From: Akkermansia sp.
GTDB lineage: Bacteria; Verrucomicrobiota; Verrucomicrobiia; Verrucomicrobiales; Akkermansiaceae
NCBI GenBank assembly: GCA_036644695.1
Contig: JAVXPO010000001.1
Span: 12,776 to 76,775 of the forward strand
Reading direction: 5' to 3'
DNA: 64,000 nt
The notes under the pieces were generated by a model that was not told where the DNA came from, did no database searches, and worked only from the letters and a program-made list of their open reading frames with translations. Both the position numbers and the translations under genes were made by a program. Shown one piece after another: positions 1-64,000 of the stretch. The number at the start of each line of letters is the position of its first letter. Position 1 is the stretch's first letter.

Positions 1-256
<256 letters not shown>

Positions 257-547
257 TTATGCAATGATACCGAGAATATCGTTTTCGGAGATGATTACAT
301 AATCTTCTCCATCAAGTTTGATTTCCGTACCGCCGTATTTGGAGATAAGGACGAGATCGCCTTGCTTCACGGAGAACTCGATCAATTTACCTTGATCATC
401 GCGACCGCCAGTACCAACGGCGACAACCTTGGCTTGTTGTGGTTTTTCCTGAGCGGTATCGGGGAGGAAAAGTCCGCCAGAGGTCTTTTGTTCAGCTTCG
501 ATGCGTTTGATCAAAACGCGTTGTCCGAGTGGTTTGATTGTTGTCAT
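257..547 (-). CDS. groES: Co-chaperonin GroES
   Basis: IKPLGQRVLIKR...TSGGLFLPDTAQEKPQQAKVVAVG...KYGGTE, typical Cpn10, 96 aa. Confidence 0.98.
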   Translation of the reverse strand: MTTIKPLGQRVLIKRIEAEQKTSGGLFLPDTAQEKPQQAKVVAVGTGGRDDQGKLIEFSVKQGDLVLISKYGGTEIKLDGEDYVIISENDILGIIA

Positions 548-596
548 ATTTTTATTATTTGTATGGATTGTTTTTTGTTAAAAAAGAGAAGGATAG

Positions 597-636
597 TAAG
601 AGTGGGCATTGATTGAGAAATCTTTACCCACTCTTA
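597..636 (-). terminator. Stem-loop between dnaK and groES (partial terminator or mRNA-stabilising hairpin)
   Basis: TAAGAGTGGG (597-606) pairs with CCCACTCTTA (627-636); on the minus strand it is followed by CTATCCTTCTCTTTTTT. Confidence 0.55.
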
Positions 637-644
637 AGTTGAGT

Positions 645-2582
645 TTATTTGTCGTCATCAACGATTTCAGCATCAACGACGCGACCCTTGGCCTTACGAG
701 GCTCGCCAGAGTCTTCTTCTGGAGTCGCTTGCTGTTGAGCACCAGGCATTGGGCCTTGTTGCTGTTGCGATGCTTGGGCGGCTTGTGCAGCTTTATTGAG
801 CTCATCAAGGTGTTTTTCGAGATCTTCCTTAGCGGACTTAATCCCTTCAATATCCTTGTGTTCGACGGCTTCGCGCAATTTTTTCACGCGTCCTTCGATA
901 TCGCTCTTGAGTTCGGCTGGTACTTGGTCTCCCATGTCCTTGATTTGGCGTTCAACCGAGAAAGCGAGGGTATCGCCTTGGTTGATTACTTCGATCTCTT
1001 CCGCTCTCTTTTTGTCTTCATCGGCATGAGCTTCTGCATCGCTCTTGGCACGTTCGATTTCTTCTTTAGAGAGACCGCTTGAACCTTGGATAGAAATATT
1101 TTGTTCCTTACCAGTCCCCTTATCCTTGGCGGATACATGGAGAATACCGTTAGCGTCGATATCAAAAGTCACTTCGATTTGAGGCATACCGCGAGGGGCG
1201 GCATTAATACCATCAAGCTTGAAGTTACCGAGAAGCTTGTTATCATCGAACATTTTGCGCTCACCTTGACAGATTCTAATATCAACAGCGGGCTGATTGT
1301 CAGCAGCCGTTGAGAAAACCTGGCTCTTGCGAACGGGGATTGTCGTATTACGTTCGATCATTGCCGTTGCAACCCCCCCCATCGTTTCAATGGATAGAGT
1401 TAATGGAGTCACGTCCAAAAGCAACACGTCATTCACGTCACCCTGGAGGACGCCCCCTTGAATAGCGGCACCAATGGCAACGACTTCGTCAGGATTCACA
1501 CCCTTGTGAGGTTCCTTGCCAATAAGCTTGTGTGCCATCTCTTGAACGGCAGGCATACGAGTCATACCACCGACGAGAACGAGCTCGTCAATATCATTTT
1601 TACTGATGCCAGCTTCCTTGATACAGCCTTCTGCAGGACGCACAGTGCGTTCCAAGAGGGATGAGGTTAATTGCTCAAGCTTACTACGGCTCAAGGTCAA
1701 CTGGATGTGCTTGGGTCCAGAGGCATCAGCAGTGATGAAGGGTAAACTAATATCGTACGATTGCGTCGAGGATAGAGCGATTTTTGCTTTTTCGGCTTCT
1801 TCCTTAATACGTTGGATAGCATCAGGTTGTTTGGAAATATCCATACCTGAGTCATTTTTGAACTCTTTAAGAATCCAGTTGACGAGGGTATTATCCCAGT
1901 CATCACCACCGAGGTGGGTATCACCATCAGAGGCCATCACCTCAAACACGCCATCACCAATATCGAGGACGGACACGTCGAAAGTACCACCACCAAGGTC
2001 ATACACGGCAATCTTTTCATTGCTCTTTTTATCGAGACCATAGCTCAATGCAGCGGCTGTCGGCTCGTTGATGATACGACGAACTTTTAAGCCTGCGATT
2101 TCACCAGCGGCTTTCGTCGCGTTACGTTGAGCATCGTTGAAATAAGCAGGAACCGTAATGACGGCTTCGGTGATCGTTTCACCAAGCTTGGATTCAGCAT
2201 CCGCCTTTAACTTACCGAGCACCATTGAGGCAATTTCTTGAGGGGAGAACGTTTTGCTCTCTCCGCCTGCCTCTACCTTAATGTGTGCATCGCCGTTTGA
2301 GGCTTCAACAATTTCGTAAGGTACATTCTTGTCGTCAGCCGTCAATTCGCTAAATTTGCGTCCAATCAGGCGTTTGGCAGAAAACACCGTGTTCTTGGGG
2401 TTGGTGACAGCCTGGCGTTTGGCAGCCTGCCCAACAAGACGCTCACCACTCTTGGTGAATGCCACGATAGAAGGAGTCGTGCGTGCTCCTTCGCTATTTT
2501 CGAGGACGGTCGATTGTCCGCCTTCCATGACGGCCATACAGGAGTTGGTCGTCCCTAAGTCAATTCCGAGGATTTTGCTCAT
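645..2582 (-). CDS. dnaK: Chaperone DnaK (Hsp70)
   Basis: [25 protein letters not shown] and LVGGMTRMP signatures; 645 aa. Confidence 0.99.
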
Positions 2583-2667
2583 CTTGTTATTATTCTATTG
2601 GTTAAACTTTTCAAATTACCCAACTCAATGGAGTTGGCTCTTTTGTACGTTGTTGTACCTAGTTATA

Positions 2668-2683
2668 TGCAAATATCGTGCCA
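2668..2683 (-). promoter_or_regulatory. Sigma54 (RpoN) -24/-12 promoter of dnaK-groES-groEL
   Basis: Minus strand reads TGGCAC-GATAT-TTGCA, an exact match to TGGCAC-N5-TTGCW, correctly oriented ~85 nt upstream of the dnaK ATG. Confidence 0.8.
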
Positions 2684-2812
2684 ACTGTTCATTATTTCAA
2701 TTCCTATTTTCCATTACTACTGATAATGAATGCATTACAAAATTAGATAAAACGCCAATCAATCCAAAGAGAAATATACAAATCGCGACAAGATGACATC
2801 TTGGTTCAAAAA

Positions 2813-2849
2813 AAGAGACAAAATGTCACACATGGACATTTTGTCTCTT
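2813..2849. terminator. Perfect 15-bp inverted repeat (terminator of the esterase gene and/or enhancer site)
   Basis: AAGAGACAAAATGTC-N7-GACATTTTGTCTCTT, 35 nt past the stop of 2885..4315. Confidence 0.55.
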
Positions 2850-2884
2850 CCTCTTAAATCCTCATCTTTGAGGGAATCTTCTTT

Positions 2885-4315
2885 TTAGTCTTTAGGCATT
2901 TTTTTGCCAGTTAAAGCTTTGTAGATGACCTTAGCCATGATCTCATGTCCTTGCCCGTTTGGGTGTACTTTATCGGGGACAAGATTGCTCTTGCCAACCA
3001 TGGGTTGATAAAGGTCAATGATTTCACATTTATTCTCTTTGGCTATTTTCATCATCAAGGGATTAATCTCGCCTTTGATGATGCTATCTCGAATCCCGTA
3101 ATTTTCTGGATAGGCAGGGATAGGTAACACGCAATAAATTTTTGCTTTGGGATTATTGAGGCGTAGCTCTTTGATCATCTCTTGATAATCTTTAGCAAAT
3201 TCATTGGCATGAGCCCAGTTTTGAGGTTTTGAATCATTGGTACCCAAGGCAATGAGAATAATATCTCCCTCAATTTGTTGAGCAATCTGATAATTTGGTC
3301 TCTTTTGATAAGCACCATCTCCATTATTCAAAAGAGTAGTAGCTGATATGCCTAGGTTGAAAACTTGGTAGGTATCGCCTAATGCCTTTTGGAGGCGATT
3401 TGTCCAACGTTCCTCTGGTCCAGCCCCAACGCCAAACGTGATGCTATCTCCTATGCAAACCACTCGTTGAGGTGCCTTATTGCCAGTTGCCTTGAGGGCA
3501 AAATTCACGATTGCGGCTGGATTTTCTAGGCTGTGGGGATGGTGATTAACCCCTGGCTTATGAATCACTTTAATATTGCCCCCCATTTTGCGGTATCTCT
3601 CTTCGACAATTGCCGTATTTTCAGCGACGGGAACGACATTATCGTCGTCGCCGACAACAGCTAAAATGGGGATTTTTGCTTTTGCCAAGGGGGCAAGATT
3701 ATCGATAGGATTTTTCTTGAACTTCATCGCCTTTTCGGGAGTGAATCCATAAATCTGGCAGAGTTTCGTCCAATCAGAGGGCGATCCAGCTCCCTTCCCC
3801 TTACCCCCTGGCCAGCTTTTGAAATCACACACGGGGGCATCCACATAAAGAGCCGTCACGCATTGAGGACGCAGGGCTGCCCAGTTAAAAGCATAGAGTC
3901 CTCCACGACTAAATCCCTCAAGAATCGGCTTAGCTGAGAGCTTATACTCTTTTTTAACATGAGTATAGTAAGCATCCATCAACTTCATCGCTTGGGGACT
4001 CCCGTACATATCCTCCATATTCATATACCCAACATGGAAACCACGCTTTGCCAATTCAATATCAGCAGCAGGAAAAGCATCAAAAAATTCTGTCCTCCAA
4101 ATCCAGGGATTCCCAGGTAGTGCTTTGTCGGGAACAATCAAGAGACAAGGCCTGTCAGCAACCTTAAAATCAAGGCGTTTCATTCCTTGCCATTGAGATT
4201 CCGCAGCAGTATCAATGGCTCTTGCTTCTGATACGACACAGGCTGTAGCACAAACGGATACAGGGAGTGTTAGAGGAGATAATAAACAGGTTAAAAAAAG
4301 GACTTTGAAATTCAT
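2885..4315 (-). CDS. Secreted two-domain esterase: alpha/beta hydrolase plus SGNH/GDSL domain
   Basis: Signal peptide (likely start MNFKVLF at 4315). GFSRGG nucleophile elbow with VVGDDD and HHPH; then SGNH blocks GDSIT, GISA, GTND, DKVHP. Confidence 0.85.
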   Translation of the reverse strand: MNFKVLFLTCLLSPLTLPVSVCATACVVSEARAIDTAAESQWQGMKRLDFKVADRPCLLIVPDKALPGNPWIWRTEFFDAFPAADIELAKRGFHVGYMNMEDMYGSPQAMKLMDAYYTHVKKEYKLSAKPILEGFSRGGLYAFNWAALRPQCVTALYVDAPVCDFKSWPGGKGKGAGSPSDWTKLCQIYGFTPEKAMKFKKNPIDNLAPLAKAKIPILAVVGDDDNVVPVAENTAIVEERYRKMGGNIKVIHKPGVNHHPHSLENPAAIVNFALKATGNKAPQRVVCIGDSITFGVGAGPEERWTNRLQKALGDTYQVFNLGISATTLLNNGDGAYQKRPNYQIAQQIEGDIILIALGTNDSKPQNWAHANEFAKDYQEMIKELRLNNPKAKIYCVLPIPAYPENYGIRDSIIKGEINPLMMKIAKENKCEIIDLYQPMVGKSNLVPDKVHPNGQGHEIMAKVIYKALTGKKMPKD

Positions 4316-4363
4316 AAAGTAACCAGAGTACCTCATTGATTTAGCAGTTCAATCCTTATTTTC

Positions 4364-6979
4364 TCATTTCCTTCGGTATCGCAAAATGAGGAAAAGCAAG
4401 AGAAGGACGCCCTCAATGAGATAAAAAAGATGCAAGGCATCTCTCCCTTGAGAGAAGCCGTAAGAGTGCAACCCAACACCGAGCGTATTAACGCCCCACC
4501 AAGCAAAGGCAATGATGATCCCTCCGATGATATTACCCATATGGAGACCCCATTTACGGATATAGCCCCCCAATTTTGCATGGAGTAGGATGAGTTGCCA
4601 GAGGACAATCATGAGGGCACCGTTTTCCTTAGGATCCCACCCCCAAAACCGTCCCCATGCTTCATTGCCCCAGATACCTCCAAAGACAGTGCCAATGAGG
4701 GTGAATAAGAGAGAGAAGCACAAAGCGCCATATGCCATGCGCGTCAACATGCGTCCTGTCTTTTCATCAATGAGCCGACAAGGAGCCGATAAAAGATAGA
4801 TATGAGAAAAAATGGCTGCGAGTAGACCTGCGGCATAGCCAAGGACAATGGTAATGACGTGCGTTGATAAGAGGAAGTTGGTACGTAAAATGGCAACAAG
4901 TGGATCCATATGATCCGTTGCTTGCCCGGCTTCGTACATAATTCCCATTTGACAGGCAAAAAATCCGAGGAGCAACCCTGCCGCGAGAATAATTCCTTTT
5001 TTGCCAATAGCCTCCATGACGAGAGCAACGATAACCCCCGAGCAAGCAATAAAGGCAATCGTCTCATACGTGTTGCCTACGGGAGAGCGTAAGGTAATCA
5101 GAGAACGCATCAGCATCCCCGTGACGAGGACACCAACACCAAGTAAGCCAATAAGCCACGCTGCCCCTAACCCACGTCCTGATAAAAAACCTAGCCCCCA
5201 GCCAACAAAGCCGTTTCTCTTTTGAGGAGAAACCCAAATACCTAGAATAGAGAAGACAAATCCGACGACAAAGAGCCCCATCGCTATATAGAGAGGATCA
5301 AGATGATAATAAGCACGTTCTGTAGAGATTAAATCACGAGAAGGTGACGAAGCCTTGGCATTCTCATTAATAAATGCCTGTTTGAGGATGCTCTCTGCTT
5401 GGCTTAAGAAGCTTTGCTTTTGGACTAACGTATCTTGTTTGAGTCCTTTCCTCGCGAGTATAGAGGCGTTCACAAGAGCTTGCCCCATCTTTAGCGTTGG
5501 AATCGAAGTCCAACCACTCTGAGAATGGAACCATCGTGGGAATCCCGCAGAGCTCAACATATCAGGTTTCATTAAAATCACGACAGGCATCCCCATCCAC
5601 AACTCGACTTGCCTGACATTTTGAGCTAATCCAGCAATATCTTTCTCTACATCGCTCGGTTTACTGACACGCTCGACGGCGGCCGCCTGTTCATAAATTT
5701 CGTTGAGCCTTGGCTCTAATTGTTCAAAGCTATATCTCTTACGCTTATCCGCTAAAGGAGGTAAGCCAAGACGCGTGACGAGTTCATCTCGATTAACCAA
5801 AAAAATGGGGAATTGCCGCGCATATTCAGGTCTAATCATGCAATCCAATGCCCATTGAGTCGGTGAAATTTTTATCTTTTCTCCGTTGGTCTCAATGGTC
5901 AGGCTTCGCTTACCGAGACTACGCAACATGATAAACCCTGAATACGTAGAGAACGGCTTAAGTCGTCCCCCATCCTCTAAGGCAACACTCTCCATCTGAT
6001 CGCTAAAATCCTTACTCCAAGGGGTATATCCCGAGACGTCAACTAACTGTGTCGGGGGACGAGATGCCAGCATCCCAACACAAAAAAGGGCGACAACAAA
6101 TAAACCAACTCCGCATAAAAGGAGTCTTTTGCCCCATGATTGGCAGGACTGACTCTCGGACTCTTTCTCCTCAGGAATTGAGGATTCCTCTTTTTTCTTT
6201 CCTCTCAAATACCTTACAAACATCAAGCTAAAATGTAAAAGTAAGCCTGCTGAAATCAGATAAGAAGCCCACTTGGGACCTTGCTCAAAGGGGTTATGAG
6301 ATGCTCTCAAGATGGAGATCATCCCCTCCCCCTGTTGCCCCCAACTCATTTGATAAAGCGTCCATCCGTGAATGCGTAAGGGTTCATTCATACGAATATG
6401 CAACAAAGGACTCTCTTTGCCATCCTCTATGATCGTCAACGCTGACTCAAATGATTTTGGCTTCATCGTTCCTGGATAAAATTCAGGTGTAAATTGCTTT
6501 AATTTCAAAGCAACCCCCATGGGTTCAATCCTTTGAACAGACCCCGAGGACAAACGAATCTCTTCGATGACCTGCGTTTGCCAATTCCCCAAAGCTACGC
6601 TACCTAAAAGTAACAAAACCCCCACATGAGCAAAGAGAATCCCCCAATGAGAGACATCCTTCCTTAAACGAAAAATCCCCCCGACCATCAGATTGATAAA
6701 TAAAAGGCAACAGGTCACCCACATCCCGGGTAAAGGGAGGGCAATTAACGCATTCTCACCCCCTAAGGGAATATTAACCCAGCTCCTACTAAAAAATGCC
6801 TCCGCCGCCTCCCCTGCATGCTCTGCATACCTCACTTGAAAGATGGTGCCATAATAGGTCAAAATCAATAAAATCAACATCAGGACGATTCCGAGCCCGT
6901 AACTTCCCAAAAAGCGGTATAAAGAATAGAATAATCCTGAGGTAACACTAGATTGGAATGATTCTTTTTCCTGTGGCAT
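4364..6979 (-). CDS. ccsA: Fused cytochrome c biogenesis system II protein (ResB/CcsB-like plus CcsA)
   Basis: WWD motif WGNEAWGRFWGWDPKENGAL, conserved His residues (HVITI, LHSY), and an N-terminal ResB-like region (HVGVLLLL). Confidence 0.9.
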   Translation of the reverse strand: MPQEKESFQSSVTSGLFYSLYRFLGSYGLGIVLMLILLILTYYGTIFQVRYAEHAGEAAEAFFSRSWVNIPLGGENALIALPLPGMWVTCCLLFINLMVGGIFRLRKDVSHWGILFAHVGVLLLLGSVALGNWQTQVIEEIRLSSGSVQRIEPMGVALKLKQFTPEFYPGTMKPKSFESALTIIEDGKESPLLHIRMNEPLRIHGWTLYQMSWGQQGEGMISILRASHNPFEQGPKWASYLISAGLLLHFSLMFVRYLRGKKKEESSIPEEKESESQSCQSWGKRLLLCGVGLFVVALFCVGMLASRPPTQLVDVSGYTPWSKDFSDQMESVALEDGGRLKPFSTYSGFIMLRSLGKRSLTIETNGEKIKISPTQWALDCMIRPEYARQFPIFLVNRDELVTRLGLPPLADKRKRYSFEQLEPRLNEIYEQAAAVERVSKPSDVEKDIAGLAQNVRQVELWMGMPVVILMKPDMLSSAGFPRWFHSQSGWTSIPTLKMGQALVNASILARKGLKQDTLVQKQSFLSQAESILKQAFINENAKASSPSRDLISTERAYYHLDPLYIAMGLFVVGFVFSILGIWVSPQKRNGFVGWGLGFLSGRGLGAAWLIGLLGVGVLVTGMLMRSLITLRSPVGNTYETIAFIACSGVIVALVMEAIGKKGIILAAGLLLGFFACQMGIMYEAGQATDHMDPLVAILRTNFLLSTHVITIVLGYAAGLLAAIFSHIYLLSAPCRLIDEKTGRMLTRMAYGALCFSLLFTLIGTVFGGIWGNEAWGRFWGWDPKENGALMIVLWQLILLHAKLGGYIRKWGLHMGNIIGGIIIAFAWWGVNTLGVGLHSYGFSQGRDALHLFYLIEGVLLLLFLILRYRRK

Positions 6980-7185
6980 GGATGGCAGACTAGACGGACA
7001 AGTTTATTTCGTCAATCCATGATTGGGGAAGCAAGCGAGAGAATTATCATTTATTCGGTCATCTATCCTCATGACATGACAATACGCGAATTTCCATAAA
7101 GGCGTAGAATTCTCATTTTGGGCTAGCCCTATGAGCTTATCTAGGATATTGTTCGTGGACACCCACTCCAGAGCATAACTTTTCC

Positions 7186-8187
7186 ATGTCCGGTAAACTG
7201 ACCTACAAGCAATCGGGAGTCGATACGAAAGAAGCCGCCGCTTTTGTATCTGACATCAGCACACACGTTAAACGCACACAAAAAAGTCGTTCTTTGCATC
7301 AAGCATTTGGACTTTTTGCCGCTGCGTACGACCTTAGTTCCTACAAAGAGCCAGTTATTGTTACTGGATGCGATGGCGTCGGGACAAAAACCGAAATTCT
7401 CTTTGACATGGACATGTTAGAGACGGCAGGCAAAGACCTCGTTGCCATGAATGTCAATGACATCTTGACGACAGGTGGCGACCCCCTCCTTTTCCTCGAT
7501 TATCTCGGCATCTCCAATGTTGAGCAAGAGCGCAACCGCATCACTCGCCTTGTTGCGGGGATGTGCGATTATCTCGAAGACTGCAACTGCATCCTAGCTG
7601 GAGGAGAAACGGCAGAAATGCCTGGCGTCGTCCCCGAAAATATCGTTGAACTCTCTGGATTTTGTATCGGTTGCTGTGAAAAACAAGCAATGATTGATCC
7701 GACAACGGTACGCCCAGGCGACGTTTTCATCGGATATAAATCCAATGGGTTTCACGCCAATGGATGGAGCCTCGTCAGACGCATCCTTGAGGGTAACCCT
7801 GATGTCCTCAATGAGGAAGAATTGCGCGACCTACTCGCCCCTACTCGCCTTTATCACGATGTCGTTGCCGACATGCGCAAGCTAAATGTCATCCCTAAGG
7901 CATACGCCCACATTACTGGTGGTGGCCTCCCAGAGAACCTCGAACGCTTCCTTGGGCATTATGGTGCAGATTTAACGATTCCCTTCTGGGATAATGCTCC
8001 TGCTCAAAAAATTCTAAAATTTGTCGATGATCAAGACCGCTTCAACACCTTCAATATGGGGATTGGCTGGATTGCCATCGTCAAACCAGAGGATGTTGAT
8101 GCCGCGCTAACCGCTGGCGAAGGAGGTACCGTTATAGGAACCCTCCGCGAAGGCGCAGGAATCACCGTCAAAGTCAACGAAAAGTAA
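7186..8187 (+). CDS. purM: Phosphoribosylformylglycinamidine cyclo-ligase (AIR synthetase)
   Basis: YKQSGVD, DGVGTK, GGETAEMP, HITGGGL, FNMGIG motifs. Confidence 0.97.
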   Translation: MSGKLTYKQSGVDTKEAAAFVSDISTHVKRTQKSRSLHQAFGLFAAAYDLSSYKEPVIVTGCDGVGTKTEILFDMDMLETAGKDLVAMNVNDILTTGGDPLLFLDYLGISNVEQERNRITRLVAGMCDYLEDCNCILAGGETAEMPGVVPENIVELSGFCIGCCEKQAMIDPTTVRPGDVFIGYKSNGFHANGWSLVRRILEGNPDVLNEEELRDLLAPTRLYHDVVADMRKLNVIPKAYAHITGGGLPENLERFLGHYGADLTIPFWDNAPAQKILKFVDDQDRFNTFNMGIGWIAIVKPEDVDAALTAGEGGTVIGTLREGAGITVKVNEK

Positions 8188-8229
8188 TATTATCTCTTTA
8201 GTTTTTAACACTGGACATAACGGCACACT

Positions 8230-10149
8230 ATGAGCGACCCACTAAAACACGAATGCGGAGTTGCCGCTATTCGCCTGCTCAAGCCTCTCTCCTATTTTCA
8301 CGATAAATACGGTTCATCCCTCTGGGGATTCAATAAACTAATGTTGCTCATGGAGAAGCAACATAACCGTGGGCAAGACGGTGCTGGGATCGGGTGCGTC
8401 AAACTCGATACCCCACTGGGTCAGCCATATTTATTTCGCTCAAGAGACGCTAGCAAAGATGCGTTAACTAATATTTTCAACGGTCAGCTCAAAAAGCTCA
8501 ACAAAAAGGTACGTAAAAAGCTCGTCAACCTCCAAGATGGGGATGCGGTCAAAAACGAATTTGATTACGGAGGGGAAATCCTCATGGGTCATTTGCGTTA
8601 TGGTACCTCAGGCATGTTTGACGAAGGATCTTGTCACCCCTACCTGCGTCGCACCAACTGGACGACGCGCACACTCATGGTCTTGGGCAATTTTAACATG
8701 ACCAATGCCATGGAATTAAACCAACGCTTAATTGCTCGTGGTCAACACCCAGTCTTTGGCACTGACACCCAAACCGTCCTTGAAGAGATTGGCTATCACC
8801 TTGATGAGGCACATACCGACCTCTATCGCCAATTCCGCGAGCAAGGCATGCCTGGTCAAGACATCCCTCAGGCAATCTCCTCTGCTCTCGACATTCACAG
8901 CATCATCAATCAATCTGCTGAGGCGTGGGATGGTGGATTTGTCATCATGGGAGCCATAGGCAATGGTGACTTTTTCTGTTTGAGAGATCCTCATGGCATT
9001 CGTCCTTGCCACTATCTCGCCACGGATGAGTTTATTGCCGTCGCTTCGGAACGCGTCCCACTCATGAGCGTCTTTGAGGTAGATGAGCAAGAAGTCAAAG
9101 AGCTCCCCCCTGCCCACATGATGAGCATCAAGGCTGATGGCTCCTTTGACCTTAGCACCTACACCCCCCCTTTAGAGCCCACGCCCTGCTCATTTGAAAA
9201 AATCTATTTTTCTCGTGGCAATGACCCGATCATCTATCGTGAGAGAAAAGCACTCGGGGCCGCCCTCACCCCAGAAGTCGTCGCATCACTTGAAGATCGA
9301 TTTGATAAGGCAGCCATCACCTATATCCCAAATACGGCAGAAACAGCCTATTATGGTCTCCTTGAGGGATTGAGACTCTACCGTCGTAAACGCGTCCATG
9401 GACTCTTACTTGATGCACTTAAAACAGGTACAATCACGGAGGAACTCCTCGATAAAGCTATCCTCAAACGTTGGCCTCGCGGTGAAAAAATTGCGCATAA
9501 AGACATCAAGATGCGTACCTTTATCACCAAAGAAAAAGGTCGTGCCCAACTCGTATCTCACGTTTATGACCTCACCTACGGAGCCGTTGGTCCCGAAGAT
9601 GTCCTCGTTGCTATTGATGACTCTATTGTCCGTGGCACTACCTTAAAAAAATCGATTCTTCGCATTTTAGGTCGTGCCAACCCAAGGAAAATTGTCGTAG
9701 CCTCGACGGCGCCCCAAATTCGCTACCCTGATTGCTACGGGATTGATATGTCAGAACTGGGTAAATTTATCGCATTCCAAGCTGCTATCTCGCTCATTAA
9801 ACAGCGTTCCCTCAATCACCTACTCGAAGAAGTTTATCTCTCATGTAAGGCTGAGTTAGAGAAACCAAAAGCAGAGAGACTCAACTGCGTCAAAGCCATT
9901 TACGCCCCCTTCACCTATCAGGAGATCTCCGAAGAAGTTGCTCGTCTTGTCACACCATCAGACATCACTTGCCCCATTGAGGTCATCTTTCAGACGATTG
10001 ACAACCTCCATGCAAGCATCGAAGGTCCCTGTGGTGATTGGTTCTTCTCAGGTGACTATCCAACACCAGGTGGATACACGACCGTTAACATCGCTTATCT
10101 GCGTTGGTATCTCGGGCAAGGTGGCAGAGCATACGATTTGCCACTTTAA
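8230..10149 (+). CDS. purF: Amidophosphoribosyltransferase, long form
   Basis: HECG N-terminal nucleophile, RGQDGAG, GHLRYGT, PRPP-binding IDDSIVRGTT, YPDCYGIDM. Confidence 0.95.
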   Translation: MSDPLKHECGVAAIRLLKPLSYFHDKYGSSLWGFNKLMLLMEKQHNRGQDGAGIGCVKLDTPLGQPYLFRSRDASKDALTNIFNGQLKKLNKKVRKKLVNLQDGDAVKNEFDYGGEILMGHLRYGTSGMFDEGSCHPYLRRTNWTTRTLMVLGNFNMTNAMELNQRLIARGQHPVFGTDTQTVLEEIGYHLDEAHTDLYRQFREQGMPGQDIPQAISSALDIHSIINQSAEAWDGGFVIMGAIGNGDFFCLRDPHGIRPCHYLATDEFIAVASERVPLMSVFEVDEQEVKELPPAHMMSIKADGSFDLSTYTPPLEPTPCSFEKIYFSRGNDPIIYRERKALGAALTPEVVASLEDRFDKAAITYIPNTAETAYYGLLEGLRLYRRKRVHGLLLDALKTGTITEELLDKAILKRWPRGEKIAHKDIKMRTFITKEKGRAQLVSHVYDLTYGAVGPEDVLVAIDDSIVRGTTLKKSILRILGRANPRKIVVASTAPQIRYPDCYGIDMSELGKFIAFQAAISLIKQRSLNHLLEEVYLSCKAELEKPKAERLNCVKAIYAPFTYQEISEEVARLVTPSDITCPIEVIFQTIDNLHASIEGPCGDWFFSGDYPTPGGYTTVNIAYLRWYLGQGGRAYDLPL

Positions 10150-10209
10150 GAAGAATATCCTTTCCTTTGGGAATTTCTTTGATTACTCTTTAGAGAATTA
10201 TACGGCTTT

Positions 10210-10809
10210 ATGCAGGACTCGAATAATATCAAAGACATGACGGACGAAGAACTCGTTCGTCATGCACAAGAGGGTAATACAAAAGCCTATGATGAACTCG
10301 TCATTCGCCATAGTAGGAAGTTGCATGCTACTCTCTACCAAATGACGAGCAACTATGACGATGCCTATGACATTGCACAAGAGGCATTTGCCAAAGCATA
10401 TCGCTCTCTTCGATTCTTCAATGGGCAGAGTGCCTTCTACACATGGCTACACTCCATCGCCATCAACCACGCAAGGAATTTCCTCAAACGACGTAATAAA
10501 CGTGCTACCTTTAGTCTCGACGATGACGAGTTTGGCGACCATGCCGAAAAAGACATGCACCTCGCTGACGAATCTCTTGGATCAGACCCCGAGAAATCTG
10601 TTCAAATGTCTGAACTCCAAGGGAAACTCAGGGAATCACTCAAAAAACTCTCTGACAAGCATCGAGAAGTAGTCGTAATGCACGATATTAAAGGACTTAG
10701 CCACAGTGAAATAAGTGTTGCATTAGGTATTTCAGAAGGAACGCTTAGATCTCGACTCCATTACGCTCATCAACAGCTACAGTCGATGCTTTCGGAATAT
10801 ATCAATTAA
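10210..10809 (+). CDS. ECF sigma-70 family sigma factor
   Basis: Region 2 (AYDIAQEAFAKAY...FYTWLHSIAIN) and region 4 (LSHSEISVALGISEGTLRSRLH). Confidence 0.95.
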   Translation: MQDSNNIKDMTDEELVRHAQEGNTKAYDELVIRHSRKLHATLYQMTSNYDDAYDIAQEAFAKAYRSLRFFNGQSAFYTWLHSIAINHARNFLKRRNKRATFSLDDDEFGDHAEKDMHLADESLGSDPEKSVQMSELQGKLRESLKKLSDKHREVVVMHDIKGLSHSEISVALGISEGTLRSRLHYAHQQLQSMLSEYIN

Positions 10810-10891
10810 TATTGAACAAATCAGTCATTCACATTGTCGTACCAACCAAGAGATAGTTGTGACGCTCAACTATTTCAGAAACATTATAACT

Positions 10892-11344
10892 ATGGACACA
10901 AAATCCGACCCTGCATCAGAGGACAACATGATACAACTCTTGTCTACCCTGCGCAAAGATCCAGCTTATCAAGATGACTTTGAAGAAAAATTTCTTGATG
11001 AGATGTATCAACGTAGATCTCAAGAGCTCGTACGCAAGCCCCTCTGGGAATTGATTGGAGAACAAGCTCATGCTTATTTGCAGAATTTCCGTGGTTGGAA
11101 ATGGGCGTATGGAGCCATGGGCGCCGTAACCGTCTTGGCTCTTGGTGGCATCGCGCTCATAGACTCAGATAATTCTTATTCGGATGATGGAACTCCCAAT
11201 GCAGGATCCATCTTCGGCGCAAATGATATCGGACCGAGACTACAGCCTGTCAGCATTGAAAATGGCATTCCTATCGAATCTCATACGGCTCCAGAACAAA
11301 ATAAAAAGATTGTTCCCGTCTCACGTCAATTAAGAGAATTTTAA
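10892..11344 (+). CDS. Probable single-pass anti-sigma factor
   Basis: Directly follows the ECF sigma; short cytoplasmic N-terminus, one TM (WAYGAMGAVTVLALGGIALI), short C-terminus. Likely start MDTKSD at 10892. Confidence 0.6.
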   Translation: MDTKSDPASEDNMIQLLSTLRKDPAYQDDFEEKFLDEMYQRRSQELVRKPLWELIGEQAHAYLQNFRGWKWAYGAMGAVTVLALGGIALIDSDNSYSDDGTPNAGSIFGANDIGPRLQPVSIENGIPIESHTAPEQNKKIVPVSRQLREF

Positions 11345-11366
11345 TAGAAACGACATTATCATTCAC

Positions 11367-12263
11367 ATGAATGTTTTTTTATCGGCGCTCGCCTTGGTAC
11401 TTTTTTGTTCTCAAGCGAGCGTTTTTGCCTCTCCACAACACATAGAATATCAGCTTAACTGTAACGACCAGCAAGAGAATAATACATGTCGTATCACTTG
11501 CGTTATCGCCTTAGCACCAGATATTGTGGCAGCTATTGTTCCTGCTCCTCTCTTGATGGGAAATGAATCATGTACACTATCTATTTCTAAAATCACTGAT
11601 GAAAAAAATAATCCCGTCTCTTGTAAGCTTTTTGCTAAAGAAGCATTGACGGGTCTAGCACTCTTCAAATTAGAAAAAAAACTTTCTACATACACTCCGA
11701 CAAAAGATGCTGATTCTTATCAAATAAGCAAAGGAGAAAAGCTCCAATTCTCCCTTCAAAATGGTGAGATTATGGAGGGAATTTGTATTGGCATGGAGCA
11801 TACTTGTTCTGGCATCAACTTCCCCTTACCCCTCCTACGCGTTCAATTCCCTCTATCGTCACCGCCCATCATGGGACAGGCATGTTTTACAAAAAATGGT
11901 GACTTCGCAGGAATGGTCATTGGCATGTCACCCAAAGGGGGAGGGCATATTCTTCCAGCCGAGGCAATACGTCATTTACTTCAGAACCCTAAGGCTAAAA
12001 GAATCCGTTTAGGATGCCTCTTAGACATCAACGGATCTAGCCCTGAAATCATCGGGCTCGTCAACGGAGGTCCCCTACAAAAAGCAGGGGTACATCCCAA
12101 TGACATCCTCTTATCCATCAATCAATATCCAATTGATACTTACGATGATTTCTTAAAAGCAACTTACTACATCCCTGCCAATACCTCTGTGACAATCAAA
12201 ATCATTCGCAATACAGAAATTGTAGAAATTAAAGATATACAGCCAGCCCAAGAAGATCGCTAA
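11367..12263 (+). CDS. HtrA-like trypsin-fold plus PDZ protein lacking the catalytic triad
   Basis: Signal peptide; C-terminal PDZ (GGPLQKAGVHPNDILLSIN); protease-like segments TGLALFKL and PIMGQACFTKNGDFAGM lack the usual Asp and Ser. Confidence 0.7.
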   Translation: MNVFLSALALVLFCSQASVFASPQHIEYQLNCNDQQENNTCRITCVIALAPDIVAAIVPAPLLMGNESCTLSISKITDEKNNPVSCKLFAKEALTGLALFKLEKKLSTYTPTKDADSYQISKGEKLQFSLQNGEIMEGICIGMEHTCSGINFPLPLLRVQFPLSSPPIMGQACFTKNGDFAGMVIGMSPKGGGHILPAEAIRHLLQNPKAKRIRLGCLLDINGSSPEIIGLVNGGPLQKAGVHPNDILLSINQYPIDTYDDFLKATYYIPANTSVTIKIIRNTEIVEIKDIQPAQEDR

Positions 12264-12345
12264 TCCCCACCCCAATAACTTTTGATTGATGTCAGCATTC
12301 GAAATGTAATACTGACAAATGAAATCATTTGATTATGATTAGTCA

Positions 12346-14127
12346 ATGCGTTCCCTAGCACTATCTTTTTGCTCAGCTCTACTCCTCACCTCATTGTGTT
12401 TTGGCTCACAAGAAAAAGGTCAACCAGAGATTGTTGCCATCCCTCCTGCCGATGGAGGTCGCGGACTCATTCGAGTCAATGCACAAGAAATACGCCATTA
12501 TTCAGGGAACCGCAAAGCTCCCGACTATTTAGTCAGCAAAGACAATGGCAAAACATGGAAATTGCAACAAGCGCCTGACTCATATCCTCCCAATTTTGGA
12601 GGAATCCCCAAAGAATCACCTGACATTGAGAGAAATCCCATTACAAAGGAATTCATCCGAGTACAACCCATTGGAGGCTTTGTCTTTTTAAGCCAAGGGG
12701 GACTAGATGGTACTTGGTCTGCCGTCACAAAAGATGGTAAATTGGAGAAAGATTGGAAAGATGCAGAGAAAAGGAAAAATCTACTCACCCTCAGAGGCAT
12801 CATGCGCTCACCCCTCTTTGTCAATAAGGGGAAACGCATCATCATCCCCACTCATGAAATGGGCAAAGGCACTTGGTTCCACATCTCTGATGATGGAGGA
12901 CTCACATGGAAACCCTCAAAAGACACCATTACCTCACCCCAATTTGAGGTCAAGCCCCCCGAACAAGGCTCTCGATGGTACAATAACGGAGTAGAGGCTA
13001 GCGTTGTTGAACTTGCCAATGGCACACTCTACTCACTCGTTAGAACGTCAATGGATCAACATTATGAATCCTTCTCCAAGGATTTTGGCAACACATGGAC
13101 AAAATCCCAACCCTCACGTTTCTTTGGCACATTAACCATGCCCACTCTTGGTAAATTAGACAACGGCACACTCGTCGCCCTATGGACTAATGCTCGCCCC
13201 CTCCCAGAAAATAAAAAAGCAGGTAATGGTAAATGGGAAGACGTATTCACCAACCGAGACACCATTCATATCGCCCTTTCCAACACAAATGGGAAAACAT
13301 GGTATGGCTTTCGTGAGATACTCTTGGAAGAACACCGCAATAAAGGTGACTTTGCCACGATGAATGGACCTGAAGACAGAGGCAAACATCAGAGTCAATT
13401 CGTCCAACTCGACAAAAATAAAATACTCGTCTCGCTAGGACAACACCCCTGTCATCGTAAACTCGTCATCGTCGATACAAGATGGGTTGGAGCAAAAACA
13501 CGCGCCACCCAAGTAGGGAAAAATCCAGAAGAATGGACGACACACACCTACATCCCTCAAGTCAAAGGACATTGCAGTTACAATCGTAAAGCAAGCTGTG
13601 AATTAGTCCCTGCCCCCGATACAGACTCTAAAAAAGTTCTTCAAATCAAACGACTAAATGCCCCAGAGCTCGTCAATACCGAGGCTAATGTTGATTATCA
13701 AAATGGAGGTGCCACATGGAATTTCCCCAATGGAACAACTGGTGCGCTCAAATTCAAATTTCGCATTGCCAACGGAAACCAAGCCAAAGATTCAGGGCTT
13801 CATATTTCACTCATGGATCGGCTCTTCAATGCATGCGATACCAATGCGCCAGATAACGCAATCTTTAGTTTCCCTATCGTCATTAACCCCTCACCTCATT
13901 TAGTCATCAATGGACAAAAAATCCCATTCGCCCCACAAACATGGCATCAAATGAGCATCGTCTGGGTCAATAACCAAGCAAGCATCTCTCTCGATGGCAA
14001 ACCAGTTGGCAAATTACAGCAACATCAAAAGACACCAAACGGCATCAGCTATATCCATTTCATCAGCACCGCCACTCAACCTGATAGCGGTGTTTTACTC
14101 GATGATGTCGCAGTTAAGGTCAAATAA
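12346..14127 (+). CDS. Secreted Asp-box (BNR) beta-propeller sialidase-like glycosidase with C-terminal beta-sandwich
   Basis: Signal peptide; Asp-boxes SKDNGKTW, SDDGGLTW, SKDFGNTW, SNTNGKTW; motif EDRGKHQ. Confidence 0.85.
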   Translation: MRSLALSFCSALLLTSLCFGSQEKGQPEIVAIPPADGGRGLIRVNAQEIRHYSGNRKAPDYLVSKDNGKTWKLQQAPDSYPPNFGGIPKESPDIERNPITKEFIRVQPIGGFVFLSQGGLDGTWSAVTKDGKLEKDWKDAEKRKNLLTLRGIMRSPLFVNKGKRIIIPTHEMGKGTWFHISDDGGLTWKPSKDTITSPQFEVKPPEQGSRWYNNGVEASVVELANGTLYSLVRTSMDQHYESFSKDFGNTWTKSQPSRFFGTLTMPTLGKLDNGTLVALWTNARPLPENKKAGNGKWEDVFTNRDTIHIALSNTNGKTWYGFREILLEEHRNKGDFATMNGPEDRGKHQSQFVQLDKNKILVSLGQHPCHRKLVIVDTRWVGAKTRATQVGKNPEEWTTHTYIPQVKGHCSYNRKASCELVPAPDTDSKKVLQIKRLNAPELVNTEANVDYQNGGATWNFPNGTTGALKFKFRIANGNQAKDSGLHISLMDRLFNACDTNAPDNAIFSFPIVINPSPHLVINGQKIPFAPQTWHQMSIVWVNNQASISLDGKPVGKLQQHQKTPNGISYIHFISTATQPDSGVLLDDVAVKVK

Positions 14128-14160
14128 TGACCCGACAACGGTATCCATTGCTCCCTCTCA

Positions 14161-14547
14161 TCATGAGCGGAAGCAATGAACGACCGTATGATCACCGCGA
14201 CCTCTGACATGAACTCTCTTACCTTGATCTCTAGGTAAAAATAACTTGGACGAAATAATCGTTACAAATTCGCTTAAATCAAAAATCTCATCGTCTGGAT
14301 GGCATCCTAACTCAGCTGATACCAATACAGTCTCTGTACTAAAATCAACCTGAATGGCAAAAAGAGCAGTCTTGTAAATATGAGAAGTCGAGTCACCTTG
14401 ACGATCAGATACAAGATGCTCTAACAACCACTTATACGCATATTCACTCTCCAAATCTTCCAATAACTCCTGCATCAAAGAATCAGGTATTGGGAGCCCC
14501 CGGCTATCTCTAGTCAATTTCTTAAAGTTTATTCTATTTGTAATCAT
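14161..14547 (-). CDS. Hypothetical protein, 128 aa
   Basis: Fills the gap between the sialidase and SurA genes with no competing long ORF; acidic core; no confident family. Confidence 0.55.
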   Translation of the reverse strand: MITNRINFKKLTRDSRGLPIPDSLMQELLEDLESEYAYKWLLEHLVSDRQGDSTSHIYKTALFAIQVDFSTETVLVSAELGCHPDDEIFDLSEFVTIISSKLFLPRDQGKRVHVRGRGDHTVVHCFRS

Positions 14548-14744
14548 GGTCGTATTAGATGTTTTGAGGAGGCCTCATGCCAGCTCCATAGGGATAGACT
14601 CTCCTTATTAAACAGTCGTTCAACTTTCATTCAACAAATAATCAATTTTTTGAACCTCTCCCTGAGTCCTAAAATGTGGAAATTTGACAAAGAAGAGCTA
14701 CATACCGACATTTCTATTGTCTCCTTGGCTAGAGCCTATACTAT

Positions 14745-15851
14745 ATGAACTATATGAAGCGCATGTTCCTTTCCGCATCTTCTGGCATTGCACTCCTTTC
14801 GTCTGCCCTACTTGCTCTACCTGCTATCGCACAGCAGGGGTCATTATTTGAAGCAGGACCATTGCCAAGCACACCGAATGGAGCACCAGCTGCTCAACAG
14901 CAAACACAGCAAGCTAAACCAAAAGCTCAAGCTCAAATAATTAACAGAGTTGCTGCTACCGTCAACGGACGCCCCATTACAGCTAATGAAGTCAGCTTTT
15001 TACTCATGCCCATAGGAGGTCAATTAGCTACTCTTTACCCAAGACAAGGTCCAGAGTTTCAAAAACAACTGACAAAAGCAAAAAGAGACATCATCAATGA
15101 TCTCATTGAGCGTGAACTTGTCTTGTGTGACTTTGAGACAAAGGGGTACCAAATGAGAGACTCGATTATCGACCAAGAGGTCGCTCGCACCATCAAAGAA
15201 ACCTTTAATGGCAATCGTGATAAATTCTTAGCCAACTTAAAAAACTCGGGACTAAATATTCGTTCATTCAAAGACCTTACCAAACGTCGTCTCATTGTCA
15301 TGGCAATGCGTTCCTCTAAATATGATCAGGACATCCCCCCAACACCTGATGAAATCAACAAGGAATACAACGCGACGAAGAGTCATTTTAGAGATATGAC
15401 TAAGGATCGCATCAAATTTAAAAAAATCTTTATTCCTATGCGAGGTGAAGATCCATCTGCCACGCCAGAAGTCCAGCTCAGCCTTAGTGAGCTAATTACC
15501 AAGGAGCTTCAGAGTGGCAAAGCAAGCTTTGCAGAGATGGCAGCAAAATACTCCAAAGACCAAATGGCAGATAAGGGAGGGGATTGGCCCATTACTGTTA
15601 GAGAAAACCTCTCTCCAGAATTCACTGCCATCATGTTTAATGCACCAGAGAATAAAATCATCGGTCCCCTCATCGACCCAAATGGCTTTATGATTGTTAT
15701 TGTAGAAAAGAAAGAATTGGCGCCACCCCCACCTTTATCCAAAATTAAAAAACAAATTGACTCACAAGTCCGCAGTAAACGCAGTAATGAGCGTTATCAG
15801 CAATGGGTCAATAGATTACGCAATAAGGCAATTATCAAGACTTTCATTTGA
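14745..15851 (+). CDS. SurA/PrsA-type peptidyl-prolyl isomerase chaperone
   Basis: SurA N-domain (VAATVNGRPIT...INDLIERELV) and parvulin domain (SFAEMAAKYSKD...KGGDW). Confidence 0.9.
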   Translation: MNYMKRMFLSASSGIALLSSALLALPAIAQQGSLFEAGPLPSTPNGAPAAQQQTQQAKPKAQAQIINRVAATVNGRPITANEVSFLLMPIGGQLATLYPRQGPEFQKQLTKAKRDIINDLIERELVLCDFETKGYQMRDSIIDQEVARTIKETFNGNRDKFLANLKNSGLNIRSFKDLTKRRLIVMAMRSSKYDQDIPPTPDEINKEYNATKSHFRDMTKDRIKFKKIFIPMRGEDPSATPEVQLSLSELITKELQSGKASFAEMAAKYSKDQMADKGGDWPITVRENLSPEFTAIMFNAPENKIIGPLIDPNGFMIVIVEKKELAPPPPLSKIKKQIDSQVRSKRSNERYQQWVNRLRNKAIIKTFI

Positions 15852-15863
15852 TTATTTGCTATA

Positions 15864-15897
15864 AAAAATGTCACAGGTACAAACCTGTGACATTTTT
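15864..15897. terminator. Bidirectional intrinsic terminator
   Basis: AAAAATGTCACAGGT-ACAA-ACCTGTGACATTTTT, 12 nt after the SurA stop, between convergent genes. Confidence 0.8.
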
Positions 15898-15911
15898 CTC
15901 TTTGTTGTAGC

Positions 15912-15934
15912 CTGGTGGAGAACGTGTTGTGTTA
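15912..15934 (-). repeat. Dispersed repeat, copy 1 (TAAYRCAACACGTTCTCCWCCAG)
   Basis: 20/23 identical to 48007..48029, opposite orientation. Confidence 0.65.
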
Positions 15935-16089
15935 ACGGAGCAAAGCGGAGTGTTGGCATTATCTTCTCTCCTAAGCCCAAGAGGCGGGCTCACCGCAGGG
16001 TAAATTGTCAATCGATAACGGCGAAGCGAAGCAAGGACGAAATAAGACGGCGGTGAAAATGGGTAAGGTCATGATAAGCCGTTATTAGC

Positions 16090-16962
16090 TTATTTTTGTC
16101 TCTCTACTAACTGGAGGAGATATTGTCCGTACCCTGTCTTTTCTAATTGTTGCCCAGCTTTTTTTACCTGATCGCTAGTGAGCCATCCATTGGCAAAGCC
16201 AATTTCTTCAAGGCAGGCAACCTTAAACCCTTGATGATACTCAATGGTTCGCACAAAAAGAGAGGCCTCTAAAAGAGAATCATGAGTCCCTGTATCTAAC
16301 CAAGTAAATCCACGTTTCAAAATTTGAACAGATAGTTTATTGCGTCGCAAATATTCTTGATTGATTGAGGTAATTTCTAATTCACCGCGAGCCGATGGTT
16401 TGACTGCTTTGGCAATAGAGACGACATCCTTATCGTAAAAATATAATCCAGTCACCGCTAAATCAGATTTTGGATGTGTGGGTTTTTCCTCTAAGGATAA
16501 AGCTTTGCCTTCTTCATCAATTTCAACGACGCCAAAGCGTTCAGGGTCTGGGACTTGATAGCCAAAAACTGTTGCTCCATCTGACTTTGATGCAGCATCT
16601 TTTAGTTTATTACTCAAGCCTTGCCCATAGAAAATATTATCTCCTAATACTAAAGCGACAGAATCAGAGTCAATAAAATCCTCTCCGATTAAAAAAGCTT
16701 GAGCTAATCCAGCAGGAGTAGCTTGCTCGGCATACGAAAGGTTAATTCCAAAATCATCCCCAGTGCCAAGCAATTGGCGATACATGGGTAAATCTTGAGG
16801 GGTTGAGATAATTAAAATATCTTTAATCCCTGACAGCATTAAAACAGACAAAGGGTAATACACCATCGGCTTATCGTAGATAGGCAATAGTTGCTTTGAT
16901 ACCCCTCGCGTGACAGGATGCAATCGCGATCCACTGCCACCAGCTAAAATAATACCTTTCAT
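16090..16962 (-). CDS. rfbA: Glucose-1-phosphate thymidylyltransferase
   Basis: [16 protein letters not shown]...[22 protein letters not shown]. Confidence 0.98.
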
Positions 16963-18029
16963 TTCGATGTGCTTCCTGTTGAGTTCTTCTTGCCCAATCG
17001 TTCTAATTGATAAGAACCATCGAGAATATCACGCCACCACGATTCATGCTCCAAATACCACTGAACAGTTTGGACAAATCCAGATTCATTATCTTGTTTA
17101 GGGCTCCATCCTAAATCTCTACGTATTTTACTCGCATTGATTGCATATCGGGCATCGTGTCCTGGTCGGTCAGTGACAAAAGTGATTAAATCCTGATATG
17201 ATCCCTGCTCACGCGGGCGTAATTTATCAAGGATACGACATAAGAGACGTACAAGATCAATATTGCGCATCTCGTTATTCCCTCCAATGTTATAAGTTTC
17301 CCCAGGGGTACCCTTGGTTAAAACAGTCTCAAGAGCTTCTGCATGATCGTGGACAAAAAGCCAGTCTCTAATATTAGCCCCTGTCCCATAAACAGGGATA
17401 GCATCTCCTCGTAACGCTTTCAGAATAACGACAGGAATCAATTTCTCAGGAAATTGATAAGGTCCATAATTATTGGAGCAATTCGTTACCAAGACGGGCA
17501 ACCCATACGTATCCCCCCATGCACGAGCTAAATGATCACTCGATGCCTTACTGGCAGAATAAGGTGAATGTGGATCATACGCCGTCGTTTCGACAAATTG
17601 TCCGTCATCCCCTAGGCTACCATATACCTCATCTGTCGATACATGGAGAAAGCGAAATTCACATTTTGCTTCTGGAGCCAGACTTTCATAATAAAATCTA
17701 GCAGCCTGTAACATCGAAAAGGTTCCCAACACATTTGTTTCAATAAAGGCGCCTGGACCATCAATTGAGCGATCAACGTGAGACTCTGCCGCAAGATGCA
17801 TCACTCCAGATGGCTTAAACGAACGAAAAGCCTCATTCACCTTTTCTGTATCACAAATATCACACAAGAGGAAAGAATAAGCAGAATTTCCTTCTAAATC
17901 TTTTAACGAAGCAAGATTCCCTGCATACGTCAATTTATCAATATTAAGTACCTCATGCCCATGAGCAATCAAGGATCTTACTAAATTTGAGCCAATAAAT
18001 CCAGCTCCGCCGGTAACGATAATTCTCAT
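16959..18029 (-). CDS. rfbB: dTDP-glucose 4,6-dehydratase
   Basis: [36 protein letters not shown]; likely start MRIIV at 18029. Confidence 0.98.
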
Positions 18030-18157
18030 AGTAATAAACGTTTTTACTGGAAGTGATAATGAACTATACTTTCTTTTCATTCAAGAAAACAAAGTAAAAT
18101 AAAAATATGGGATATTTCTTGATTGATTTAGCCACGCATTAGGCACATCTTGACATC

Positions 18158-19780
18158 ATGAAACAAGCTGACTTTCAAGAATGTATTTCTCGTCTTGGCA
18201 TCCCATCTGAATACGTCATCCCTTACGGATTTGACAAAGCAAAAATTTCACTCAATGCCCTCAATACTCCATCGAGGAACGGTAAACTTATTCTCGTATC
18301 TGCCATTACTCCGACCCCCTCAGGTGAAGGCAAGACAACCGTATCCATCGGGCTTGCTCAAGGTTTAAAAGCAATTGGTAAAAACTCGTGTCTAGCACTC
18401 CGTCAACCCTCCATGGGTCCCGTTTTTGGACGCAAAGGAGGTGCAACTGGTGGAGGTAAAAGCACGCTCTTGCCTTCTGATGAAATTAACATGCACTTTA
18501 CGGGAGACTTTCATGCGATTACCTCAGCCCACAATCTCATCAGTGCTATTATTGATAACGCCTTATTTTTCCATTCCATCTCTTTAGATGAAAGGAAAGT
18601 AACATGGAAGAGAGTCATGGATATGAATGACCGTTCCTTGCGTTCCATCATTATTGGTCTCAATAAACAAGGAGTTCCTAGAGAAAGCGCATTTGATATT
18701 ACTCCAGCATCTGAGATTATGGCATGCCTTTGTCTTGCCTCTGATTATAAAGACTTACAACAACGCATCGACCGAATTGTCATTGGATTTACAACCGATG
18801 ATCACCCCGTTTTTGCCAGTACACTTGGAGTCACGGGATCAGTCATGGCTATACTACGAGATGCGCTAATGCCTAATCTTGTACGTACAGTAGAAAATGT
18901 CCCCTGCTTCTTACATGGAGGTCCCTTTGCTAATATTGCTCATGGGTGCAATTCTGTTCTCGCAACTAAAATGGCACTTCATTTTAGCGATTATGCCGTC
19001 ACCGAAGCTGGATTTGCCTTTGATTTAGGCGCGGAAAAATTCATGGATATCAAATGTAGACAATCTGGACTTTCTCCCGATGCCATTGTCATCGTTGCTA
19101 CAGCACGAGCACTTAAAATGCACGGGGGCACCGTCCTTGAAGACCTTAAAATAACAGACATTTCTGCACTAAAACGAGGATTTGCTAACTTGGAGGCACA
19201 TTTAGAAGCGGCAAAACACTTCCATCGCCCTATTGTTGTTGCCATCAACCGTTTTGCTGATGATTCAGAAGAAGAATTACAAACAATCCGTGATTTTTGT
19301 GCACAGCACCATATTGATTGTGCCGTTGCCGACATTTTTGCCAATGGGGGTGATGGGGGACGAGAATTAGCAGAAAAAGTTGTATTTGCAGCATCCCAGC
19401 CATCTCCCTCCTTTAAGCCACTCTACAGTTCAGACATGCCTGTCATCGAAAAGATTAGAACGATTGCTATCAAAATTTACGGGGCAAAAGATATAGAATT
19501 AACGCCAGCAGCTCAGAAAAAACTCTCTTTATTCATTTCAAATGGATTAGCTAAGCTACCCATCTGCATGGCTAAAACACAAAATTCTCTATCAGATAAT
19601 GGTAAATTAAAAGGCCGACCCAAAGATTTTATCATTACAATCAGAGATTTTGAAATAGCCAATGGTGCAGGTTATCTTGTTGCCCTTTGTGGAGAAATTA
19701 TGCGCATGCCCGCTCTACCTAAAATACCTAATGCTTTGTCCATTTATCTCGGAGACGACGATCAAATCCATGGATTATAA
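18158..19780 (+). CDS. fhs: Formate--tetrahydrofolate ligase
   Basis: TPTPSGEGKTT, KGGATGGG, HFTGDFHAIT, HGGPFANIAHGCNS, MRMPALP. Confidence 0.98.
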   Translation: MKQADFQECISRLGIPSEYVIPYGFDKAKISLNALNTPSRNGKLILVSAITPTPSGEGKTTVSIGLAQGLKAIGKNSCLALRQPSMGPVFGRKGGATGGGKSTLLPSDEINMHFTGDFHAITSAHNLISAIIDNALFFHSISLDERKVTWKRVMDMNDRSLRSIIIGLNKQGVPRESAFDITPASEIMACLCLASDYKDLQQRIDRIVIGFTTDDHPVFASTLGVTGSVMAILRDALMPNLVRTVENVPCFLHGGPFANIAHGCNSVLATKMALHFSDYAVTEAGFAFDLGAEKFMDIKCRQSGLSPDAIVIVATARALKMHGGTVLEDLKITDISALKRGFANLEAHLEAAKHFHRPIVVAINRFADDSEEELQTIRDFCAQHHIDCAVADIFANGGDGGRELAEKVVFAASQPSPSFKPLYSSDMPVIEKIRTIAIKIYGAKDIELTPAAQKKLSLFISNGLAKLPICMAKTQNSLSDNGKLKGRPKDFIITIRDFEIANGAGYLVALCGEIMRMPALPKIPNALSIYLGDDDQIHGL

Positions 19781-19835
19781 TTCGTGACCGTATTGCCGAT
19801 TACGTCTTGATTTTGATAGCGTCATCCCTCAAACT

Positions 19836-20762
19836 TTGCCGATGAAAATTGCGATTCTGGGAGCTGGCGCATTAGGTTGCTATTATGGTGCAAGGTTATT
19901 GGCATCCCATCAGGATGTTTCTTTCATCATGCGTTCAGACTACGAGTACGTACGCGACCACGGATTACAGGTGAGCAGTATTGATGGTGACCTTGAGTTG
20001 CCTCGGGTCAAAGTCTTTCGTGATACATCAACAGTGGGAATTTGTGATCTTGTGATTCTTACTTGGAAAACGACGGCAAACGATCAACTAGCCTCCGCTC
20101 TCCCCCCTCTTTTAGGTGATAATACAATCGTCCTTACCCTTCAAAATGGGATGGGGAATGCTGAAGCCCTATCCGCCTTCTTACCACAGAATCGTATTTA
20201 CGTTGGTCTTTGTGGTGTGTGTGCGATGCGCAATACCCCTGGTCAAATCAGCCATTTAGATGGAGGTAATATTCAAATTGCGCCCTTTATCCCATCTCCA
20301 GAGGGAACAACTATGGCAAATAAACTCGCCGAGCTCTTTCAACAAGCAAAGGTTCCCTCCAAGGGATTTGATTTTGCCGAGAAAATCCAATGGTTCAAAC
20401 TTGTGTGGAATATCCCGTATAACGGACTTTGCCTCGCTTATGGAGGCATTAGTGTCGGAGAACTCTACAAAAATCCAAAAAATATCGTTCGGGTCAAAAA
20501 AATCATGGAGGATGTCGTTCGTGCAGCTCAAGCCCGTGGGTATACCTTGCCTGATACACTCATTGACTTTCACCTAGAACGCACTAAGGTCATGAAGGAA
20601 TTTACGCCATCAAGTGCAGTCGATTATAATAAATGACGCCCTATTGAATATCATGCCATTTGGGGTGATCCTCTCACCAAAGCTCGTTCTGCTGGTGCGA
20701 ACATCCCCGAATGGGAAAAACTCGATCAAGAAATACGGCAACGTATCGGATTACCCGATTAA
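19836..20762 (+). pseudogene. panE: Ketopantoate reductase (PanE/ApbA family) interrupted by an in-frame TGA at 20634-20636
   Basis: GAGALG Rossmann motif, LQNGMG, KLVWNIPYN. After the TGA the same frame continues RPIEYHAIWGDPLTKARSAGANIP... to TAA at 20760-20762, matching the family C-terminus. Confidence 0.85.
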
Positions 20763-20765
20763 GTC

Positions 20766-21641
20766 ATGATTAAAACCCTCCTCATCACCCTACTCTGCTG
20801 GCTCACCTTTGGCATCATCCGTTTGCCATGGGAACGCCATATTGTGATGGAGGAGAAAGTGGCTCATTTACTCATTCCACCACCGCCAGAGGGAACCGCT
20901 GATGCCTTAGAGCAACAACTCTCCATTGTCTCTCTGGGGGGGCTACGTTCGCTTGTTGCCGCCTTCCTCAACATTGAGGCATTTGATGCCTTTCGCACTA
21001 AAAACTGGGTGCAGCTCGAACGTCGTTACCGCCAGATAGGCACACTAGCCCCTCATAATCCCTACTATTGGGATATTGGCTCATGGCATCTAGCCTACAA
21101 TGCGGCGTCATCAACCAAGGAGGATAAAAAACTGAGTCGAGCCGAGCAACGCAAAGGACACAAAGATTACATTGCCAGAGGAAAGTCCTTTTTGCAACAG
21201 GGTATTGACAACAATCCCGATGATTGGCTCCTTTATTCTAAATTGGGCAACATGCTCAGCGACCCACTCCGTTACCCAGACTACCCCGCTGCCGCTCAAG
21301 CCTACCAAAAGTCACGACAACTAGGGGGATCTGACATCATCGCTCGACAAGAATTTTACACACGCTCACGCATCCCTGACCAGTCAGCCCAAGCATGGCA
21401 ATTGGGCAAAAAACTCTTCCAAGAGCCAGAGAATCGACAGCCTAGCCTCGTCTCAACACTTTTTGCCTTACAAAATAAACTCAATCTACCAGAAGCTCAA
21501 AGAATACCATTTCATCAATTATTTCCCTCTGATTCCTTGGCTATACGCTACCTGAGACTCCAACTAAAAAATGGATTAGGCTACCCCATCGACGGAGTTC
21601 GTGCCAAATTAGATGAGTTGATTGAGGATGCCAAGCATTGA
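20766..21641 (+). CDS. Hypothetical membrane-anchored TPR-like protein
   Basis: N-terminal hydrophobic segment; TPR-like helices (GKSFLQQGIDNNPDDWLLY, DYPAAAQAYQK). Confidence 0.75.
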   Translation: MIKTLLITLLCWLTFGIIRLPWERHIVMEEKVAHLLIPPPPEGTADALEQQLSIVSLGGLRSLVAAFLNIEAFDAFRTKNWVQLERRYRQIGTLAPHNPYYWDIGSWHLAYNAASSTKEDKKLSRAEQRKGHKDYIARGKSFLQQGIDNNPDDWLLYSKLGNMLSDPLRYPDYPAAAQAYQKSRQLGGSDIIARQEFYTRSRIPDQSAQAWQLGKKLFQEPENRQPSLVSTLFALQNKLNLPEAQRIPFHQLFPSDSLAIRYLRLQLKNGLGYPIDGVRAKLDELIEDAKH

Positions 21642-21711
21642 TAAAATCACCTCAATCCCCATTCCTGCTTGATACTCTCCCCATTCATCTATAAAACTCT
21701 GTGTACACGAT

Positions 21712-22440
21712 ATGAGTAAAATCGCAATCATCAGTGATATTCACGCCAACCTTGAAGCCTTACAAGCCGTTCTTGTCGATATTAAGACCATGGATTGTGA
21801 TCAGATCGCGTGTCTAGGTGATATCGTTGGATACAATGCTAATCCTGCCGAATGTTTAGACACAATACGTAATCTCAACTGCCCAGTCGTCAAAGGCAAC
21901 CATGATGAAGAAGCCGCTGGCACGAGCAATCCTGTCGGGATGAATCCTGCCGCTTATAGTGCTCTGATGTGGACGAGGGAAGCTCTCTCTGATGAACAAA
22001 AAGACTGGCTCCGTCATCTTCGCATGGTTCGCAATGTTGCCCCTTTTACCATCGTTCATTCGACACTGGATCAACCTGGGTTGTGGCACTACATCATCAA
22101 TAAATTTGATGCCACCTCAAACTTTAATTTTCAATTCACCAACCTTTGCTTTCACGGACATACACATGTTCCCAAAATTTTTGTATACGAGAACATGGGC
22201 GTTCAGGAATACCAAGCAACCGATTTTACCCCCGAAAGTGGCAAAAAATACTTTATCAACGTTGGTTCTGTAGGGCAACCACGAGATAACGATTGGCGAG
22301 CTTCATATTGCATCTATGATACTCAACAACAAGTCATCTCCTTCCGACGAGTGGAGTACGACATTAAAACCACTCAGCAAAAAATTCTAAATGCAGGGCT
22401 CCCGATTATGCTCGCGGAGAGACTGGCACAAGGTCTTTAA
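21712..22440 (+). CDS. Metallophosphoesterase (calcineurin-like)
   Basis: SDIHAN, LGDIVGY, KGNHD, HGHTH, NVGSVGQPRD. Confidence 0.95.
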   Translation: MSKIAIISDIHANLEALQAVLVDIKTMDCDQIACLGDIVGYNANPAECLDTIRNLNCPVVKGNHDEEAAGTSNPVGMNPAAYSALMWTREALSDEQKDWLRHLRMVRNVAPFTIVHSTLDQPGLWHYIINKFDATSNFNFQFTNLCFHGHTHVPKIFVYENMGVQEYQATDFTPESGKKYFINVGSVGQPRDNDWRASYCIYDTQQQVISFRRVEYDIKTTQQKILNAGLPIMLAERLAQGL

Positions 22441-22460
22441 CTCTCTTTGTTCTTGTTGAT

Positions 22461-22492
22461 AAGGCATCCCCAGCGGATGCCTTTATTTTTTT
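22461..22492 (+). terminator. Intrinsic terminator
   Basis: AAGGCATCC-CCAGC-GGATGCCTT followed by TATTTTTTT. Confidence 0.75.
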
Positions 22493-22518
22493 ATCCACCT
22501 CCCCTTATCACTTTTCTT

Positions 22519-23106
22519 ATGTCGCTTTTTAACATCATTCTCCTCGCATTTGCCTTAGCTGTAGATGCTTTTGCCGTCTCGTTTTCTTATGGAGTCGTCT
22601 TAAAAAAGAAACGACTTCGCAACAGCCTTGGCATTGCTACGGCAACGGGGCTAGGTCAGTTTATCATGCCTATCCTTGGCTTTCTTTTAACGGGGACATT
22701 TCATCATTACATCGCTACTTGGGATCATTGGATTGCCTTCTCCGTTTTTGCCATTTTAGGAGGCAAAATTATTTTTGATGCTTATCGTATACCTGCGAAC
22801 AAACCATTCCTTGGTGTCCTATCTTTCAAAATACTTGTACTTATTGGCATTGCCACCAGTATTGATGCCCTAATCTCTGGAGCTAGTCTTTACATGATGA
22901 GCTCACCTACTCTGGGAGCAACACTCGGATATAGCGACTGTTTGCTCCCAGCATTGATTATTGGGGGGATTACCTTTATTTGTGCCTTTGTGGGATTCCA
23001 CTTGGCTCACTTTTTACAACATATCCCAACTAAATTTTTAGAGATAGGTGCAGGTCTTGCCCTTATTGGCATAGGTGTCAATACGCTCATTGAGCATCTT
23101 TTATAA
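22519..23106 (+). CDS. mntP: Manganese efflux pump MntP family
   Basis: Twin motifs ALAVDAFAVS and ATSIDAL; six TMs; likely start MSLFNI at 22519. Confidence 0.9.
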   Translation: MSLFNIILLAFALAVDAFAVSFSYGVVLKKKRLRNSLGIATATGLGQFIMPILGFLLTGTFHHYIATWDHWIAFSVFAILGGKIIFDAYRIPANKPFLGVLSFKILVLIGIATSIDALISGASLYMMSSPTLGATLGYSDCLLPALIIGGITFICAFVGFHLAHFLQHIPTKFLEIGAGLALIGIGVNTLIEHLL

Positions 23107-24147
23107 AATACCTCTCCAGAATCGTTCAGCACTCTCGCTTGTAATCCCATTCATATTGAGATAACGAGTCCTCAATAAGGAAGAGGAGCGATGCCCCATC
23201 TCAATTTGTAAATCAGTAAAATTTCTAAACATTTTTACATGGTACGAAGCAAAGGAATGTCGTAAACAATCCTGAGGCCAACGAGTTAATCCTCCACTAG
23301 TACCCCATCCTGCACTCTTACGTAAAGCCTTCCAGACAGTTAACCAATTGGGTAAACAAATAAGCTCATCGGGAGAGTTATTATTTGAAAAAAGCTGAAG
23401 CCATTTGTCGAGAACAGGCAAAATCGTTACATGTCTTGCCCCACCTGTTTTACTATGCTCTGGCATGATGGTAATAATTTTTTCAGTAAAATTGATATTC
23501 GACCAATGCAATCGCCTGACCTCTGTAGGTCGGATTCCTGCATAAAGCATCAATCCTAAGCCTGGTCCACAAGATTCAAATTCAGGTTCCAACGCTGCAT
23601 ATAATAAACACTCAATCTCATCAATATCCAAAGAACAAACCATCTTTTCTTGAATAGGAGGTACATCAACGCGTTCAATTGGATTCTCATCACACCAACC
23701 CCGTTTATGAGCTAAAGAAAAAATTCCATTCAAAACAACTCGCCCTTTATAACGTTGACGATCAGAATCAAATCCTCTTCTTAAATAATCTGCACACTCC
23801 TCTGGAGTGATTCCACGCATCTGTCGTCGCTGTAACTCGGGGCAGGCACGCAATAGTTGATTCATACTATATTGAATATCTTTAATTGTTCTAATCCTTC
23901 GATGCGCTTTTGATTTAATTGTTTCGTTTAATGCCTTCTCAAAAGAAACAGAACGATTTAATTTTTTTAAAGCATCAGCCCCCAAGCGAATCCCCTCCCT
24001 GGCCCGCTTCAATACATCTCCTCTCCCTTTACATTCTCTAATTAATTCCAGTGAAAGAATAATTGCGTCTATTAATCCTATTCCGCTATCTTTTAATAAT
24101 TGTTTGGCGGCATCAATCGAATTTGTAGATATAATGTTTGTACTCAT
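23101..24147 (-). CDS. Tyrosine recombinase / phage-integrase family protein
   Basis: Catalytic R (GIRPTE), K (HSKTG), xxLRH (DCLRHSF), H (MGH), Y (RTRYLN); likely start MSTNII at 24147; AT-rich. Confidence 0.92.
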   Translation of the reverse strand: MSTNIISTNSIDAAKQLLKDSGIGLIDAIILSLELIRECKGRGDVLKRAREGIRLGADALKKLNRSVSFEKALNETIKSKAHRRIRTIKDIQYSMNQLLRACPELQRRQMRGITPEECADYLRRGFDSDRQRYKGRVVLNGIFSLAHKRGWCDENPIERVDVPPIQEKMVCSLDIDEIECLLYAALEPEFESCGPGLGLMLYAGIRPTEVRRLHWSNINFTEKIITIMPEHSKTGGARHVTILPVLDKWLQLFSNNNSPDELICLPNWLTVWKALRKSAGWGTSGGLTRWPQDCLRHSFASYHVKMFRNFTDLQIEMGHRSSSLLRTRYLNMNGITSESAERFWRGIL

Positions 24148-24243
24148 AAGAGACAATATCAATACTCTTAATATTGAATCAAGTTAACTCTATTTTGTTT
24201 ATATTGAATAAGTAATTATATTTTTGGCTTTATTTTTAATAAA

Positions 24244-24274
24244 AAAAGGTTTCATTTATCTAAATAAAACCTTT
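24244..24274 (-). terminator. Probable hisD terminator hairpin
   Basis: AAAAGGTTT-CATTTATCTAAAT-AAAACCTTTT imperfect inverted repeat, with a T-run following on the minus strand. Confidence 0.45.
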
Positions 24275-24310
24275 TCTAATAAAGTAAATTAATTTTTTAC
24301 GAGATTTTCA

Positions 24311-25618
24311 TCATTCTTTCAAACGATTTGCACGCTCGGCTCTCACCTGCATTGAGTGTCCATGAGCATCTAAGCCCTCGACACGAGCAAATTCAGCGAC
24401 ATATCCAGCAGATTTTAATGCAGACTCTGGCGTCATGCGAACAATACTCGTACGACGTTGGAATTGATCTGCGCGAAGCCCCGAGAAAGACTTTCCTCCC
24501 CCTCCCGTGGGTAAGGTATGACTAGGACCTGCCAAGAAATCGCCACAGGCAACTGTTGCAAAGGAACCAGCATAAATGGCACCTGCCGTACGAATACATG
24601 GCAACACAACATCCTCATTCTTAACAACAAGGACAAGATGCTCTGGAGAAAAAGCATTCACCAACTCGACTCCCTCATCAATATCATTTGTCAAAAATCC
24701 ATACGCATGATCATCCAAGACAGTACGAATGATAGCCCCTCTACTCAAAAGAGCGGCTTGACGTGCCACCTCATGCTCAACCTGACTTAACAACTTTTCT
24801 GAATCCGTTACAAAAACGACAACGCTATCAGGACCATGCTCTGCCTGTGCCAATAAATCAGCAGCAAGAAATTCGGGGTCGGCAGAATCATCCGCTAGCA
24901 CCATCACCTCACTAGGTCCAGGCAATAAATCAATAGAAACAGCTCCAATCACCTGACGTTTTGCCTCAACGACAAACTTATTACCAGGTCCAAAAACCTT
25001 CTCCACTGGCGCAATACTCCCTGTCCCTAAAGCTAAGGCGGCAATCGCTTGCGCACCTCCAACCTTGATAATTTCTGTTGCTCCAGCCACCTTTAAGGCA
25101 TAGAGCAGAGCCGAGTTCACCTTGCCATCAGGTCCAGCTGGAGTCGCCGCAACGATCTGCTTGACACCAGCGGCTTTGGCAAATCCCCCCGTCATCAACG
25201 AGGTCGATACCAGAGGAGCCTTGCCCCCTGGAATATAAATACCAACGCGATCATAGGGCATAAAGCGTTCTCCAAACTCAACCCCTTGAGCATTATGACT
25301 CGTCCAATCCTTCCGTTGACTACAGCTTGAGAAATAAGCGATATTCGCCATTGTCGCAGCAATTGCCTCTTTGACAGAATCGGGGACCAACCTCTCTGCC
25401 TCAATCATCTCCGTCTCAGATACTTGCAATGTATCTACAGTGAGCTCTACCTTATCAAAACGACGAGAATAATCAATCAATGCATCATCCCCACGAGTCG
25501 CGACATCGGCAATAATATGGGCAACGGTCTCGCGAATATCGTGCTCTGGGATGGCTCGACGGTTCATGGATTGCTTCATTTGCTCAAATTGACTGTCACT
25601 TGCTCGATAAATCTTCAT
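24311..25618 (-). CDS. hisD: Histidinol dehydrogenase
   Basis: GIYIPGG, PGNKFV, GPSE, DLLAQAEH, PEHL, GPSHTLPT; likely start MKIYRA at 25618. Confidence 0.97.
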   Translation of the reverse strand: MKIYRASDSQFEQMKQSMNRRAIPEHDIRETVAHIIADVATRGDDALIDYSRRFDKVELTVDTLQVSETEMIEAERLVPDSVKEAIAATMANIAYFSSCSQRKDWTSHNAQGVEFGERFMPYDRVGIYIPGGKAPLVSTSLMTGGFAKAAGVKQIVAATPAGPDGKVNSALLYALKVAGATEIIKVGGAQAIAALALGTGSIAPVEKVFGPGNKFVVEAKRQVIGAVSIDLLPGPSEVMVLADDSADPEFLAADLLAQAEHGPDSVVVFVTDSEKLLSQVEHEVARQAALLSRGAIIRTVLDDHAYGFLTNDIDEGVELVNAFSPEHLVLVVKNEDVVLPCIRTAGAIYAGSFATVACGDFLAGPSHTLPTGGGGKSFSGLRADQFQRRTSIVRMTPESALKSAGYVAEFARVEGLDAHGHSMQVRAERANRLKE

Positions 25619-25760
25619 AAGATGAAATTGGAATACCTTGAGCGCGTATATCCCAAATGCCACAAGGATAGTCAAGCGATAAGTAAGTTCGTGAGACACA
25701 CGATTTCGGAGAAAAAAATTACTTTTTTTTCAAAATATTAAAACTTTATGCTTTTGGGTC

Positions 25761-25789
25761 TTGACCCGCCTTAATCAGACTTTTACCCT
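25761..25789 (+). promoter_or_regulatory. Sigma70-type promoter of sucCD
   Basis: TTGACC-N17-TACCCT. Confidence 0.45.
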
Positions 25790-25830
25790 TGCTCTGCAAT
25801 TATTTGATTGGCCGAGCAAGGCCCCTTATC

Positions 25831-27012
25831 ATGAACATTCACGAATACCAAGCTAAAATCCTTTTCGAACGATTTGGTGTTGCTACCCCCAAGGGAACCG
25901 TAGCAGATACCCCAGAACAAGCGGTCGAAATCGCCAAAAACATGCCTTTTTCTCAATTTTCAGTAAAAGCGCAAGTACATACAGGAGGTCGCGGTAAAGG
26001 CACCTTCAAAAACGGTTTTAAAGGTGGCGTCCACCTTGTAAACTCTGCACAAGAGGCAGGCGACATTGCAGCACAAATGCTTAACCAAGTGCTTGTTACC
26101 AAACAAACAGGCGCTGAGGGTAAACTCGTTCGCAAGATCATGGTTGCTGAAGCAGTTGACCTCAAAAAGGAATGCTATTTTGCCATCCTCCAAGACCGAG
26201 CCAAAGAATGCCCTGTCATCGTTGCCAGCTCTCAAGGGGGTATGGATATTGAAGAAGTAGCGGCTAACACACCTGAGGCAATCATCCGCGAACACATCAA
26301 CCCTGCTCTGGGCATCCTCCCCTTCCAAGCACTTAAAATTGCTTGTGCTCTTGGTTTGACTGGCTCCTTGCTTCGCCAAACGACAAAACTCATCACCAAT
26401 GTTTACAAATTGTTTACAGCATTGGATTGCTCTCTTGTTGAGATCAACCCTCTCGTCGTCACCTCTGATGACCGAGTGATGGCTCTTGATGCCAAGTTTA
26501 ACTTTGACGATAACGCCCTCTTCCGCCATCCAGAAATTATGGAAATGCGCGATGAAACAGAAGAAGACCCTCGCGAAGTCGAAGCTGGCAAGTACAACCT
26601 CAACTACATTGGTCTTGATGGCAACATCGGCTGTATGGTCAACGGAGCTGGTCTCGCCATGGCAACCATGGATATCATCAAGCATTACGGTGGTGCCCCT
26701 GCTAACTTCCTCGACGTGGGCGGTAGCGCTACAGAAGAAATGGTCACCAATGCCTTTCGCATCCTCACCAGCGATAAACAAGTCAAGGCTCTCCTCGTCA
26801 ATATCTTTGGCGGAATCATGCGTTGTGATGTGATCGCACAAGGTATCGTTAGTGCTGCTAAAACAATTGATATGAAAATCCCTCTCGTCGTTCGCCTCGA
26901 AGGTACCAATGTCGAACTTGGCAAAAAAATCCTCGCAGAAAGCGGTGTCGATATTATCGCTGCCGACAATCTTGATGACGCTGCTCAAAAAGCCGTTGCC
27001 GCATCTAAGTAA
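25831..27012 (+). CDS. sucC: Succinyl-CoA synthetase beta subunit
   Basis: [45 protein letters not shown]. Confidence 0.98.
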
Positions 27013-27032
27013 CCCCCTCACTCAATAATACA

Positions 27033-27923
27033 ATGTCATTACTCATTGACAAAAATACTCGTCTGCTCGTCCAAGGTATCACCGGTAGCGCCGGTGCTTT
27101 CCATGCAAAGAATTGTATGGACTACGGCACTAATCTCGTCGCTGGTGTAACCCCTGGCAAAGGCGGACAAAAATTCGAAGGCACCGTCCCAATTTTTGAT
27201 TCGGTTTTAGAAGCTAAAAAAGCCACTGATTGCAATGCAACCATGATTTTCGTCCCCCCTCCCTTTGCGGCGGATGCTATCATGGAAGCTGCGGATGCAG
27301 GGGTTAAACTCATCGTTTGCATCACTGAGGGCATCCCTGTCCAAGATATGCAAAAGGTAAAAGTCTTCCTCAAAGACAAAGACGTTACCCTCATTGGACC
27401 AAACTGCCCTGGCATCATCAATCCTAATGATAAATGCAAGATTGGCATCATGCCAGCTTACATCCACAAACCAGGTCACATTGGCATCATCTCTCGATCA
27501 GGCACACTCACCTACGAAGCCGTCTGGCAAATCTCCAGCCTTGGTCTTGGTCAAAGTGCTTGCGTCGGCATCGGTGGTGACCCCGTCCACGGGATGACCC
27601 ACTTGGATGCAGCTAAAATGTTTGCAGAAGATCCCAATACGGATGGCTTTATCCTCATCGGTGAAATCGGTGGTACGGAAGAAGAAGAAGCCGCTGAATG
27701 GATCAAAAACAATTGTAAAAAGCCCGTTGCTGCGTTCATCGCAGGTGCTACTGCCCCCAAAGGTCGTCGCATGGGTCACGCTGGCGCAATCGTAGCTGGT
27801 GGCAAAGGCACCGCAGCTGCCAAGCAAGAAGCCTTGCGCGATGCTGGCATCATTGTTGCCAAGACTCCTGGCGAAATGGGCAAAGCCCTCGTCGAAGCAA
27901 TGAAGGCTAAAGGCTTAATGTAA
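27033..27923 (+). CDS. sucD: Succinyl-CoA synthetase alpha subunit
   Basis: [30 protein letters not shown]. Confidence 0.98.
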
Positions 27924-27940
27924 GCCTCATTATTCATCTC

Positions 27941-27975
27941 AAAAAAGGGGCGAAAGTAATTTTCGCCCCTTTTTT
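27941..27975. terminator. Bidirectional intrinsic terminator
   Basis: AAAAAAGGGGCGAAA-GTAA-TTTTCGCCCCTTTTTT between convergent sucD and aspartokinase. Confidence 0.9.
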
Positions 27976-28035
27976 AGTGCCTATTTGGAAAATGCTCCGT
28001 TTGAGGCTTACGTTTATACAGTAAAAACTATCAAC

Positions 28036-29262
28036 TTATTCGTTGATCGCGTCTAACTTAAAGACGCGGTGTACGAGCTTAGCGGCTCGATCCAAATCGG
28101 TCTCATCAACCATGACGGCAATCTTGATCTCTGATGTTGAGATCATACCAATGGCAATATTGGCATCTGCTAATGCTTGGAAAGCGGTTGCTGCGACCCC
28201 AATATGTGAACGCATCCCGATACCAACAAGAGATAACTTACCTAATCCAGCCTCGGTCTCAATGGCAACATTTTCACCTAGTTCTGACATGACATTTTTG
28301 AGTGCTGCCTGCGCACGACCTAAATCATTAACGTGCATCGTAAACGACTGACGGACATATCCATCATGAGCCGTATTGGTCAAAATCATGTCAATGTTGA
28401 TCTCTGCCTCGGCAAGAGCACCAAGGATTTTGGCGGCATAACCGATTTGATCGGGAATATTGGCAATCGTCACGCGAGCTTGATTGCGTTCAATAGAAAT
28501 GCCGCGAACGGCAACTGATTCCATGGAGGGGACTTCTTCGTGCACAATAGTACCTGGGTTGTTATTTAATGAACTGCGGACTTCAAAAACGACGCCAAAT
28601 TTTTTGGCAAATTCAACGGAACGTGATTGCATGACTTTCGAGCCGCTCGAAGCCATCTCTAACATTTCGTCATAAGAGATTTCATTGATTTTCACCGCAT
28701 CAGTAACGACGCGCGGATCACAGGTGTAAACACCGTCAACATCCGTACAAATCTGACAGACATCAGCATGGAGAGAGGCGGCAATAGCAATGGCGGAGAG
28801 ATCAGAGCCCCCACGCCCAAGCGTATGAATTATGCCATCCTCAGTGGTTCCTTGGAAACCAGCACAAATAAGGACATTCCCCTGTTTCAGAGAATTGATC
28901 ATCAACGTAGGGTCAATGGAATGAATCCGCCCTCTCGTATGAGAACCAAAGGTACGAATGCCTGCTTGAGCACCCGTAATAGACATGGCAGCGATCCCCA
29001 ATTCATGGAGAGCCATGCTCAATAAAGCAATGGATTGCTGCTCACCCGTCGCCATCAAAACATCCATTTCGCGTTCAGAGGGGGCTTCAGAGAAATTTTT
29101 AGCCATTCCGATCAACTTATCCGTGACTCCACTCATGGCAGATACGACGGCAACAACCTGATTGCCCTCATTTACGGTATCAAGGATGCGACGTGCCACA
29201 TTGCGAATGCGGTCAATGGTTCCAACCGAGGAACCTCCATATTTTTGAACGATCAGAGCCAT
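28036..29262 (-). CDS. lysC: Aspartate kinase
   Basis: VQKYGGSSV, TLGRGGSD, TDVDGVYTCDPR, two ACT domains. Confidence 0.95.
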   Translation of the reverse strand: MALIVQKYGGSSVGTIDRIRNVARRILDTVNEGNQVVAVVSAMSGVTDKLIGMAKNFSEAPSEREMDVLMATGEQQSIALLSMALHELGIAAMSITGAQAGIRTFGSHTRGRIHSIDPTLMINSLKQGNVLICAGFQGTTEDGIIHTLGRGGSDLSAIAIAASLHADVCQICTDVDGVYTCDPRVVTDAVKINEISYDEMLEMASSGSKVMQSRSVEFAKKFGVVFEVRSSLNNNPGTIVHEEVPSMESVAVRGISIERNQARVTIANIPDQIGYAAKILGALAEAEINIDMILTNTAHDGYVRQSFTMHVNDLGRAQAALKNVMSELGENVAIETEAGLGKLSLVGIGMRSHIGVAATAFQALADANIAIGMISTSEIKIAVMVDETDLDRAAKLVHRVFKLDAINE

Positions 29263-29282
29263 TTCTTAGTTGGTGGATAAAA

Positions 29283-30605
29283 TTAGGATTCGGAGGTAAG
29301 GTGTTCTATGCGTAAAACGCTAGGATTTTGATGGACATGAGGAATCCGAGAAATTCCTTCTAATGCATTTTGCAATTGACCCCATGGGCAAGCATGTAAG
29401 ACAAAGACCAAATCATTACATACACTCCCCTCATCATTTGCCCCATGATAAGAGGATGAGGTCGCAGAGATACCAATCCCATGACGAGCTAAGATACCAG
29501 CCATTTCAGCGATGACTCCAGGTCTATCTTCTACACAAAATCTAACATAATACGGAGTCACCGTATCATCGATATTCATGATGAGACAAGAAGTCGCGTA
29601 AGGGTTAAATCCCGTATGATACTGCGGATGGCGACTCTCACGCATGGCTGTAATCACGTCACTAATAACGGCAGAGGAGGTAGGATTTTTCCCTGCTCCT
29701 CGCCCATAAAATAAGGTCTCACCTACAATATCTCCCGTAACGGCAATCGCATTAAAGACTCCATGGACGGAGGAAAGAATATGCCAAAGGGGGACAAAAC
29801 ATGGCTGTACCCTCAATTCTAAGGCGTTATTCTCACGATGGAACCGAATGACAACGAGTAATTTAATGGTATATCCAAGTTTTTTGGCAAATCCAAAATC
29901 ACAGGCAGATATATTCTCAATGCCACTGACAAAAATTTTATCAGGTGAGATCATCACCCCATAAGATAGCATTGCTAAAATGAGTGCCTTGTGGGCAGCA
30001 TCCCATCCATTAACATCGAGCGTTGGATCTGCCTCGGCAAAGCCTTGATCAATTGCTTTTTGCAAAGCTTCTGAATAGCTGGCGCCAAATTCTTCCATTG
30101 CAGAAAGAATGTAATTAGAGGTGCCGTTAATAATCCCAACGACTGAATTGATGTGATTACAAATCAACGAATTACGCAGGCTCTCAATAATAGGAATTCC
30201 GCCCCCTGCCGATGCCTCAAAATACAAGGGCGTTCCCATGTGATCAGACAACATAAAGAGATCACTGCCTCGCTCTGCAAGAAGAGCTTTATTGCCTGTT
30301 ACAACGGGTTTACCTGCCTTGAGAGAGGCTGTTATTAACTCATAAGCAGAGGTTGTACCACCTATCAATTCGATAATAATATCAATCTCGGGATCTTCTA
30401 CCAAATCCTGCCAACGATTTGTTAATTGCTCTGGAGGGATGGCAATTTCTCTAGGTTTATTTAAATCATGAACAGCGACTTTTTTAATTAAAAAGGGGAT
30501 TTTTGCCCTTGCCTCAAGAATATCGTGATTCCGGTTAAGTGTTTCATACACTCCGGTACCGACAGTTCCTAATCCTGCCAAGCCTATTTGGATGGGTCTT
30601 TCCAT
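29283..30605 (-). CDS. hom: Homoserine dehydrogenase with ACT domain
   Basis: GLGTVG, EASAGGGIP, NGTSNYIL, EADPTLDV; likely start MERPIQ at 30605. Confidence 0.96.
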   Translation of the reverse strand: MERPIQIGLAGLGTVGTGVYETLNRNHDILEARAKIPFLIKKVAVHDLNKPREIAIPPEQLTNRWQDLVEDPEIDIIIELIGGTTSAYELITASLKAGKPVVTGNKALLAERGSDLFMLSDHMGTPLYFEASAGGGIPIIESLRNSLICNHINSVVGIINGTSNYILSAMEEFGASYSEALQKAIDQGFAEADPTLDVNGWDAAHKALILAMLSYGVMISPDKIFVSGIENISACDFGFAKKLGYTIKLLVVIRFHRENNALELRVQPCFVPLWHILSSVHGVFNAIAVTGDIVGETLFYGRGAGKNPTSSAVISDVITAMRESRHPQYHTGFNPYATSCLIMNIDDTVTPYYVRFCVEDRPGVIAEMAGILARHGIGISATSSSYHGANDEGSVCNDLVFVLHACPWGQLQNALEGISRIPHVHQNPSVLRIEHLTSES

Positions 30606-30690
30606 GCTGAACGCGAGCATTATGCAAACATTTGTCACTAGGGCAAGCCCATAGTAGAAGCGAGATAAACTCTTATGATCCTAATTCTCC

Positions 30691-31455
30691 TTATTTGGCA
30701 AGAGGGGTTTGAAGACTAGACGGTGGTAAAGGCTCATCTTTTTTAGCTTCGGGTGCTGGGGCAACGGGTGTTGGAGCTGGGGCTAAATTAGGTGTAGGCG
30801 TCTCTACCTTGCTCGGTAAAACATCCTTTTTAGGGTCTTCTTTTTTAACTTCTTGGGTTGGGGTAGCTGGAATGGCTGGGACAACTGGAGGCACTGGGGT
30901 TATTTTAATATCTCCTTCTTGTTTCTCTGGTTTACTTGGTAAAACATCCGTTGTAGATGGGTTCCCTGGCGTAGTTTCTAGTGAGCTATCAGGCAAAACA
31001 GCACCTGGGTTAAGGAAATCCGGCATTTCTCCAGTACAATTAATAGGACTTTGTAGTCCGTCAATGCCAACGGGCAACAGTCCAAATCCTTCTGATGGAT
31101 CAACGATATCCGATGTATTGATATATCCTCTTGTCCCATCGGAGAATTCAACTTTAATGAATATACTATCAGACTCTAACACAACCGCAGAACCACCAGA
31201 TTTAATATTCCCAGTCGTCACAAAATGTGTTTGCGGATTCTTTTCAAAAACCATCGTTTTGGCATTTCTCAATGTGACTTTGTCACCTGCCTTAAATTTT
31301 CCTTCTTTAGCCCGATCCATCATGGCTTGTTTCCGTGCAGCAAACCCCACTGGCTCCAGAGCCGAGTCAGGCTTATTCCACTGAGAAACATACGGTTTTT
31401 TTGAGCACGAGGCGAAGCAAACAATAAGAGAAGATATTAATACTAGATAACGCAT
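30691..31455 (-). CDS. Hypothetical lipoprotein with SH3-like domain and Pro-rich tail
   Basis: Lipobox FASC; KVEFSDGTRGYIN SH3-like strands; Pro/Thr-rich C-terminus. Confidence 0.75.
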   Translation of the reverse strand: MRYLVLISSLIVCFASCSKKPYVSQWNKPDSALEPVGFAARKQAMMDRAKEGKFKAGDKVTLRNAKTMVFEKNPQTHFVTTGNIKSGGSAVVLESDSIFIKVEFSDGTRGYINTSDIVDPSEGFGLLPVGIDGLQSPINCTGEMPDFLNPGAVLPDSSLETTPGNPSTTDVLPSKPEKQEGDIKITPVPPVVPAIPATPTQEVKKEDPKKDVLPSKVETPTPNLAPAPTPVAPAPEAKKDEPLPPSSLQTPLAK

Positions 31456-31598
31456 ACCACATTCATACGTTCATCTTGCACAAGATGAAAGATTTTTTAC
31501 TCTTTCTTTTAGAAAATCATCTTTTTTATCTCATATTATGACATTGATAAGCATGCATCTTGTACAATATCATTTTCCTCTATATAAACATCTCGTTC

Positions 31599-34205
31599 AT
31601 GAATCAATCTTGTCCAGATTCTTTGCCAGAGTCTCTACATCGGCAAATTCATTCCTTCCGTCATCAATTACGAGTCGTTCGGATGCTTGATGCCTTGTAT
31701 CTATGTAGCATCACCATTGCTTTATCGTATTTACTCTTGTTTCTCTCTGATCGGATATGGGAAACTCCCCTCTCTTTCCTTTGGACTTGTTGTCTCATTG
31801 CAGGAATAGGAATGATCACATTTATACCATTTTTTGCCCTTAAATGGATATGGCGGTATCAATATACCAAGCAAATTGCAAAGCTCATTGAGCATGGCAA
31901 CCCACAATTAGGCGACCAACTCCTCAGTATTCTTGAGATAAATACCTCAAGCTCTATTGATACATCATCCATCACGCTAAGAATTGCAGCAAGAGAACAA
32001 ATGGCCGAGGCAATTGCCAACATTGATCTCTCACAATATCTACCAAAGTCCCACAACCGACTTTATGGCTCTATTCTAGGGATTCTAATTTTTTTCATTG
32101 TGTGCCTCTCCATCTTTGTCCCAGATGCAACGGTAAATACTTGGCTACGGTTTATATCACCAAATAATCCGCCAAAACGATTTACTCTTACTCAGTTAGA
32201 TTATCATCAAGTTCAAAAAATTATTCCTTTAGGAGAGCCAACTACCCTAGATATCCCCTTATTGACATCAACTCGCAAGAGACCTTTACAAGCCCAGTTT
32301 AAGCTCTCATCATCCCCATGGATTGATGTATCACTCAATCAACAGACACATTCTTATTCTCTGGAGATACCCTCTGTCTACCAAAAGGATACTCTTGAAT
32401 TTTCTGCTGGGGATGCGAGACAAACGATTCAACTGATTCCCGAATCACGTCCCTCATTAGAACGTGCTTTTGCCATCATCACTCCCCCCGCCTATACGGG
32501 GAAACAACCTTATACCGAAGAGCTCAAGGCAGGTACTATTACGGCACTTTATAACTCTACCGTACAAATTCACGCGATATCAACCAAAGAGTTAGAATCT
32601 GCCACAACAGTCGATAATCAACCCATTGATTATCTCAAAAAAACGGTAACCCTCCCTTCAATTACGGTCAAAAATGAGGCTCATGCATGGAAATTAAATT
32701 GGAGGGATATTCATCATCTAGTTAACTCAAGCCCCATCCATCTCTCTCTGACCCCTATTGAGGATCAAAATCCACAGATTCATGTAAGAGCTCAACAAAA
32801 TACTGCTTTTTTATTAGAAGAGACGAGTCTTGAGCTAGATTTAGAAGCTAATGATGATTATGGAGTCAATGAATTAGGCATTGAATGGGTTTCAGAAAAA
32901 GATCTCTCCAAGAATAAAGACACCCCTTCAATAAATTCTCTCCCCCCTCCCCCAAGCTCACACAAGATTGTAAAACAAGGTAACAACAATGATACTTCGT
33001 TAAAATCTCGCTTTGTTTTTCAGGCAAAATCACTGGGCATCACCCCTCAACGTATTGTTTTGCGCGGATTTGCCAAAGATTACTTCCCCAATCGTCCCAA
33101 TATCTACTCTCAGCCTCTCGTCATTCGTATCCTAAGCCATGCAGAACATGCTCAAATGATTCGCACCTGTATGGATCGTGTAGAAGGAGAACTCGATGAA
33201 ATTGCTAAAACCATGGATTCGATGGAAGATGAAATTCAACTCATCAGAAAACTTGAACATCATGAATTCGCTAATGACAATACGACAGAACGTCTCAATG
33301 CCCTCTCCAATATTGAACTCACAAACCGTAGAAAAATAGAGACACTCATTCAATTTTCTCAACAACTTTTTCTGCAAGGAACAAAAAATTCAGAAATTGA
33401 TCCAGACTCCCTTCAACAATTTATCAACGCTATTCAATCTCTCAAAAAGATTCCTCAAGAAATTGCGCAACAAGCACAAACTTATTTGAAAAATGCAGCT
33501 CAAGCTAACGATCCAGAAAAAAGAGAAAAAGCACTAACTAAAGGAGAGAGCAAGCATCTTGAAGCGACAGAAACACTTCGCAAAGCCATGAGTCAACTTA
33601 ATAAAAGTGCGCAAGAAATGGAATCAAGTACCTTTGTTGCACGGTTACGACAAGCCTCTCGCAAAGAAAAATCCATCTCTGAATCACTCGCCAGCAAACT
33701 CCCTCAACTAGCTGGGCTCTTCTCCAATGAATTATCTCAGACTCTCAATCGAGAATTAGATGCTCTCTATGCCTTACAACAAGCAGTCTCTAAAGATGTC
33801 TCATGGATTACTGAAGATTTGAAATTTTACAAATCGCGTACAGAAGAAGCGATTTATAGCGATTTATATACTCAAATGTTAACCCTCCCCATCTCGGAAA
33901 AAATGATGCAAATCTCAACAAGCATCAAAAATACACACGTAGGTATTGCCATTGAAAAATCTGACCAAATCTCCAATATCCTAGAGAAATGGGCTACCTT
34001 GATTGATGATTATAAAAAAAATCACCATTCCCAAGAATCTAGCTCTAGCGGAAGCGGTGGTGATAGCCAGGAGAAAGACGAAACCATGTCTGAATCTGAT
34101 TTTGAATTAATGCTAAAGATGATACGCATGATTCAACAGCAACAAGATATTCGCATCAGAACGAGAGCCGTCGAACAAGAACGAAGAACAAGCACCGCAT
34201 CATGA
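31599..34205 (+). CDS. Large membrane-anchored protein with coiled-coil C-terminus (DUF4175-like)
   Basis: Three N-terminal TMs, beta-rich middle (A.DDYGV motif), long Q/E/K helical tail; likely start 31599. Family assignment is from recall. Confidence 0.75.
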   Translation: MNQSCPDSLPESLHRQIHSFRHQLRVVRMLDALYLCSITIALSYLLLFLSDRIWETPLSFLWTCCLIAGIGMITFIPFFALKWIWRYQYTKQIAKLIEHGNPQLGDQLLSILEINTSSSIDTSSITLRIAAREQMAEAIANIDLSQYLPKSHNRLYGSILGILIFFIVCLSIFVPDATVNTWLRFISPNNPPKRFTLTQLDYHQVQKIIPLGEPTTLDIPLLTSTRKRPLQAQFKLSSSPWIDVSLNQQTHSYSLEIPSVYQKDTLEFSAGDARQTIQLIPESRPSLERAFAIITPPAYTGKQPYTEELKAGTITALYNSTVQIHAISTKELESATTVDNQPIDYLKKTVTLPSITVKNEAHAWKLNWRDIHHLVNSSPIHLSLTPIEDQNPQIHVRAQQNTAFLLEETSLELDLEANDDYGVNELGIEWVSEKDLSKNKDTPSINSLPPPPSSHKIVKQGNNNDTSLKSRFVFQAKSLGITPQRIVLRGFAKDYFPNRPNIYSQPLVIRILSHAEHAQMIRTCMDRVEGELDEIAKTMDSMEDEIQLIRKLEHHEFANDNTTERLNALSNIELTNRRKIETLIQFSQQLFLQGTKNSEIDPDSLQQFINAIQSLKKIPQEIAQQAQTYLKNAAQANDPEKREKALTKGESKHLEATETLRKAMSQLNKSAQEMESSTFVARLRQASRKEKSISESLASKLPQLAGLFSNELSQTLNRELDALYALQQAVSKDVSWITEDLKFYKSRTEEAIYSDLYTQMLTLPISEKMMQISTSIKNTHVGIAIEKSDQISNILEKWATLIDDYKKNHHSQESSSSGSGGDSQEKDETMSESDFELMLKMIRMIQQQQDIRIRTRAVEQERRTSTAS

Positions 34206-34834
34206 CAAGCCACCCATTGATCCTCTTTATGGCACTTACTTTTGCCTCTTTTCTTTCTCTATCCTTAGGGATAGAGCCCCCCTCTGCCATTGAGCTCTCT
34301 CGCGAACAAGATGAATTACAAGCCGATGCTTTTGACTTAATTGCCGAGCAAACAGATGAAAAAGTGATCACCCTCTTAGAGAAATGTCGCCATGCCATGA
34401 ATGACGCTGTCGATCTTTTAGAAAAAAATGAAACAGGGGGAGAAACGCTGGCGGCTCAATCAGAAGTAATGGAACGCATCTACCAAACCGCCAAACAACA
34501 CAACTCAACCCCTGATGGTAAAATGAAACCAGGAGCAAAAGGCATGATGGACATGATGCGCCAAATGCTCGGTATGAATGATGAAAATATAGCCCCTCCT
34601 CAAACACAAAATAATGAGAATCCACTCACCACAGAACAAAAATTTGGGCAAAGCTCAGGAAAACAAGTAGACGGAGTCAGTAATCTCAGTTCAGAACAAA
34701 TAAAGGGAGTATCGAACCCTAATATACTCAAAGAGCCTAGAGTCGTACCTCATGCAACTGGGACATCTCCATCAGAAATGCCACAAGAGTTTCAAAAAGC
34801 ACTTGAAGCCTATAATAAAACACTTCAACAATAG
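34202..34834 (+). CDS. Exported helical protein resembling the C-terminal part of DUF4175-like proteins
   Basis: ATGA overlap with the upstream gene; signal-peptide-like N-terminus; ends EMPQEFQKALEAYNKTL. Confidence 0.7.
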   Translation: MTSHPLILFMALTFASFLSLSLGIEPPSAIELSREQDELQADAFDLIAEQTDEKVITLLEKCRHAMNDAVDLLEKNETGGETLAAQSEVMERIYQTAKQHNSTPDGKMKPGAKGMMDMMRQMLGMNDENIAPPQTQNNENPLTTEQKFGQSSGKQVDGVSNLSSEQIKGVSNPNILKEPRVVPHATGTSPSEMPQEFQKALEAYNKTLQQ

Positions 34835-35872
34835 ATGCCCACCAGCTCCATGCTCAATACCCCCCTCATGCGTCTTATCCTTTTTTGTATACTCTCCTTC
34901 CCCTTGAGTATCAATAATGCTCATGCACAAAATCTAACTAGATTCAATGACATACCTACGAACGGAGACAACATCCCCCCACAAGTAGAGTCAATCTATC
35001 TTAAAGGATTGCGATTCCTGCAACAGGTACAAAAAGAGGATGGCTCTTTTGGCTCTAATTACGACAAGGATCCTGCCATTGCTGGTTTTTGCCTCATGAG
35101 CATCCTTGCTCATGGGGATGACCCCAATGTAGGACCTTTTGCCAATATGGCTAAAAAGTGCCTTTCCTTTATTCTCTCTCAGCAAAATAAAAAAACGGGA
35201 TACATTGGTTCAAGTATGTATTCTCATGGTTTTGCCACTTTGGCTTTGTCAGAGGCGTATGGTTATTTACGAGATGACCGCATCGGACCAGCGCTCAAAA
35301 AAGCAGTAGAGCTCACCCTCACCGCCCAAGAGAAAAATCCTCTTGGCGGATGGAGATACTCGCCCGATGCTACAGATGCTGATACCTCAGTAACTGGTTG
35401 CCAAATAGTCTCTCTCTATGCTGCGCGAAATGCTGGTATCCCCATTCCTGACAAGAATCTTACTAAAGCCTTACGATTTATGGCAAGTTGCCGAGATAAC
35501 GAGGGTACTTATGGATATGTTAATCCATCAGGAGGGAGAACAACTCTCTCTGCAATTGGATTACTAACTCTCTCTTTAGCAAAACAAAAAAAGGACTCTA
35601 GCTACAATCTAACATCCCGTTACCTCGTCAATAAAATCAATCATCGAGAAAGTACGTATCCTTTCTATTTTGAATACTACATGTCTCAGGCACTTTTTCA
35701 TTCAAATGAAAAAGCATGGCAAGAATGGAATCTCAAAAATATCCGCTACATGGCAAGCACACAATCTCCCAATGGATCATGGCTGAGCTCATCTGGTAAT
35801 GCTTATGCTACATCAGTTGCCCTCTTATCTCTTGCTGTCAACTTTCGCCTCTTGCCTATTTATGAAAAATAA
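34835..35872 (+). CDS. Prenyltransferase/squalene-oxidase-repeat (alpha/alpha barrel) protein
   Basis: QW-like repeats QKEDGSF, QNKKTGYIG, QEKNPLGGWRY, RDNEGTYGY, QSPNGSW; signal peptide. Confidence 0.88.
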   Translation: MPTSSMLNTPLMRLILFCILSFPLSINNAHAQNLTRFNDIPTNGDNIPPQVESIYLKGLRFLQQVQKEDGSFGSNYDKDPAIAGFCLMSILAHGDDPNVGPFANMAKKCLSFILSQQNKKTGYIGSSMYSHGFATLALSEAYGYLRDDRIGPALKKAVELTLTAQEKNPLGGWRYSPDATDADTSVTGCQIVSLYAARNAGIPIPDKNLTKALRFMASCRDNEGTYGYVNPSGGRTTLSAIGLLTLSLAKQKKDSSYNLTSRYLVNKINHRESTYPFYFEYYMSQALFHSNEKAWQEWNLKNIRYMASTQSPNGSWLSSSGNAYATSVALLSLAVNFRLLPIYEK

Positions 35873-37289
35873 ATATTTTAGAGTAATCCTCATTACTCTT
35901 ACCTTTATGGGCATTCCCTCGTCATGGGCTATCCCTGCTGAAGTTTTTATGACAGATGGGTATAAGCTCCACGGGGATATCATCTCTATAGATTCACAAC
36001 ATACAATCATCAAACACCCAGAGGCAAATCCCTCCCTATCCATCAAAAATACTGCCATCCAATCAATAACAATCTATTCAGAATTTGGAACCCCACAACC
36101 TTATCACGATAAAATTTATCTTGCGGATACTCCATCAGATATTATCCCTTGTACGATTAAAAGTATCGATCACCAAGGAATTCATTTCTCTAGTTTTTTT
36201 GGAGAAAACACTCAACTTCCCTTAGATCATATATCAGGAGTAAGATTATCTAAATCAGATCGTTTCATCAATCTGCTCCCCACTCCATTCACCTTTGATA
36301 AAACGTGGCTTCATTATGATAACCCAAAGATTGCAAGTGCCTATCTTGCATCATTACGCCCAGTTACAAAAGATAACAAAACAAGCTATACTCTAGCCTC
36401 ACACATATTTCTCAGTAAAGATGTTGGTCTCAACCCTATCGCATTTAATTTTGAAGTAAGCCTACCTGCTGAAAAACAAAAATCTCTTAGTGTTTCCTTC
36501 ACCTTTGGAGGCAATTCAAAAGATATCCTTCTCATCGGCAATAATACTCCCCTCCCAGAGGCAAGAGCCATCACTATACTCACAATCACCAATACCACTT
36601 GCTCTTTATTTATAGTAGAAAAAAATAGTCGAGCTAAAATGATTTTACAAGCCCCTATTCCTCTCCAAAAGATTCCCTGTACCATCAAACTAACGGCACA
36701 CTCACTCTCTCAAGGCAAAATCACCTATGAACTAACGAGTACAGGGAGAGAGCCCATTCACTATACACTTAATAGCACAAAGGACATTCAGCCGGAAGGA
36801 TCTTATTTTGCCATACAAAACAACTTATTTGGGACGAAAGATTGTGAAAATCCAATCATCAGTGATTTACACCTCTCAACGCAAGCACCCATCCCCTCAG
36901 AGCCACCCAATCGCTCCCCTCAATTCGATGTATTAAAAATGACCAATGGTCAATCTCTTACAGGCAAACTCATCTCGCTAAAGATTAAAGATAAAAAACT
37001 CTCGTTCCTCATCCAAGGACAAAAAGAACCATCAGAATTCATCTCTGATCAAGTAACCTTTATTCTACTCAAACAATCCCAATCTGCCAATAATGCCGAT
37101 ACCCCAACCTACGAGGATAACACCGTTTATTTGAAAAATGGATGCAATTGGAATGGTAAAATAATTTCGCTCAATACAAAACGACTCATTATCAAACACC
37201 CAACGCTTGGCAAAACATCTATCCCATTCAATCTCATTAGGAGTATTGAATTTCACCATCAAGCCCCACCCATCCGTTCCCTGCCATGA
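35862..37289 (+). CDS. Exported hypothetical protein with four short beta-rich repeats
   Basis: Repeats such as VFMTDGYKLHGDIISID, LKMTNGQSLTGKLISL, VYLKNGCNWNGKIISL; likely start MKNKYF at 35862. Confidence 0.75.
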   Translation: MKNKYFRVILITLTFMGIPSSWAIPAEVFMTDGYKLHGDIISIDSQHTIIKHPEANPSLSIKNTAIQSITIYSEFGTPQPYHDKIYLADTPSDIIPCTIKSIDHQGIHFSSFFGENTQLPLDHISGVRLSKSDRFINLLPTPFTFDKTWLHYDNPKIASAYLASLRPVTKDNKTSYTLASHIFLSKDVGLNPIAFNFEVSLPAEKQKSLSVSFTFGGNSKDILLIGNNTPLPEARAITILTITNTTCSLFIVEKNSRAKMILQAPIPLQKIPCTIKLTAHSLSQGKITYELTSTGREPIHYTLNSTKDIQPEGSYFAIQNNLFGTKDCENPIISDLHLSTQAPIPSEPPNRSPQFDVLKMTNGQSLTGKLISLKIKDKKLSFLIQGQKEPSEFISDQVTFILLKQSQSANNADTPTYEDNTVYLKNGCNWNGKIISLNTKRLIIKHPTLGKTSIPFNLIRSIEFHHQAPPIRSLP

Positions 37290-38701
37290 AAAAGATACTC
37301 ACATTGCTTTTTAGTTTCCTTTATCTATTGGCTCCATGGATTCCAGCGGAAGAAGCTAATCCCCAACATCAAATCATTGAATTAACCCCTGACGATTCGA
37401 TACTAGGGGAATGGCTCAATGACCCAACTCAAGGCAAAATACTTATTCAATCGCCTCTCATTACAGGGAAATCACGATTTAACATCAAGGGGCTCCGCTC
37501 AATAACCCTCAATAATACACTCAAACGAGAACGTGGTACAAGCATCACCAAACTAGTCAATGGTGACATCATCCGTGGCGCACTAACAAAAACTACTAAT
37601 GACAGCATCATCCTGAGCACCTCATGGTGCCATAACCTACACATCCCCAAAGCGTTTATTAAAGAACTAGGCTTTGAACAAAATAAAAACATCATTTTTT
37701 CAGGAGATGGATCACTCACATTATGGTCATATCCACGAACGAATAATTCATGGATTAGTAATGAATTAGGGCTCACATGTCTATCTTCTCAAGATGAAAT
37801 AACTAGAGATATGCAATTGCCTGAGTCGATTCATCTTTCGTTAACCATCATTGCACCATCCAAAAACATCGTCCCTATGCATATAAAATTGTGGTGCTCG
37901 CCTCCAGGCAGTAGCGTCAAAAACGACTATTTTGATTTTTATATGTTCGCCCACATCGCACGCGTCATGCTAGTCAACAAAGGTATCGAGTATAATCTTG
38001 GTTCGCCATTGCTCGAACAGGCGATGGAGGCTCGTAAGAGGAAAACGACAAATTCCAGCCGCATCGACTTATTCGCAAACCGAAATACAGGAGTTTTTTA
38101 TTTATATATTGATGGGCAACTCAATGGAGAATGGAATATTAACGCCCTCATGGCAGAGCAAGAAGAGGAAGGGAAACCCACAGACAACCCATTACCGCAT
38201 TTAGTATGTGGGTCTGGCTTCTCCTTTGGTTTCCTCAATAATATCCCGGGTTCCATCTCTGACTTAAACATCTACTCATGGAATGGTCATCCACTTGGAC
38301 AATCTTTGCCTCTCCCTTTTGTTGAAGGAGAAAATCCATCTAGCTCACATAAAACAGGTGAAGATATCTACCTCATCAACGGAGATAAACTAACAGGTAA
38401 CTTGAGCCTCGATTCACCAGACTCAATCACGGTCAAATCCCCACTCTATCAGGTAAGTATCCCCATGGATAAAATAATACGTCTTGGACTCAAAAAACAA
38501 GACTCCTCCCCCTGCAACCTAAAAGACACCACGAATATAAAAATCATTCTAACAGATGGGGCTTGCATCAGTGGCACATACAAAATGCTCAACGACAACC
38601 ACCTCAATATCAGGACAAAAATAATGGGTGATTTATCAATCCCTAAAGAGGAAATTAAAAAAGTTTTGTTCATTCTCAATAAAAAGCCAGAGCTCCAATG
38701 A
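37286..38701 (+). CDS. Exported hypothetical protein with the same architecture as 35862..37289
   Basis: Repeats KLVNGDIIRGAL, YLINGDKLTGNL, ILTDGACISGTY; ATGA overlap with the upstream gene. Confidence 0.75.
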   Translation: MKKILTLLFSFLYLLAPWIPAEEANPQHQIIELTPDDSILGEWLNDPTQGKILIQSPLITGKSRFNIKGLRSITLNNTLKRERGTSITKLVNGDIIRGALTKTTNDSIILSTSWCHNLHIPKAFIKELGFEQNKNIIFSGDGSLTLWSYPRTNNSWISNELGLTCLSSQDEITRDMQLPESIHLSLTIIAPSKNIVPMHIKLWCSPPGSSVKNDYFDFYMFAHIARVMLVNKGIEYNLGSPLLEQAMEARKRKTTNSSRIDLFANRNTGVFYLYIDGQLNGEWNINALMAEQEEEGKPTDNPLPHLVCGSGFSFGFLNNIPGSISDLNIYSWNGHPLGQSLPLPFVEGENPSSSHKTGEDIYLINGDKLTGNLSLDSPDSITVKSPLYQVSIPMDKIIRLGLKKQDSSPCNLKDTTNIKIILTDGACISGTYKMLNDNHLNIRTKIMGDLSIPKEEIKKVLFILNKKPELQ

Positions 38702-38709
38702 CTTTCCCA

Positions 38710-38738
38710 TTGACCGCAAGGCAAGGAAGCCCTACTCT
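38710..38738 (+). promoter_or_regulatory. Sigma70-type promoter
   Basis: TTGACC-N17-TACTCT upstream of the PUR-domain gene. Confidence 0.55.
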
Positions 38739-38781
38739 GCACACCTAACCAAATAAGAACCGGAGGCTCGTATATATTACC

Positions 38782-39036
38782 GTGGATGACGATATCATTT
38801 GTACCGAAAAAATTATTGCAGACCGCAAAACATTCTTTCTTGATCTCAAGAAAAATGCTCGTGGTCAAGTCGTGAGAATTACTGAAAAAGTCAGCTCAAA
38901 CCGTGATCGCATCATGGTTCCTGCTGAGATAATTGACGATTTCATCGCCGCCTTGCAGGATATCCGCAAAGCGATGGATTTGCCGACTCCTCCTCAACGC
39001 GATGAGGAAGAAATGGTCTCTGAACAAGAAGACTAA
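38782..39036 (+). CDS. PUR-domain (PurA/DUF3276-like) ssDNA/RNA-binding protein
   Basis: TEKIIADRKTFFLDLKKNARGQVVRITEK...RDRIMVP...DFIAAL, a single PUR repeat; GTG start. Confidence 0.85.
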   Translation: MDDDIICTEKIIADRKTFFLDLKKNARGQVVRITEKVSSNRDRIMVPAEIIDDFIAALQDIRKAMDLPTPPQRDEEEMVSEQED

Positions 39037-39057
39037 GCAGATAATTCAAAATCTCTC

Positions 39058-39090
39058 GAAAGGACGCTCGCAACAGCGTCCTTTCTTTTT
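39058..39090 (+). terminator. Intrinsic terminator
   Basis: GAAAGGACGCT-CGCAAC-AGCGTCCTTTC-TTTTT. Confidence 0.85.
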
Positions 39091-39164
39091 GGGCTCATTT
39101 TACGAATCATAAGAATTACGATTGATTCTACCTCATCTTTCGCCCATAATACCGCAACGAACTT

Positions 39165-40382
39165 ATGATGGATCTTAATACATATCTGCGCACCTTCCCA
39201 GATCAAAACGGTTACTATGGTGAATACGGTGGGAGCTTCCTCCCTCCTGAACTCGTTCCCGCATTTCAAGAAATCTCTGAAGCCTATCAAACAATCTGCA
39301 AATCTGCTCAATTTATCAATGAATTGAGACGCATTCGCAAACAATTCCAAGGCAGACCAACCCCAGTCTATCATTGCGAACGTCTCTCTCGCATGATGGG
39401 CACCTGTCAGCTCTACCTCAAACGTGAAGACCTCAATCACACGGGAGCTCACAAGCTCAACCACTGTATGGGTGAGGGTCTCCTCGCTAAATACATGGGG
39501 AAAAAACGCATTATTGCTGAAACAGGGGCTGGACAACATGGCGTTGCTCTCGCCACAGCAGCGGCCTTCTTCGGGCTTGAATGTGAAATTCACATGGGAG
39601 AAATCGACATTGCCAAACAAGCGCCTAACGTCACCCGAATGAAAATTTTAGGGGCTAAAGTCGTCCCCGTCACGACAGGTAATAGAACGCTAAAAGAAGC
39701 TGTTGACTCTGCCTTTGAATCGTATAGGAAAACCTATAAAGACTCAATCTACTGCATTGGCTCCGTCCTTGGTCCTCACCCCTTCCCTCAAATGGTACGT
39801 GACTTCCAAATGTGCATCGGCGTCGAAGCTCGCGAACAATTCCAAGAAATGACAGGACTCTTACCCGATGTTGTCTGTGCCGCAGTCGGTGGCGGCAGCA
39901 ACTCCATGGGCATGTTCACTGCATTCCTCGGTGACCCTGTCGAGATTTTTGGTGTAGAGCCCCTTGGTAAAGGCTCCACCCTCGGACAACATGCCGCCTC
40001 GCTCACCTATGGCAAAAAAGGCATCCTTCATGGATTCCAAAGCATTATGCTTAAAGACGCCAACGGCGATCCAGCCCCCGTCCACTCCATCGCCAGCGGA
40101 CTTGACTACCCATCCGTCGGACCAGAACATGCCTATCTTCACGACATTGGACGTGTCATCTACGACACCGTCAGCGATGAAGAAGCTGTCGATGCATTCT
40201 TTAAACTATCTCGTTATGAAGGGATTATCCCAGCATTGGAAAGTTCTCACGCCATCGCCTACGGACTAAAACTCTGCCGAGAACGCAAATCTGGTGCCAT
40301 CCTCGTCAACTGCTCTGGTCGTGGCGACAAAGATGTCGATTACGTCGTCGAACACTACGGCTTCGGAGAAGAACGCGCCTAA
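39165..40382 (+). CDS. trpB: Tryptophan synthase beta subunit (stand-alone)
   Basis: [12 protein letters not shown] (PLP lysine), [32 protein letters not shown]. Confidence 0.97.
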
Positions 40383-40408
40383 AATTTAATCTAACCCAAA
40401 AAAACATG

Positions 40409-40453
40409 GAAACCGCTGATTGATAGAGATCACTCTATCAATCAGTGGCTTTC
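40409..40453. terminator. Long hairpin after trpB
   Basis: CCGCTGATTGATAGAG-ATCA-CTCTATCAATCAGTGG, flanked by GAAA/TTTC. Confidence 0.7.
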
Positions 40454-40475
40454 GTATCTAATAACACAATCTTTT

Positions 40476-41243
40476 ATGAAAATCATCGCAATCGCAAACC
40501 AAAAAGGAGGCGTTGGCAAGACAACCACAGCCATCAACCTCTCCGCTGCCCTTGCCCTGAGAAAAAAGAAAATCCTGCTTATTGACCTCGACCCTCAAGC
40601 CAATGCCACAAGCGGACTAGGCATTGACGCCCCAGAAGACAAAAGTCTCTATCAAGCTCTATTAGGTAAAGGATCTGTCCGTGATAGCATCATGCCCTCA
40701 GGGCGCAAAAACCTAGACATCATCCCCTCCAACATGGATCTATCTGGTGTCGAAATCGAGCTTGCCCAGTCAGGCAACCACCTCACCCGCCTAAGAAACA
40801 CGCTTGCCCCCTTAAAAAGCGAAAACGATTACGACTTTTGCATCTTGGACACCCCTCCATCACTAGGTGTCCTCATGACATCTTCTCTCGCTGCATGTGA
40901 TGAAGTCCTCACACCACTACAATGTGAATGGTTTGGGCTAGAAGGACTAGCAAAAATCATCCACGTCATCTCACAAATCTGTCTCTCAGGTGCCAACCCA
41001 ACCCTTAAACACGAGGGAGTCCTCATGACTATGTACGACGGACGCACCAATCTCTCGCGACAAGTCTTTGATCAAGTCAAAGAATACATGCCAGAAACAC
41101 TCTACACAACAGTCATCCCGCGCTCCATCCGACTAGGGGAAGCCCCAAGCTTCGGGCGCACAATCTTCGAACACGACCCCAACGGCTCAGCCTCCCAAGC
41201 CTATATGGCAGCAGCCAAACTATTCATCAAACGCCACAAATAA
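40476..41243 (+). CDS. parA: ParA/Soj family ATPase
   Basis: [31 protein letters not shown]. Confidence 0.95.
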
Positions 41244-41270
41244 TACCGCTCTCAACCAACATCTCCACTT

Positions 41271-43814
41271 ATGAAAAAATCCCTCTTAAAAACAATACTC
41301 TCCTTTGCCGTAGCTCCAGCTTTAGCGGCATTAACCGTATTGATTGCATTATTTATCAATGGAATTTATCCCTTTGGTGCTGAAACATTCTATCATTGGG
41401 ATAATGGAATACAAATAGCTCCATTCTATGCTCACTTATATGATATTATATCAGGTCAGGGGGAGGGGGGGGCTTTTTATAGTTTAGAGGCAGGAGGAAT
41501 GCCAATAACTGGCGCCTATCATATACAAGCATTATTATTCCCCTCTACTTGGATTATTTTCCTTACAGGAAAAGAAATGATGGTCGAAAATCTCTCATGG
41601 GTAATTGTTGGAATTGCATCATTAACTTCCTTTATCTATTTTTATGTAGCTCACAAAAAATTAGATGTATTTTGGCAAATTACATTCAGTTATCTATATG
41701 CAATTAGCGGATATATTCTCTGCAAGCATCAATTTATCAATTTTTTAAATTTCATGATTATTTTTCCGCTTATAGCATTAGGATTTCAGCAATTATGTAA
41801 ATTTAGGAAGTACCTTCTTCTTTTCATCACTCTTTTCATATCATTAGTATCTTGGTATTACATGACATTTCCTATCCTCTTAACTACTACTATCGGGATA
41901 GGGTTATACGCTTTCCTTTTTCTTTCTGGAACGGAAAGGAAAAAAATTATTTTGCTTTACTCAATTGTTGTGTCATCAGCAATCATTCTCTCATCGTTCT
42001 CATGGGCTCCTACTATTTCTCTAACTATGAATTCTGTTAGATGTGGTTTACCTATTCCATACTTACATGAGTGTGTTCGATTCATAAAGTCACCTAGTTT
42101 AACTGAAAATATTTTTAATATTTATGCAGGAGCTATCTGTTTAGTTATTATAGCAAGCGTAAAATTTTCAAAAATAGAAAATAAACAATTGATTTTATTC
42201 GGGGCAATATTAGCATTTCTCTTGCTTCCATTATTAATTTATCCGTCTTTTCTTGTTTTTCATGGAGGAAGCTATGTTTGTTATCCTTTTCGATATGCAT
42301 ATATTCCAACATTTATTATATTAATTTGTTGTGCGTTTATTATAGAGAAGAAATATATTAAACAAAACATCATATTTTCATCGCCCAAATTCAATATTTT
42401 TATTCGATTATTTTCCATTACATTATTATTAACTTCAATCATTGGATTAATTATTTTGTATTCTCATAATAATATTCCTAAAGGCAGAAGTATTTTGGGG
42501 ATTCTATTTTTTATTGGATCTTTTATTTTTTATTTAACTATTGATCTAAAAAACCGAAAAAGCACATTCCTTTATATTATTATGGGAATTTTTATTTTTT
42601 TAGAAGGAACAATTTTTTTCATGTGTCGTGTTCCAGAACTCTCTCCTTTACCAGAAAAATTACGAACACTTGAATTTAAACACGCAGAACAAATCGTAAA
42701 AGGAGGAATTTACTCATCATATCCATTATCTAGAATAAAAAATAAATATGCTGCCTTACCTTATAACTTTTCCTTACTAACAAAAATCCCATCTCTTGAA
42801 TCTTATACACATACCACTAGTAAAAAACATCAAGATTTCCTTGTTTCACTGGGTTACGACCGCCAGTATACCCTTACACGAGAAGAGGGAGGCACCATGT
42901 TTACTGATGCACTTTTTGCCGTTACTACTATATTTACTAGTGATCAATTAAATCCTAAGTTTTACGAATACTCACAAACACTTGATCAAGATTTTTATAT
43001 CTATCGTCAAAAGATAACACTTCCTTGGGGAATTATTGTACCTGATTCAGCAATTGGGATAAATATCTCTCATGAGACTAATCCTTTTAATGCGCAAAAC
43101 ATATTATTTTCAACTCTATCCGAAAATAAAACTCTTCTCTTTTCTACATACTCTGAAACCAATGAGGATCAGTCCATGTATTATATGTGGCCTCTCCTAT
43201 TTGATAAACATCCTTTGTATAGACAAAGCTATGGTTCCAGCAAAAATGGAATACGAGAGTTAACTCAAGCGGAAGCTAAGCAATACTCTCATCATCCTGA
43301 TGTTTTATCTGGTAAGCATTCTCTGATGCAGATCAATATGCCTCTTTTTGAGCAATTTGCTCGGGATCATGCGAACGATCAAGTTCATTTCCGTGGGGAT
43401 GGACGATATTTTCAGATGAGTATTCTTAATTCAGCAGGATTGGGGAAAGCTGTTTTGGTTCCTCTTATCTTTTATCCTGGGTGGGAGGCTACCATTAATG
43501 GCAACGATGTTCCTGTTGAAAAAATTGGGGAGTTGATTGCCATTCGTCTTGAACCCGGGAATAATGAAATTACCTTAACATATTGGCCTCCTTTGCTTCG
43601 TGGGAGCCTTATCGTTTGTGGTATCTTTTTAGCTCTTTTGTTGGGAACCATGTACCTGTATAAAAAACGTCCAAATCTCACCTTATGGTCTAAAGTCATG
43701 CTCCCCTCTCTTAAATTATCTAATATTTTATTCTGGTGTTCGTTCTGGGGTATTTTATTTATCATTTTTATTTTTGCACCCCTTTACGTCCTTATCTATA
43801 ATCTCGTACGATAA
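41271..43814 (+). CDS. YfhO-family (GT-C-like) polytopic membrane protein, copy 1
   Basis: GIYPFG...D..Q..PFY N-terminus, about 12 TMs, YPFRY motif, C-terminal PGWEATING...LIAIRLEPGNNEITLTYWPP; AT-rich. Confidence 0.85.
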   Translation: MKKSLLKTILSFAVAPALAALTVLIALFINGIYPFGAETFYHWDNGIQIAPFYAHLYDIISGQGEGGAFYSLEAGGMPITGAYHIQALLFPSTWIIFLTGKEMMVENLSWVIVGIASLTSFIYFYVAHKKLDVFWQITFSYLYAISGYILCKHQFINFLNFMIIFPLIALGFQQLCKFRKYLLLFITLFISLVSWYYMTFPILLTTTIGIGLYAFLFLSGTERKKIILLYSIVVSSAIILSSFSWAPTISLTMNSVRCGLPIPYLHECVRFIKSPSLTENIFNIYAGAICLVIIASVKFSKIENKQLILFGAILAFLLLPLLIYPSFLVFHGGSYVCYPFRYAYIPTFIILICCAFIIEKKYIKQNIIFSSPKFNIFIRLFSITLLLTSIIGLIILYSHNNIPKGRSILGILFFIGSFIFYLTIDLKNRKSTFLYIIMGIFIFLEGTIFFMCRVPELSPLPEKLRTLEFKHAEQIVKGGIYSSYPLSRIKNKYAALPYNFSLLTKIPSLESYTHTTSKKHQDFLVSLGYDRQYTLTREEGGTMFTDALFAVTTIFTSDQLNPKFYEYSQTLDQDFYIYRQKITLPWGIIVPDSAIGINISHETNPFNAQNILFSTLSENKTLLFSTYSETNEDQSMYYMWPLLFDKHPLYRQSYGSSKNGIRELTQAEAKQYSHHPDVLSGKHSLMQINMPLFEQFARDHANDQVHFRGDGRYFQMSILNSAGLGKAVLVPLIFYPGWEATINGNDVPVEKIGELIAIRLEPGNNEITLTYWPPLLRGSLIVCGIFLALLLGTMYLYKKRPNLTLWSKVMLPSLKLSNILFWCSFWGILFIIFIFAPLYVLIYNLVR

Positions 43815-43816
43815 TT
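41475..43816 (+). repeat. 2342-bp direct repeat, copy 1
   Basis: Matches 44022..46363 at every segment compared; shadow ORFs recur unchanged at +2547 (41852/44399, 43072/45619, 43472/46019). Confidence 0.95.
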
Positions 43817-43820
43817 CATT

Positions 43821-46361
43821 ATGAAAAAATCACTATTAAAAACAATATTCTCCTTTGCCGCAGCTCCAGCTTTAGCGGCATTAACCGTATTGATTGCATT
43901 CTATATCAATGGAGTCTATCCCTTTGGAGCTGAAACCCTCTATTTCATGGATAATGGGATACTGCTTGTTCCATTTTATTCCCACTTATACGATCTTTTA
44001 TCCGGTCAAGGTGGATCCTTCTTTTATAGTTTAGAGGCAGGAGGAATGCCAATAACTGGCGCCTATCATATACAAGCATTATTATTCCCCTCTACTTGGA
44101 TTATTTTCCTTACAGGAAAAGAAATGATGGTCGAAAATCTCTCATGGGTAATTGTTGGAATTGCATCATTAACTTCCTTTATCTATTTTTATGTAGCTCA
44201 CAAAAAATTAGATGTATTTTGGCAAATTACATTCAGTTATCTATATGCAATTAGCGGATATATTCTCTGCAAGCATCAATTTATCAATTTTTTAAATTTC
44301 ATGATTATTTTTCCGCTTATAGCATTAGGATTTCAGCAATTATGTAAATTTAGGAAGTACCTTCTTCTTTTCATCACTCTTTTCATATCATTAGTATCTT
44401 GGTATTACATGACATTTCCTATCCTCTTAACTACTACTATCGGGATAGGGTTATACGCTTTCCTTTTTCTTTCTGGAACGGAAAGGAAAAAAATTATTTT
44501 GCTTTACTCAATTGTTGTGTCATCAGCAATCATTCTCTCATCGTTCTCATGGGCTCCTACTATTTCTCTAACTATGAATTCTGTTAGATGTGGTTTACCT
44601 ATTCCATACTTACATGAGTGTGTTCGATTCATAAAGTCACCTAGTTTAACTGAAAATATTTTTAATATTTATGCAGGAGCTATCTGTTTAGTTATTATAG
44701 CAAGCGTAAAATTTTCAAAAATAGAAAATAAACAATTGATTTTATTCGGGGCAATATTAGCATTTCTCTTGCTTCCATTATTAATTTATCCGTCTTTTCT
44801 TGTTTTTCATGGAGGAAGCTATGTTTGTTATCCTTTTCGATATGCATATATTCCAACATTTATTATATTAATTTGTTGTGCGTTTATTATAGAGAAGAAA
44901 TATATTAAACAAAACATCATATTTTCATCGCCCAAATTCAATATTTTTATTCGATTATTTTCCATTACATTATTATTAACTTCAATCATTGGATTAATTA
45001 TTTTGTATTCTCATAATAATATTCCTAAAGGCAGAAGTATTTTGGGGATTCTATTTTTTATTGGATCTTTTATTTTTTATTTAACTATTGATCTAAAAAA
45101 CCGAAAAAGCACATTCCTTTATATTATTATGGGAATTTTTATTTTTTTAGAAGGAACAATTTTTTTCATGTGTCGTGTTCCAGAACTCTCTCCTTTACCA
45201 GAAAAATTACGAACACTTGAATTTAAACACGCAGAACAAATCGTAAAAGGAGGAATTTACTCATCATATCCATTATCTAGAATAAAAAATAAATATGCTG
45301 CCTTACCTTATAACTTTTCCTTACTAACAAAAATCCCATCTCTTGAATCTTATACACATACCACTAGTAAAAAACATCAAGATTTCCTTGTTTCACTGGG
45401 TTACGACCGCCAGTATACCCTTACACGAGAAGAGGGAGGCACCATGTTTACTGATGCACTTTTTGCCGTTACTACTATATTTACTAGTGATCAATTAAAT
45501 CCTAAGTTTTACGAATACTCACAAACACTTGATCAAGATTTTTATATCTATCGTCAAAAGATAACACTTCCTTGGGGAATTATTGTACCTGATTCAGCAA
45601 TTGGGATAAATATCTCTCATGAGACTAATCCTTTTAATGCGCAAAACATATTATTTTCAACTCTATCCGAAAATAAAACTCTTCTCTTTTCTACATACTC
45701 TGAAACCAATGAGGATCAGTCCATGTATTATATGTGGCCTCTCCTATTTGATAAACATCCTTTGTATAGACAAAGCTATGGTTCCAGCAAAAATGGAATA
45801 CGAGAGTTAACTCAAGCGGAAGCTAAGCAATACTCTCATCATCCTGATGTTTTATCTGGTAAGCATTCTCTGATGCAGATCAATATGCCTCTTTTTGAGC
45901 AATTTGCTCGGGATCATGCGAACGATCAAGTTCATTTCCGTGGGGATGGACGATATTTTCAGATGAGTATTCTTAATTCAGCAGGATTGGGGAAAGCTGT
46001 TTTGGTTCCTCTTATCTTTTATCCTGGGTGGGAGGCTACCATTAATGGCAACGATGTTCCTGTTGAAAAAATTGGGGAGTTGATTGCCATTCGTCTTGAA
46101 CCCGGGAATAATGAAATTACCTTAACATATTGGCCTCCTTTGCTTCGTGGGAGCCTTATCGTTTGTGGTATCTTTTTAGCTCTTTTGTTGGGAACCATGT
46201 ACCTGTATAAAAAACGTCCAAATCTCACCTTATGGTCTAAAGTCATGCTCCCCTCTCTTAAATTATCTAATATTTTATTCTGGTGTTCGTTCTGGGGTAT
46301 TTTATTTATCATTTTTATTTTTGCACCCCTTTACGTCCTTATCTATAATCTCGTACGATAA
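43821..46361 (+). CDS. YfhO-family (GT-C-like) polytopic membrane protein, copy 2
   Basis: Protein identical to copy 1 from FYSLEAGG onward; first ~67 aa diverged. Confidence 0.85.
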   Translation: MKKSLLKTIFSFAAAPALAALTVLIAFYINGVYPFGAETLYFMDNGILLVPFYSHLYDLLSGQGGSFFYSLEAGGMPITGAYHIQALLFPSTWIIFLTGKEMMVENLSWVIVGIASLTSFIYFYVAHKKLDVFWQITFSYLYAISGYILCKHQFINFLNFMIIFPLIALGFQQLCKFRKYLLLFITLFISLVSWYYMTFPILLTTTIGIGLYAFLFLSGTERKKIILLYSIVVSSAIILSSFSWAPTISLTMNSVRCGLPIPYLHECVRFIKSPSLTENIFNIYAGAICLVIIASVKFSKIENKQLILFGAILAFLLLPLLIYPSFLVFHGGSYVCYPFRYAYIPTFIILICCAFIIEKKYIKQNIIFSSPKFNIFIRLFSITLLLTSIIGLIILYSHNNIPKGRSILGILFFIGSFIFYLTIDLKNRKSTFLYIIMGIFIFLEGTIFFMCRVPELSPLPEKLRTLEFKHAEQIVKGGIYSSYPLSRIKNKYAALPYNFSLLTKIPSLESYTHTTSKKHQDFLVSLGYDRQYTLTREEGGTMFTDALFAVTTIFTSDQLNPKFYEYSQTLDQDFYIYRQKITLPWGIIVPDSAIGINISHETNPFNAQNILFSTLSENKTLLFSTYSETNEDQSMYYMWPLLFDKHPLYRQSYGSSKNGIRELTQAEAKQYSHHPDVLSGKHSLMQINMPLFEQFARDHANDQVHFRGDGRYFQMSILNSAGLGKAVLVPLIFYPGWEATINGNDVPVEKIGELIAIRLEPGNNEITLTYWPPLLRGSLIVCGIFLALLLGTMYLYKKRPNLTLWSKVMLPSLKLSNILFWCSFWGILFIIFIFAPLYVLIYNLVR

Positions 46362-46363
46362 TT
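44022..46363 (+). repeat. 2342-bp direct repeat, copy 2
   Basis: See copy 1; period 2547 bp. Confidence 0.95.
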
Positions 46364-46469
46364 GAGATGAGGCAGTGTTATTATTTTTGACATAAAGCCC
46401 TTTTGTCGGATGGACAAGGGGCTTGGGATGACTTATTCTCCCTTTGTTTTAACACTTCCCTCTTTTTTG

Positions 46470-47909
46470 ATGATGCTTCCTCAATTATTATGTACTATTG
46501 GAGCAGTCGTTTTGCTTTCGGCTGGGCAAGCTTTTGGCTGGCAAGCCTCTCGTGAGGCTGTGCCTATGCCACAGCAGGAGTTTCGCGCTGCTTGGATTGC
46601 CTCTGTTCATAATCTTGATTGGCCATCCAGGGCAGGACTTTCTGCGGGAGCGCAACAAGCGGAGCTTATACGCATTTTGAATACTTGTGCTCAATTGCAT
46701 ATCAATGCCATTTTACTCCAAGTTCGCCCCAACTCCGATGCCTTGTATCGATCTTCTATTGAACCTTGGAGTCAATGGCTCTCGGGTGCTGGCGTCAATC
46801 CTGGCTACGATCCTCTAGCATTTGCTGTTGCTCAAGCTCATCTTCGTGGGTTAGAACTACACGCATGGCTCAACCCCTTCCGAGCTAAGGCAAATGTCAA
46901 TCATCCCGTCGGAGCTAGACATATTTCCCTCACTCATCCCGAAGCAATGAAACGTGCAGGGTCTGTTCTGATTGCAGATCCAGGCATGTCAAGCTCACGC
47001 AATCAAATCCTCAACGTTATTTCTGATATTGTTTCAAGATATGATGTCGATGGCATTCATCTCGACGATTATTTTTATCCCTATCCGCCAGCTGTACTTC
47101 GAGACGGCAAGTCTTCCTCACAACGTCGTGCTTATATCGACTCTTTTGTTGAGGATATGTATGATCTTGTTAAGTCAAAAAAGCCATGGGTTCGAGTTGG
47201 GATTAGTCCCTTTGGTATTTGGCGTCCAGGAGTCCCTGCTGGGATTGAGGCAGGTGTTGATGCTTACGAACATCTTGCCTGCGATGCTCGCAAATGGCTG
47301 TCTAAAGGTTGGGTAGATTACCTAGCTCCCCAGCTCTATTGGAGGTGCTCGCCACAAAAGCAAAGCTTCCCTGCACTCATGCAATGGTGGGCAGCTCAAA
47401 ATCCAAGTCGTCCAATTTGGCCAGGTATTGCTACTGCACGTATTCAAAGTTCTGAAGACCCAGGCAGAACGTCCTCGGAGATTGATCGTCAGGTCGCTTT
47501 TTCTCGTAGCCTTGCGCGTACTTATCCTGGTCAATGTTTTTGGAGTGTCAAATCGATCATGCAAAATAAGGGGGATATTAAGAATCATCTCCAACAGCTC
47601 TATTCGGGTGCCGCCGTCCCCCCACCAATGCCTTGGTGTGGTACTGATACACCTGGTAAACCTTCGTTAACTGCCAATAGTAGTAGCAATGGTGGTATTT
47701 TCATGCAATGGAGTTCATCTGGAGAACCCTCTCGCAAATGGGTCATCCAGGCACGCTACGGTTCTCGTTGGGGGACTTTGTGTATCTTGCCAGGACAGCA
47801 GACGAAATTGAGTCTACCCGGCTCTTTTATCGGCGATGCCGATGCTATCTCTGTCCGTGGCATTTCGCCCTTTGGCTCCATCAGTGAGGCAGCTACAGTC
47901 ACTCGATAA
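46470..47909 (+). CDS. Glycoside hydrolase, GHL10/UPF0748 (YddW/DigH-like) family
   Basis: EFRAAWIASVHNLDWP, ELHAWLNPFR, DGIHLDDYFYPY, DYLAPQLYW; likely start ~46470 with signal peptide. Confidence 0.9.
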   Translation: MMLPQLLCTIGAVVLLSAGQAFGWQASREAVPMPQQEFRAAWIASVHNLDWPSRAGLSAGAQQAELIRILNTCAQLHINAILLQVRPNSDALYRSSIEPWSQWLSGAGVNPGYDPLAFAVAQAHLRGLELHAWLNPFRAKANVNHPVGARHISLTHPEAMKRAGSVLIADPGMSSSRNQILNVISDIVSRYDVDGIHLDDYFYPYPPAVLRDGKSSSQRRAYIDSFVEDMYDLVKSKKPWVRVGISPFGIWRPGVPAGIEAGVDAYEHLACDARKWLSKGWVDYLAPQLYWRCSPQKQSFPALMQWWAAQNPSRPIWPGIATARIQSSEDPGRTSSEIDRQVAFSRSLARTYPGQCFWSVKSIMQNKGDIKNHLQQLYSGAAVPPPMPWCGTDTPGKPSLTANSSSNGGIFMQWSSSGEPSRKWVIQARYGSRWGTLCILPGQQTKLSLPGSFIGDADAISVRGISPFGSISEAATVTR

Positions 47910-48006
47910 AAGCTAGATAAGGCGGCTCTGCGTCAGATTTCTCCAACAAATCATCATCCAAATATCAAATACGGTTCAGGCGGGAACCTGATGCATCGCC
48001 TTCGGC

Positions 48007-48029
48007 TAATGCAACACGTTCTCCTCCAG
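48007..48029 (+). repeat. Dispersed repeat, copy 2
   Basis: TAATGCAACACGTTCTCCTCCAG, 20/23 identical to the 15912..15934 minus strand. Confidence 0.65.
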
Positions 48030-48073
48030 ACACCACCCCACCATTCATCTACAAGACTCTATCTAGTAGCCGA

Positions 48074-48598
48074 TTACACAGGCTCAATATATTCAGCTTG
48101 GCTTCTTTTTTTGAGCAATGAGAAGACATTTGCAGGCACATATCGTTCGACTTGATCCTCCCATCCGTGAGGACCGATAAGCCCCTTAATCATGCTTGAG
48201 GAGAGCTCTGCGATATCGCGTGGGGGCATCAAAAAGATCGATGATACATGAGGTGCCATATCTGCATTGATGTGACGCATGACACGTTCGTATTCATAAT
48301 CCTGCGTCGAGCGGATACCACGGATCATGAAGGAGGCACCATGCTCTTCTGCAAAATCAACGAGGAATCGATTGTGAAACTCACAAATTCGAATATGGGT
48401 ATCTTCTTTGAGAGCCTCAGATAACATCCATAAGCGTTCCTCATGAGAAAAGGTATACTTTTTATCGGGATTATCGCCAATCGCAACAATTAATTCATCA
48501 AACATGGCTGCCCCTTGTCGAATCATCCACAAATGCCCATTCGTTAATGGGTCAAAACTACCTGCATACACTGCCGTGCGCTTCATATCAAAGGACAT
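48074..48598 (-). CDS. coaD: Phosphopantetheine adenylyltransferase
   Basis: [32 protein letters not shown]. Confidence 0.97.
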
Positions 48599-48636
48599 AG
48601 CTTATCAGACAACGCATGTCCAAAATAAAAACTCCA

Positions 48637-49611
48637 TTAGGGCAACAAATCAGGACAAACTTGCTGAGTAGTCTTAAAATGCAATTTAGCAACCTTATCT
48701 AACATATCGACACCATGAACGCGAATAAACTCACGCCCTGCAGTCACCACTTGCTTGGATGCACCCAAGGGCAGTTTCACTTTGCCTGCTGTCGATGCCT
48801 CATCCATCCAGTTCACAAATCGTTCTCGCGCGAGAATAGAAGCAGCAGCAACGGCAACATCACTCTCTGCTTTAGTTCGTTGATCTAATTGAATCGTTAA
48901 CTTTTTTTGAGCTAAGGCACGTTTTAAGACCGATGCATGGGCAAATTGGTCGCTCAACGAGCGTGGGCAATCAGGCACCTTCTCTAGCAAACCCTCAATG
49001 ACTCGCGTATGCCCCCATGCCAGCAAGTGGTTTAGATTGCGGAAAGACGCATACATTTCATTATACCGTTCTGGTCCGATACTAACAATCTGATAGGCAA
49101 CTCCAGGGGTAGATCTAATACCAGCCGCCAATCGTCTAATTTGGCTAGAGTTTGACACTAATTTACTATCACAGACACCAATCTTAATAAGTGCCTTAGC
49201 AATCATTTCATCGGTATAGACCCCAGCAATAACGAGCGGACCAAAATAATCCCCCTTTCCACTCTCATCAATTCCAAAATGAGGTGAGAATTCTCCCCTC
49301 TTCATTCCAGCTATTGTATTAATATTCTGTACTTGAGTATCGTCAGAGACCTCTTGTTGCTCTGAAAAACGATCAAACATGCTTTGACCTAGAATTTCTG
49401 GCTCAAGCGTAAATTCAATAAATTCTGCTGCATTTTTCCCCTGAAGCATCAATTTATTTTGCTTCTCATACACAGTCACGCTCAATCCTGGAGCTTTATA
49501 AGAGTATTGAGAATAAGGGACAGATTTTGTCTCATATCCTTTAGCATCAAGCAGTAGTTGTAACGAATGAACCTGTTCATCGGTCAATAAAAAGATAAGG
49601 GGAGAAGTCAT
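48637..49611 (-). CDS. rnhC: Ribonuclease HIII
   Basis: TBP-like N-domain, then GIDESGKGDYFGPLV, DSK, DQFA, VAAASILAR; likely start MTSPLI at 49611. Confidence 0.95.
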   Translation of the reverse strand: MTSPLIFLLTDEQVHSLQLLLDAKGYETKSVPYSQYSYKAPGLSVTVYEKQNKLMLQGKNAAEFIEFTLEPEILGQSMFDRFSEQQEVSDDTQVQNINTIAGMKRGEFSPHFGIDESGKGDYFGPLVIAGVYTDEMIAKALIKIGVCDSKLVSNSSQIRRLAAGIRSTPGVAYQIVSIGPERYNEMYASFRNLNHLLAWGHTRVIEGLLEKVPDCPRSLSDQFAHASVLKRALAQKKLTIQLDQRTKAESDVAVAAASILARERFVNWMDEASTAGKVKLPLGASKQVVTAGREFIRVHGVDMLDKVAKLHFKTTQQVCPDLLP

Positions 49612-49811
49612 AAAAAAGCAATACTTGATGTGGTTAACAAAAGAAAACATATCGGGTGTTAAATCTTGTCAAATGTCAAGAAAATCATCATTTTTAGATC
49701 ATATTTCCCAGGAAATCACCATCATGCCACAATTGTTGATTTTTTTGAGAGACAACAACCCCGCAAGTGGGCTATAGAAAGTGCATTCCGAATAATTTAT
49801 TACGAAATATT

Positions 49812-50108
49812 ATGGCTAACACACTTACAAAACGCGACCTGGTCAATAAGATCAGCGCAGAAACAGACCTCACACAAACAGAAGTTTTCGACGTGATTCA
49901 ACGCGCCGTTGATATTATTTCTGAAACGTTGGCCACTGGCGATCGCGTCGTTATCCGCAACTTCGGCACATTTCACGTCAAAGAAGTGAAAGCTAAAGTT
50001 GGACGCAACCCAAAAAATCCAGACAAAGACGTACCCATCCCTGCACGTTCCGTCGTTAAATTCAAGGTTGGCAAAGACCTGAAGGACAATGTTGCCAAGA
50101 TCAAGTAA
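49812..50108 (+). CDS. HU/IHF family DNA-binding protein
   Basis: LTKRDLV...RNFGTFHVKEVKAKVGRNPK...KFKVGKDLK; start MANTLT at 49812. Confidence 0.95.
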   Translation: MANTLTKRDLVNKISAETDLTQTEVFDVIQRAVDIISETLATGDRVVIRNFGTFHVKEVKAKVGRNPKNPDKDVPIPARSVVKFKVGKDLKDNVAKIK

Positions 50109-50130
50109 AGAGATTTACTAATCCCATCAT

Positions 50131-50171
50131 TAACGGCATCTTGCTTGAAGGCTTGATGCCGTTATTTTTTT
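50131..50171 (+). terminator. Intrinsic terminator
   Basis: TAACGGCATC...GATGCCGTTA followed by a T-run. Confidence 0.7.
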
Positions 50172-50893
50172 ACCTTCTCTTCTTGCATTCTCATCAATAT
50201 TTGATTAAGTCGGTCAACGTGTTGTACTCATCTACATTTTTACCAATCTTACGATTACCTCAATGTTTTATCCTTGGATTGAGCCTTGCTCTGTTTGTCT
50301 CATGTAGCTCTGAGACAAGCAGGACAACACATCTAGGCAATCATAAAAATGCCAAAGCGATCCAAAGCGATTTAGAGGCAAAACAAACGATGGAGGAACG
50401 CTTCGCTGGCAATTTTACTCAAGTCAAAGGTAAGGATGGGAATATGAAAATTGAGTCAAAGAAGCGAAGTTCATTTGAAAATAACTCGTATGAACCTGGA
50501 GGTACTGATCTTGAAAAAAAAGCATTTGGCACCAAAGCATTTGATAAAAAAAATTACGATGGAGTGGACAAACAATTTGAAACCGCTCAATGGAAAGATT
50601 CTAAAAGCTTAAAGGATGTCAAGTTGGATACACCTGAATTTATTAAAAACACGAAAGGGATTGAACGTAAAAACTGGGATGAAGCAACTAAAGATTACGA
50701 TAACGCCTCCAAGCAAGTGGCAGATCAAGGGAAAAAATGGGATGGGTTAGAGGGGAAAAAACAAGAGCACCTCATGAATGAAAATGTTGCCGATAAACGA
50801 GCTCACTCACCACAAGCTGAAATCATGAGCCCTCAAGAATATCAAATGAAAAGCATTGAAGAGGTGAGAGCCATGATGGGACGAGAGCAATAA
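50141..50893 (+). CDS. Hypothetical lipoprotein (true start probably downstream of 50141)
   Basis: Lipobox LFVSC, K/E/D-rich body; the ORF-track start overlaps a terminator. Confidence 0.7.
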   Translation: MLEGLMPLFFYLLFLHSHQYLIKSVNVLYSSTFLPILRLPQCFILGLSLALFVSCSSETSRTTHLGNHKNAKAIQSDLEAKQTMEERFAGNFTQVKGKDGNMKIESKKRSSFENNSYEPGGTDLEKKAFGTKAFDKKNYDGVDKQFETAQWKDSKSLKDVKLDTPEFIKNTKGIERKNWDEATKDYDNASKQVADQGKKWDGLEGKKQEHLMNENVADKRAHSPQAEIMSPQEYQMKSIEEVRAMMGREQ

Positions 50894-51013
50894 TTTTTCT
50901 TATCACCTTACTTCTTTTGATATTTACGAGGGTCAAGGAACAATGTACGATTCGCCTGTTATCGGTCGTTTATCTTTATTCCCCCTCGCCCATACGTCCA
51001 TTTTATCCTGCTC

Positions 51014-52393
51014 ATGAGTTATTCTACCAACAAATTAGGACGTTTCATCCCATTCATTGGCTGGCTTCTCGTTGGTGGGGTATGTTCTTTTTTCCTCATG
51101 GGGAGAGAATGGTCTCAAATGCAATGGGAAATCCCCGGAACCCCGAGTGAATACCCCTTAGCTCAAATGTTACGCCCGTGGTTAATCTCCATTGGGTGCT
51201 TCCTCCCAGCTATAGTGGCGTTGATCTATGCCTTTGCGGGCATCATGGATCGTTACATTACACGACTTTTCCTCAGTTCCTTTTTTCTTTGTTCCTTGAT
51301 TCTTTGCTTAATTTTCATCTTAGGTGACTTTGCTGAAAATGTAGGCGATTATGGCGAATTTCAAAATCCAATTATGGACACCATGAGGTTTTATTTACTT
51401 CAGTTGCCCATGATTCTTAATCTAATTTTGCCTTATACGCTCTTACTCGGGGTACTTTGGACATTGACCAAGCTCTCTGGGTTCTCTGAAATAACCGGGA
51501 TGCTTCAATCAGGGAGATCGCTCTTGAGGATTACCTTGCCCATTATCCTATGTGCTTGTGGTATCGCAATTTATTTTGGTATCTTCGGCTTTCATTGGGC
51601 ACCGAACTCCACCTTGTACAGGAAGTTACTCTTCTCCTCACTATCGAGTAGTAAAAATATCGATAAAAACCCTGATGCTCGCGCCTGCCTCTATAAAAAC
51701 AATGTAGATGGTCGCATTTGGCGCATCGGCGAGCCCCCAGGAATTGACACCCCTGGAACACCACTCAAACGCATCAGGATTGAGCAATTCAAATCTCCTG
51801 GTGTCCTCGACTATGAACTTTATGCCGACTCTGCCACATGGGATCACGCGAAACGGACATGGACCTTTATCCATGCCTACAAACGGCATCATGTCGATAA
51901 AAAGGATCTGAATAGTATCCCCTACTTTGACCCCACCATCCAAGATTCTCTCACGGCAACCTATCCAGAGACCCCATGGCAACTCATCTCGCCATCATTC
52001 AGGGCAGACACTCAAGGGACGCCACAGATCCAAGACCTTTTAGCAAGCCATGCCACTGATGGGAAAATGGCTCGTGCTTTGCGAACAGAGCTCCATGTAC
52101 GTATTGCCCGCGTGTTCTCTTGCATCATATTAGCCTTTATTGCCATCCCCTCATCTATTACCTTTCAAAGACGCTCACCCATGGCTGGTATAGGTATCGC
52201 CATCTTCCTTGCGGCGGCATTGCTCTTCCTCTATGAATTTTTCCCAACTCTTGCCTCAGCAGGATTTTTGCCAACATGGCTAGGAGCATGGTTCCCCAAC
52301 ATCATTTATATCGGCATCGCCATCTATCTCTTCAAAAAGAATCTCGCCATGAGGACAATCAGTGAATGTCTCAAATCTCGCCATCCATCATAA
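51014..52393 (+). CDS. LptF/LptG family permease
   Basis: DRYITRLFL, SEITGMLQSGRSLLRI, ELHVRIARVFSC, LGAWFPNI. Confidence 0.9.
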   Translation: MSYSTNKLGRFIPFIGWLLVGGVCSFFLMGREWSQMQWEIPGTPSEYPLAQMLRPWLISIGCFLPAIVALIYAFAGIMDRYITRLFLSSFFLCSLILCLIFILGDFAENVGDYGEFQNPIMDTMRFYLLQLPMILNLILPYTLLLGVLWTLTKLSGFSEITGMLQSGRSLLRITLPIILCACGIAIYFGIFGFHWAPNSTLYRKLLFSSLSSSKNIDKNPDARACLYKNNVDGRIWRIGEPPGIDTPGTPLKRIRIEQFKSPGVLDYELYADSATWDHAKRTWTFIHAYKRHHVDKKDLNSIPYFDPTIQDSLTATYPETPWQLISPSFRADTQGTPQIQDLLASHATDGKMARALRTELHVRIARVFSCIILAFIAIPSSITFQRRSPMAGIGIAIFLAAALLFLYEFFPTLASAGFLPTWLGAWFPNIIYIGIAIYLFKKNLAMRTISECLKSRHPS

Positions 52394-52395
52394 CA

Positions 52396-53082
52396 ATGGA
52401 TATGAGTCATCATCAAGCTCACTCACTAACCCCATTACCTCAAGCCATTATCTTTGACTTTGACGGGCTTTTAGTTGATACAGAGGGCGCGATCTACAAT
52501 TCATGGGTACGCGTCTTTGAGCAAGAGGGGCACACCCTCCCCCTCCATCTCTTTAATCAATGCCTGGGTAGCGGATATACCCACTGGAACCCAGCTGACC
52601 ATCTTGAATCACTCACGGGTAAAAGCTATGACTGGCTGTCAATCAACGCCGAGCGTCAAGAGCACATTCATCAAGACCTCGCACGCAAAGGATTACTCCC
52701 GGGGGCGATAGAAATCCTCAATTTTTGTCGCGATGAGTCGATCCCTCTCGCGGTTGCCTCTAGTTCATCTCATCATTGGGTTGATACTTGGCTGGAGAAG
52801 TTAGGAATCATCGATCGCTTCCAATCCATTGTCTGCCGAGATGACGGCTATCCCGTCAAACCCAACCCGGATCTTTTCCTTGCGGCGGCTAAAAATATCG
52901 GCATTGCCAACCATCATTGCCTCGTTTTTGAAGATTCTCAAAATGGGACAACTGCTGCACTCAAAGCAGGTATGCGCGTCATTGCCATCCCTAATAAAAT
53001 CACGAACCAGGCTGATTTTACTCAAGCAACATTCCGCCTCAATAGCTTACATGAGGCTCTCCAACTCTTGAAAACAAAGTAA
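52396..53082 (+). CDS. HAD family phosphatase
   Basis: FDFDGLLVDTE, ASSS, KPNPDLF, FEDSQNG. Confidence 0.93.
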   Translation: MDMSHHQAHSLTPLPQAIIFDFDGLLVDTEGAIYNSWVRVFEQEGHTLPLHLFNQCLGSGYTHWNPADHLESLTGKSYDWLSINAERQEHIHQDLARKGLLPGAIEILNFCRDESIPLAVASSSSHHWVDTWLEKLGIIDRFQSIVCRDDGYPVKPNPDLFLAAAKNIGIANHHCLVFEDSQNGTTAALKAGMRVIAIPNKITNQADFTQATFRLNSLHEALQLLKTK

Positions 53083-53102
53083 TAAGATATAAAATCTCTC
53101 CT

Positions 53103-53555
53103 TTATTCCTCATACTCTGACCACGAGCTACTGGTCTCCCATACGCGAACACGCTCTAGTTGCACATCAACGCGGACGGGGTATTCAAAAAGCCCCTGCT
53201 TTGCTTTGAGAAGAGCAGTCGCTGCGTAATGATAGATTTTGCGTGCCATCGCCTCGCTCGTTGGATCTTGCCCCTCAAATGGGATAATGCGCTCACCATA
53301 AGCCTCCTTAAACGCAGCATAATGAGAATCAAGCGTATTCATACATAGTGAATGGTCAAACTGTTCGAGGAACTCGCCCAACATCTCCTTGACCACCTTA
53401 AAATCCATCACCATATCGTTGTCATCCAAGCTATCTGCTGTAAAAATGATTTCGACAGCACGAGTATGACCATGAGGAAATTTACAATTTCCTGGGTGTT
53501 TCGATAAGAGGTGTCCGCTCTCTAACTCAATGCTTTTACAGATACGATACGGCAT
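53103..53555 (-). CDS. queD: 6-carboxytetrahydropterin synthase
   Basis: SGHLL...CKFPHGHT, MDFKVVK, DHSLCMN, PTSEAMA, VWET; likely start MPYRIC at 53555. Confidence 0.9.
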   Translation of the reverse strand: MPYRICKSIELESGHLLSKHPGNCKFPHGHTRAVEIIFTADSLDDNDMVMDFKVVKEMLGEFLEQFDHSLCMNTLDSHYAAFKEAYGERIIPFEGQDPTSEAMARKIYHYAATALLKAKQGLFEYPVRVDVQLERVRVWETSSSWSEYEE

Positions 53556-53609
53556 ACAGAAGATAATGAGATGTCCCGACAAAAGGTCAATCCGAAAAGC
53601 TGTAGCCAA

Positions 53610-54158
53610 TTAGACAGAAACATCCGCCTTAGGAGCATCAGTAACATCTGTTGGGGATAATTGTCCTTTATCGCGCACACGAGTTAGCATAAAGGATTTT
53701 TCTCGACAGATAGACAAGGTCAATCCGACAACAAGAGCGAGTAATACACAAACAGTTTTTACCCCATTATCAAAAAAGCTAATAATCGACTCATGGGTCG
53801 TTGCATCATCGCTACTTTGAGAAATATTAATCAACGATAAAATAGCTCGATAGGCAAACATCCCAGGAATCATCGGCAAGAGAGAGGGAAAACAAAAAAC
53901 CTCGGCAGGGCAATGAATCCGTCGAGCAAAAAAGATACTCATCAACCCGATAGAGAATGCAGCAAGCCCCGTTGATACCACAAGACCCATTGGTGTATAA
54001 TTAACTAAGCCAAAACGTAGTGCATGACCAATTGCAGAAAGGAGAGCGCATACTAGAATCGACTTACGCGGAGGATTTGAGATCACGGCAAAGCCCACTG
54101 CCGCAATGGCAGCAAAAAGTCCATCCATCAGGAGGGCTTGTAAGCAAAAGTCACTCAT
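53610..54158 (-). CDS. Threonine/serine exporter family, small subunit (YjjB-like)
   Basis: AAVGFAVISN, LLPMIPGMFAY; paired with the upstream ThrE gene. Confidence 0.88.
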   Translation of the reverse strand: MSDFCLQALLMDGLFAAIAAVGFAVISNPPRKSILVCALLSAIGHALRFGLVNYTPMGLVVSTGLAAFSIGLMSIFFARRIHCPAEVFCFPSLLPMIPGMFAYRAILSLINISQSSDDATTHESIISFFDNGVKTVCVLLALVVGLTLSICREKSFMLTRVRDKGQLSPTDVTDAPKADVSV

Positions 54159-54946
54159 ATCGTCTCAATTCTTAAAATATACAAGGTTAACGCCAACCCG
54201 AGCGCAATACAAATAATCAAGGTAAAGGCATTCATCATCCGAGAGATACCCATCAGCACATACCCCTCTAAAATATCAATCACGGCGTTAATTAACGGTA
54301 CTCCAGGAATCAGGAATAAAACGCTCGATGCCAAAGCAATACTAGGCGTTGTCCCCAGCTTAAAACAAACGGCAAGAGATCCAACCATAGAGGCAATAAA
54401 TGCACAAATGATAAAAACGATCATCAAATTCATGCGACGCTCCAACAACTCTTGTCTTACAAAAAAGCCTACCAGCGTAGCAATAAAAACGACACCCATC
54501 GCCCAAATATCTCCTTGGAACAATCGACAAAATGAGGCATTAGCACAAGCCACTAAAAATAAAACAAGCCACCGCGACATGCGCGGTTTGGCGAGTATTG
54601 CCTTATATTTTTTCTTAAAATCTGACACCGTCAACTTTTTATCAACCACCTCCCAACTCAAATTACTGAGTAATGAGATGGTCTCAAAATTGAGAGCATG
54701 GTGATTGATTTTAGTAATAAGCGTTTGCCTGACAGAATGATCCTCACGATCCGTTGCAGACATAATAATCGTGTGCTGAAAAATCGTAATCGCAACACTA
54801 TACCCAAAGGTCTCGGCAATACGCGACATATTGCGAACAACTCGCGACGTATGAGACCCAGATTCCATTAAACTCACCCCATATTTCAACAGAATATCCG
54901 AAGATTCAATAATAACTGCTCTAAGGCTGGTGGGCGGAGGAACCAT
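54155..54946 (-). CDS. Threonine/serine exporter family, ThrE domain (YjjP-like)
   Basis: LMESGSHTSRV, CRLFQGD, LIPGVPLINAVID. Confidence 0.9.
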   Translation of the reverse strand: MVPPPTSLRAVIIESSDILLKYGVSLMESGSHTSRVVRNMSRIAETFGYSVAITIFQHTIIMSATDREDHSVRQTLITKINHHALNFETISLLSNLSWEVVDKKLTVSDFKKKYKAILAKPRMSRWLVLFLVACANASFCRLFQGDIWAMGVVFIATLVGFFVRQELLERRMNLMIVFIICAFIASMVGSLAVCFKLGTTPSIALASSVLFLIPGVPLINAVIDILEGYVLMGISRMMNAFTLIICIALGLALTLYILRIETI

Positions 54947-55043
54947 ATAAAGGATAATTTAGAAATGGATAAATACCCAAAGGATGCGCGCATCAAATAC
55001 GCTCATTTGAGAGATCAGTCAAGAAGCAAACTATGAAGATTGC

Positions 55044-56579
55044 TTAAAAATTGAAATCAAAAAATAATTCCATTGTTCCCCCTGACAATTCCTGAACAAC
55101 CTCGGGGGGCATAGGCGGGATAGGTGCCTGTCTGATAGCTAAAAAAGTGAAAGAATTTTGGGCAACACTTGCCCCATCTCGACTCATGAGCCTCATTGAG
55201 CTCACCTTACCACGGGAATTGATCCAAATACGTATTCTCAAAGTACCCGTTACGATTAAATCTCGATTGCGATCGCATTGAGCATACCAACATGCGCCAA
55301 TTGTTCGATAAATAATCTCTTGATACCTCCCCATAGGAGTCGCGGCAACATCCATTGAAGCAGTGCGTCCAAAGCTAAATTTGCCAGTCGTACGCGTTTT
55401 GCGCTCTGCTGTCCTAAATCCTGGCTGTGAACTTGAGCTAAACATCGGATCATAGATCGGTTGAGATTGCTTTTTATTCTTTTGATTAAGGGTCTTGGTT
55501 GGTGACTTAGAGGCGTTTTCAGAGGCATTTGCCACACCGCGAGGTATGGGGATTGATACAGAGGGATTGATTAACGCCTCTGATGGTAACGGACGAGCCC
55601 CTGCTTTTGGCAATGTCTTTACTCGATTATTAGGCATGACATTAGTCAATCTCTCTGCCTCATGTAAGGCATCGGTCAATGAGTGAGTCTCTGTAGGGCG
55701 AGGGGCTTGCTCAACATTTTTGCTATCAGGTGTCTTTGCTTGTTGATGATCTCGTGGCGGAGTCTCAGAATGAGGCGGGACATCTCTCTCTCCATGACGA
55801 TGCTCTCGATCTTGTGATGGAGAGGACGTATCCACTTGTGAGGGGAGCTGATTAGTCAATTTCGCTGGAGTCTTTGATTGCTCTGTTTTGACCGCATTAT
55901 CTGTATTAGGCGATGGAGTAGACACGTCAGGATTGCCATCGGATCGCCCTTTTTGTTGCTCTGGCAACGAGGGATCAGTCAAGTTGGGGGACTCTGCCTT
56001 TTGAGGAGGCTGAGGCATCTGGGGGCTTGAGACCGATTGAGGCAATCGCTTCACAAATCGATTAACGGCTACTTGAGGAGAGGTGGTTTGCGGTGATTGA
56101 GCAGGATTACCAAGTGATTCATGATCCATTGCCCCGTCTTGCCGAGCTTGGTCAAATAAGACAATTTCTCGATCTTTGCCATCTATACCATCCTGTGAGG
56201 GCATCTCTTTTTTATCCTCTGGCGCTTTAGGTCCCCCCGATGCCTTCGTCGAGCGAGAGCTGACATAAGCTGCATCTTTAGGCGCTTGAGCAATCTCTTG
56301 TGCGGGGTTCGTCTTGATAAATGAAGGGGCTTTTTTCTCCAGCTCTCGCTTCTTCTCTGATTTATTTTTAGCCGTGGAGACAACCTTATGAATCGTCCGA
56401 GAATGAGCAGGGGCTGAATTAACTTTTTTAGGCTGTTTGGCACAAGCTCGTATAACAAACTTAGGCATAGGAACAACTGTCACGACACCAACAAAGGCAA
56501 AATGGATTAAAAGAGATAACAGCAGAGACAGCTTCCATGATGTCTCAAATATTACTCTCCCTTCCTTTTTCTTGAACAC
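55044..56579 (-). CDS. TolA/TonB-like protein with long Pro/Ser/Gln-rich linker
   Basis: N-terminal TM (SLLLSLLIHFAF), low-complexity linker, C-terminal domain YQEIIYRTIGACW...INSRGKV...AIRQAPIPPMP. Confidence 0.75.
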   Translation of the reverse strand: MFKKKEGRVIFETSWKLSLLLSLLIHFAFVGVVTVVPMPKFVIRACAKQPKKVNSAPAHSRTIHKVVSTAKNKSEKKRELEKKAPSFIKTNPAQEIAQAPKDAAYVSSRSTKASGGPKAPEDKKEMPSQDGIDGKDREIVLFDQARQDGAMDHESLGNPAQSPQTTSPQVAVNRFVKRLPQSVSSPQMPQPPQKAESPNLTDPSLPEQQKGRSDGNPDVSTPSPNTDNAVKTEQSKTPAKLTNQLPSQVDTSSPSQDREHRHGERDVPPHSETPPRDHQQAKTPDSKNVEQAPRPTETHSLTDALHEAERLTNVMPNNRVKTLPKAGARPLPSEALINPSVSIPIPRGVANASENASKSPTKTLNQKNKKQSQPIYDPMFSSSSQPGFRTAERKTRTTGKFSFGRTASMDVAATPMGRYQEIIYRTIGACWYAQCDRNRDLIVTGTLRIRIWINSRGKVSSMRLMSRDGASVAQNSFTFLAIRQAPIPPMPPEVVQELSGGTMELFFDFNF

Positions 56580-56761
56580 GGAGGAGAGTTTCCCACAATC
56601 AGAGGGCTACACGCAATACGGAAACAAGCCATTTACGAAGAAGTAGTAGATTTTGATTGCACAAAAGGGGTAAATCGCCCATATCTATCAAAGATAATCT
56701 GCCCACATCCCATGTGGAGCCTTTGATTCCATCCATACAACACCTAAACCTGTTTTTACCT

Positions 56762-57280
56762 ATGCCCAACCTTAACAAAGTATTTCTCATGGGAAACCTG
56801 ACCGCAGACCCTGAAGTCAGATACACCCCTAAAGGCACCGCTGTCACCGACATTCGCCTTGCCATCAATCGTTACGTCGCAGGTGGTGCAGCTGGCGCGG
56901 CTGAGCAAACTGATCGACAAGAAGAAACAACATTTGTCGATATTACCCTCTGGAATCGCCAAGCCGAAATCACAGCTAACTATTTGACGAAAGGTAGTGG
57001 TGTCTTCATCGAAGGTCGTTTACAACTCGACTCGTGGGAAGATAAACAAACAGGACAAAAACGCACCAAACTGCGCGTTATTGGTGAGAATGTCCAATTC
57101 CTCCCTCGTGGTGGTGGCAACGAAGGCGGACAGGCTCGCTCCGCAGGATCTGCCCCTCGCAACAATAATTATCAACGTCCTGCCGCACAAGGATATGGTC
57201 AGCCCCCAGCTGGCGATACCTTTAATGCCCCATCCGCACCTCCAGCAGATAACTTTGCCGACGACGACATTCCGTTCTAA
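56762..57280 (+). CDS. ssb: Single-stranded DNA-binding protein
   Basis: NLNKVFLMGNLTADPEVRYTP, IEGRLQLDSW, acidic tail DDDIPF. Confidence 0.97.
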   Translation: MPNLNKVFLMGNLTADPEVRYTPKGTAVTDIRLAINRYVAGGAAGAAEQTDRQEETTFVDITLWNRQAEITANYLTKGSGVFIEGRLQLDSWEDKQTGQKRTKLRVIGENVQFLPRGGGNEGGQARSAGSAPRNNNYQRPAAQGYGQPPAGDTFNAPSAPPADNFADDDIPF

Positions 57281-57301
57281 AGAACAGATATATCTTTAAC
57301 C

Positions 57302-57342
57302 ATAAGCCCCTTGAGGAAATATTCTCTCAAGGGGCTTATTTT
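57302..57342. terminator. Bidirectional intrinsic terminator
   Basis: ATAAGCCCCTTGAG-N10-CTCAAGGGGCTTAT between convergent ssb and hslO. Confidence 0.85.
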
Positions 57343-57356
57343 GATCATAAATAAGC

Positions 57357-58133
57357 TCAAAGAGACTCAAGCATCTTGCGAGTCACCTGATAAATGGCGG
57401 CGCATCGGGGACATGTAATCTCCATTTCATCTTTCCCATCAAATAATTCGTCCAACTGATCCTTCATTGTCGATAAAGTTGGCAAAATACGATCTAGTGT
57501 ACAGCCACAATAAAAGCGAAATTTGCGAGTTTCTAAAACTTTAGTTTGTTCTGTTTCATCAATGCGAGCCATCTCTTCCATCGTCAATTGCTCAAGCCAT
57601 TCAACATCGGCATCTGGTTGCGCACTAATCAACGTATAAACCTCATTAGGTAATTGGAAGCAACGAGCCTTCCTCTGCTCACTTTGCTCATAAAAATCCT
57701 CAACCCATTGATCAGGAGCATCTCCATGTAATTTGATCACGGATGAGCAAGGCTCTTGATCTTTCCTATACATTTGAGCAAACAATAAATTAGATTCAGG
57801 TACATTGATATCCTTTGTAAAAATGCGACCCGTAACAGACTCGGTTAAGGAGGAGCCTGTTACAAATAAATTAGCGGCAACAGGAGTCTTTAAGTTAACA
57901 GTCCAAGCATGTTGCTCTGCCCACGGACGAGCCACTAAATGTAAGGTAAAATAAGCCAATAAATCCTTAAACATCGAATCACAAGGGTCTGTATTGCGCA
58001 AACCGTATTGCATGAGATGCAAATAATAATCTGTAAACAATGATGGAAAATGCCCTCGCAATAAATGGCAATTGCGCTCTCTGACAAAAATAGACTCAAT
58101 CTTAACGAATTCCTCAACAATCTCTTCGTTCAT
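57357..58133 (-). CDS. hslO: Hsp33 family redox-regulated chaperone
   Basis: C-terminal zinc motif FYCGC...ITCPRC; likely start MNEEIV at 58133. Confidence 0.8.
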   Translation of the reverse strand: MNEEIVEEFVKIESIFVRERNCHLLRGHFPSLFTDYYLHLMQYGLRNTDPCDSMFKDLLAYFTLHLVARPWAEQHAWTVNLKTPVAANLFVTGSSLTESVTGRIFTKDINVPESNLLFAQMYRKDQEPCSSVIKLHGDAPDQWVEDFYEQSEQRKARCFQLPNEVYTLISAQPDADVEWLEQLTMEEMARIDETEQTKVLETRKFRFYCGCTLDRILPTLSTMKDQLDELFDGKDEMEITCPRCAAIYQVTRKMLESL

Positions 58134-58246
58134 ATATAGAACGATGCTCTTAATCGACATTTTGTTCAATGTTTCTGATCGTCATCACCCTTTAGAGTTG
58201 CAAGAGGGAACCCCCTCCCTATACTATCGCACTCACGGAATAAGTT

Positions 58247-59524
58247 ATGGAAAAATTGGTTGTACACGGCGGATGCACTCTACGGGGAGCTGTCAATATC
58301 AGTGGCTCAAAAAATGCCTCGTTACCTATTTTGGCGGCGTCCCTTCTTACGGATGAACCCGTCGTGATTCGTCGAGTCCCCGATGTGTCTGACACCAACT
58401 ATATGATCCAGATATTAGGTCAATTAGGTGCCGATGTAGAACGCTCTAGTGGTAATGTCCGCATCCATGCTGCCAATATTCATTCAAGTGCCACTTATGA
58501 ACAAGTGCGCAAAATGCGCGCCTCAATCTGCCTCTTAGGTCCCATCCTTGCACGCAAACATGAATGTCACATCCCCCTACCTGGCGGATGCGTCATTGGC
58601 GACCGTCCCGTCGATCTCCATATTCGCGCAGTAGAAGCTCTAGGCGCACATGTTAAAATTGAGGAAGGCAACCTCATTATCTCAGCCCCTAATGGATTAA
58701 AAGGCACAACTGTTGATCTACGTGGCGATAATGGACCTACAGTTTTAGGCACCGACAACCTCATGATGGTGGCAAGCATGGCACAAGGAACGACTGTCAT
58801 TGAGTCTGCTGCCTGTGAACCAGAAGTCGTTGATCTTGCCAACTTCCTCATCAAAATGGGGGCTCGCATCGAAGGTGCCGGCACGAGCCGCATCACCATC
58901 CAAGGGGTCAACAAACTCCACTCTTGCAATCACATCGTCATCCCTGACCGCATTGAGGCAGGCACCTTCATGGTTGCCGCCGCAATGGTAGGCGATGGGG
59001 TCACTATTCGACGCGTCAAAAGAGAGCATCTGACGGCAATCACCTCTCTCTTACAAGATTGTGGTTATCAAATCGATTTTAATGAAAAGGGAGATACTGT
59101 CACCGTCTCTCGCAATGGGACGATTAAAAGCAGTCAAATCTCGACATCGCCCTACCCTGGCTATCCAACAGATATGCAGGCTCAAATGACTGCACTCTTT
59201 GCAACGACCCCAGGCATCAGCGTCGTCAAAGACACCATCTTCCCCCAACGTTTTATGCACTGCTCTGAGTTGAAACGCATGGGTGCTAATATTAAAGTGG
59301 ACAATGGTTCTGCGGTCATCACTGGTGTAGAAAAACTCAGCGGTGCCCCCGTCATGGCATCTGATTTACGTGCCTCTGCCGCACTCGTACTTGCCGCGTT
59401 AAAAGCCGAAGGAACTACGGAAATTCATCGACTTTATCATATTGATCGAGGATATGAAATGATTGATGAAAAATTACTCTCCATTGGGGCTGCCGTCGAA
59501 CGCCTCCCTGATGACGAAGAATAA
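58247..59524 (+). CDS. murA: UDP-N-acetylglucosamine 1-carboxyvinyltransferase
   Basis: [51 protein letters not shown]. Confidence 0.98.
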
Positions 59525-59635
59525 AAATCAATGGTTTCCAAGCTACTAAACTCTACTACTAGCAAGGAAAAATAACAGAAATGGGCGTTTTTACCTTTAC
59601 TACCTTTGGATTTCTAGCTAAAAGATAACTTTCAT

Positions 59636-59902
59636 ATGAACAAGGCGCAACTCATCGAAGTAATTCAGAAGAAATTGGGAGCAGAAGCTACCAAAAAGCA
59701 AGCGGAAGAAGCTCTTGCCGCTGTCGTTGAAGCCATTAAAATTGGTGTTAAAGACGACAAGGTTCAGATCATGGGTTTTGGTACATTTGCAACCAAAACA
59801 CGTGCTGCCCGTACAGGACGCAATCCCAAGACTGGCGATACGATCAATATTCCTGCATCCAAAACGGTTGCTTTTAAGGCATCTTCTGCTTTGAAAGACT
59901 AA
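59636..59902 (+). CDS. hup: DNA-binding protein HU
   Basis: MNKAQLI...GFGTF...RAARTGRNPKTG...AFKASSALKD. Confidence 0.96.
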   Translation: MNKAQLIEVIQKKLGAEATKKQAEEALAAVVEAIKIGVKDDKVQIMGFGTFATKTRAARTGRNPKTGDTINIPASKTVAFKASSALKD

Positions 59903-59927
59903 ATTCCTTATTTATAAGGAATTGATC

Positions 59928-59959
59928 ACCTGCATCCTTTCGAGGGTGCAGGTTTTTTT
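59928..59959 (+). terminator. Intrinsic terminator
   Basis: ACCTGCATCCT-TTCG-AGGGTGCAGGT-TTTTT (UUCG loop). Confidence 0.9.
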
Positions 59960-60073
59960 ACACTCATCTCTCGCAACATATTGATTCTTGCTTCACATGA
60001 CATGTTGATTTTGATAAGATACACTAAATAGAGGATTTCCCTTGCCTCTTCTTCATTTTATCTCCTCATTCCC

Positions 60074-61177
60074 ATGAAATTGTATAATCGTTACCTTCTT
60101 CCTTTGGCTGTCGCCTGCTTATTAACAGCTCCCCTCCAAGCACAAACTCCCGAGGAGATCTATCTCCAAGCAGACACCATGATCTCCAAGGCAAAACGGT
60201 TAGAATCACAACAATTCTATGCCAGTGCCGATGAATCAATTACCCAAGCACAAACTGCACTCAATACACTCAAATCATCAAACCCTGATTGGCATCCTGA
60301 GTGGATTGAAAAAAAACTAGCTACAGTCGCAGAACTATCTGGAAGCATTACCCCTAAAGCAAAAGAACATCCCGACTCTAAAGAAAAAATATCAACGGGG
60401 AAAAATCACTCTGTCCTCCCCACAACAAAAAAAGAAATCTCCATTGTCGAGGAATCCCTCAAGCCAACAGTCAATATTTCGCTTGGCATCCCAGCTCCTG
60501 TCGAAGTACTCAAGGGAAGCGCACATGAAAGATTCCTAAAAAACAACCCTGCTTATCTTGCCTACCAACAAGAGCTTAAAGAAGAAAAACGTCAACAAGC
60601 CATCCAAGATAAAGAACGCCAACAACAATGGCAACTTCAGGAACGAGACAATAAGCGTCGGATGGATGAATTAGCGCAACAAGAGGATAAATATCGCAAA
60701 GAAGTCGCTCGATTAGAGAAAGAACAAAAACGCCTCGCCGCCCCACAAGTTAGCTCAATCAAGCAACCAACTATCCCAGTATCACCCCCCGCTCTTGTCG
60801 ATACACCCCGTTCACCTGTCCATGCTCCACAACAACAAATAGTAGCTCGTCAACAAGCACTAGCAGAGCAAGAAGCCAATCGTCAAGCTCTCGCCATTGC
60901 CAAACAACAGCAACAAGCACAAGTGGCACAAGCTCAAGCATTACATGCCCAAGCACTCGAAAACTCCAAACGATTAGAAGCCGAAAGAGCCAAATTACTC
61001 AACGACCAAAAATTACTGGAGCAAAGCCGTCTTGCCGCACAAGCAGAGAAAGAACGCGTCCTCCAACGTCAAAAACAAGAGGAAGAGACAGCAAGAAGAA
61101 AAGCACTATCTCGACCACGACCTGTTGAATCAAAAACGATTAGGGGCGAAGGCCGCTCAAGATTTCGTATTGGTTAA
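60074..61177 (+). CDS. Exported hypothetical coiled-coil protein
   Basis: Signal peptide, helical N-domain (EEIYLQA...NPDWHPEW), two Q/A/E-rich coiled coils separated by a Pro-rich linker. Confidence 0.8.
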   Translation: MKLYNRYLLPLAVACLLTAPLQAQTPEEIYLQADTMISKAKRLESQQFYASADESITQAQTALNTLKSSNPDWHPEWIEKKLATVAELSGSITPKAKEHPDSKEKISTGKNHSVLPTTKKEISIVEESLKPTVNISLGIPAPVEVLKGSAHERFLKNNPAYLAYQQELKEEKRQQAIQDKERQQQWQLQERDNKRRMDELAQQEDKYRKEVARLEKEQKRLAAPQVSSIKQPTIPVSPPALVDTPRSPVHAPQQQIVARQQALAEQEANRQALAIAKQQQQAQVAQAQALHAQALENSKRLEAERAKLLNDQKLLEQSRLAAQAEKERVLQRQKQEEETARRKALSRPRPVESKTIRGEGRSRFRIG

Positions 61178-61206
61178 GTTAGAATAATCCTCAATCAATT
61201 TTACTA

Positions 61207-62124
61207 ATGCACTTTAGCCTTGCCTTGTGTTCTGCGCTCTTGCTTTCCCCCCTTCTCGTCACTCCAGTACTTAGTACACAGACGACGAAAACAGAGACAA
61301 TAAAACCATCAATAACTCCCAAAAAAGCTATTGAACAATTCATGAAATTAACCGCCCTCTACCTCATTGAATTGCAATGGAACGATGGCTATAACAATCG
61401 CATCCCCAATCAGGCAGCGAGAGCAAAGGCAATGCTAGCTGGCAATATTTCCGATTGTCCACAAGACTTTCAAGAAGCATGGCTCCGTCAGGTACAAAAT
61501 CCGAGACGTAATTACTCTGCCCCAATTCTTAGGAAATACGGAATCACCTTAGCCCCTCTCCGCAAAGAATTACAAGAGGCACTCTATGCCTTTGACTCAT
61601 CTGTACGAGTCCCCGTCCCCCTTTACGATGAAGAGGAAGCTCCACCCAAGTTTGATCCCATGACTTGTGGTAAAAGACAAAATATCCTCAATGCAGTTAC
61701 CAAGCTCAAATGGCAACTTTCTGGTATAAATCCGAATCAAATCCCTTTGCTTCAACAAGAGATTCGCAAAGTCATGCTCGCATTTACACTCCATTATCTT
61801 GAGGCGATGGTTTGTCTGCAATATCATCAATTATCAGCAGCAGACGTGACGATGATGTTTCAGGGAATTGATGTTTCTCGGTGCCCAGCAGACTTTCGCA
61901 AAGCATGGCAACATGATCTCCCCTACTTCCTCAATGGTCAATTCACTCGTCCTGATCTACAAGTACAACCCGTTGCACTTCGTTACGGTATAGACGAAGC
62001 TGAAATCATCCAATTCGTTCGTAAAAAGATGAAAGAATGGGAAATAGATAATCCAACAACGAAAAAAAAACTACCCTCCTTTCGTAAAGACCTAAACGAT
62101 CTCAAAGTCAATATTCTCTCCTAA
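61207..62124 (+). CDS. Exported hypothetical protein with two internal repeats
   Basis: Signal peptide; SDCPQDFQEAW...LRKYGI and SRCPADFRKAW...LRYGI. Confidence 0.8.
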   Translation: MHFSLALCSALLLSPLLVTPVLSTQTTKTETIKPSITPKKAIEQFMKLTALYLIELQWNDGYNNRIPNQAARAKAMLAGNISDCPQDFQEAWLRQVQNPRRNYSAPILRKYGITLAPLRKELQEALYAFDSSVRVPVPLYDEEEAPPKFDPMTCGKRQNILNAVTKLKWQLSGINPNQIPLLQQEIRKVMLAFTLHYLEAMVCLQYHQLSAADVTMMFQGIDVSRCPADFRKAWQHDLPYFLNGQFTRPDLQVQPVALRYGIDEAEIIQFVRKKMKEWEIDNPTTKKKLPSFRKDLNDLKVNILS

Positions 62125-62424
62125 AAACAATCTAACTAAATGCCTTTTTTCTCTTTGTGGTGAGATGGGGTCTAGGGAAGAATGTATTTGATTTTGGACA
62201 GTGATTTTTGGGCGGAATCAGGGGCAAAGTTCAGAAAAACGGGGCAAGTTCACACTTTCTTTTTTCAAAATCGATCTTTTTCAAGGTTGCCCAATTAAAT
62301 TGCCTTCATATAACCCTGAATTAAATTCTCAAGAAAAACTCTGGGAGATACCTACACCAGAAGTATCCTAACATCCCATCATTCAATCAATATTTTGAAA
62401 TTACGCCATAAAAACAACTTATTA

Positions 62425-62453
62425 TTGACTTTATCTAGCCTTATCACTAATAT
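62425..62453 (+). promoter_or_regulatory. Sigma70 promoter of tRNA-Ser
   Basis: TTGACT-N17-TAATAT, 14 nt before the tRNA 5' end. Confidence 0.7.
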
Positions 62454-62467
62454 CTTTGCACCCCAAC

Positions 62468-62556
62468 GGAGGGGTGGCAGAGCGGTTTAATGCACCTGTC
62501 TTGAAAACAGACGTAGCCACAAGCTACCGTGGGTTCGAATCCCACCCCCTCCGCCA
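62468..62556 (+). tRNA. tRNA-Ser (anticodon TGA)
   Basis: GGAGGGG/CCCCTCC acceptor stem, GCCA end, D-loop GAGCGGTTTAA, anticodon loop CT-TGA-AA, long variable arm, GGTTCGAATCC T-loop. Confidence 0.98.
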
Positions 62557-64000
62557 AAATCCTTCTGCGTATAATGCAGAAAACGCTTGTTTTTCAAGGG
62601 GGGAGTCCCCTTATGGTGATGCTTATTACGCAGGGTGTTTTATTACGATTCTATTACGACTGCGGATTACGAGTTTGCAGTTATGAAAAACATAAGCATC
62701 AACAAAGACTCGAAAACGGGAAATTCGCCGCCGCACGCATCGCGCTGGAATCCCTCATTTGCTGGAAAGCATTGGAAAGCCTTCCTCTCATATTCTCCGC
62801 AAAATCCTTCATGGCAGGAACTGCCGCCATCCTCTTGAAGAGCTGATCCATATTCTCCATGAAATCGCCAATCTTCACAATACTTACATTCCCGTGATAC
62901 GCTTTGTTGGCGGCTCTTAGAGTATTCTCGCTCGCCTTCTTCCCTGTCCTATTGAACTCATCAACAATCTTTCGCCCAGCGGCATTCAACCGTTGGGCAT
63001 CATGCTCAAGAGCAACAGCCCAAGCCTCCTTCTCGTTTCTGATAAACAACTCAATAGCTTTTGCCGCCGTCTCCGCTTCATCCACGCTCATACCCTTGAG
63101 ATCGCCATACAAGACAAGCATCGTCAGCTCCTCATTGAGCTCCTCTATTCTGGCAGATACCTTCGCATCCATCTGATCGGGATTCTCTTTCTCAATTTCC
63201 GCAAGCTCGGCTTGCGCCTCGTTGATTGCCTTCTCCTTATCGCCAGCCTTCATCTCCAACATCGGTCTCACCTGTCGCTTCAGGTAATTGTAAGCCTCCA
63301 CGGACATCTTGCCTCGCTTCTGCGAACCCTTCTTTACCTTGATCGTCAAAACGCTATCGAGCATTTTATTGATACTGGCAACGATTCCCTCCTTGGCGAC
63401 CTCATCCAACTTGACGCAAGCCGTGGTCATCACCTCTGCCATCAGCTGATTAAGCCTCTTTTCCGCCCACGCCTTGCGGACTTCCTTGATAGCCTCTCTT
63501 GAAGCATCATTGACCCGCTTGTCAGAAACATTGCCAGCCTTGAGAGAATTGATCCGAGCCGTCAGCTTCTCTTCGCGCGTTTGGTACTTCGCTATGCCTT
63601 TGTCGAATTTGGCGTTCTCTCTTTCGATCCTCTTGGAGATATAGCCCTCATCCTTGTATCTCTTCCTGATGCTAATAATTCGCTGATTGCGTTCATTGTA
63701 GGCTTTCTTGACGGCTGTTCTGTCCTCATAATCAAGACTCTTGTAAAGGGCTTCCGTCTTCTCGTTAAGCTCCCCCTTCTTTTCAGCAAGCCTTTCGTTG
63801 TTTGTCGCTTCAATATCGCGAGCCGCCTCTTGCTTGAGCTGACGTATCTCCTCTTCAATAGCCTCTTTCATCTCCCTTCCAAGCTCTCGCTTGGCAAAAG
63901 CGTTCACCGCCGCCGTCTCGTCAATCCTCCCGGTGGCTGCCAGCTCGGCAAGAATCTGTAGGCGGTCGATAAACGGCTTCACGCGCACACGCTTTCCTGC
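62557..64000. mobile_element. Edge of a probable prophage or integrative element at tRNA-Ser, apparently rearranged or deleted
   Basis: Starts at a tRNA 3' end; ATTACGA repeats; visible shift to higher GC; carries a phage-like helical protein. Confidence 0.65.
62699..64000 (-). CDS. 3' part of a large helical phage-type protein (open past the window end; C-terminus probably a fusion artefact)
   Basis: Frame open from 64000 (AGKRVRVKPF...), A/E/K/R-rich helical sequence, ends abruptly in ...MRAAANFPFSSLC. Confidence 0.65.
   Translation of the reverse strand, partial: AGKRVRVKPFIDRLQILAELAATGRIDETAAVNAFAKRELGREMKEAIEEEIRQLKQEAARDIEATNNERLAEKKGELNEKTEALYKSLDYEDRTAVKKAYNERNQRIISIRKRYKDEGYISKRIERENAKFDKGIAKYQTREEKLTARINSLKAGNVSDKRVNDASREAIKEVRKAWAEKRLNQLMAEVMTTACVKLDEVAKEGIVASINKMLDSVLTIKVKKGSQKRGKMSVEAYNYLKRQVRPMLEMKAGDKEKAINEAQAELAEIEKENPDQMDAKVSARIEELNEELTMLVLYGDLKGMSVDEAETAAKAIELFIRNEKEAWAVALEHDAQRLNAAGRKIVDEFNRTGKKASENTLRAANKAYHGNVSIVKIGDFMENMDQLFKRMAAVPAMKDFAENMRGRLSNAFQQMRDSSAMRAAANFPFSSLC

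Follow-up and report, generated by a model that had tools for sequence, protein, structure and literature searches.

A tandem pair of YfhO-family GT-C glycosyltransferase genes in Akkermansia with a shared body and two divergent heads

How do two neighbouring genes come to differ at many positions over their first ~200 nt and then agree, letter for letter, to their ends? The question is raised by a locus in one uncultured Akkermansia species, which we studied in a 64,000-nt stretch of assembly GCA_036644695.1 (contig JAVXPO010000001.1, positions 12,776 to 76,775), referred to below as the window. Taken as a whole, the locus is best explained by a genuine head-to-tail pair of accessory GT-C genes whose identical or near-identical bodies are kept alike by recombination, a reading that we hold with moderate confidence.

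The tandem pair and its surroundings

40413-40448: 16-bp hairpin, terminator-like, upstream of parA (site scan)
40476..41243, + strand: ParA/Soj-like ATPase gene, left flank (Pfam AAA_31/CbiA/ParA; same flank in all other MAGs of the species)
41271..43814, + strand: copy A, YfhO-family GT-C glycosyltransferase gene (847 aa; Pfam PF09586, E 6e-66; AlphaFold; Foldseek)
41475..43816, + strand: shared body, copy 1 (2342 bp; exact match to 44022-46363)
43773..43802, + strand: promoter-like site TTTGCA-18-TATAAT in the body 3' end, 18 nt upstream of the B ATG (weak consensus match)
43815..43820, + strand: tandem junction, 6-nt spacer TTCATT from the A stop to the B ATG (also in assemblies L005 and L006)
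43821..46361, + strand: copy B, YfhO-family GT-C glycosyltransferase gene (846 aa; Pfam PF09586, E 6e-67)
44022..46363, + strand: shared body, copy 2 (2342 bp; exact match to 41475-43816)
46320-46349: repeat copy of the promoter-like site, upstream of the GHL10 gene (weak consensus match)
46410..47909, + strand: GHL10 (glycosyl hydrolase-like 10) gene, right flank (Pfam PF02638, E 1e-51)

A sequence-only reading had described two intact plus-strand ORFs with a period of 2547 bp, and both were recovered as genes of 847 and 846 aa whose proteins are 98% identical. The match that it proposed between 41475..43816 and 44022..46363 proved to be an exact 2342-bp run at an offset of 2547, which stops 2 nt past each stop codon and contains the identical shadow ORFs that it had pointed out in other frames (43472..43765 and 46019..46312, minus strand, 97 aa each). 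Judged from the alignment, a divergence of 16% that switches to 0 differences over 2342 bp cannot be chance. The block was also correctly described as AT-richer than its flanks (GC 0.29-0.38 versus 0.47-0.49); with a genome mean GC of 0.462 and an SD of 0.033 in 2.5-kb windows, it lies ~4 SD low. In a search for a donor of this AT-rich block, the nearest homologues outside Akkermansia, among them one from a Firmicute-like contig of the Hadza gut, were only ~25% identical; across all non-Akkermansia homologues, identity is ~20-25%.

Around the pair, neither inverton-type inverted repeats nor a recombinase was found, the only tRNA being at 62468, and a programmed DNA switch was rejected on these grounds. 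Promoter-like consensus matches in the region do not exceed the number expected from shuffled sequence. In the sister species, parA and GHL10 are not neighbours, so an empty site cannot be defined.

Family, fold and predicted function

The proposed YfhO identity was upheld by an HMM search against Pfam, in which both proteins matched PF09586 (224 and 227 bits; gathering cut-off 28.5) over model positions 4-634 of 835; scanning the whole genome with this model returned exactly two genes, A and B. An AlphaFold model of copy A (pLDDT 70.2, pTM 0.73) was compared with the PDB using Foldseek, and ranks 1-16 were all GT-C enzymes: AftA (8if8), ArnT (5ezm/5f15), AglB, STT3, PglB (3rce), AftD, DPY19 and EmbC. 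Ranks 1-15 had probabilities of 0.93-1.0, and rank 16 (EmbC, 7bvh) had 0.66; E values were marginal (from 9e-4) and TM-scores were 0.45-0.47 per target. A sequence search of the PDB found no homologue and no solved YfhO-family structure. In NCBIfam, the best match of copy A is PgfM2 (NF047590), at 66 bits against a family cut-off of 1500 bits. As is typical of GT-C enzymes, an acidic residue, D44, lies in the first extracytoplasmic loop, after TM1, and by analogy with other members of the class it is probably catalytic (PMC8035078). According to the AlphaFold secondary structure, the body encodes the remaining TM domain, then a periplasmic domain rich in beta structure (~aa 485-770) and a pair of TM helices at the C terminus.

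In Bacillus subtilis, Staphylococcus aureus and Listeria, YfhO is part of CsbB-GtcA-YfhO three-component glycosylation systems (PMC5836110, PMC8035078). The Akkermansia proteins resemble Firmicute YfhO in the PF09586 domain, the multi-pass GT-C architecture, the acidic first-loop residue and the large extracytoplasmic C-terminal domain, and a C55-P-sugar donor outside the membrane would be expected for them as well. Unlike the Firmicute genes, however, they occur as a tandem with alternative heads and lack an adjacent GT2 (CsbB), in a diderm presumably without teichoic acids: the window contains an LptF/G gene and the organism is therefore diderm, and teichoic acids are not expected. A GT2 or GtrA partner was not found next to the pair; the neighbours are parA and GHL10, so there is no canonical three-component cassette. 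Elsewhere in the genome, GT2 and GtrA genes are found in a GT2-GT-C-GtrA cassette (C28) and in a GtrA-GLF-like-GT2 cluster (C19). By analogy, the pair could act as a three-component-like system with donors made in trans. Each protein would take its sugar from a polyprenyl-phosphate-sugar made and flipped by these distant GT2/GtrA genes and transfer it, in the periplasm, onto an envelope acceptor such as LPS, capsule or protein. The donor, the acceptor and any difference in specificity between A and B are predictions of this model.

YfhO-family enzymes also act on proteins, as with streptococcal PgfM2 (NF047590; PMC12041528) and with YfhO as the predicted O-oligosaccharyltransferase of Bacteroidota (bioRxiv 10.64898/2026.07.27.740950). 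The family thus reaches beyond teichoic acids, and diderm gut bacteria have it too. The Bacteroidota YfhO is conserved, single-copy and probably essential, whereas the Akkermansia pair is accessory, strain-variable and AT-rich.

The tandem in other strains and the identity of the bodies

The parA-A-B-GHL10 layout and the junction recur in two more MAGs of the same species (GCA_036646075.1 and GCA_036642915.1). Over 14 kb these match the window at 99.6-99.7% identity, with SNPs separating the strains, and each again has identical bodies apart from the one L005 difference given below. Three further MAGs have contigs that stop at nt 198-214 of the gene, no more than 10 nt from the head/body boundary. 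The main alternative named by the sequence-only reading, an assembly artefact, fails for the tandem and its junction, both seen in three SNP-distinct assemblies; the tandem itself is genuine, and at least 3 strains have kept it. A contig chimera of two co-existing strains, each with one differently headed gene and neither with a tandem, would suit metagenome-derived data in which broken contigs make strain mixtures evident. Yet a strain bubble cannot produce the junction (body 3' end, stop, TTCATT, B ATG), at which A and B share only ~13 nt around the ATG, and the junction is present in all three of the SNP-distinct assemblies; we regard this explanation as very improbable. Neither an exact junction scan nor a protein-based scan of JGI metagenome contigs gave a match, and a scan of genome contigs found no relative. 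Separately, the copy number of the tandem could exceed two.

In the three assemblies, all 12 between-strain SNPs in the body, together with a 9-nt indel, are common to both copies of a genome; the head differences are fixed across all three, and the boundary is at nt 205 in each. The lone body difference within a genome is at column 258 in copy B of L005 (Q85P), 53 nt from the boundary. In L006, a 5-SNP recombination patch (columns 1962-1980) is present in both copies. As assembled, the paralogues are more alike than the orthologues and the boundary is sharp, the pattern of concerted evolution. Concerted evolution would account for these co-varying body changes, and so would an assembler that passes twice along a single graph edge. 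On meeting a simple loop, a de Bruijn assembler writes out one edge for both copies, even when these carry scattered differences, so zero differences and strain-specific changes common to both copies could be products of the method. In a short-read assembly, the letter-for-letter identity of the bodies may therefore be assembler-made.

On such an account the tandem is real and both the identity and the concerted pattern are made by assembly: bodies up to ~1-2% apart were collapsed into one edge, following a fairly recent duplication and head replacement, and no homogenisation took place. The material lends itself to this, consisting of fragmented short-read-type MAGs, apparently from one project (132 contigs here and 32-87 kb contigs in others). 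For most of the species' other MAGs, contig breaks fall in or at the GT-C gene. The single visible difference between copies, Q85P, lies within k-mer phasing reach of the unique head, which hints that there may be hidden differences further inside the body. When the repeat unit was searched against the whole genome with blastn, only two copies were returned and no leftover variant contigs were seen in the bin, but binning would drop such contigs anyway. On the other hand, even collapsed bodies are far more alike than the heads (16%, dS 0.5), so the boundary of the mosaic is genuine; frequent exchange between kilobase-scale tandem repeats is expected in vivo; and the 5-SNP patch is found in both L006 copies. 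Weighing these points, we consider collapse possible though doubtful. The locus also serves as a cautionary case: kilobase tandem-repeat identity in short-read MAGs, without reads, is not evidence of gene conversion.

If the pair is instead kept alike by recombination, as we prefer, homogenisation of the bodies is probably ongoing. RecA-type exchange between the direct repeats, as gene conversion or cycles of unequal crossover, would keep the bodies alike and would halt where 16% divergence removes the needed homology. An old duplication whose bodies were recently homogenised had been suggested from the sequence. Of this proposal, the old 5' ends (dS ~0.5) and the concerted pattern across strains in the assemblies stood; duplication in place did not stand out, since the heads are not private to the pair, which recombination among alleles, or an unequal crossover between two of them, explains equally well.

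Gene conversion between bacterial paralogues is well documented, as for the RecA-dependent exchange between tufA and tufB of Salmonella (PMC5485169) and for rRNA operons (PMC8022953). In common with these, the Akkermansia paralogues are more alike within a genome than are orthologues between strains, and tract boundaries are sharp. They differ from tufA/tufB in being adjacent direct repeats, so that unequal crossover also applies, and in that one terminal module escapes homogenisation; moreover, the pattern is known here from assemblies alone. On the preferred reading, the pair is a new example of recombination keeping paralogues alike, here at a surface-sugar locus that varies between strains.

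Head alleles and their possible role

41271..41474, + strand: head module A, codons 1-68 (same in the three resolved assemblies except for the A-tract)
41274..41279, + strand: A6 tract right after the copy A ATG (A7 in 3/6 assemblies with an A-type start)
41459..41472, + strand: G5-A-G8 tract, confined to copy A and separated by 2 nt from the identical body downstream
43821..44021, + strand: head module B, codons 1-67 (first 100 nt identical to those that open the divergent C allele in other strains)

The reported divergence of the first ~200 nt corresponds to heads of 204 and 201 nt that are ~84% identical, with 38 substitutions and a 3-nt (one-codon) indel. Differences affect 11 codons silently only and bring replacements in 16; the silent changes noticed earlier are present at codons 4 (TCC/TCA), 36 (GGT/GGA) and 57 (TAT/TAC). 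With a dS of 0.52, a dN of 0.14 and a dN/dS of 0.27, diversifying selection on the head is without support, and we take the two heads to be old alleles that purifying selection has constrained. A recent duplication whose heads then diverged rapidly was rejected, because 11 silent-only codons and a dS of ~0.5 against 0 differences in the body indicate that the head divergence is not recent. A and B share a 39-nt stretch, where mosaic-head MAG contigs could partly be assembly chimeras; around the ATG they share only ~13 nt.

In the AlphaFold model, head A comprises a cytoplasmic start (MKK), TM1 (helix 5-30), a first periplasmic loop in which YPFG occupies positions 33-36, and helix 43-60, which begins at the invariant D44. 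Y33, P34, F35, G36 and D44 are invariant in a 16-sequence family alignment; all lie within the head and are kept in both copies. The two heads would represent two versions of the active-site entrance.

Comparison of the locus among related genomes for copy number and 5'/3' mosaicism, which had been put forward as a check, revealed mosaic alleles with B-type, C-type and D-type blocks in other strains. The C allele equals B at nt 1-100, is 52-81% identical over nt 100-1500 and is ~100% identical to the body at nt 1600-1950, and B-type heads are the common form beside parA in other strains. The heads are therefore not private to the pair; they belong, as blocks, to a pool of mosaic alleles that circulates in the species. 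Most likely, the pair would have arisen through unequal or allelic recombination within this pool.

Copy A also varies at its A-tract. With A7, copy A goes out of frame and meets a stop at codon 38. The A6/A7 polymorphism is confined to A-type starts, and no flanking SNP supports the A6|A7 split (6 genomes), which suggests recurrence; the tract is short for a classical contingency locus, and only 6 genomes bear on the point. Slippage at this tract may turn copy A off in some strains. No length variation was seen in the G5-A-G8 tract among the assemblies that contain it.

These observations also bear on whether the pair is a neutral or transient by-product, formed by unequal crossover of A-head and B-head alleles and carrying no division of labour, with copy A on its way to becoming a pseudogene. 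The frameshift of copy A in 3/6 assemblies and the prevalence of B-type heads beside parA would be in keeping with this, as would the distribution of the family, no more than one gene being present in sister species or elsewhere in the phylum. Duplications in tandem that offer kilobases of perfect homology, however, are quickly lost through RecA-dependent recombination. Since rapid loss of 2.3-kb direct repeats is expected, the presence of the pair in several distinct strains (at least three) argues for selection keeping it. Furthermore, both heads are under purifying selection with every invariant residue kept, and the A6/A7 state departs from the genealogy of the flanks, unlike a single decay event. 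We judge the by-product explanation unlikely.

For the favoured pair of genes maintained by recombination, a mechanism of envelope-glycan diversification is plausible from the sequence, with a variable module that contains the catalytic-loop region and an on/off frameshift polymorphism in copy A. The surface molecules of Akkermansia, a prominent genus of the gut, influence both how the host responds and how susceptible the bacterium is to phages. This species carries two versions of an accessory, strain-variable GT-C enzyme, and the predicted active-site loop is exactly the region around which they diverge; if the heads yield different products, the pair is a natural head-swap experiment on donor/acceptor specificity in the poorly understood YfhO family. 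A full module-swap system, in which head blocks are shuffled between copies and strains, the body is held uniform by gene conversion and copy A is toggled by A-tract slippage, is an improbable extension of this idea. If true, one bacterium could make alternative envelope-glycan decorations from one enzyme chassis, giving Akkermansia surface variation against phages or host immunity and a prokaryotic counterpart of variable-first-exon glycosyltransferase clusters.

Related arrangements are found in Helicobacter pylori, in which futA and futB are paralogous, tract-switched fucosyltransferases of the cytoplasmic GT-B type, BabA and BabB are adhesins, and switching has been shown experimentally. 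The Akkermansia pair shares with babA/babB and futA/futB the status of surface or glycan paralogues with identical segments, and may share module exchange by intragenomic recombination and switching by homopolymer slippage, but belongs to a different protein family. Gene conversion between babA and babB is among the work cited in PMC2806470. As a functional analogy, mammalian UGT1A (PMC1885805) likewise places alternative N-terminal modules on a constant glycosyltransferase body; there, eukaryotic splicing draws on one physical body, whereas in Akkermansia the body is physically duplicated.

Architecture and assembly of the tandem

The window contains two intact ORFs, as the sequence-only reading had described. 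The features of the pair are as follows.

41271..43814, + strand: copy A, intact ORF, 847 aa
41274-41279, + strand: A6 tract directly 3' of the copy A ATG (also A6 in L060 and L061, two other sequences compared)
41459-41472: G5-A-G8 tract, copy A only, ending 2 nt before the identical body
Between copies A and B: 6-nt spacer, TTCATT
43821..46361, + strand: copy B, intact ORF, 846 aa

In a base-by-base comparison at an offset of 2547 nt, the copies share a single unbroken identical run of 2342 bp, the body (41475-43816 = 44022-46363), which terminates 2 nt past the stop codon in both. Upstream of it lie the heads (204 nt in A versus 201 nt in B), which are ~84% identical, with 38 substitutions and an indel of one codon between them; A/B homology begins just 2-6 nt 5' of each ATG. 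The silent changes in the heads, the 3-nt indel and the shadow ORFs repeated in both copies were all as first described, and so was the AT-richness of the block, which has a GC content of 0.29-0.38 compared with 0.47-0.49 in its flanks. Against a genome mean of 0.462 (SD 0.033, 2.5-kb windows), the block is one of the approximately five most AT-rich islands genome-wide.

When the locus was compared for copy number in related genomes, the same parA-A-B-GHL10 order and the same junction were found in two assemblies of this species, GCA_036646075.1 and GCA_036642915.1, which are 99.6-99.7% identical to the window across 14 kb. At the junction, the 3' end of a body is joined to the B head, and since A and B have only ~13 nt in common around the ATG, a strain bubble or k-mer chimera could not have created it and is ruled out as its origin. 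The locus was also sampled without bias by exact look-up of the ParA protein. In three further MAGs, contigs run out 214, 205 and 198 nt into the gene, at most 10 nt from the head/body boundary, and many additional MAGs break at other points within the gene. Such breaks would be the expected behaviour where two distinct heads converge on one repeated body. Judged from these assemblies, the tandem is real.

Body identity, head alleles and homopolymer tracts

When both copies from three assemblies were aligned (six sequences), the head differences were all fixed across the three strains. The body differs between strains at 12 SNPs, five of which form a patch at columns 1962-1980, and by a 9-nt indel, and at each of these both copies of a genome carry the same state. 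A single site departs from this pattern: at column 258, which lies 53 nt from the head/body boundary, copy B of L005 differs (Q85P). At face value, this co-variation would be textbook concerted evolution. Alternatively, a de Bruijn assembler would give the very same output, identity and co-variation alike, if it popped the SNP bubbles and then passed twice along a single edge to resolve a simple loop, and the only visible inter-copy difference, at column 258, is within reach of k-mer phasing. Dense divergence, however, could not be hidden by collapse, so that a body likeness of at least ~98-99%, versus heads 16% apart, is robust; the zero-difference figure describes the assembled sequence only. 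No independent contigs of the locus were found in JGI metagenomes. An assembly artefact, the main alternative raised earlier, fails in its one-gene version on the conserved junction and in its densely divergent version on the limits of collapse; scattered differences between the bodies may be present. We regard the sharp mosaic head/body boundary in these assemblies as real.

Between heads A and B, dS is 0.52, dN 0.14 and dN/dS 0.27, values that speak against recent divergence or positive selection of this region; to judge by these rates, the heads are old, functional alleles. What stands of the proposed old duplication with recent homogenisation is the tandem itself, the age of the heads and the near-identity of the bodies; homogenisation of the bodies is likely.

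The head types are not private to the pair and also occur in other MAGs of the species, recognised via the same conserved left flank. In some of these, a C allele adjoins parA; it is identical to the B head over nt 1-100, 52-81% identical to the A/B body over nt 100-1500 and ~100% identical to it over nt 1600-1950. One contig of GCA_036662475.1 joins a B/A-mosaic head to the A/B body, and another carries a fourth type, D (nt 1200-1330), leading into the common 3' part. Further contigs show the head block combinations a-b-c-b and b-a-a-a; some of these block mosaics could be assembly chimeras at a 39-nt stretch common to A and B. The 5'/3' mosaicism sought in related genomes is thus present as C, D and B/A-mosaic alleles, and the locus is, on the evidence of these contigs, a mosaic allele pool.

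The divergent part of the C and D alleles covers the membrane domain, and the last ~900 nt are common to all alleles (L054 1-1354 and L053 2655-3658 of GCA_036662475.1; L007-L009 from 8001). Contigs of other strains often stop soon after entering the common 3' part, and two copies sharing only a 3' module may be present there.

The likeliest origin of the pair is recombination, unequal or allelic, inside the mosaic allele pool; exchange would then have occurred between the two 2.3-kb direct repeats, halting where divergence abolishes homology. Kilobase tandem duplications are quickly lost through RecA-dependent recombination, and a simple deletion at the A-B tandem would eliminate the B head. 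That the pair occurs in at least three distinct strains despite this expectation of rapid loss argues for selection to retain it. As an evolutionary process, this would match the concerted evolution of tufA/tufB by gene conversion (PMC5485169), and it resembles the recombination-driven variation of the paralogous surface genes babA/babB in Helicobacter pylori (cited in PMC2806470).

The A6 tract is A7 in L005 and L006, both same-species assemblies carrying the tandem (3441-3450), and in L059 (~7796). The extra A shifts the frame so that codon 38 becomes a stop, and the first canonical in-frame start comes no earlier than codon 24; the database annotation of this copy is a rescued 842-aa product with an ATA start. 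A7 occurs in 3 of 6 assemblies having an A-type start, and A6 in 10 of 10 B/C-type starts. Across 7 kb of flank, none of the informative SNPs backs the A6/A7 split and conflicting splits are common, so that recurrent slippage or recombination is suggested rather than a single inherited decay event, a suggestive reading from six genomes and a short tract. The G5-A-G8 tract is invariant in length among the assemblies containing it. The rest of the gene has a GC content of 30%, and the contig of one MAG, L061, terminates inside the tract.

A promoter-like site, TTTGCA-18-TATAAT, is present near the 3' end of each body (43773-43802 and 46320-46349), 18 nt before the ATG of B and 60 nt before that of GHL10; promoter-like matches in the region are no more numerous than chance. 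Activity of the site at 43773-43802, if any, would uncouple transcription of B from a frameshifted A.

Predicted fold and the variable head

The proposed YfhO-like identity is borne out by profile matches of both proteins to Pfam YfhO (PF09586; E 6e-66 and 6e-67). The top NCBIfam match is the streptococcal YfhO-type enzyme PgfM2, with a score far under its cut-off, and a PDB sequence search found no homologue. An AlphaFold model built from a 16-sequence alignment (pLDDT 70, pTM 0.73) is made up of a membrane domain of helices, a beta-rich domain spanning ~485-770 and a pair of helices at the C-terminus. In Foldseek against the PDB, ranks 1-16 are exclusively GT-C enzymes (AftA, ArnT, AglB/PglB/STT3, AftD, DPY19 and EmbC), the first 15 with probabilities of 0.93-1.0 and the sixteenth, EmbC, with 0.66; the E-values are marginal.

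Y33, P34, F35, G36 and D44 are among the invariant residues of the family alignment. In the model, TM1 is helix 5-30 and D44 starts helix 43-60 within the first extracytoplasmic loop, so the 68-codon variable head corresponds to TM1 and the predicted catalytic-loop region. Every invariant residue is retained in A and B; the 16 replacements and one indel are confined to family-variable positions, and immediately before D44 the heads carry H42-W43 versus F42-M43. Since it is the predicted catalytic-loop region that varies, functional diversification of A versus B is plausible.

Genomic setting, possible donors and acceptors

The source genome comprises 2.14 Mb in 132 contigs, and the window lies within a 123-kb contig. 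Near-identical NCBI proteins are titled "MAG: YfhO family protein, partial [Akkermansia sp.]". A family-model scan of 151 Verrucomicrobiota genomes detected YfhO genes in 11, eight of them in this genus, with a single gene in each except the source genome. The closest of these other genes (G007) is 26% identical, and the closest homologues beyond Akkermansia are ~25% identical. parA (40476-41243) and GHL10 (46410-47909) are neighbours in this species only, which places the YfhO block at a synteny breakpoint; they are not adjacent in the sister species compared (G044, G007, G046 and G042), being ~68 kb apart in G044. Sparse distribution, distant homologues and non-adjacent flanks in sister species point to an accessory gene pair at a species-specific junction, probably horizontally exchanged.

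Upstream lies a conserved block of five co-directional genes (31560-38701; 881, 210, 345, 496 and 471 aa), of which the 345-aa product alone has a Pfam match, a weak one to the prenyltransferase/terpene-cyclase alpha-alpha-toroid. On L066, a Hadza-gut Firmicute-like contig encoding a 25%-identical YfhO (P0007), a bAvd gene paired with a reverse transcriptase, as is usual in diversity-generating retroelements, lies ~4 kb upstream (1160-2845), probably with no relation to the YfhO gene.

The YfhO pair has neither a GT2 nor a GtrA gene next to it. Elsewhere in the same genome (G000), contig C28 carries a canonical GT2 - GT-C - GtrA cassette (5500-14500; L051 1043-4695), whose 742-aa GT-C has a sub-threshold YfhO match. 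Contig C19 carries a GtrA - GLF-like flavoprotein - GT2 - 655-aa cluster (2500-11500; L052 3963-8467), as AT-rich as the YfhO block, in which the 655-aa product is an LA_3751/2-like putative glycosyltransferase. Either set of genes could supply polyprenyl-phosphate-sugar donors in trans to the orphan pair. By likeness to the three-component CsbB-GtcA-YfhO system of extracytoplasmic glycosylation, A and B would be expected to act as the GT-C component (PMC5836110, PMC8035078). Since the host is diderm, teichoic acid is not expected to be the acceptor. Protein-directed YfhO-type enzymes are known from the streptococcal Pgf system (PMC12041528), and a YfhO-type O-oligosaccharyltransferase has been predicted in Bacteroidota (bioRxiv 10.64898/2026.07.27.740950); LPS, capsule and protein are possible acceptors.
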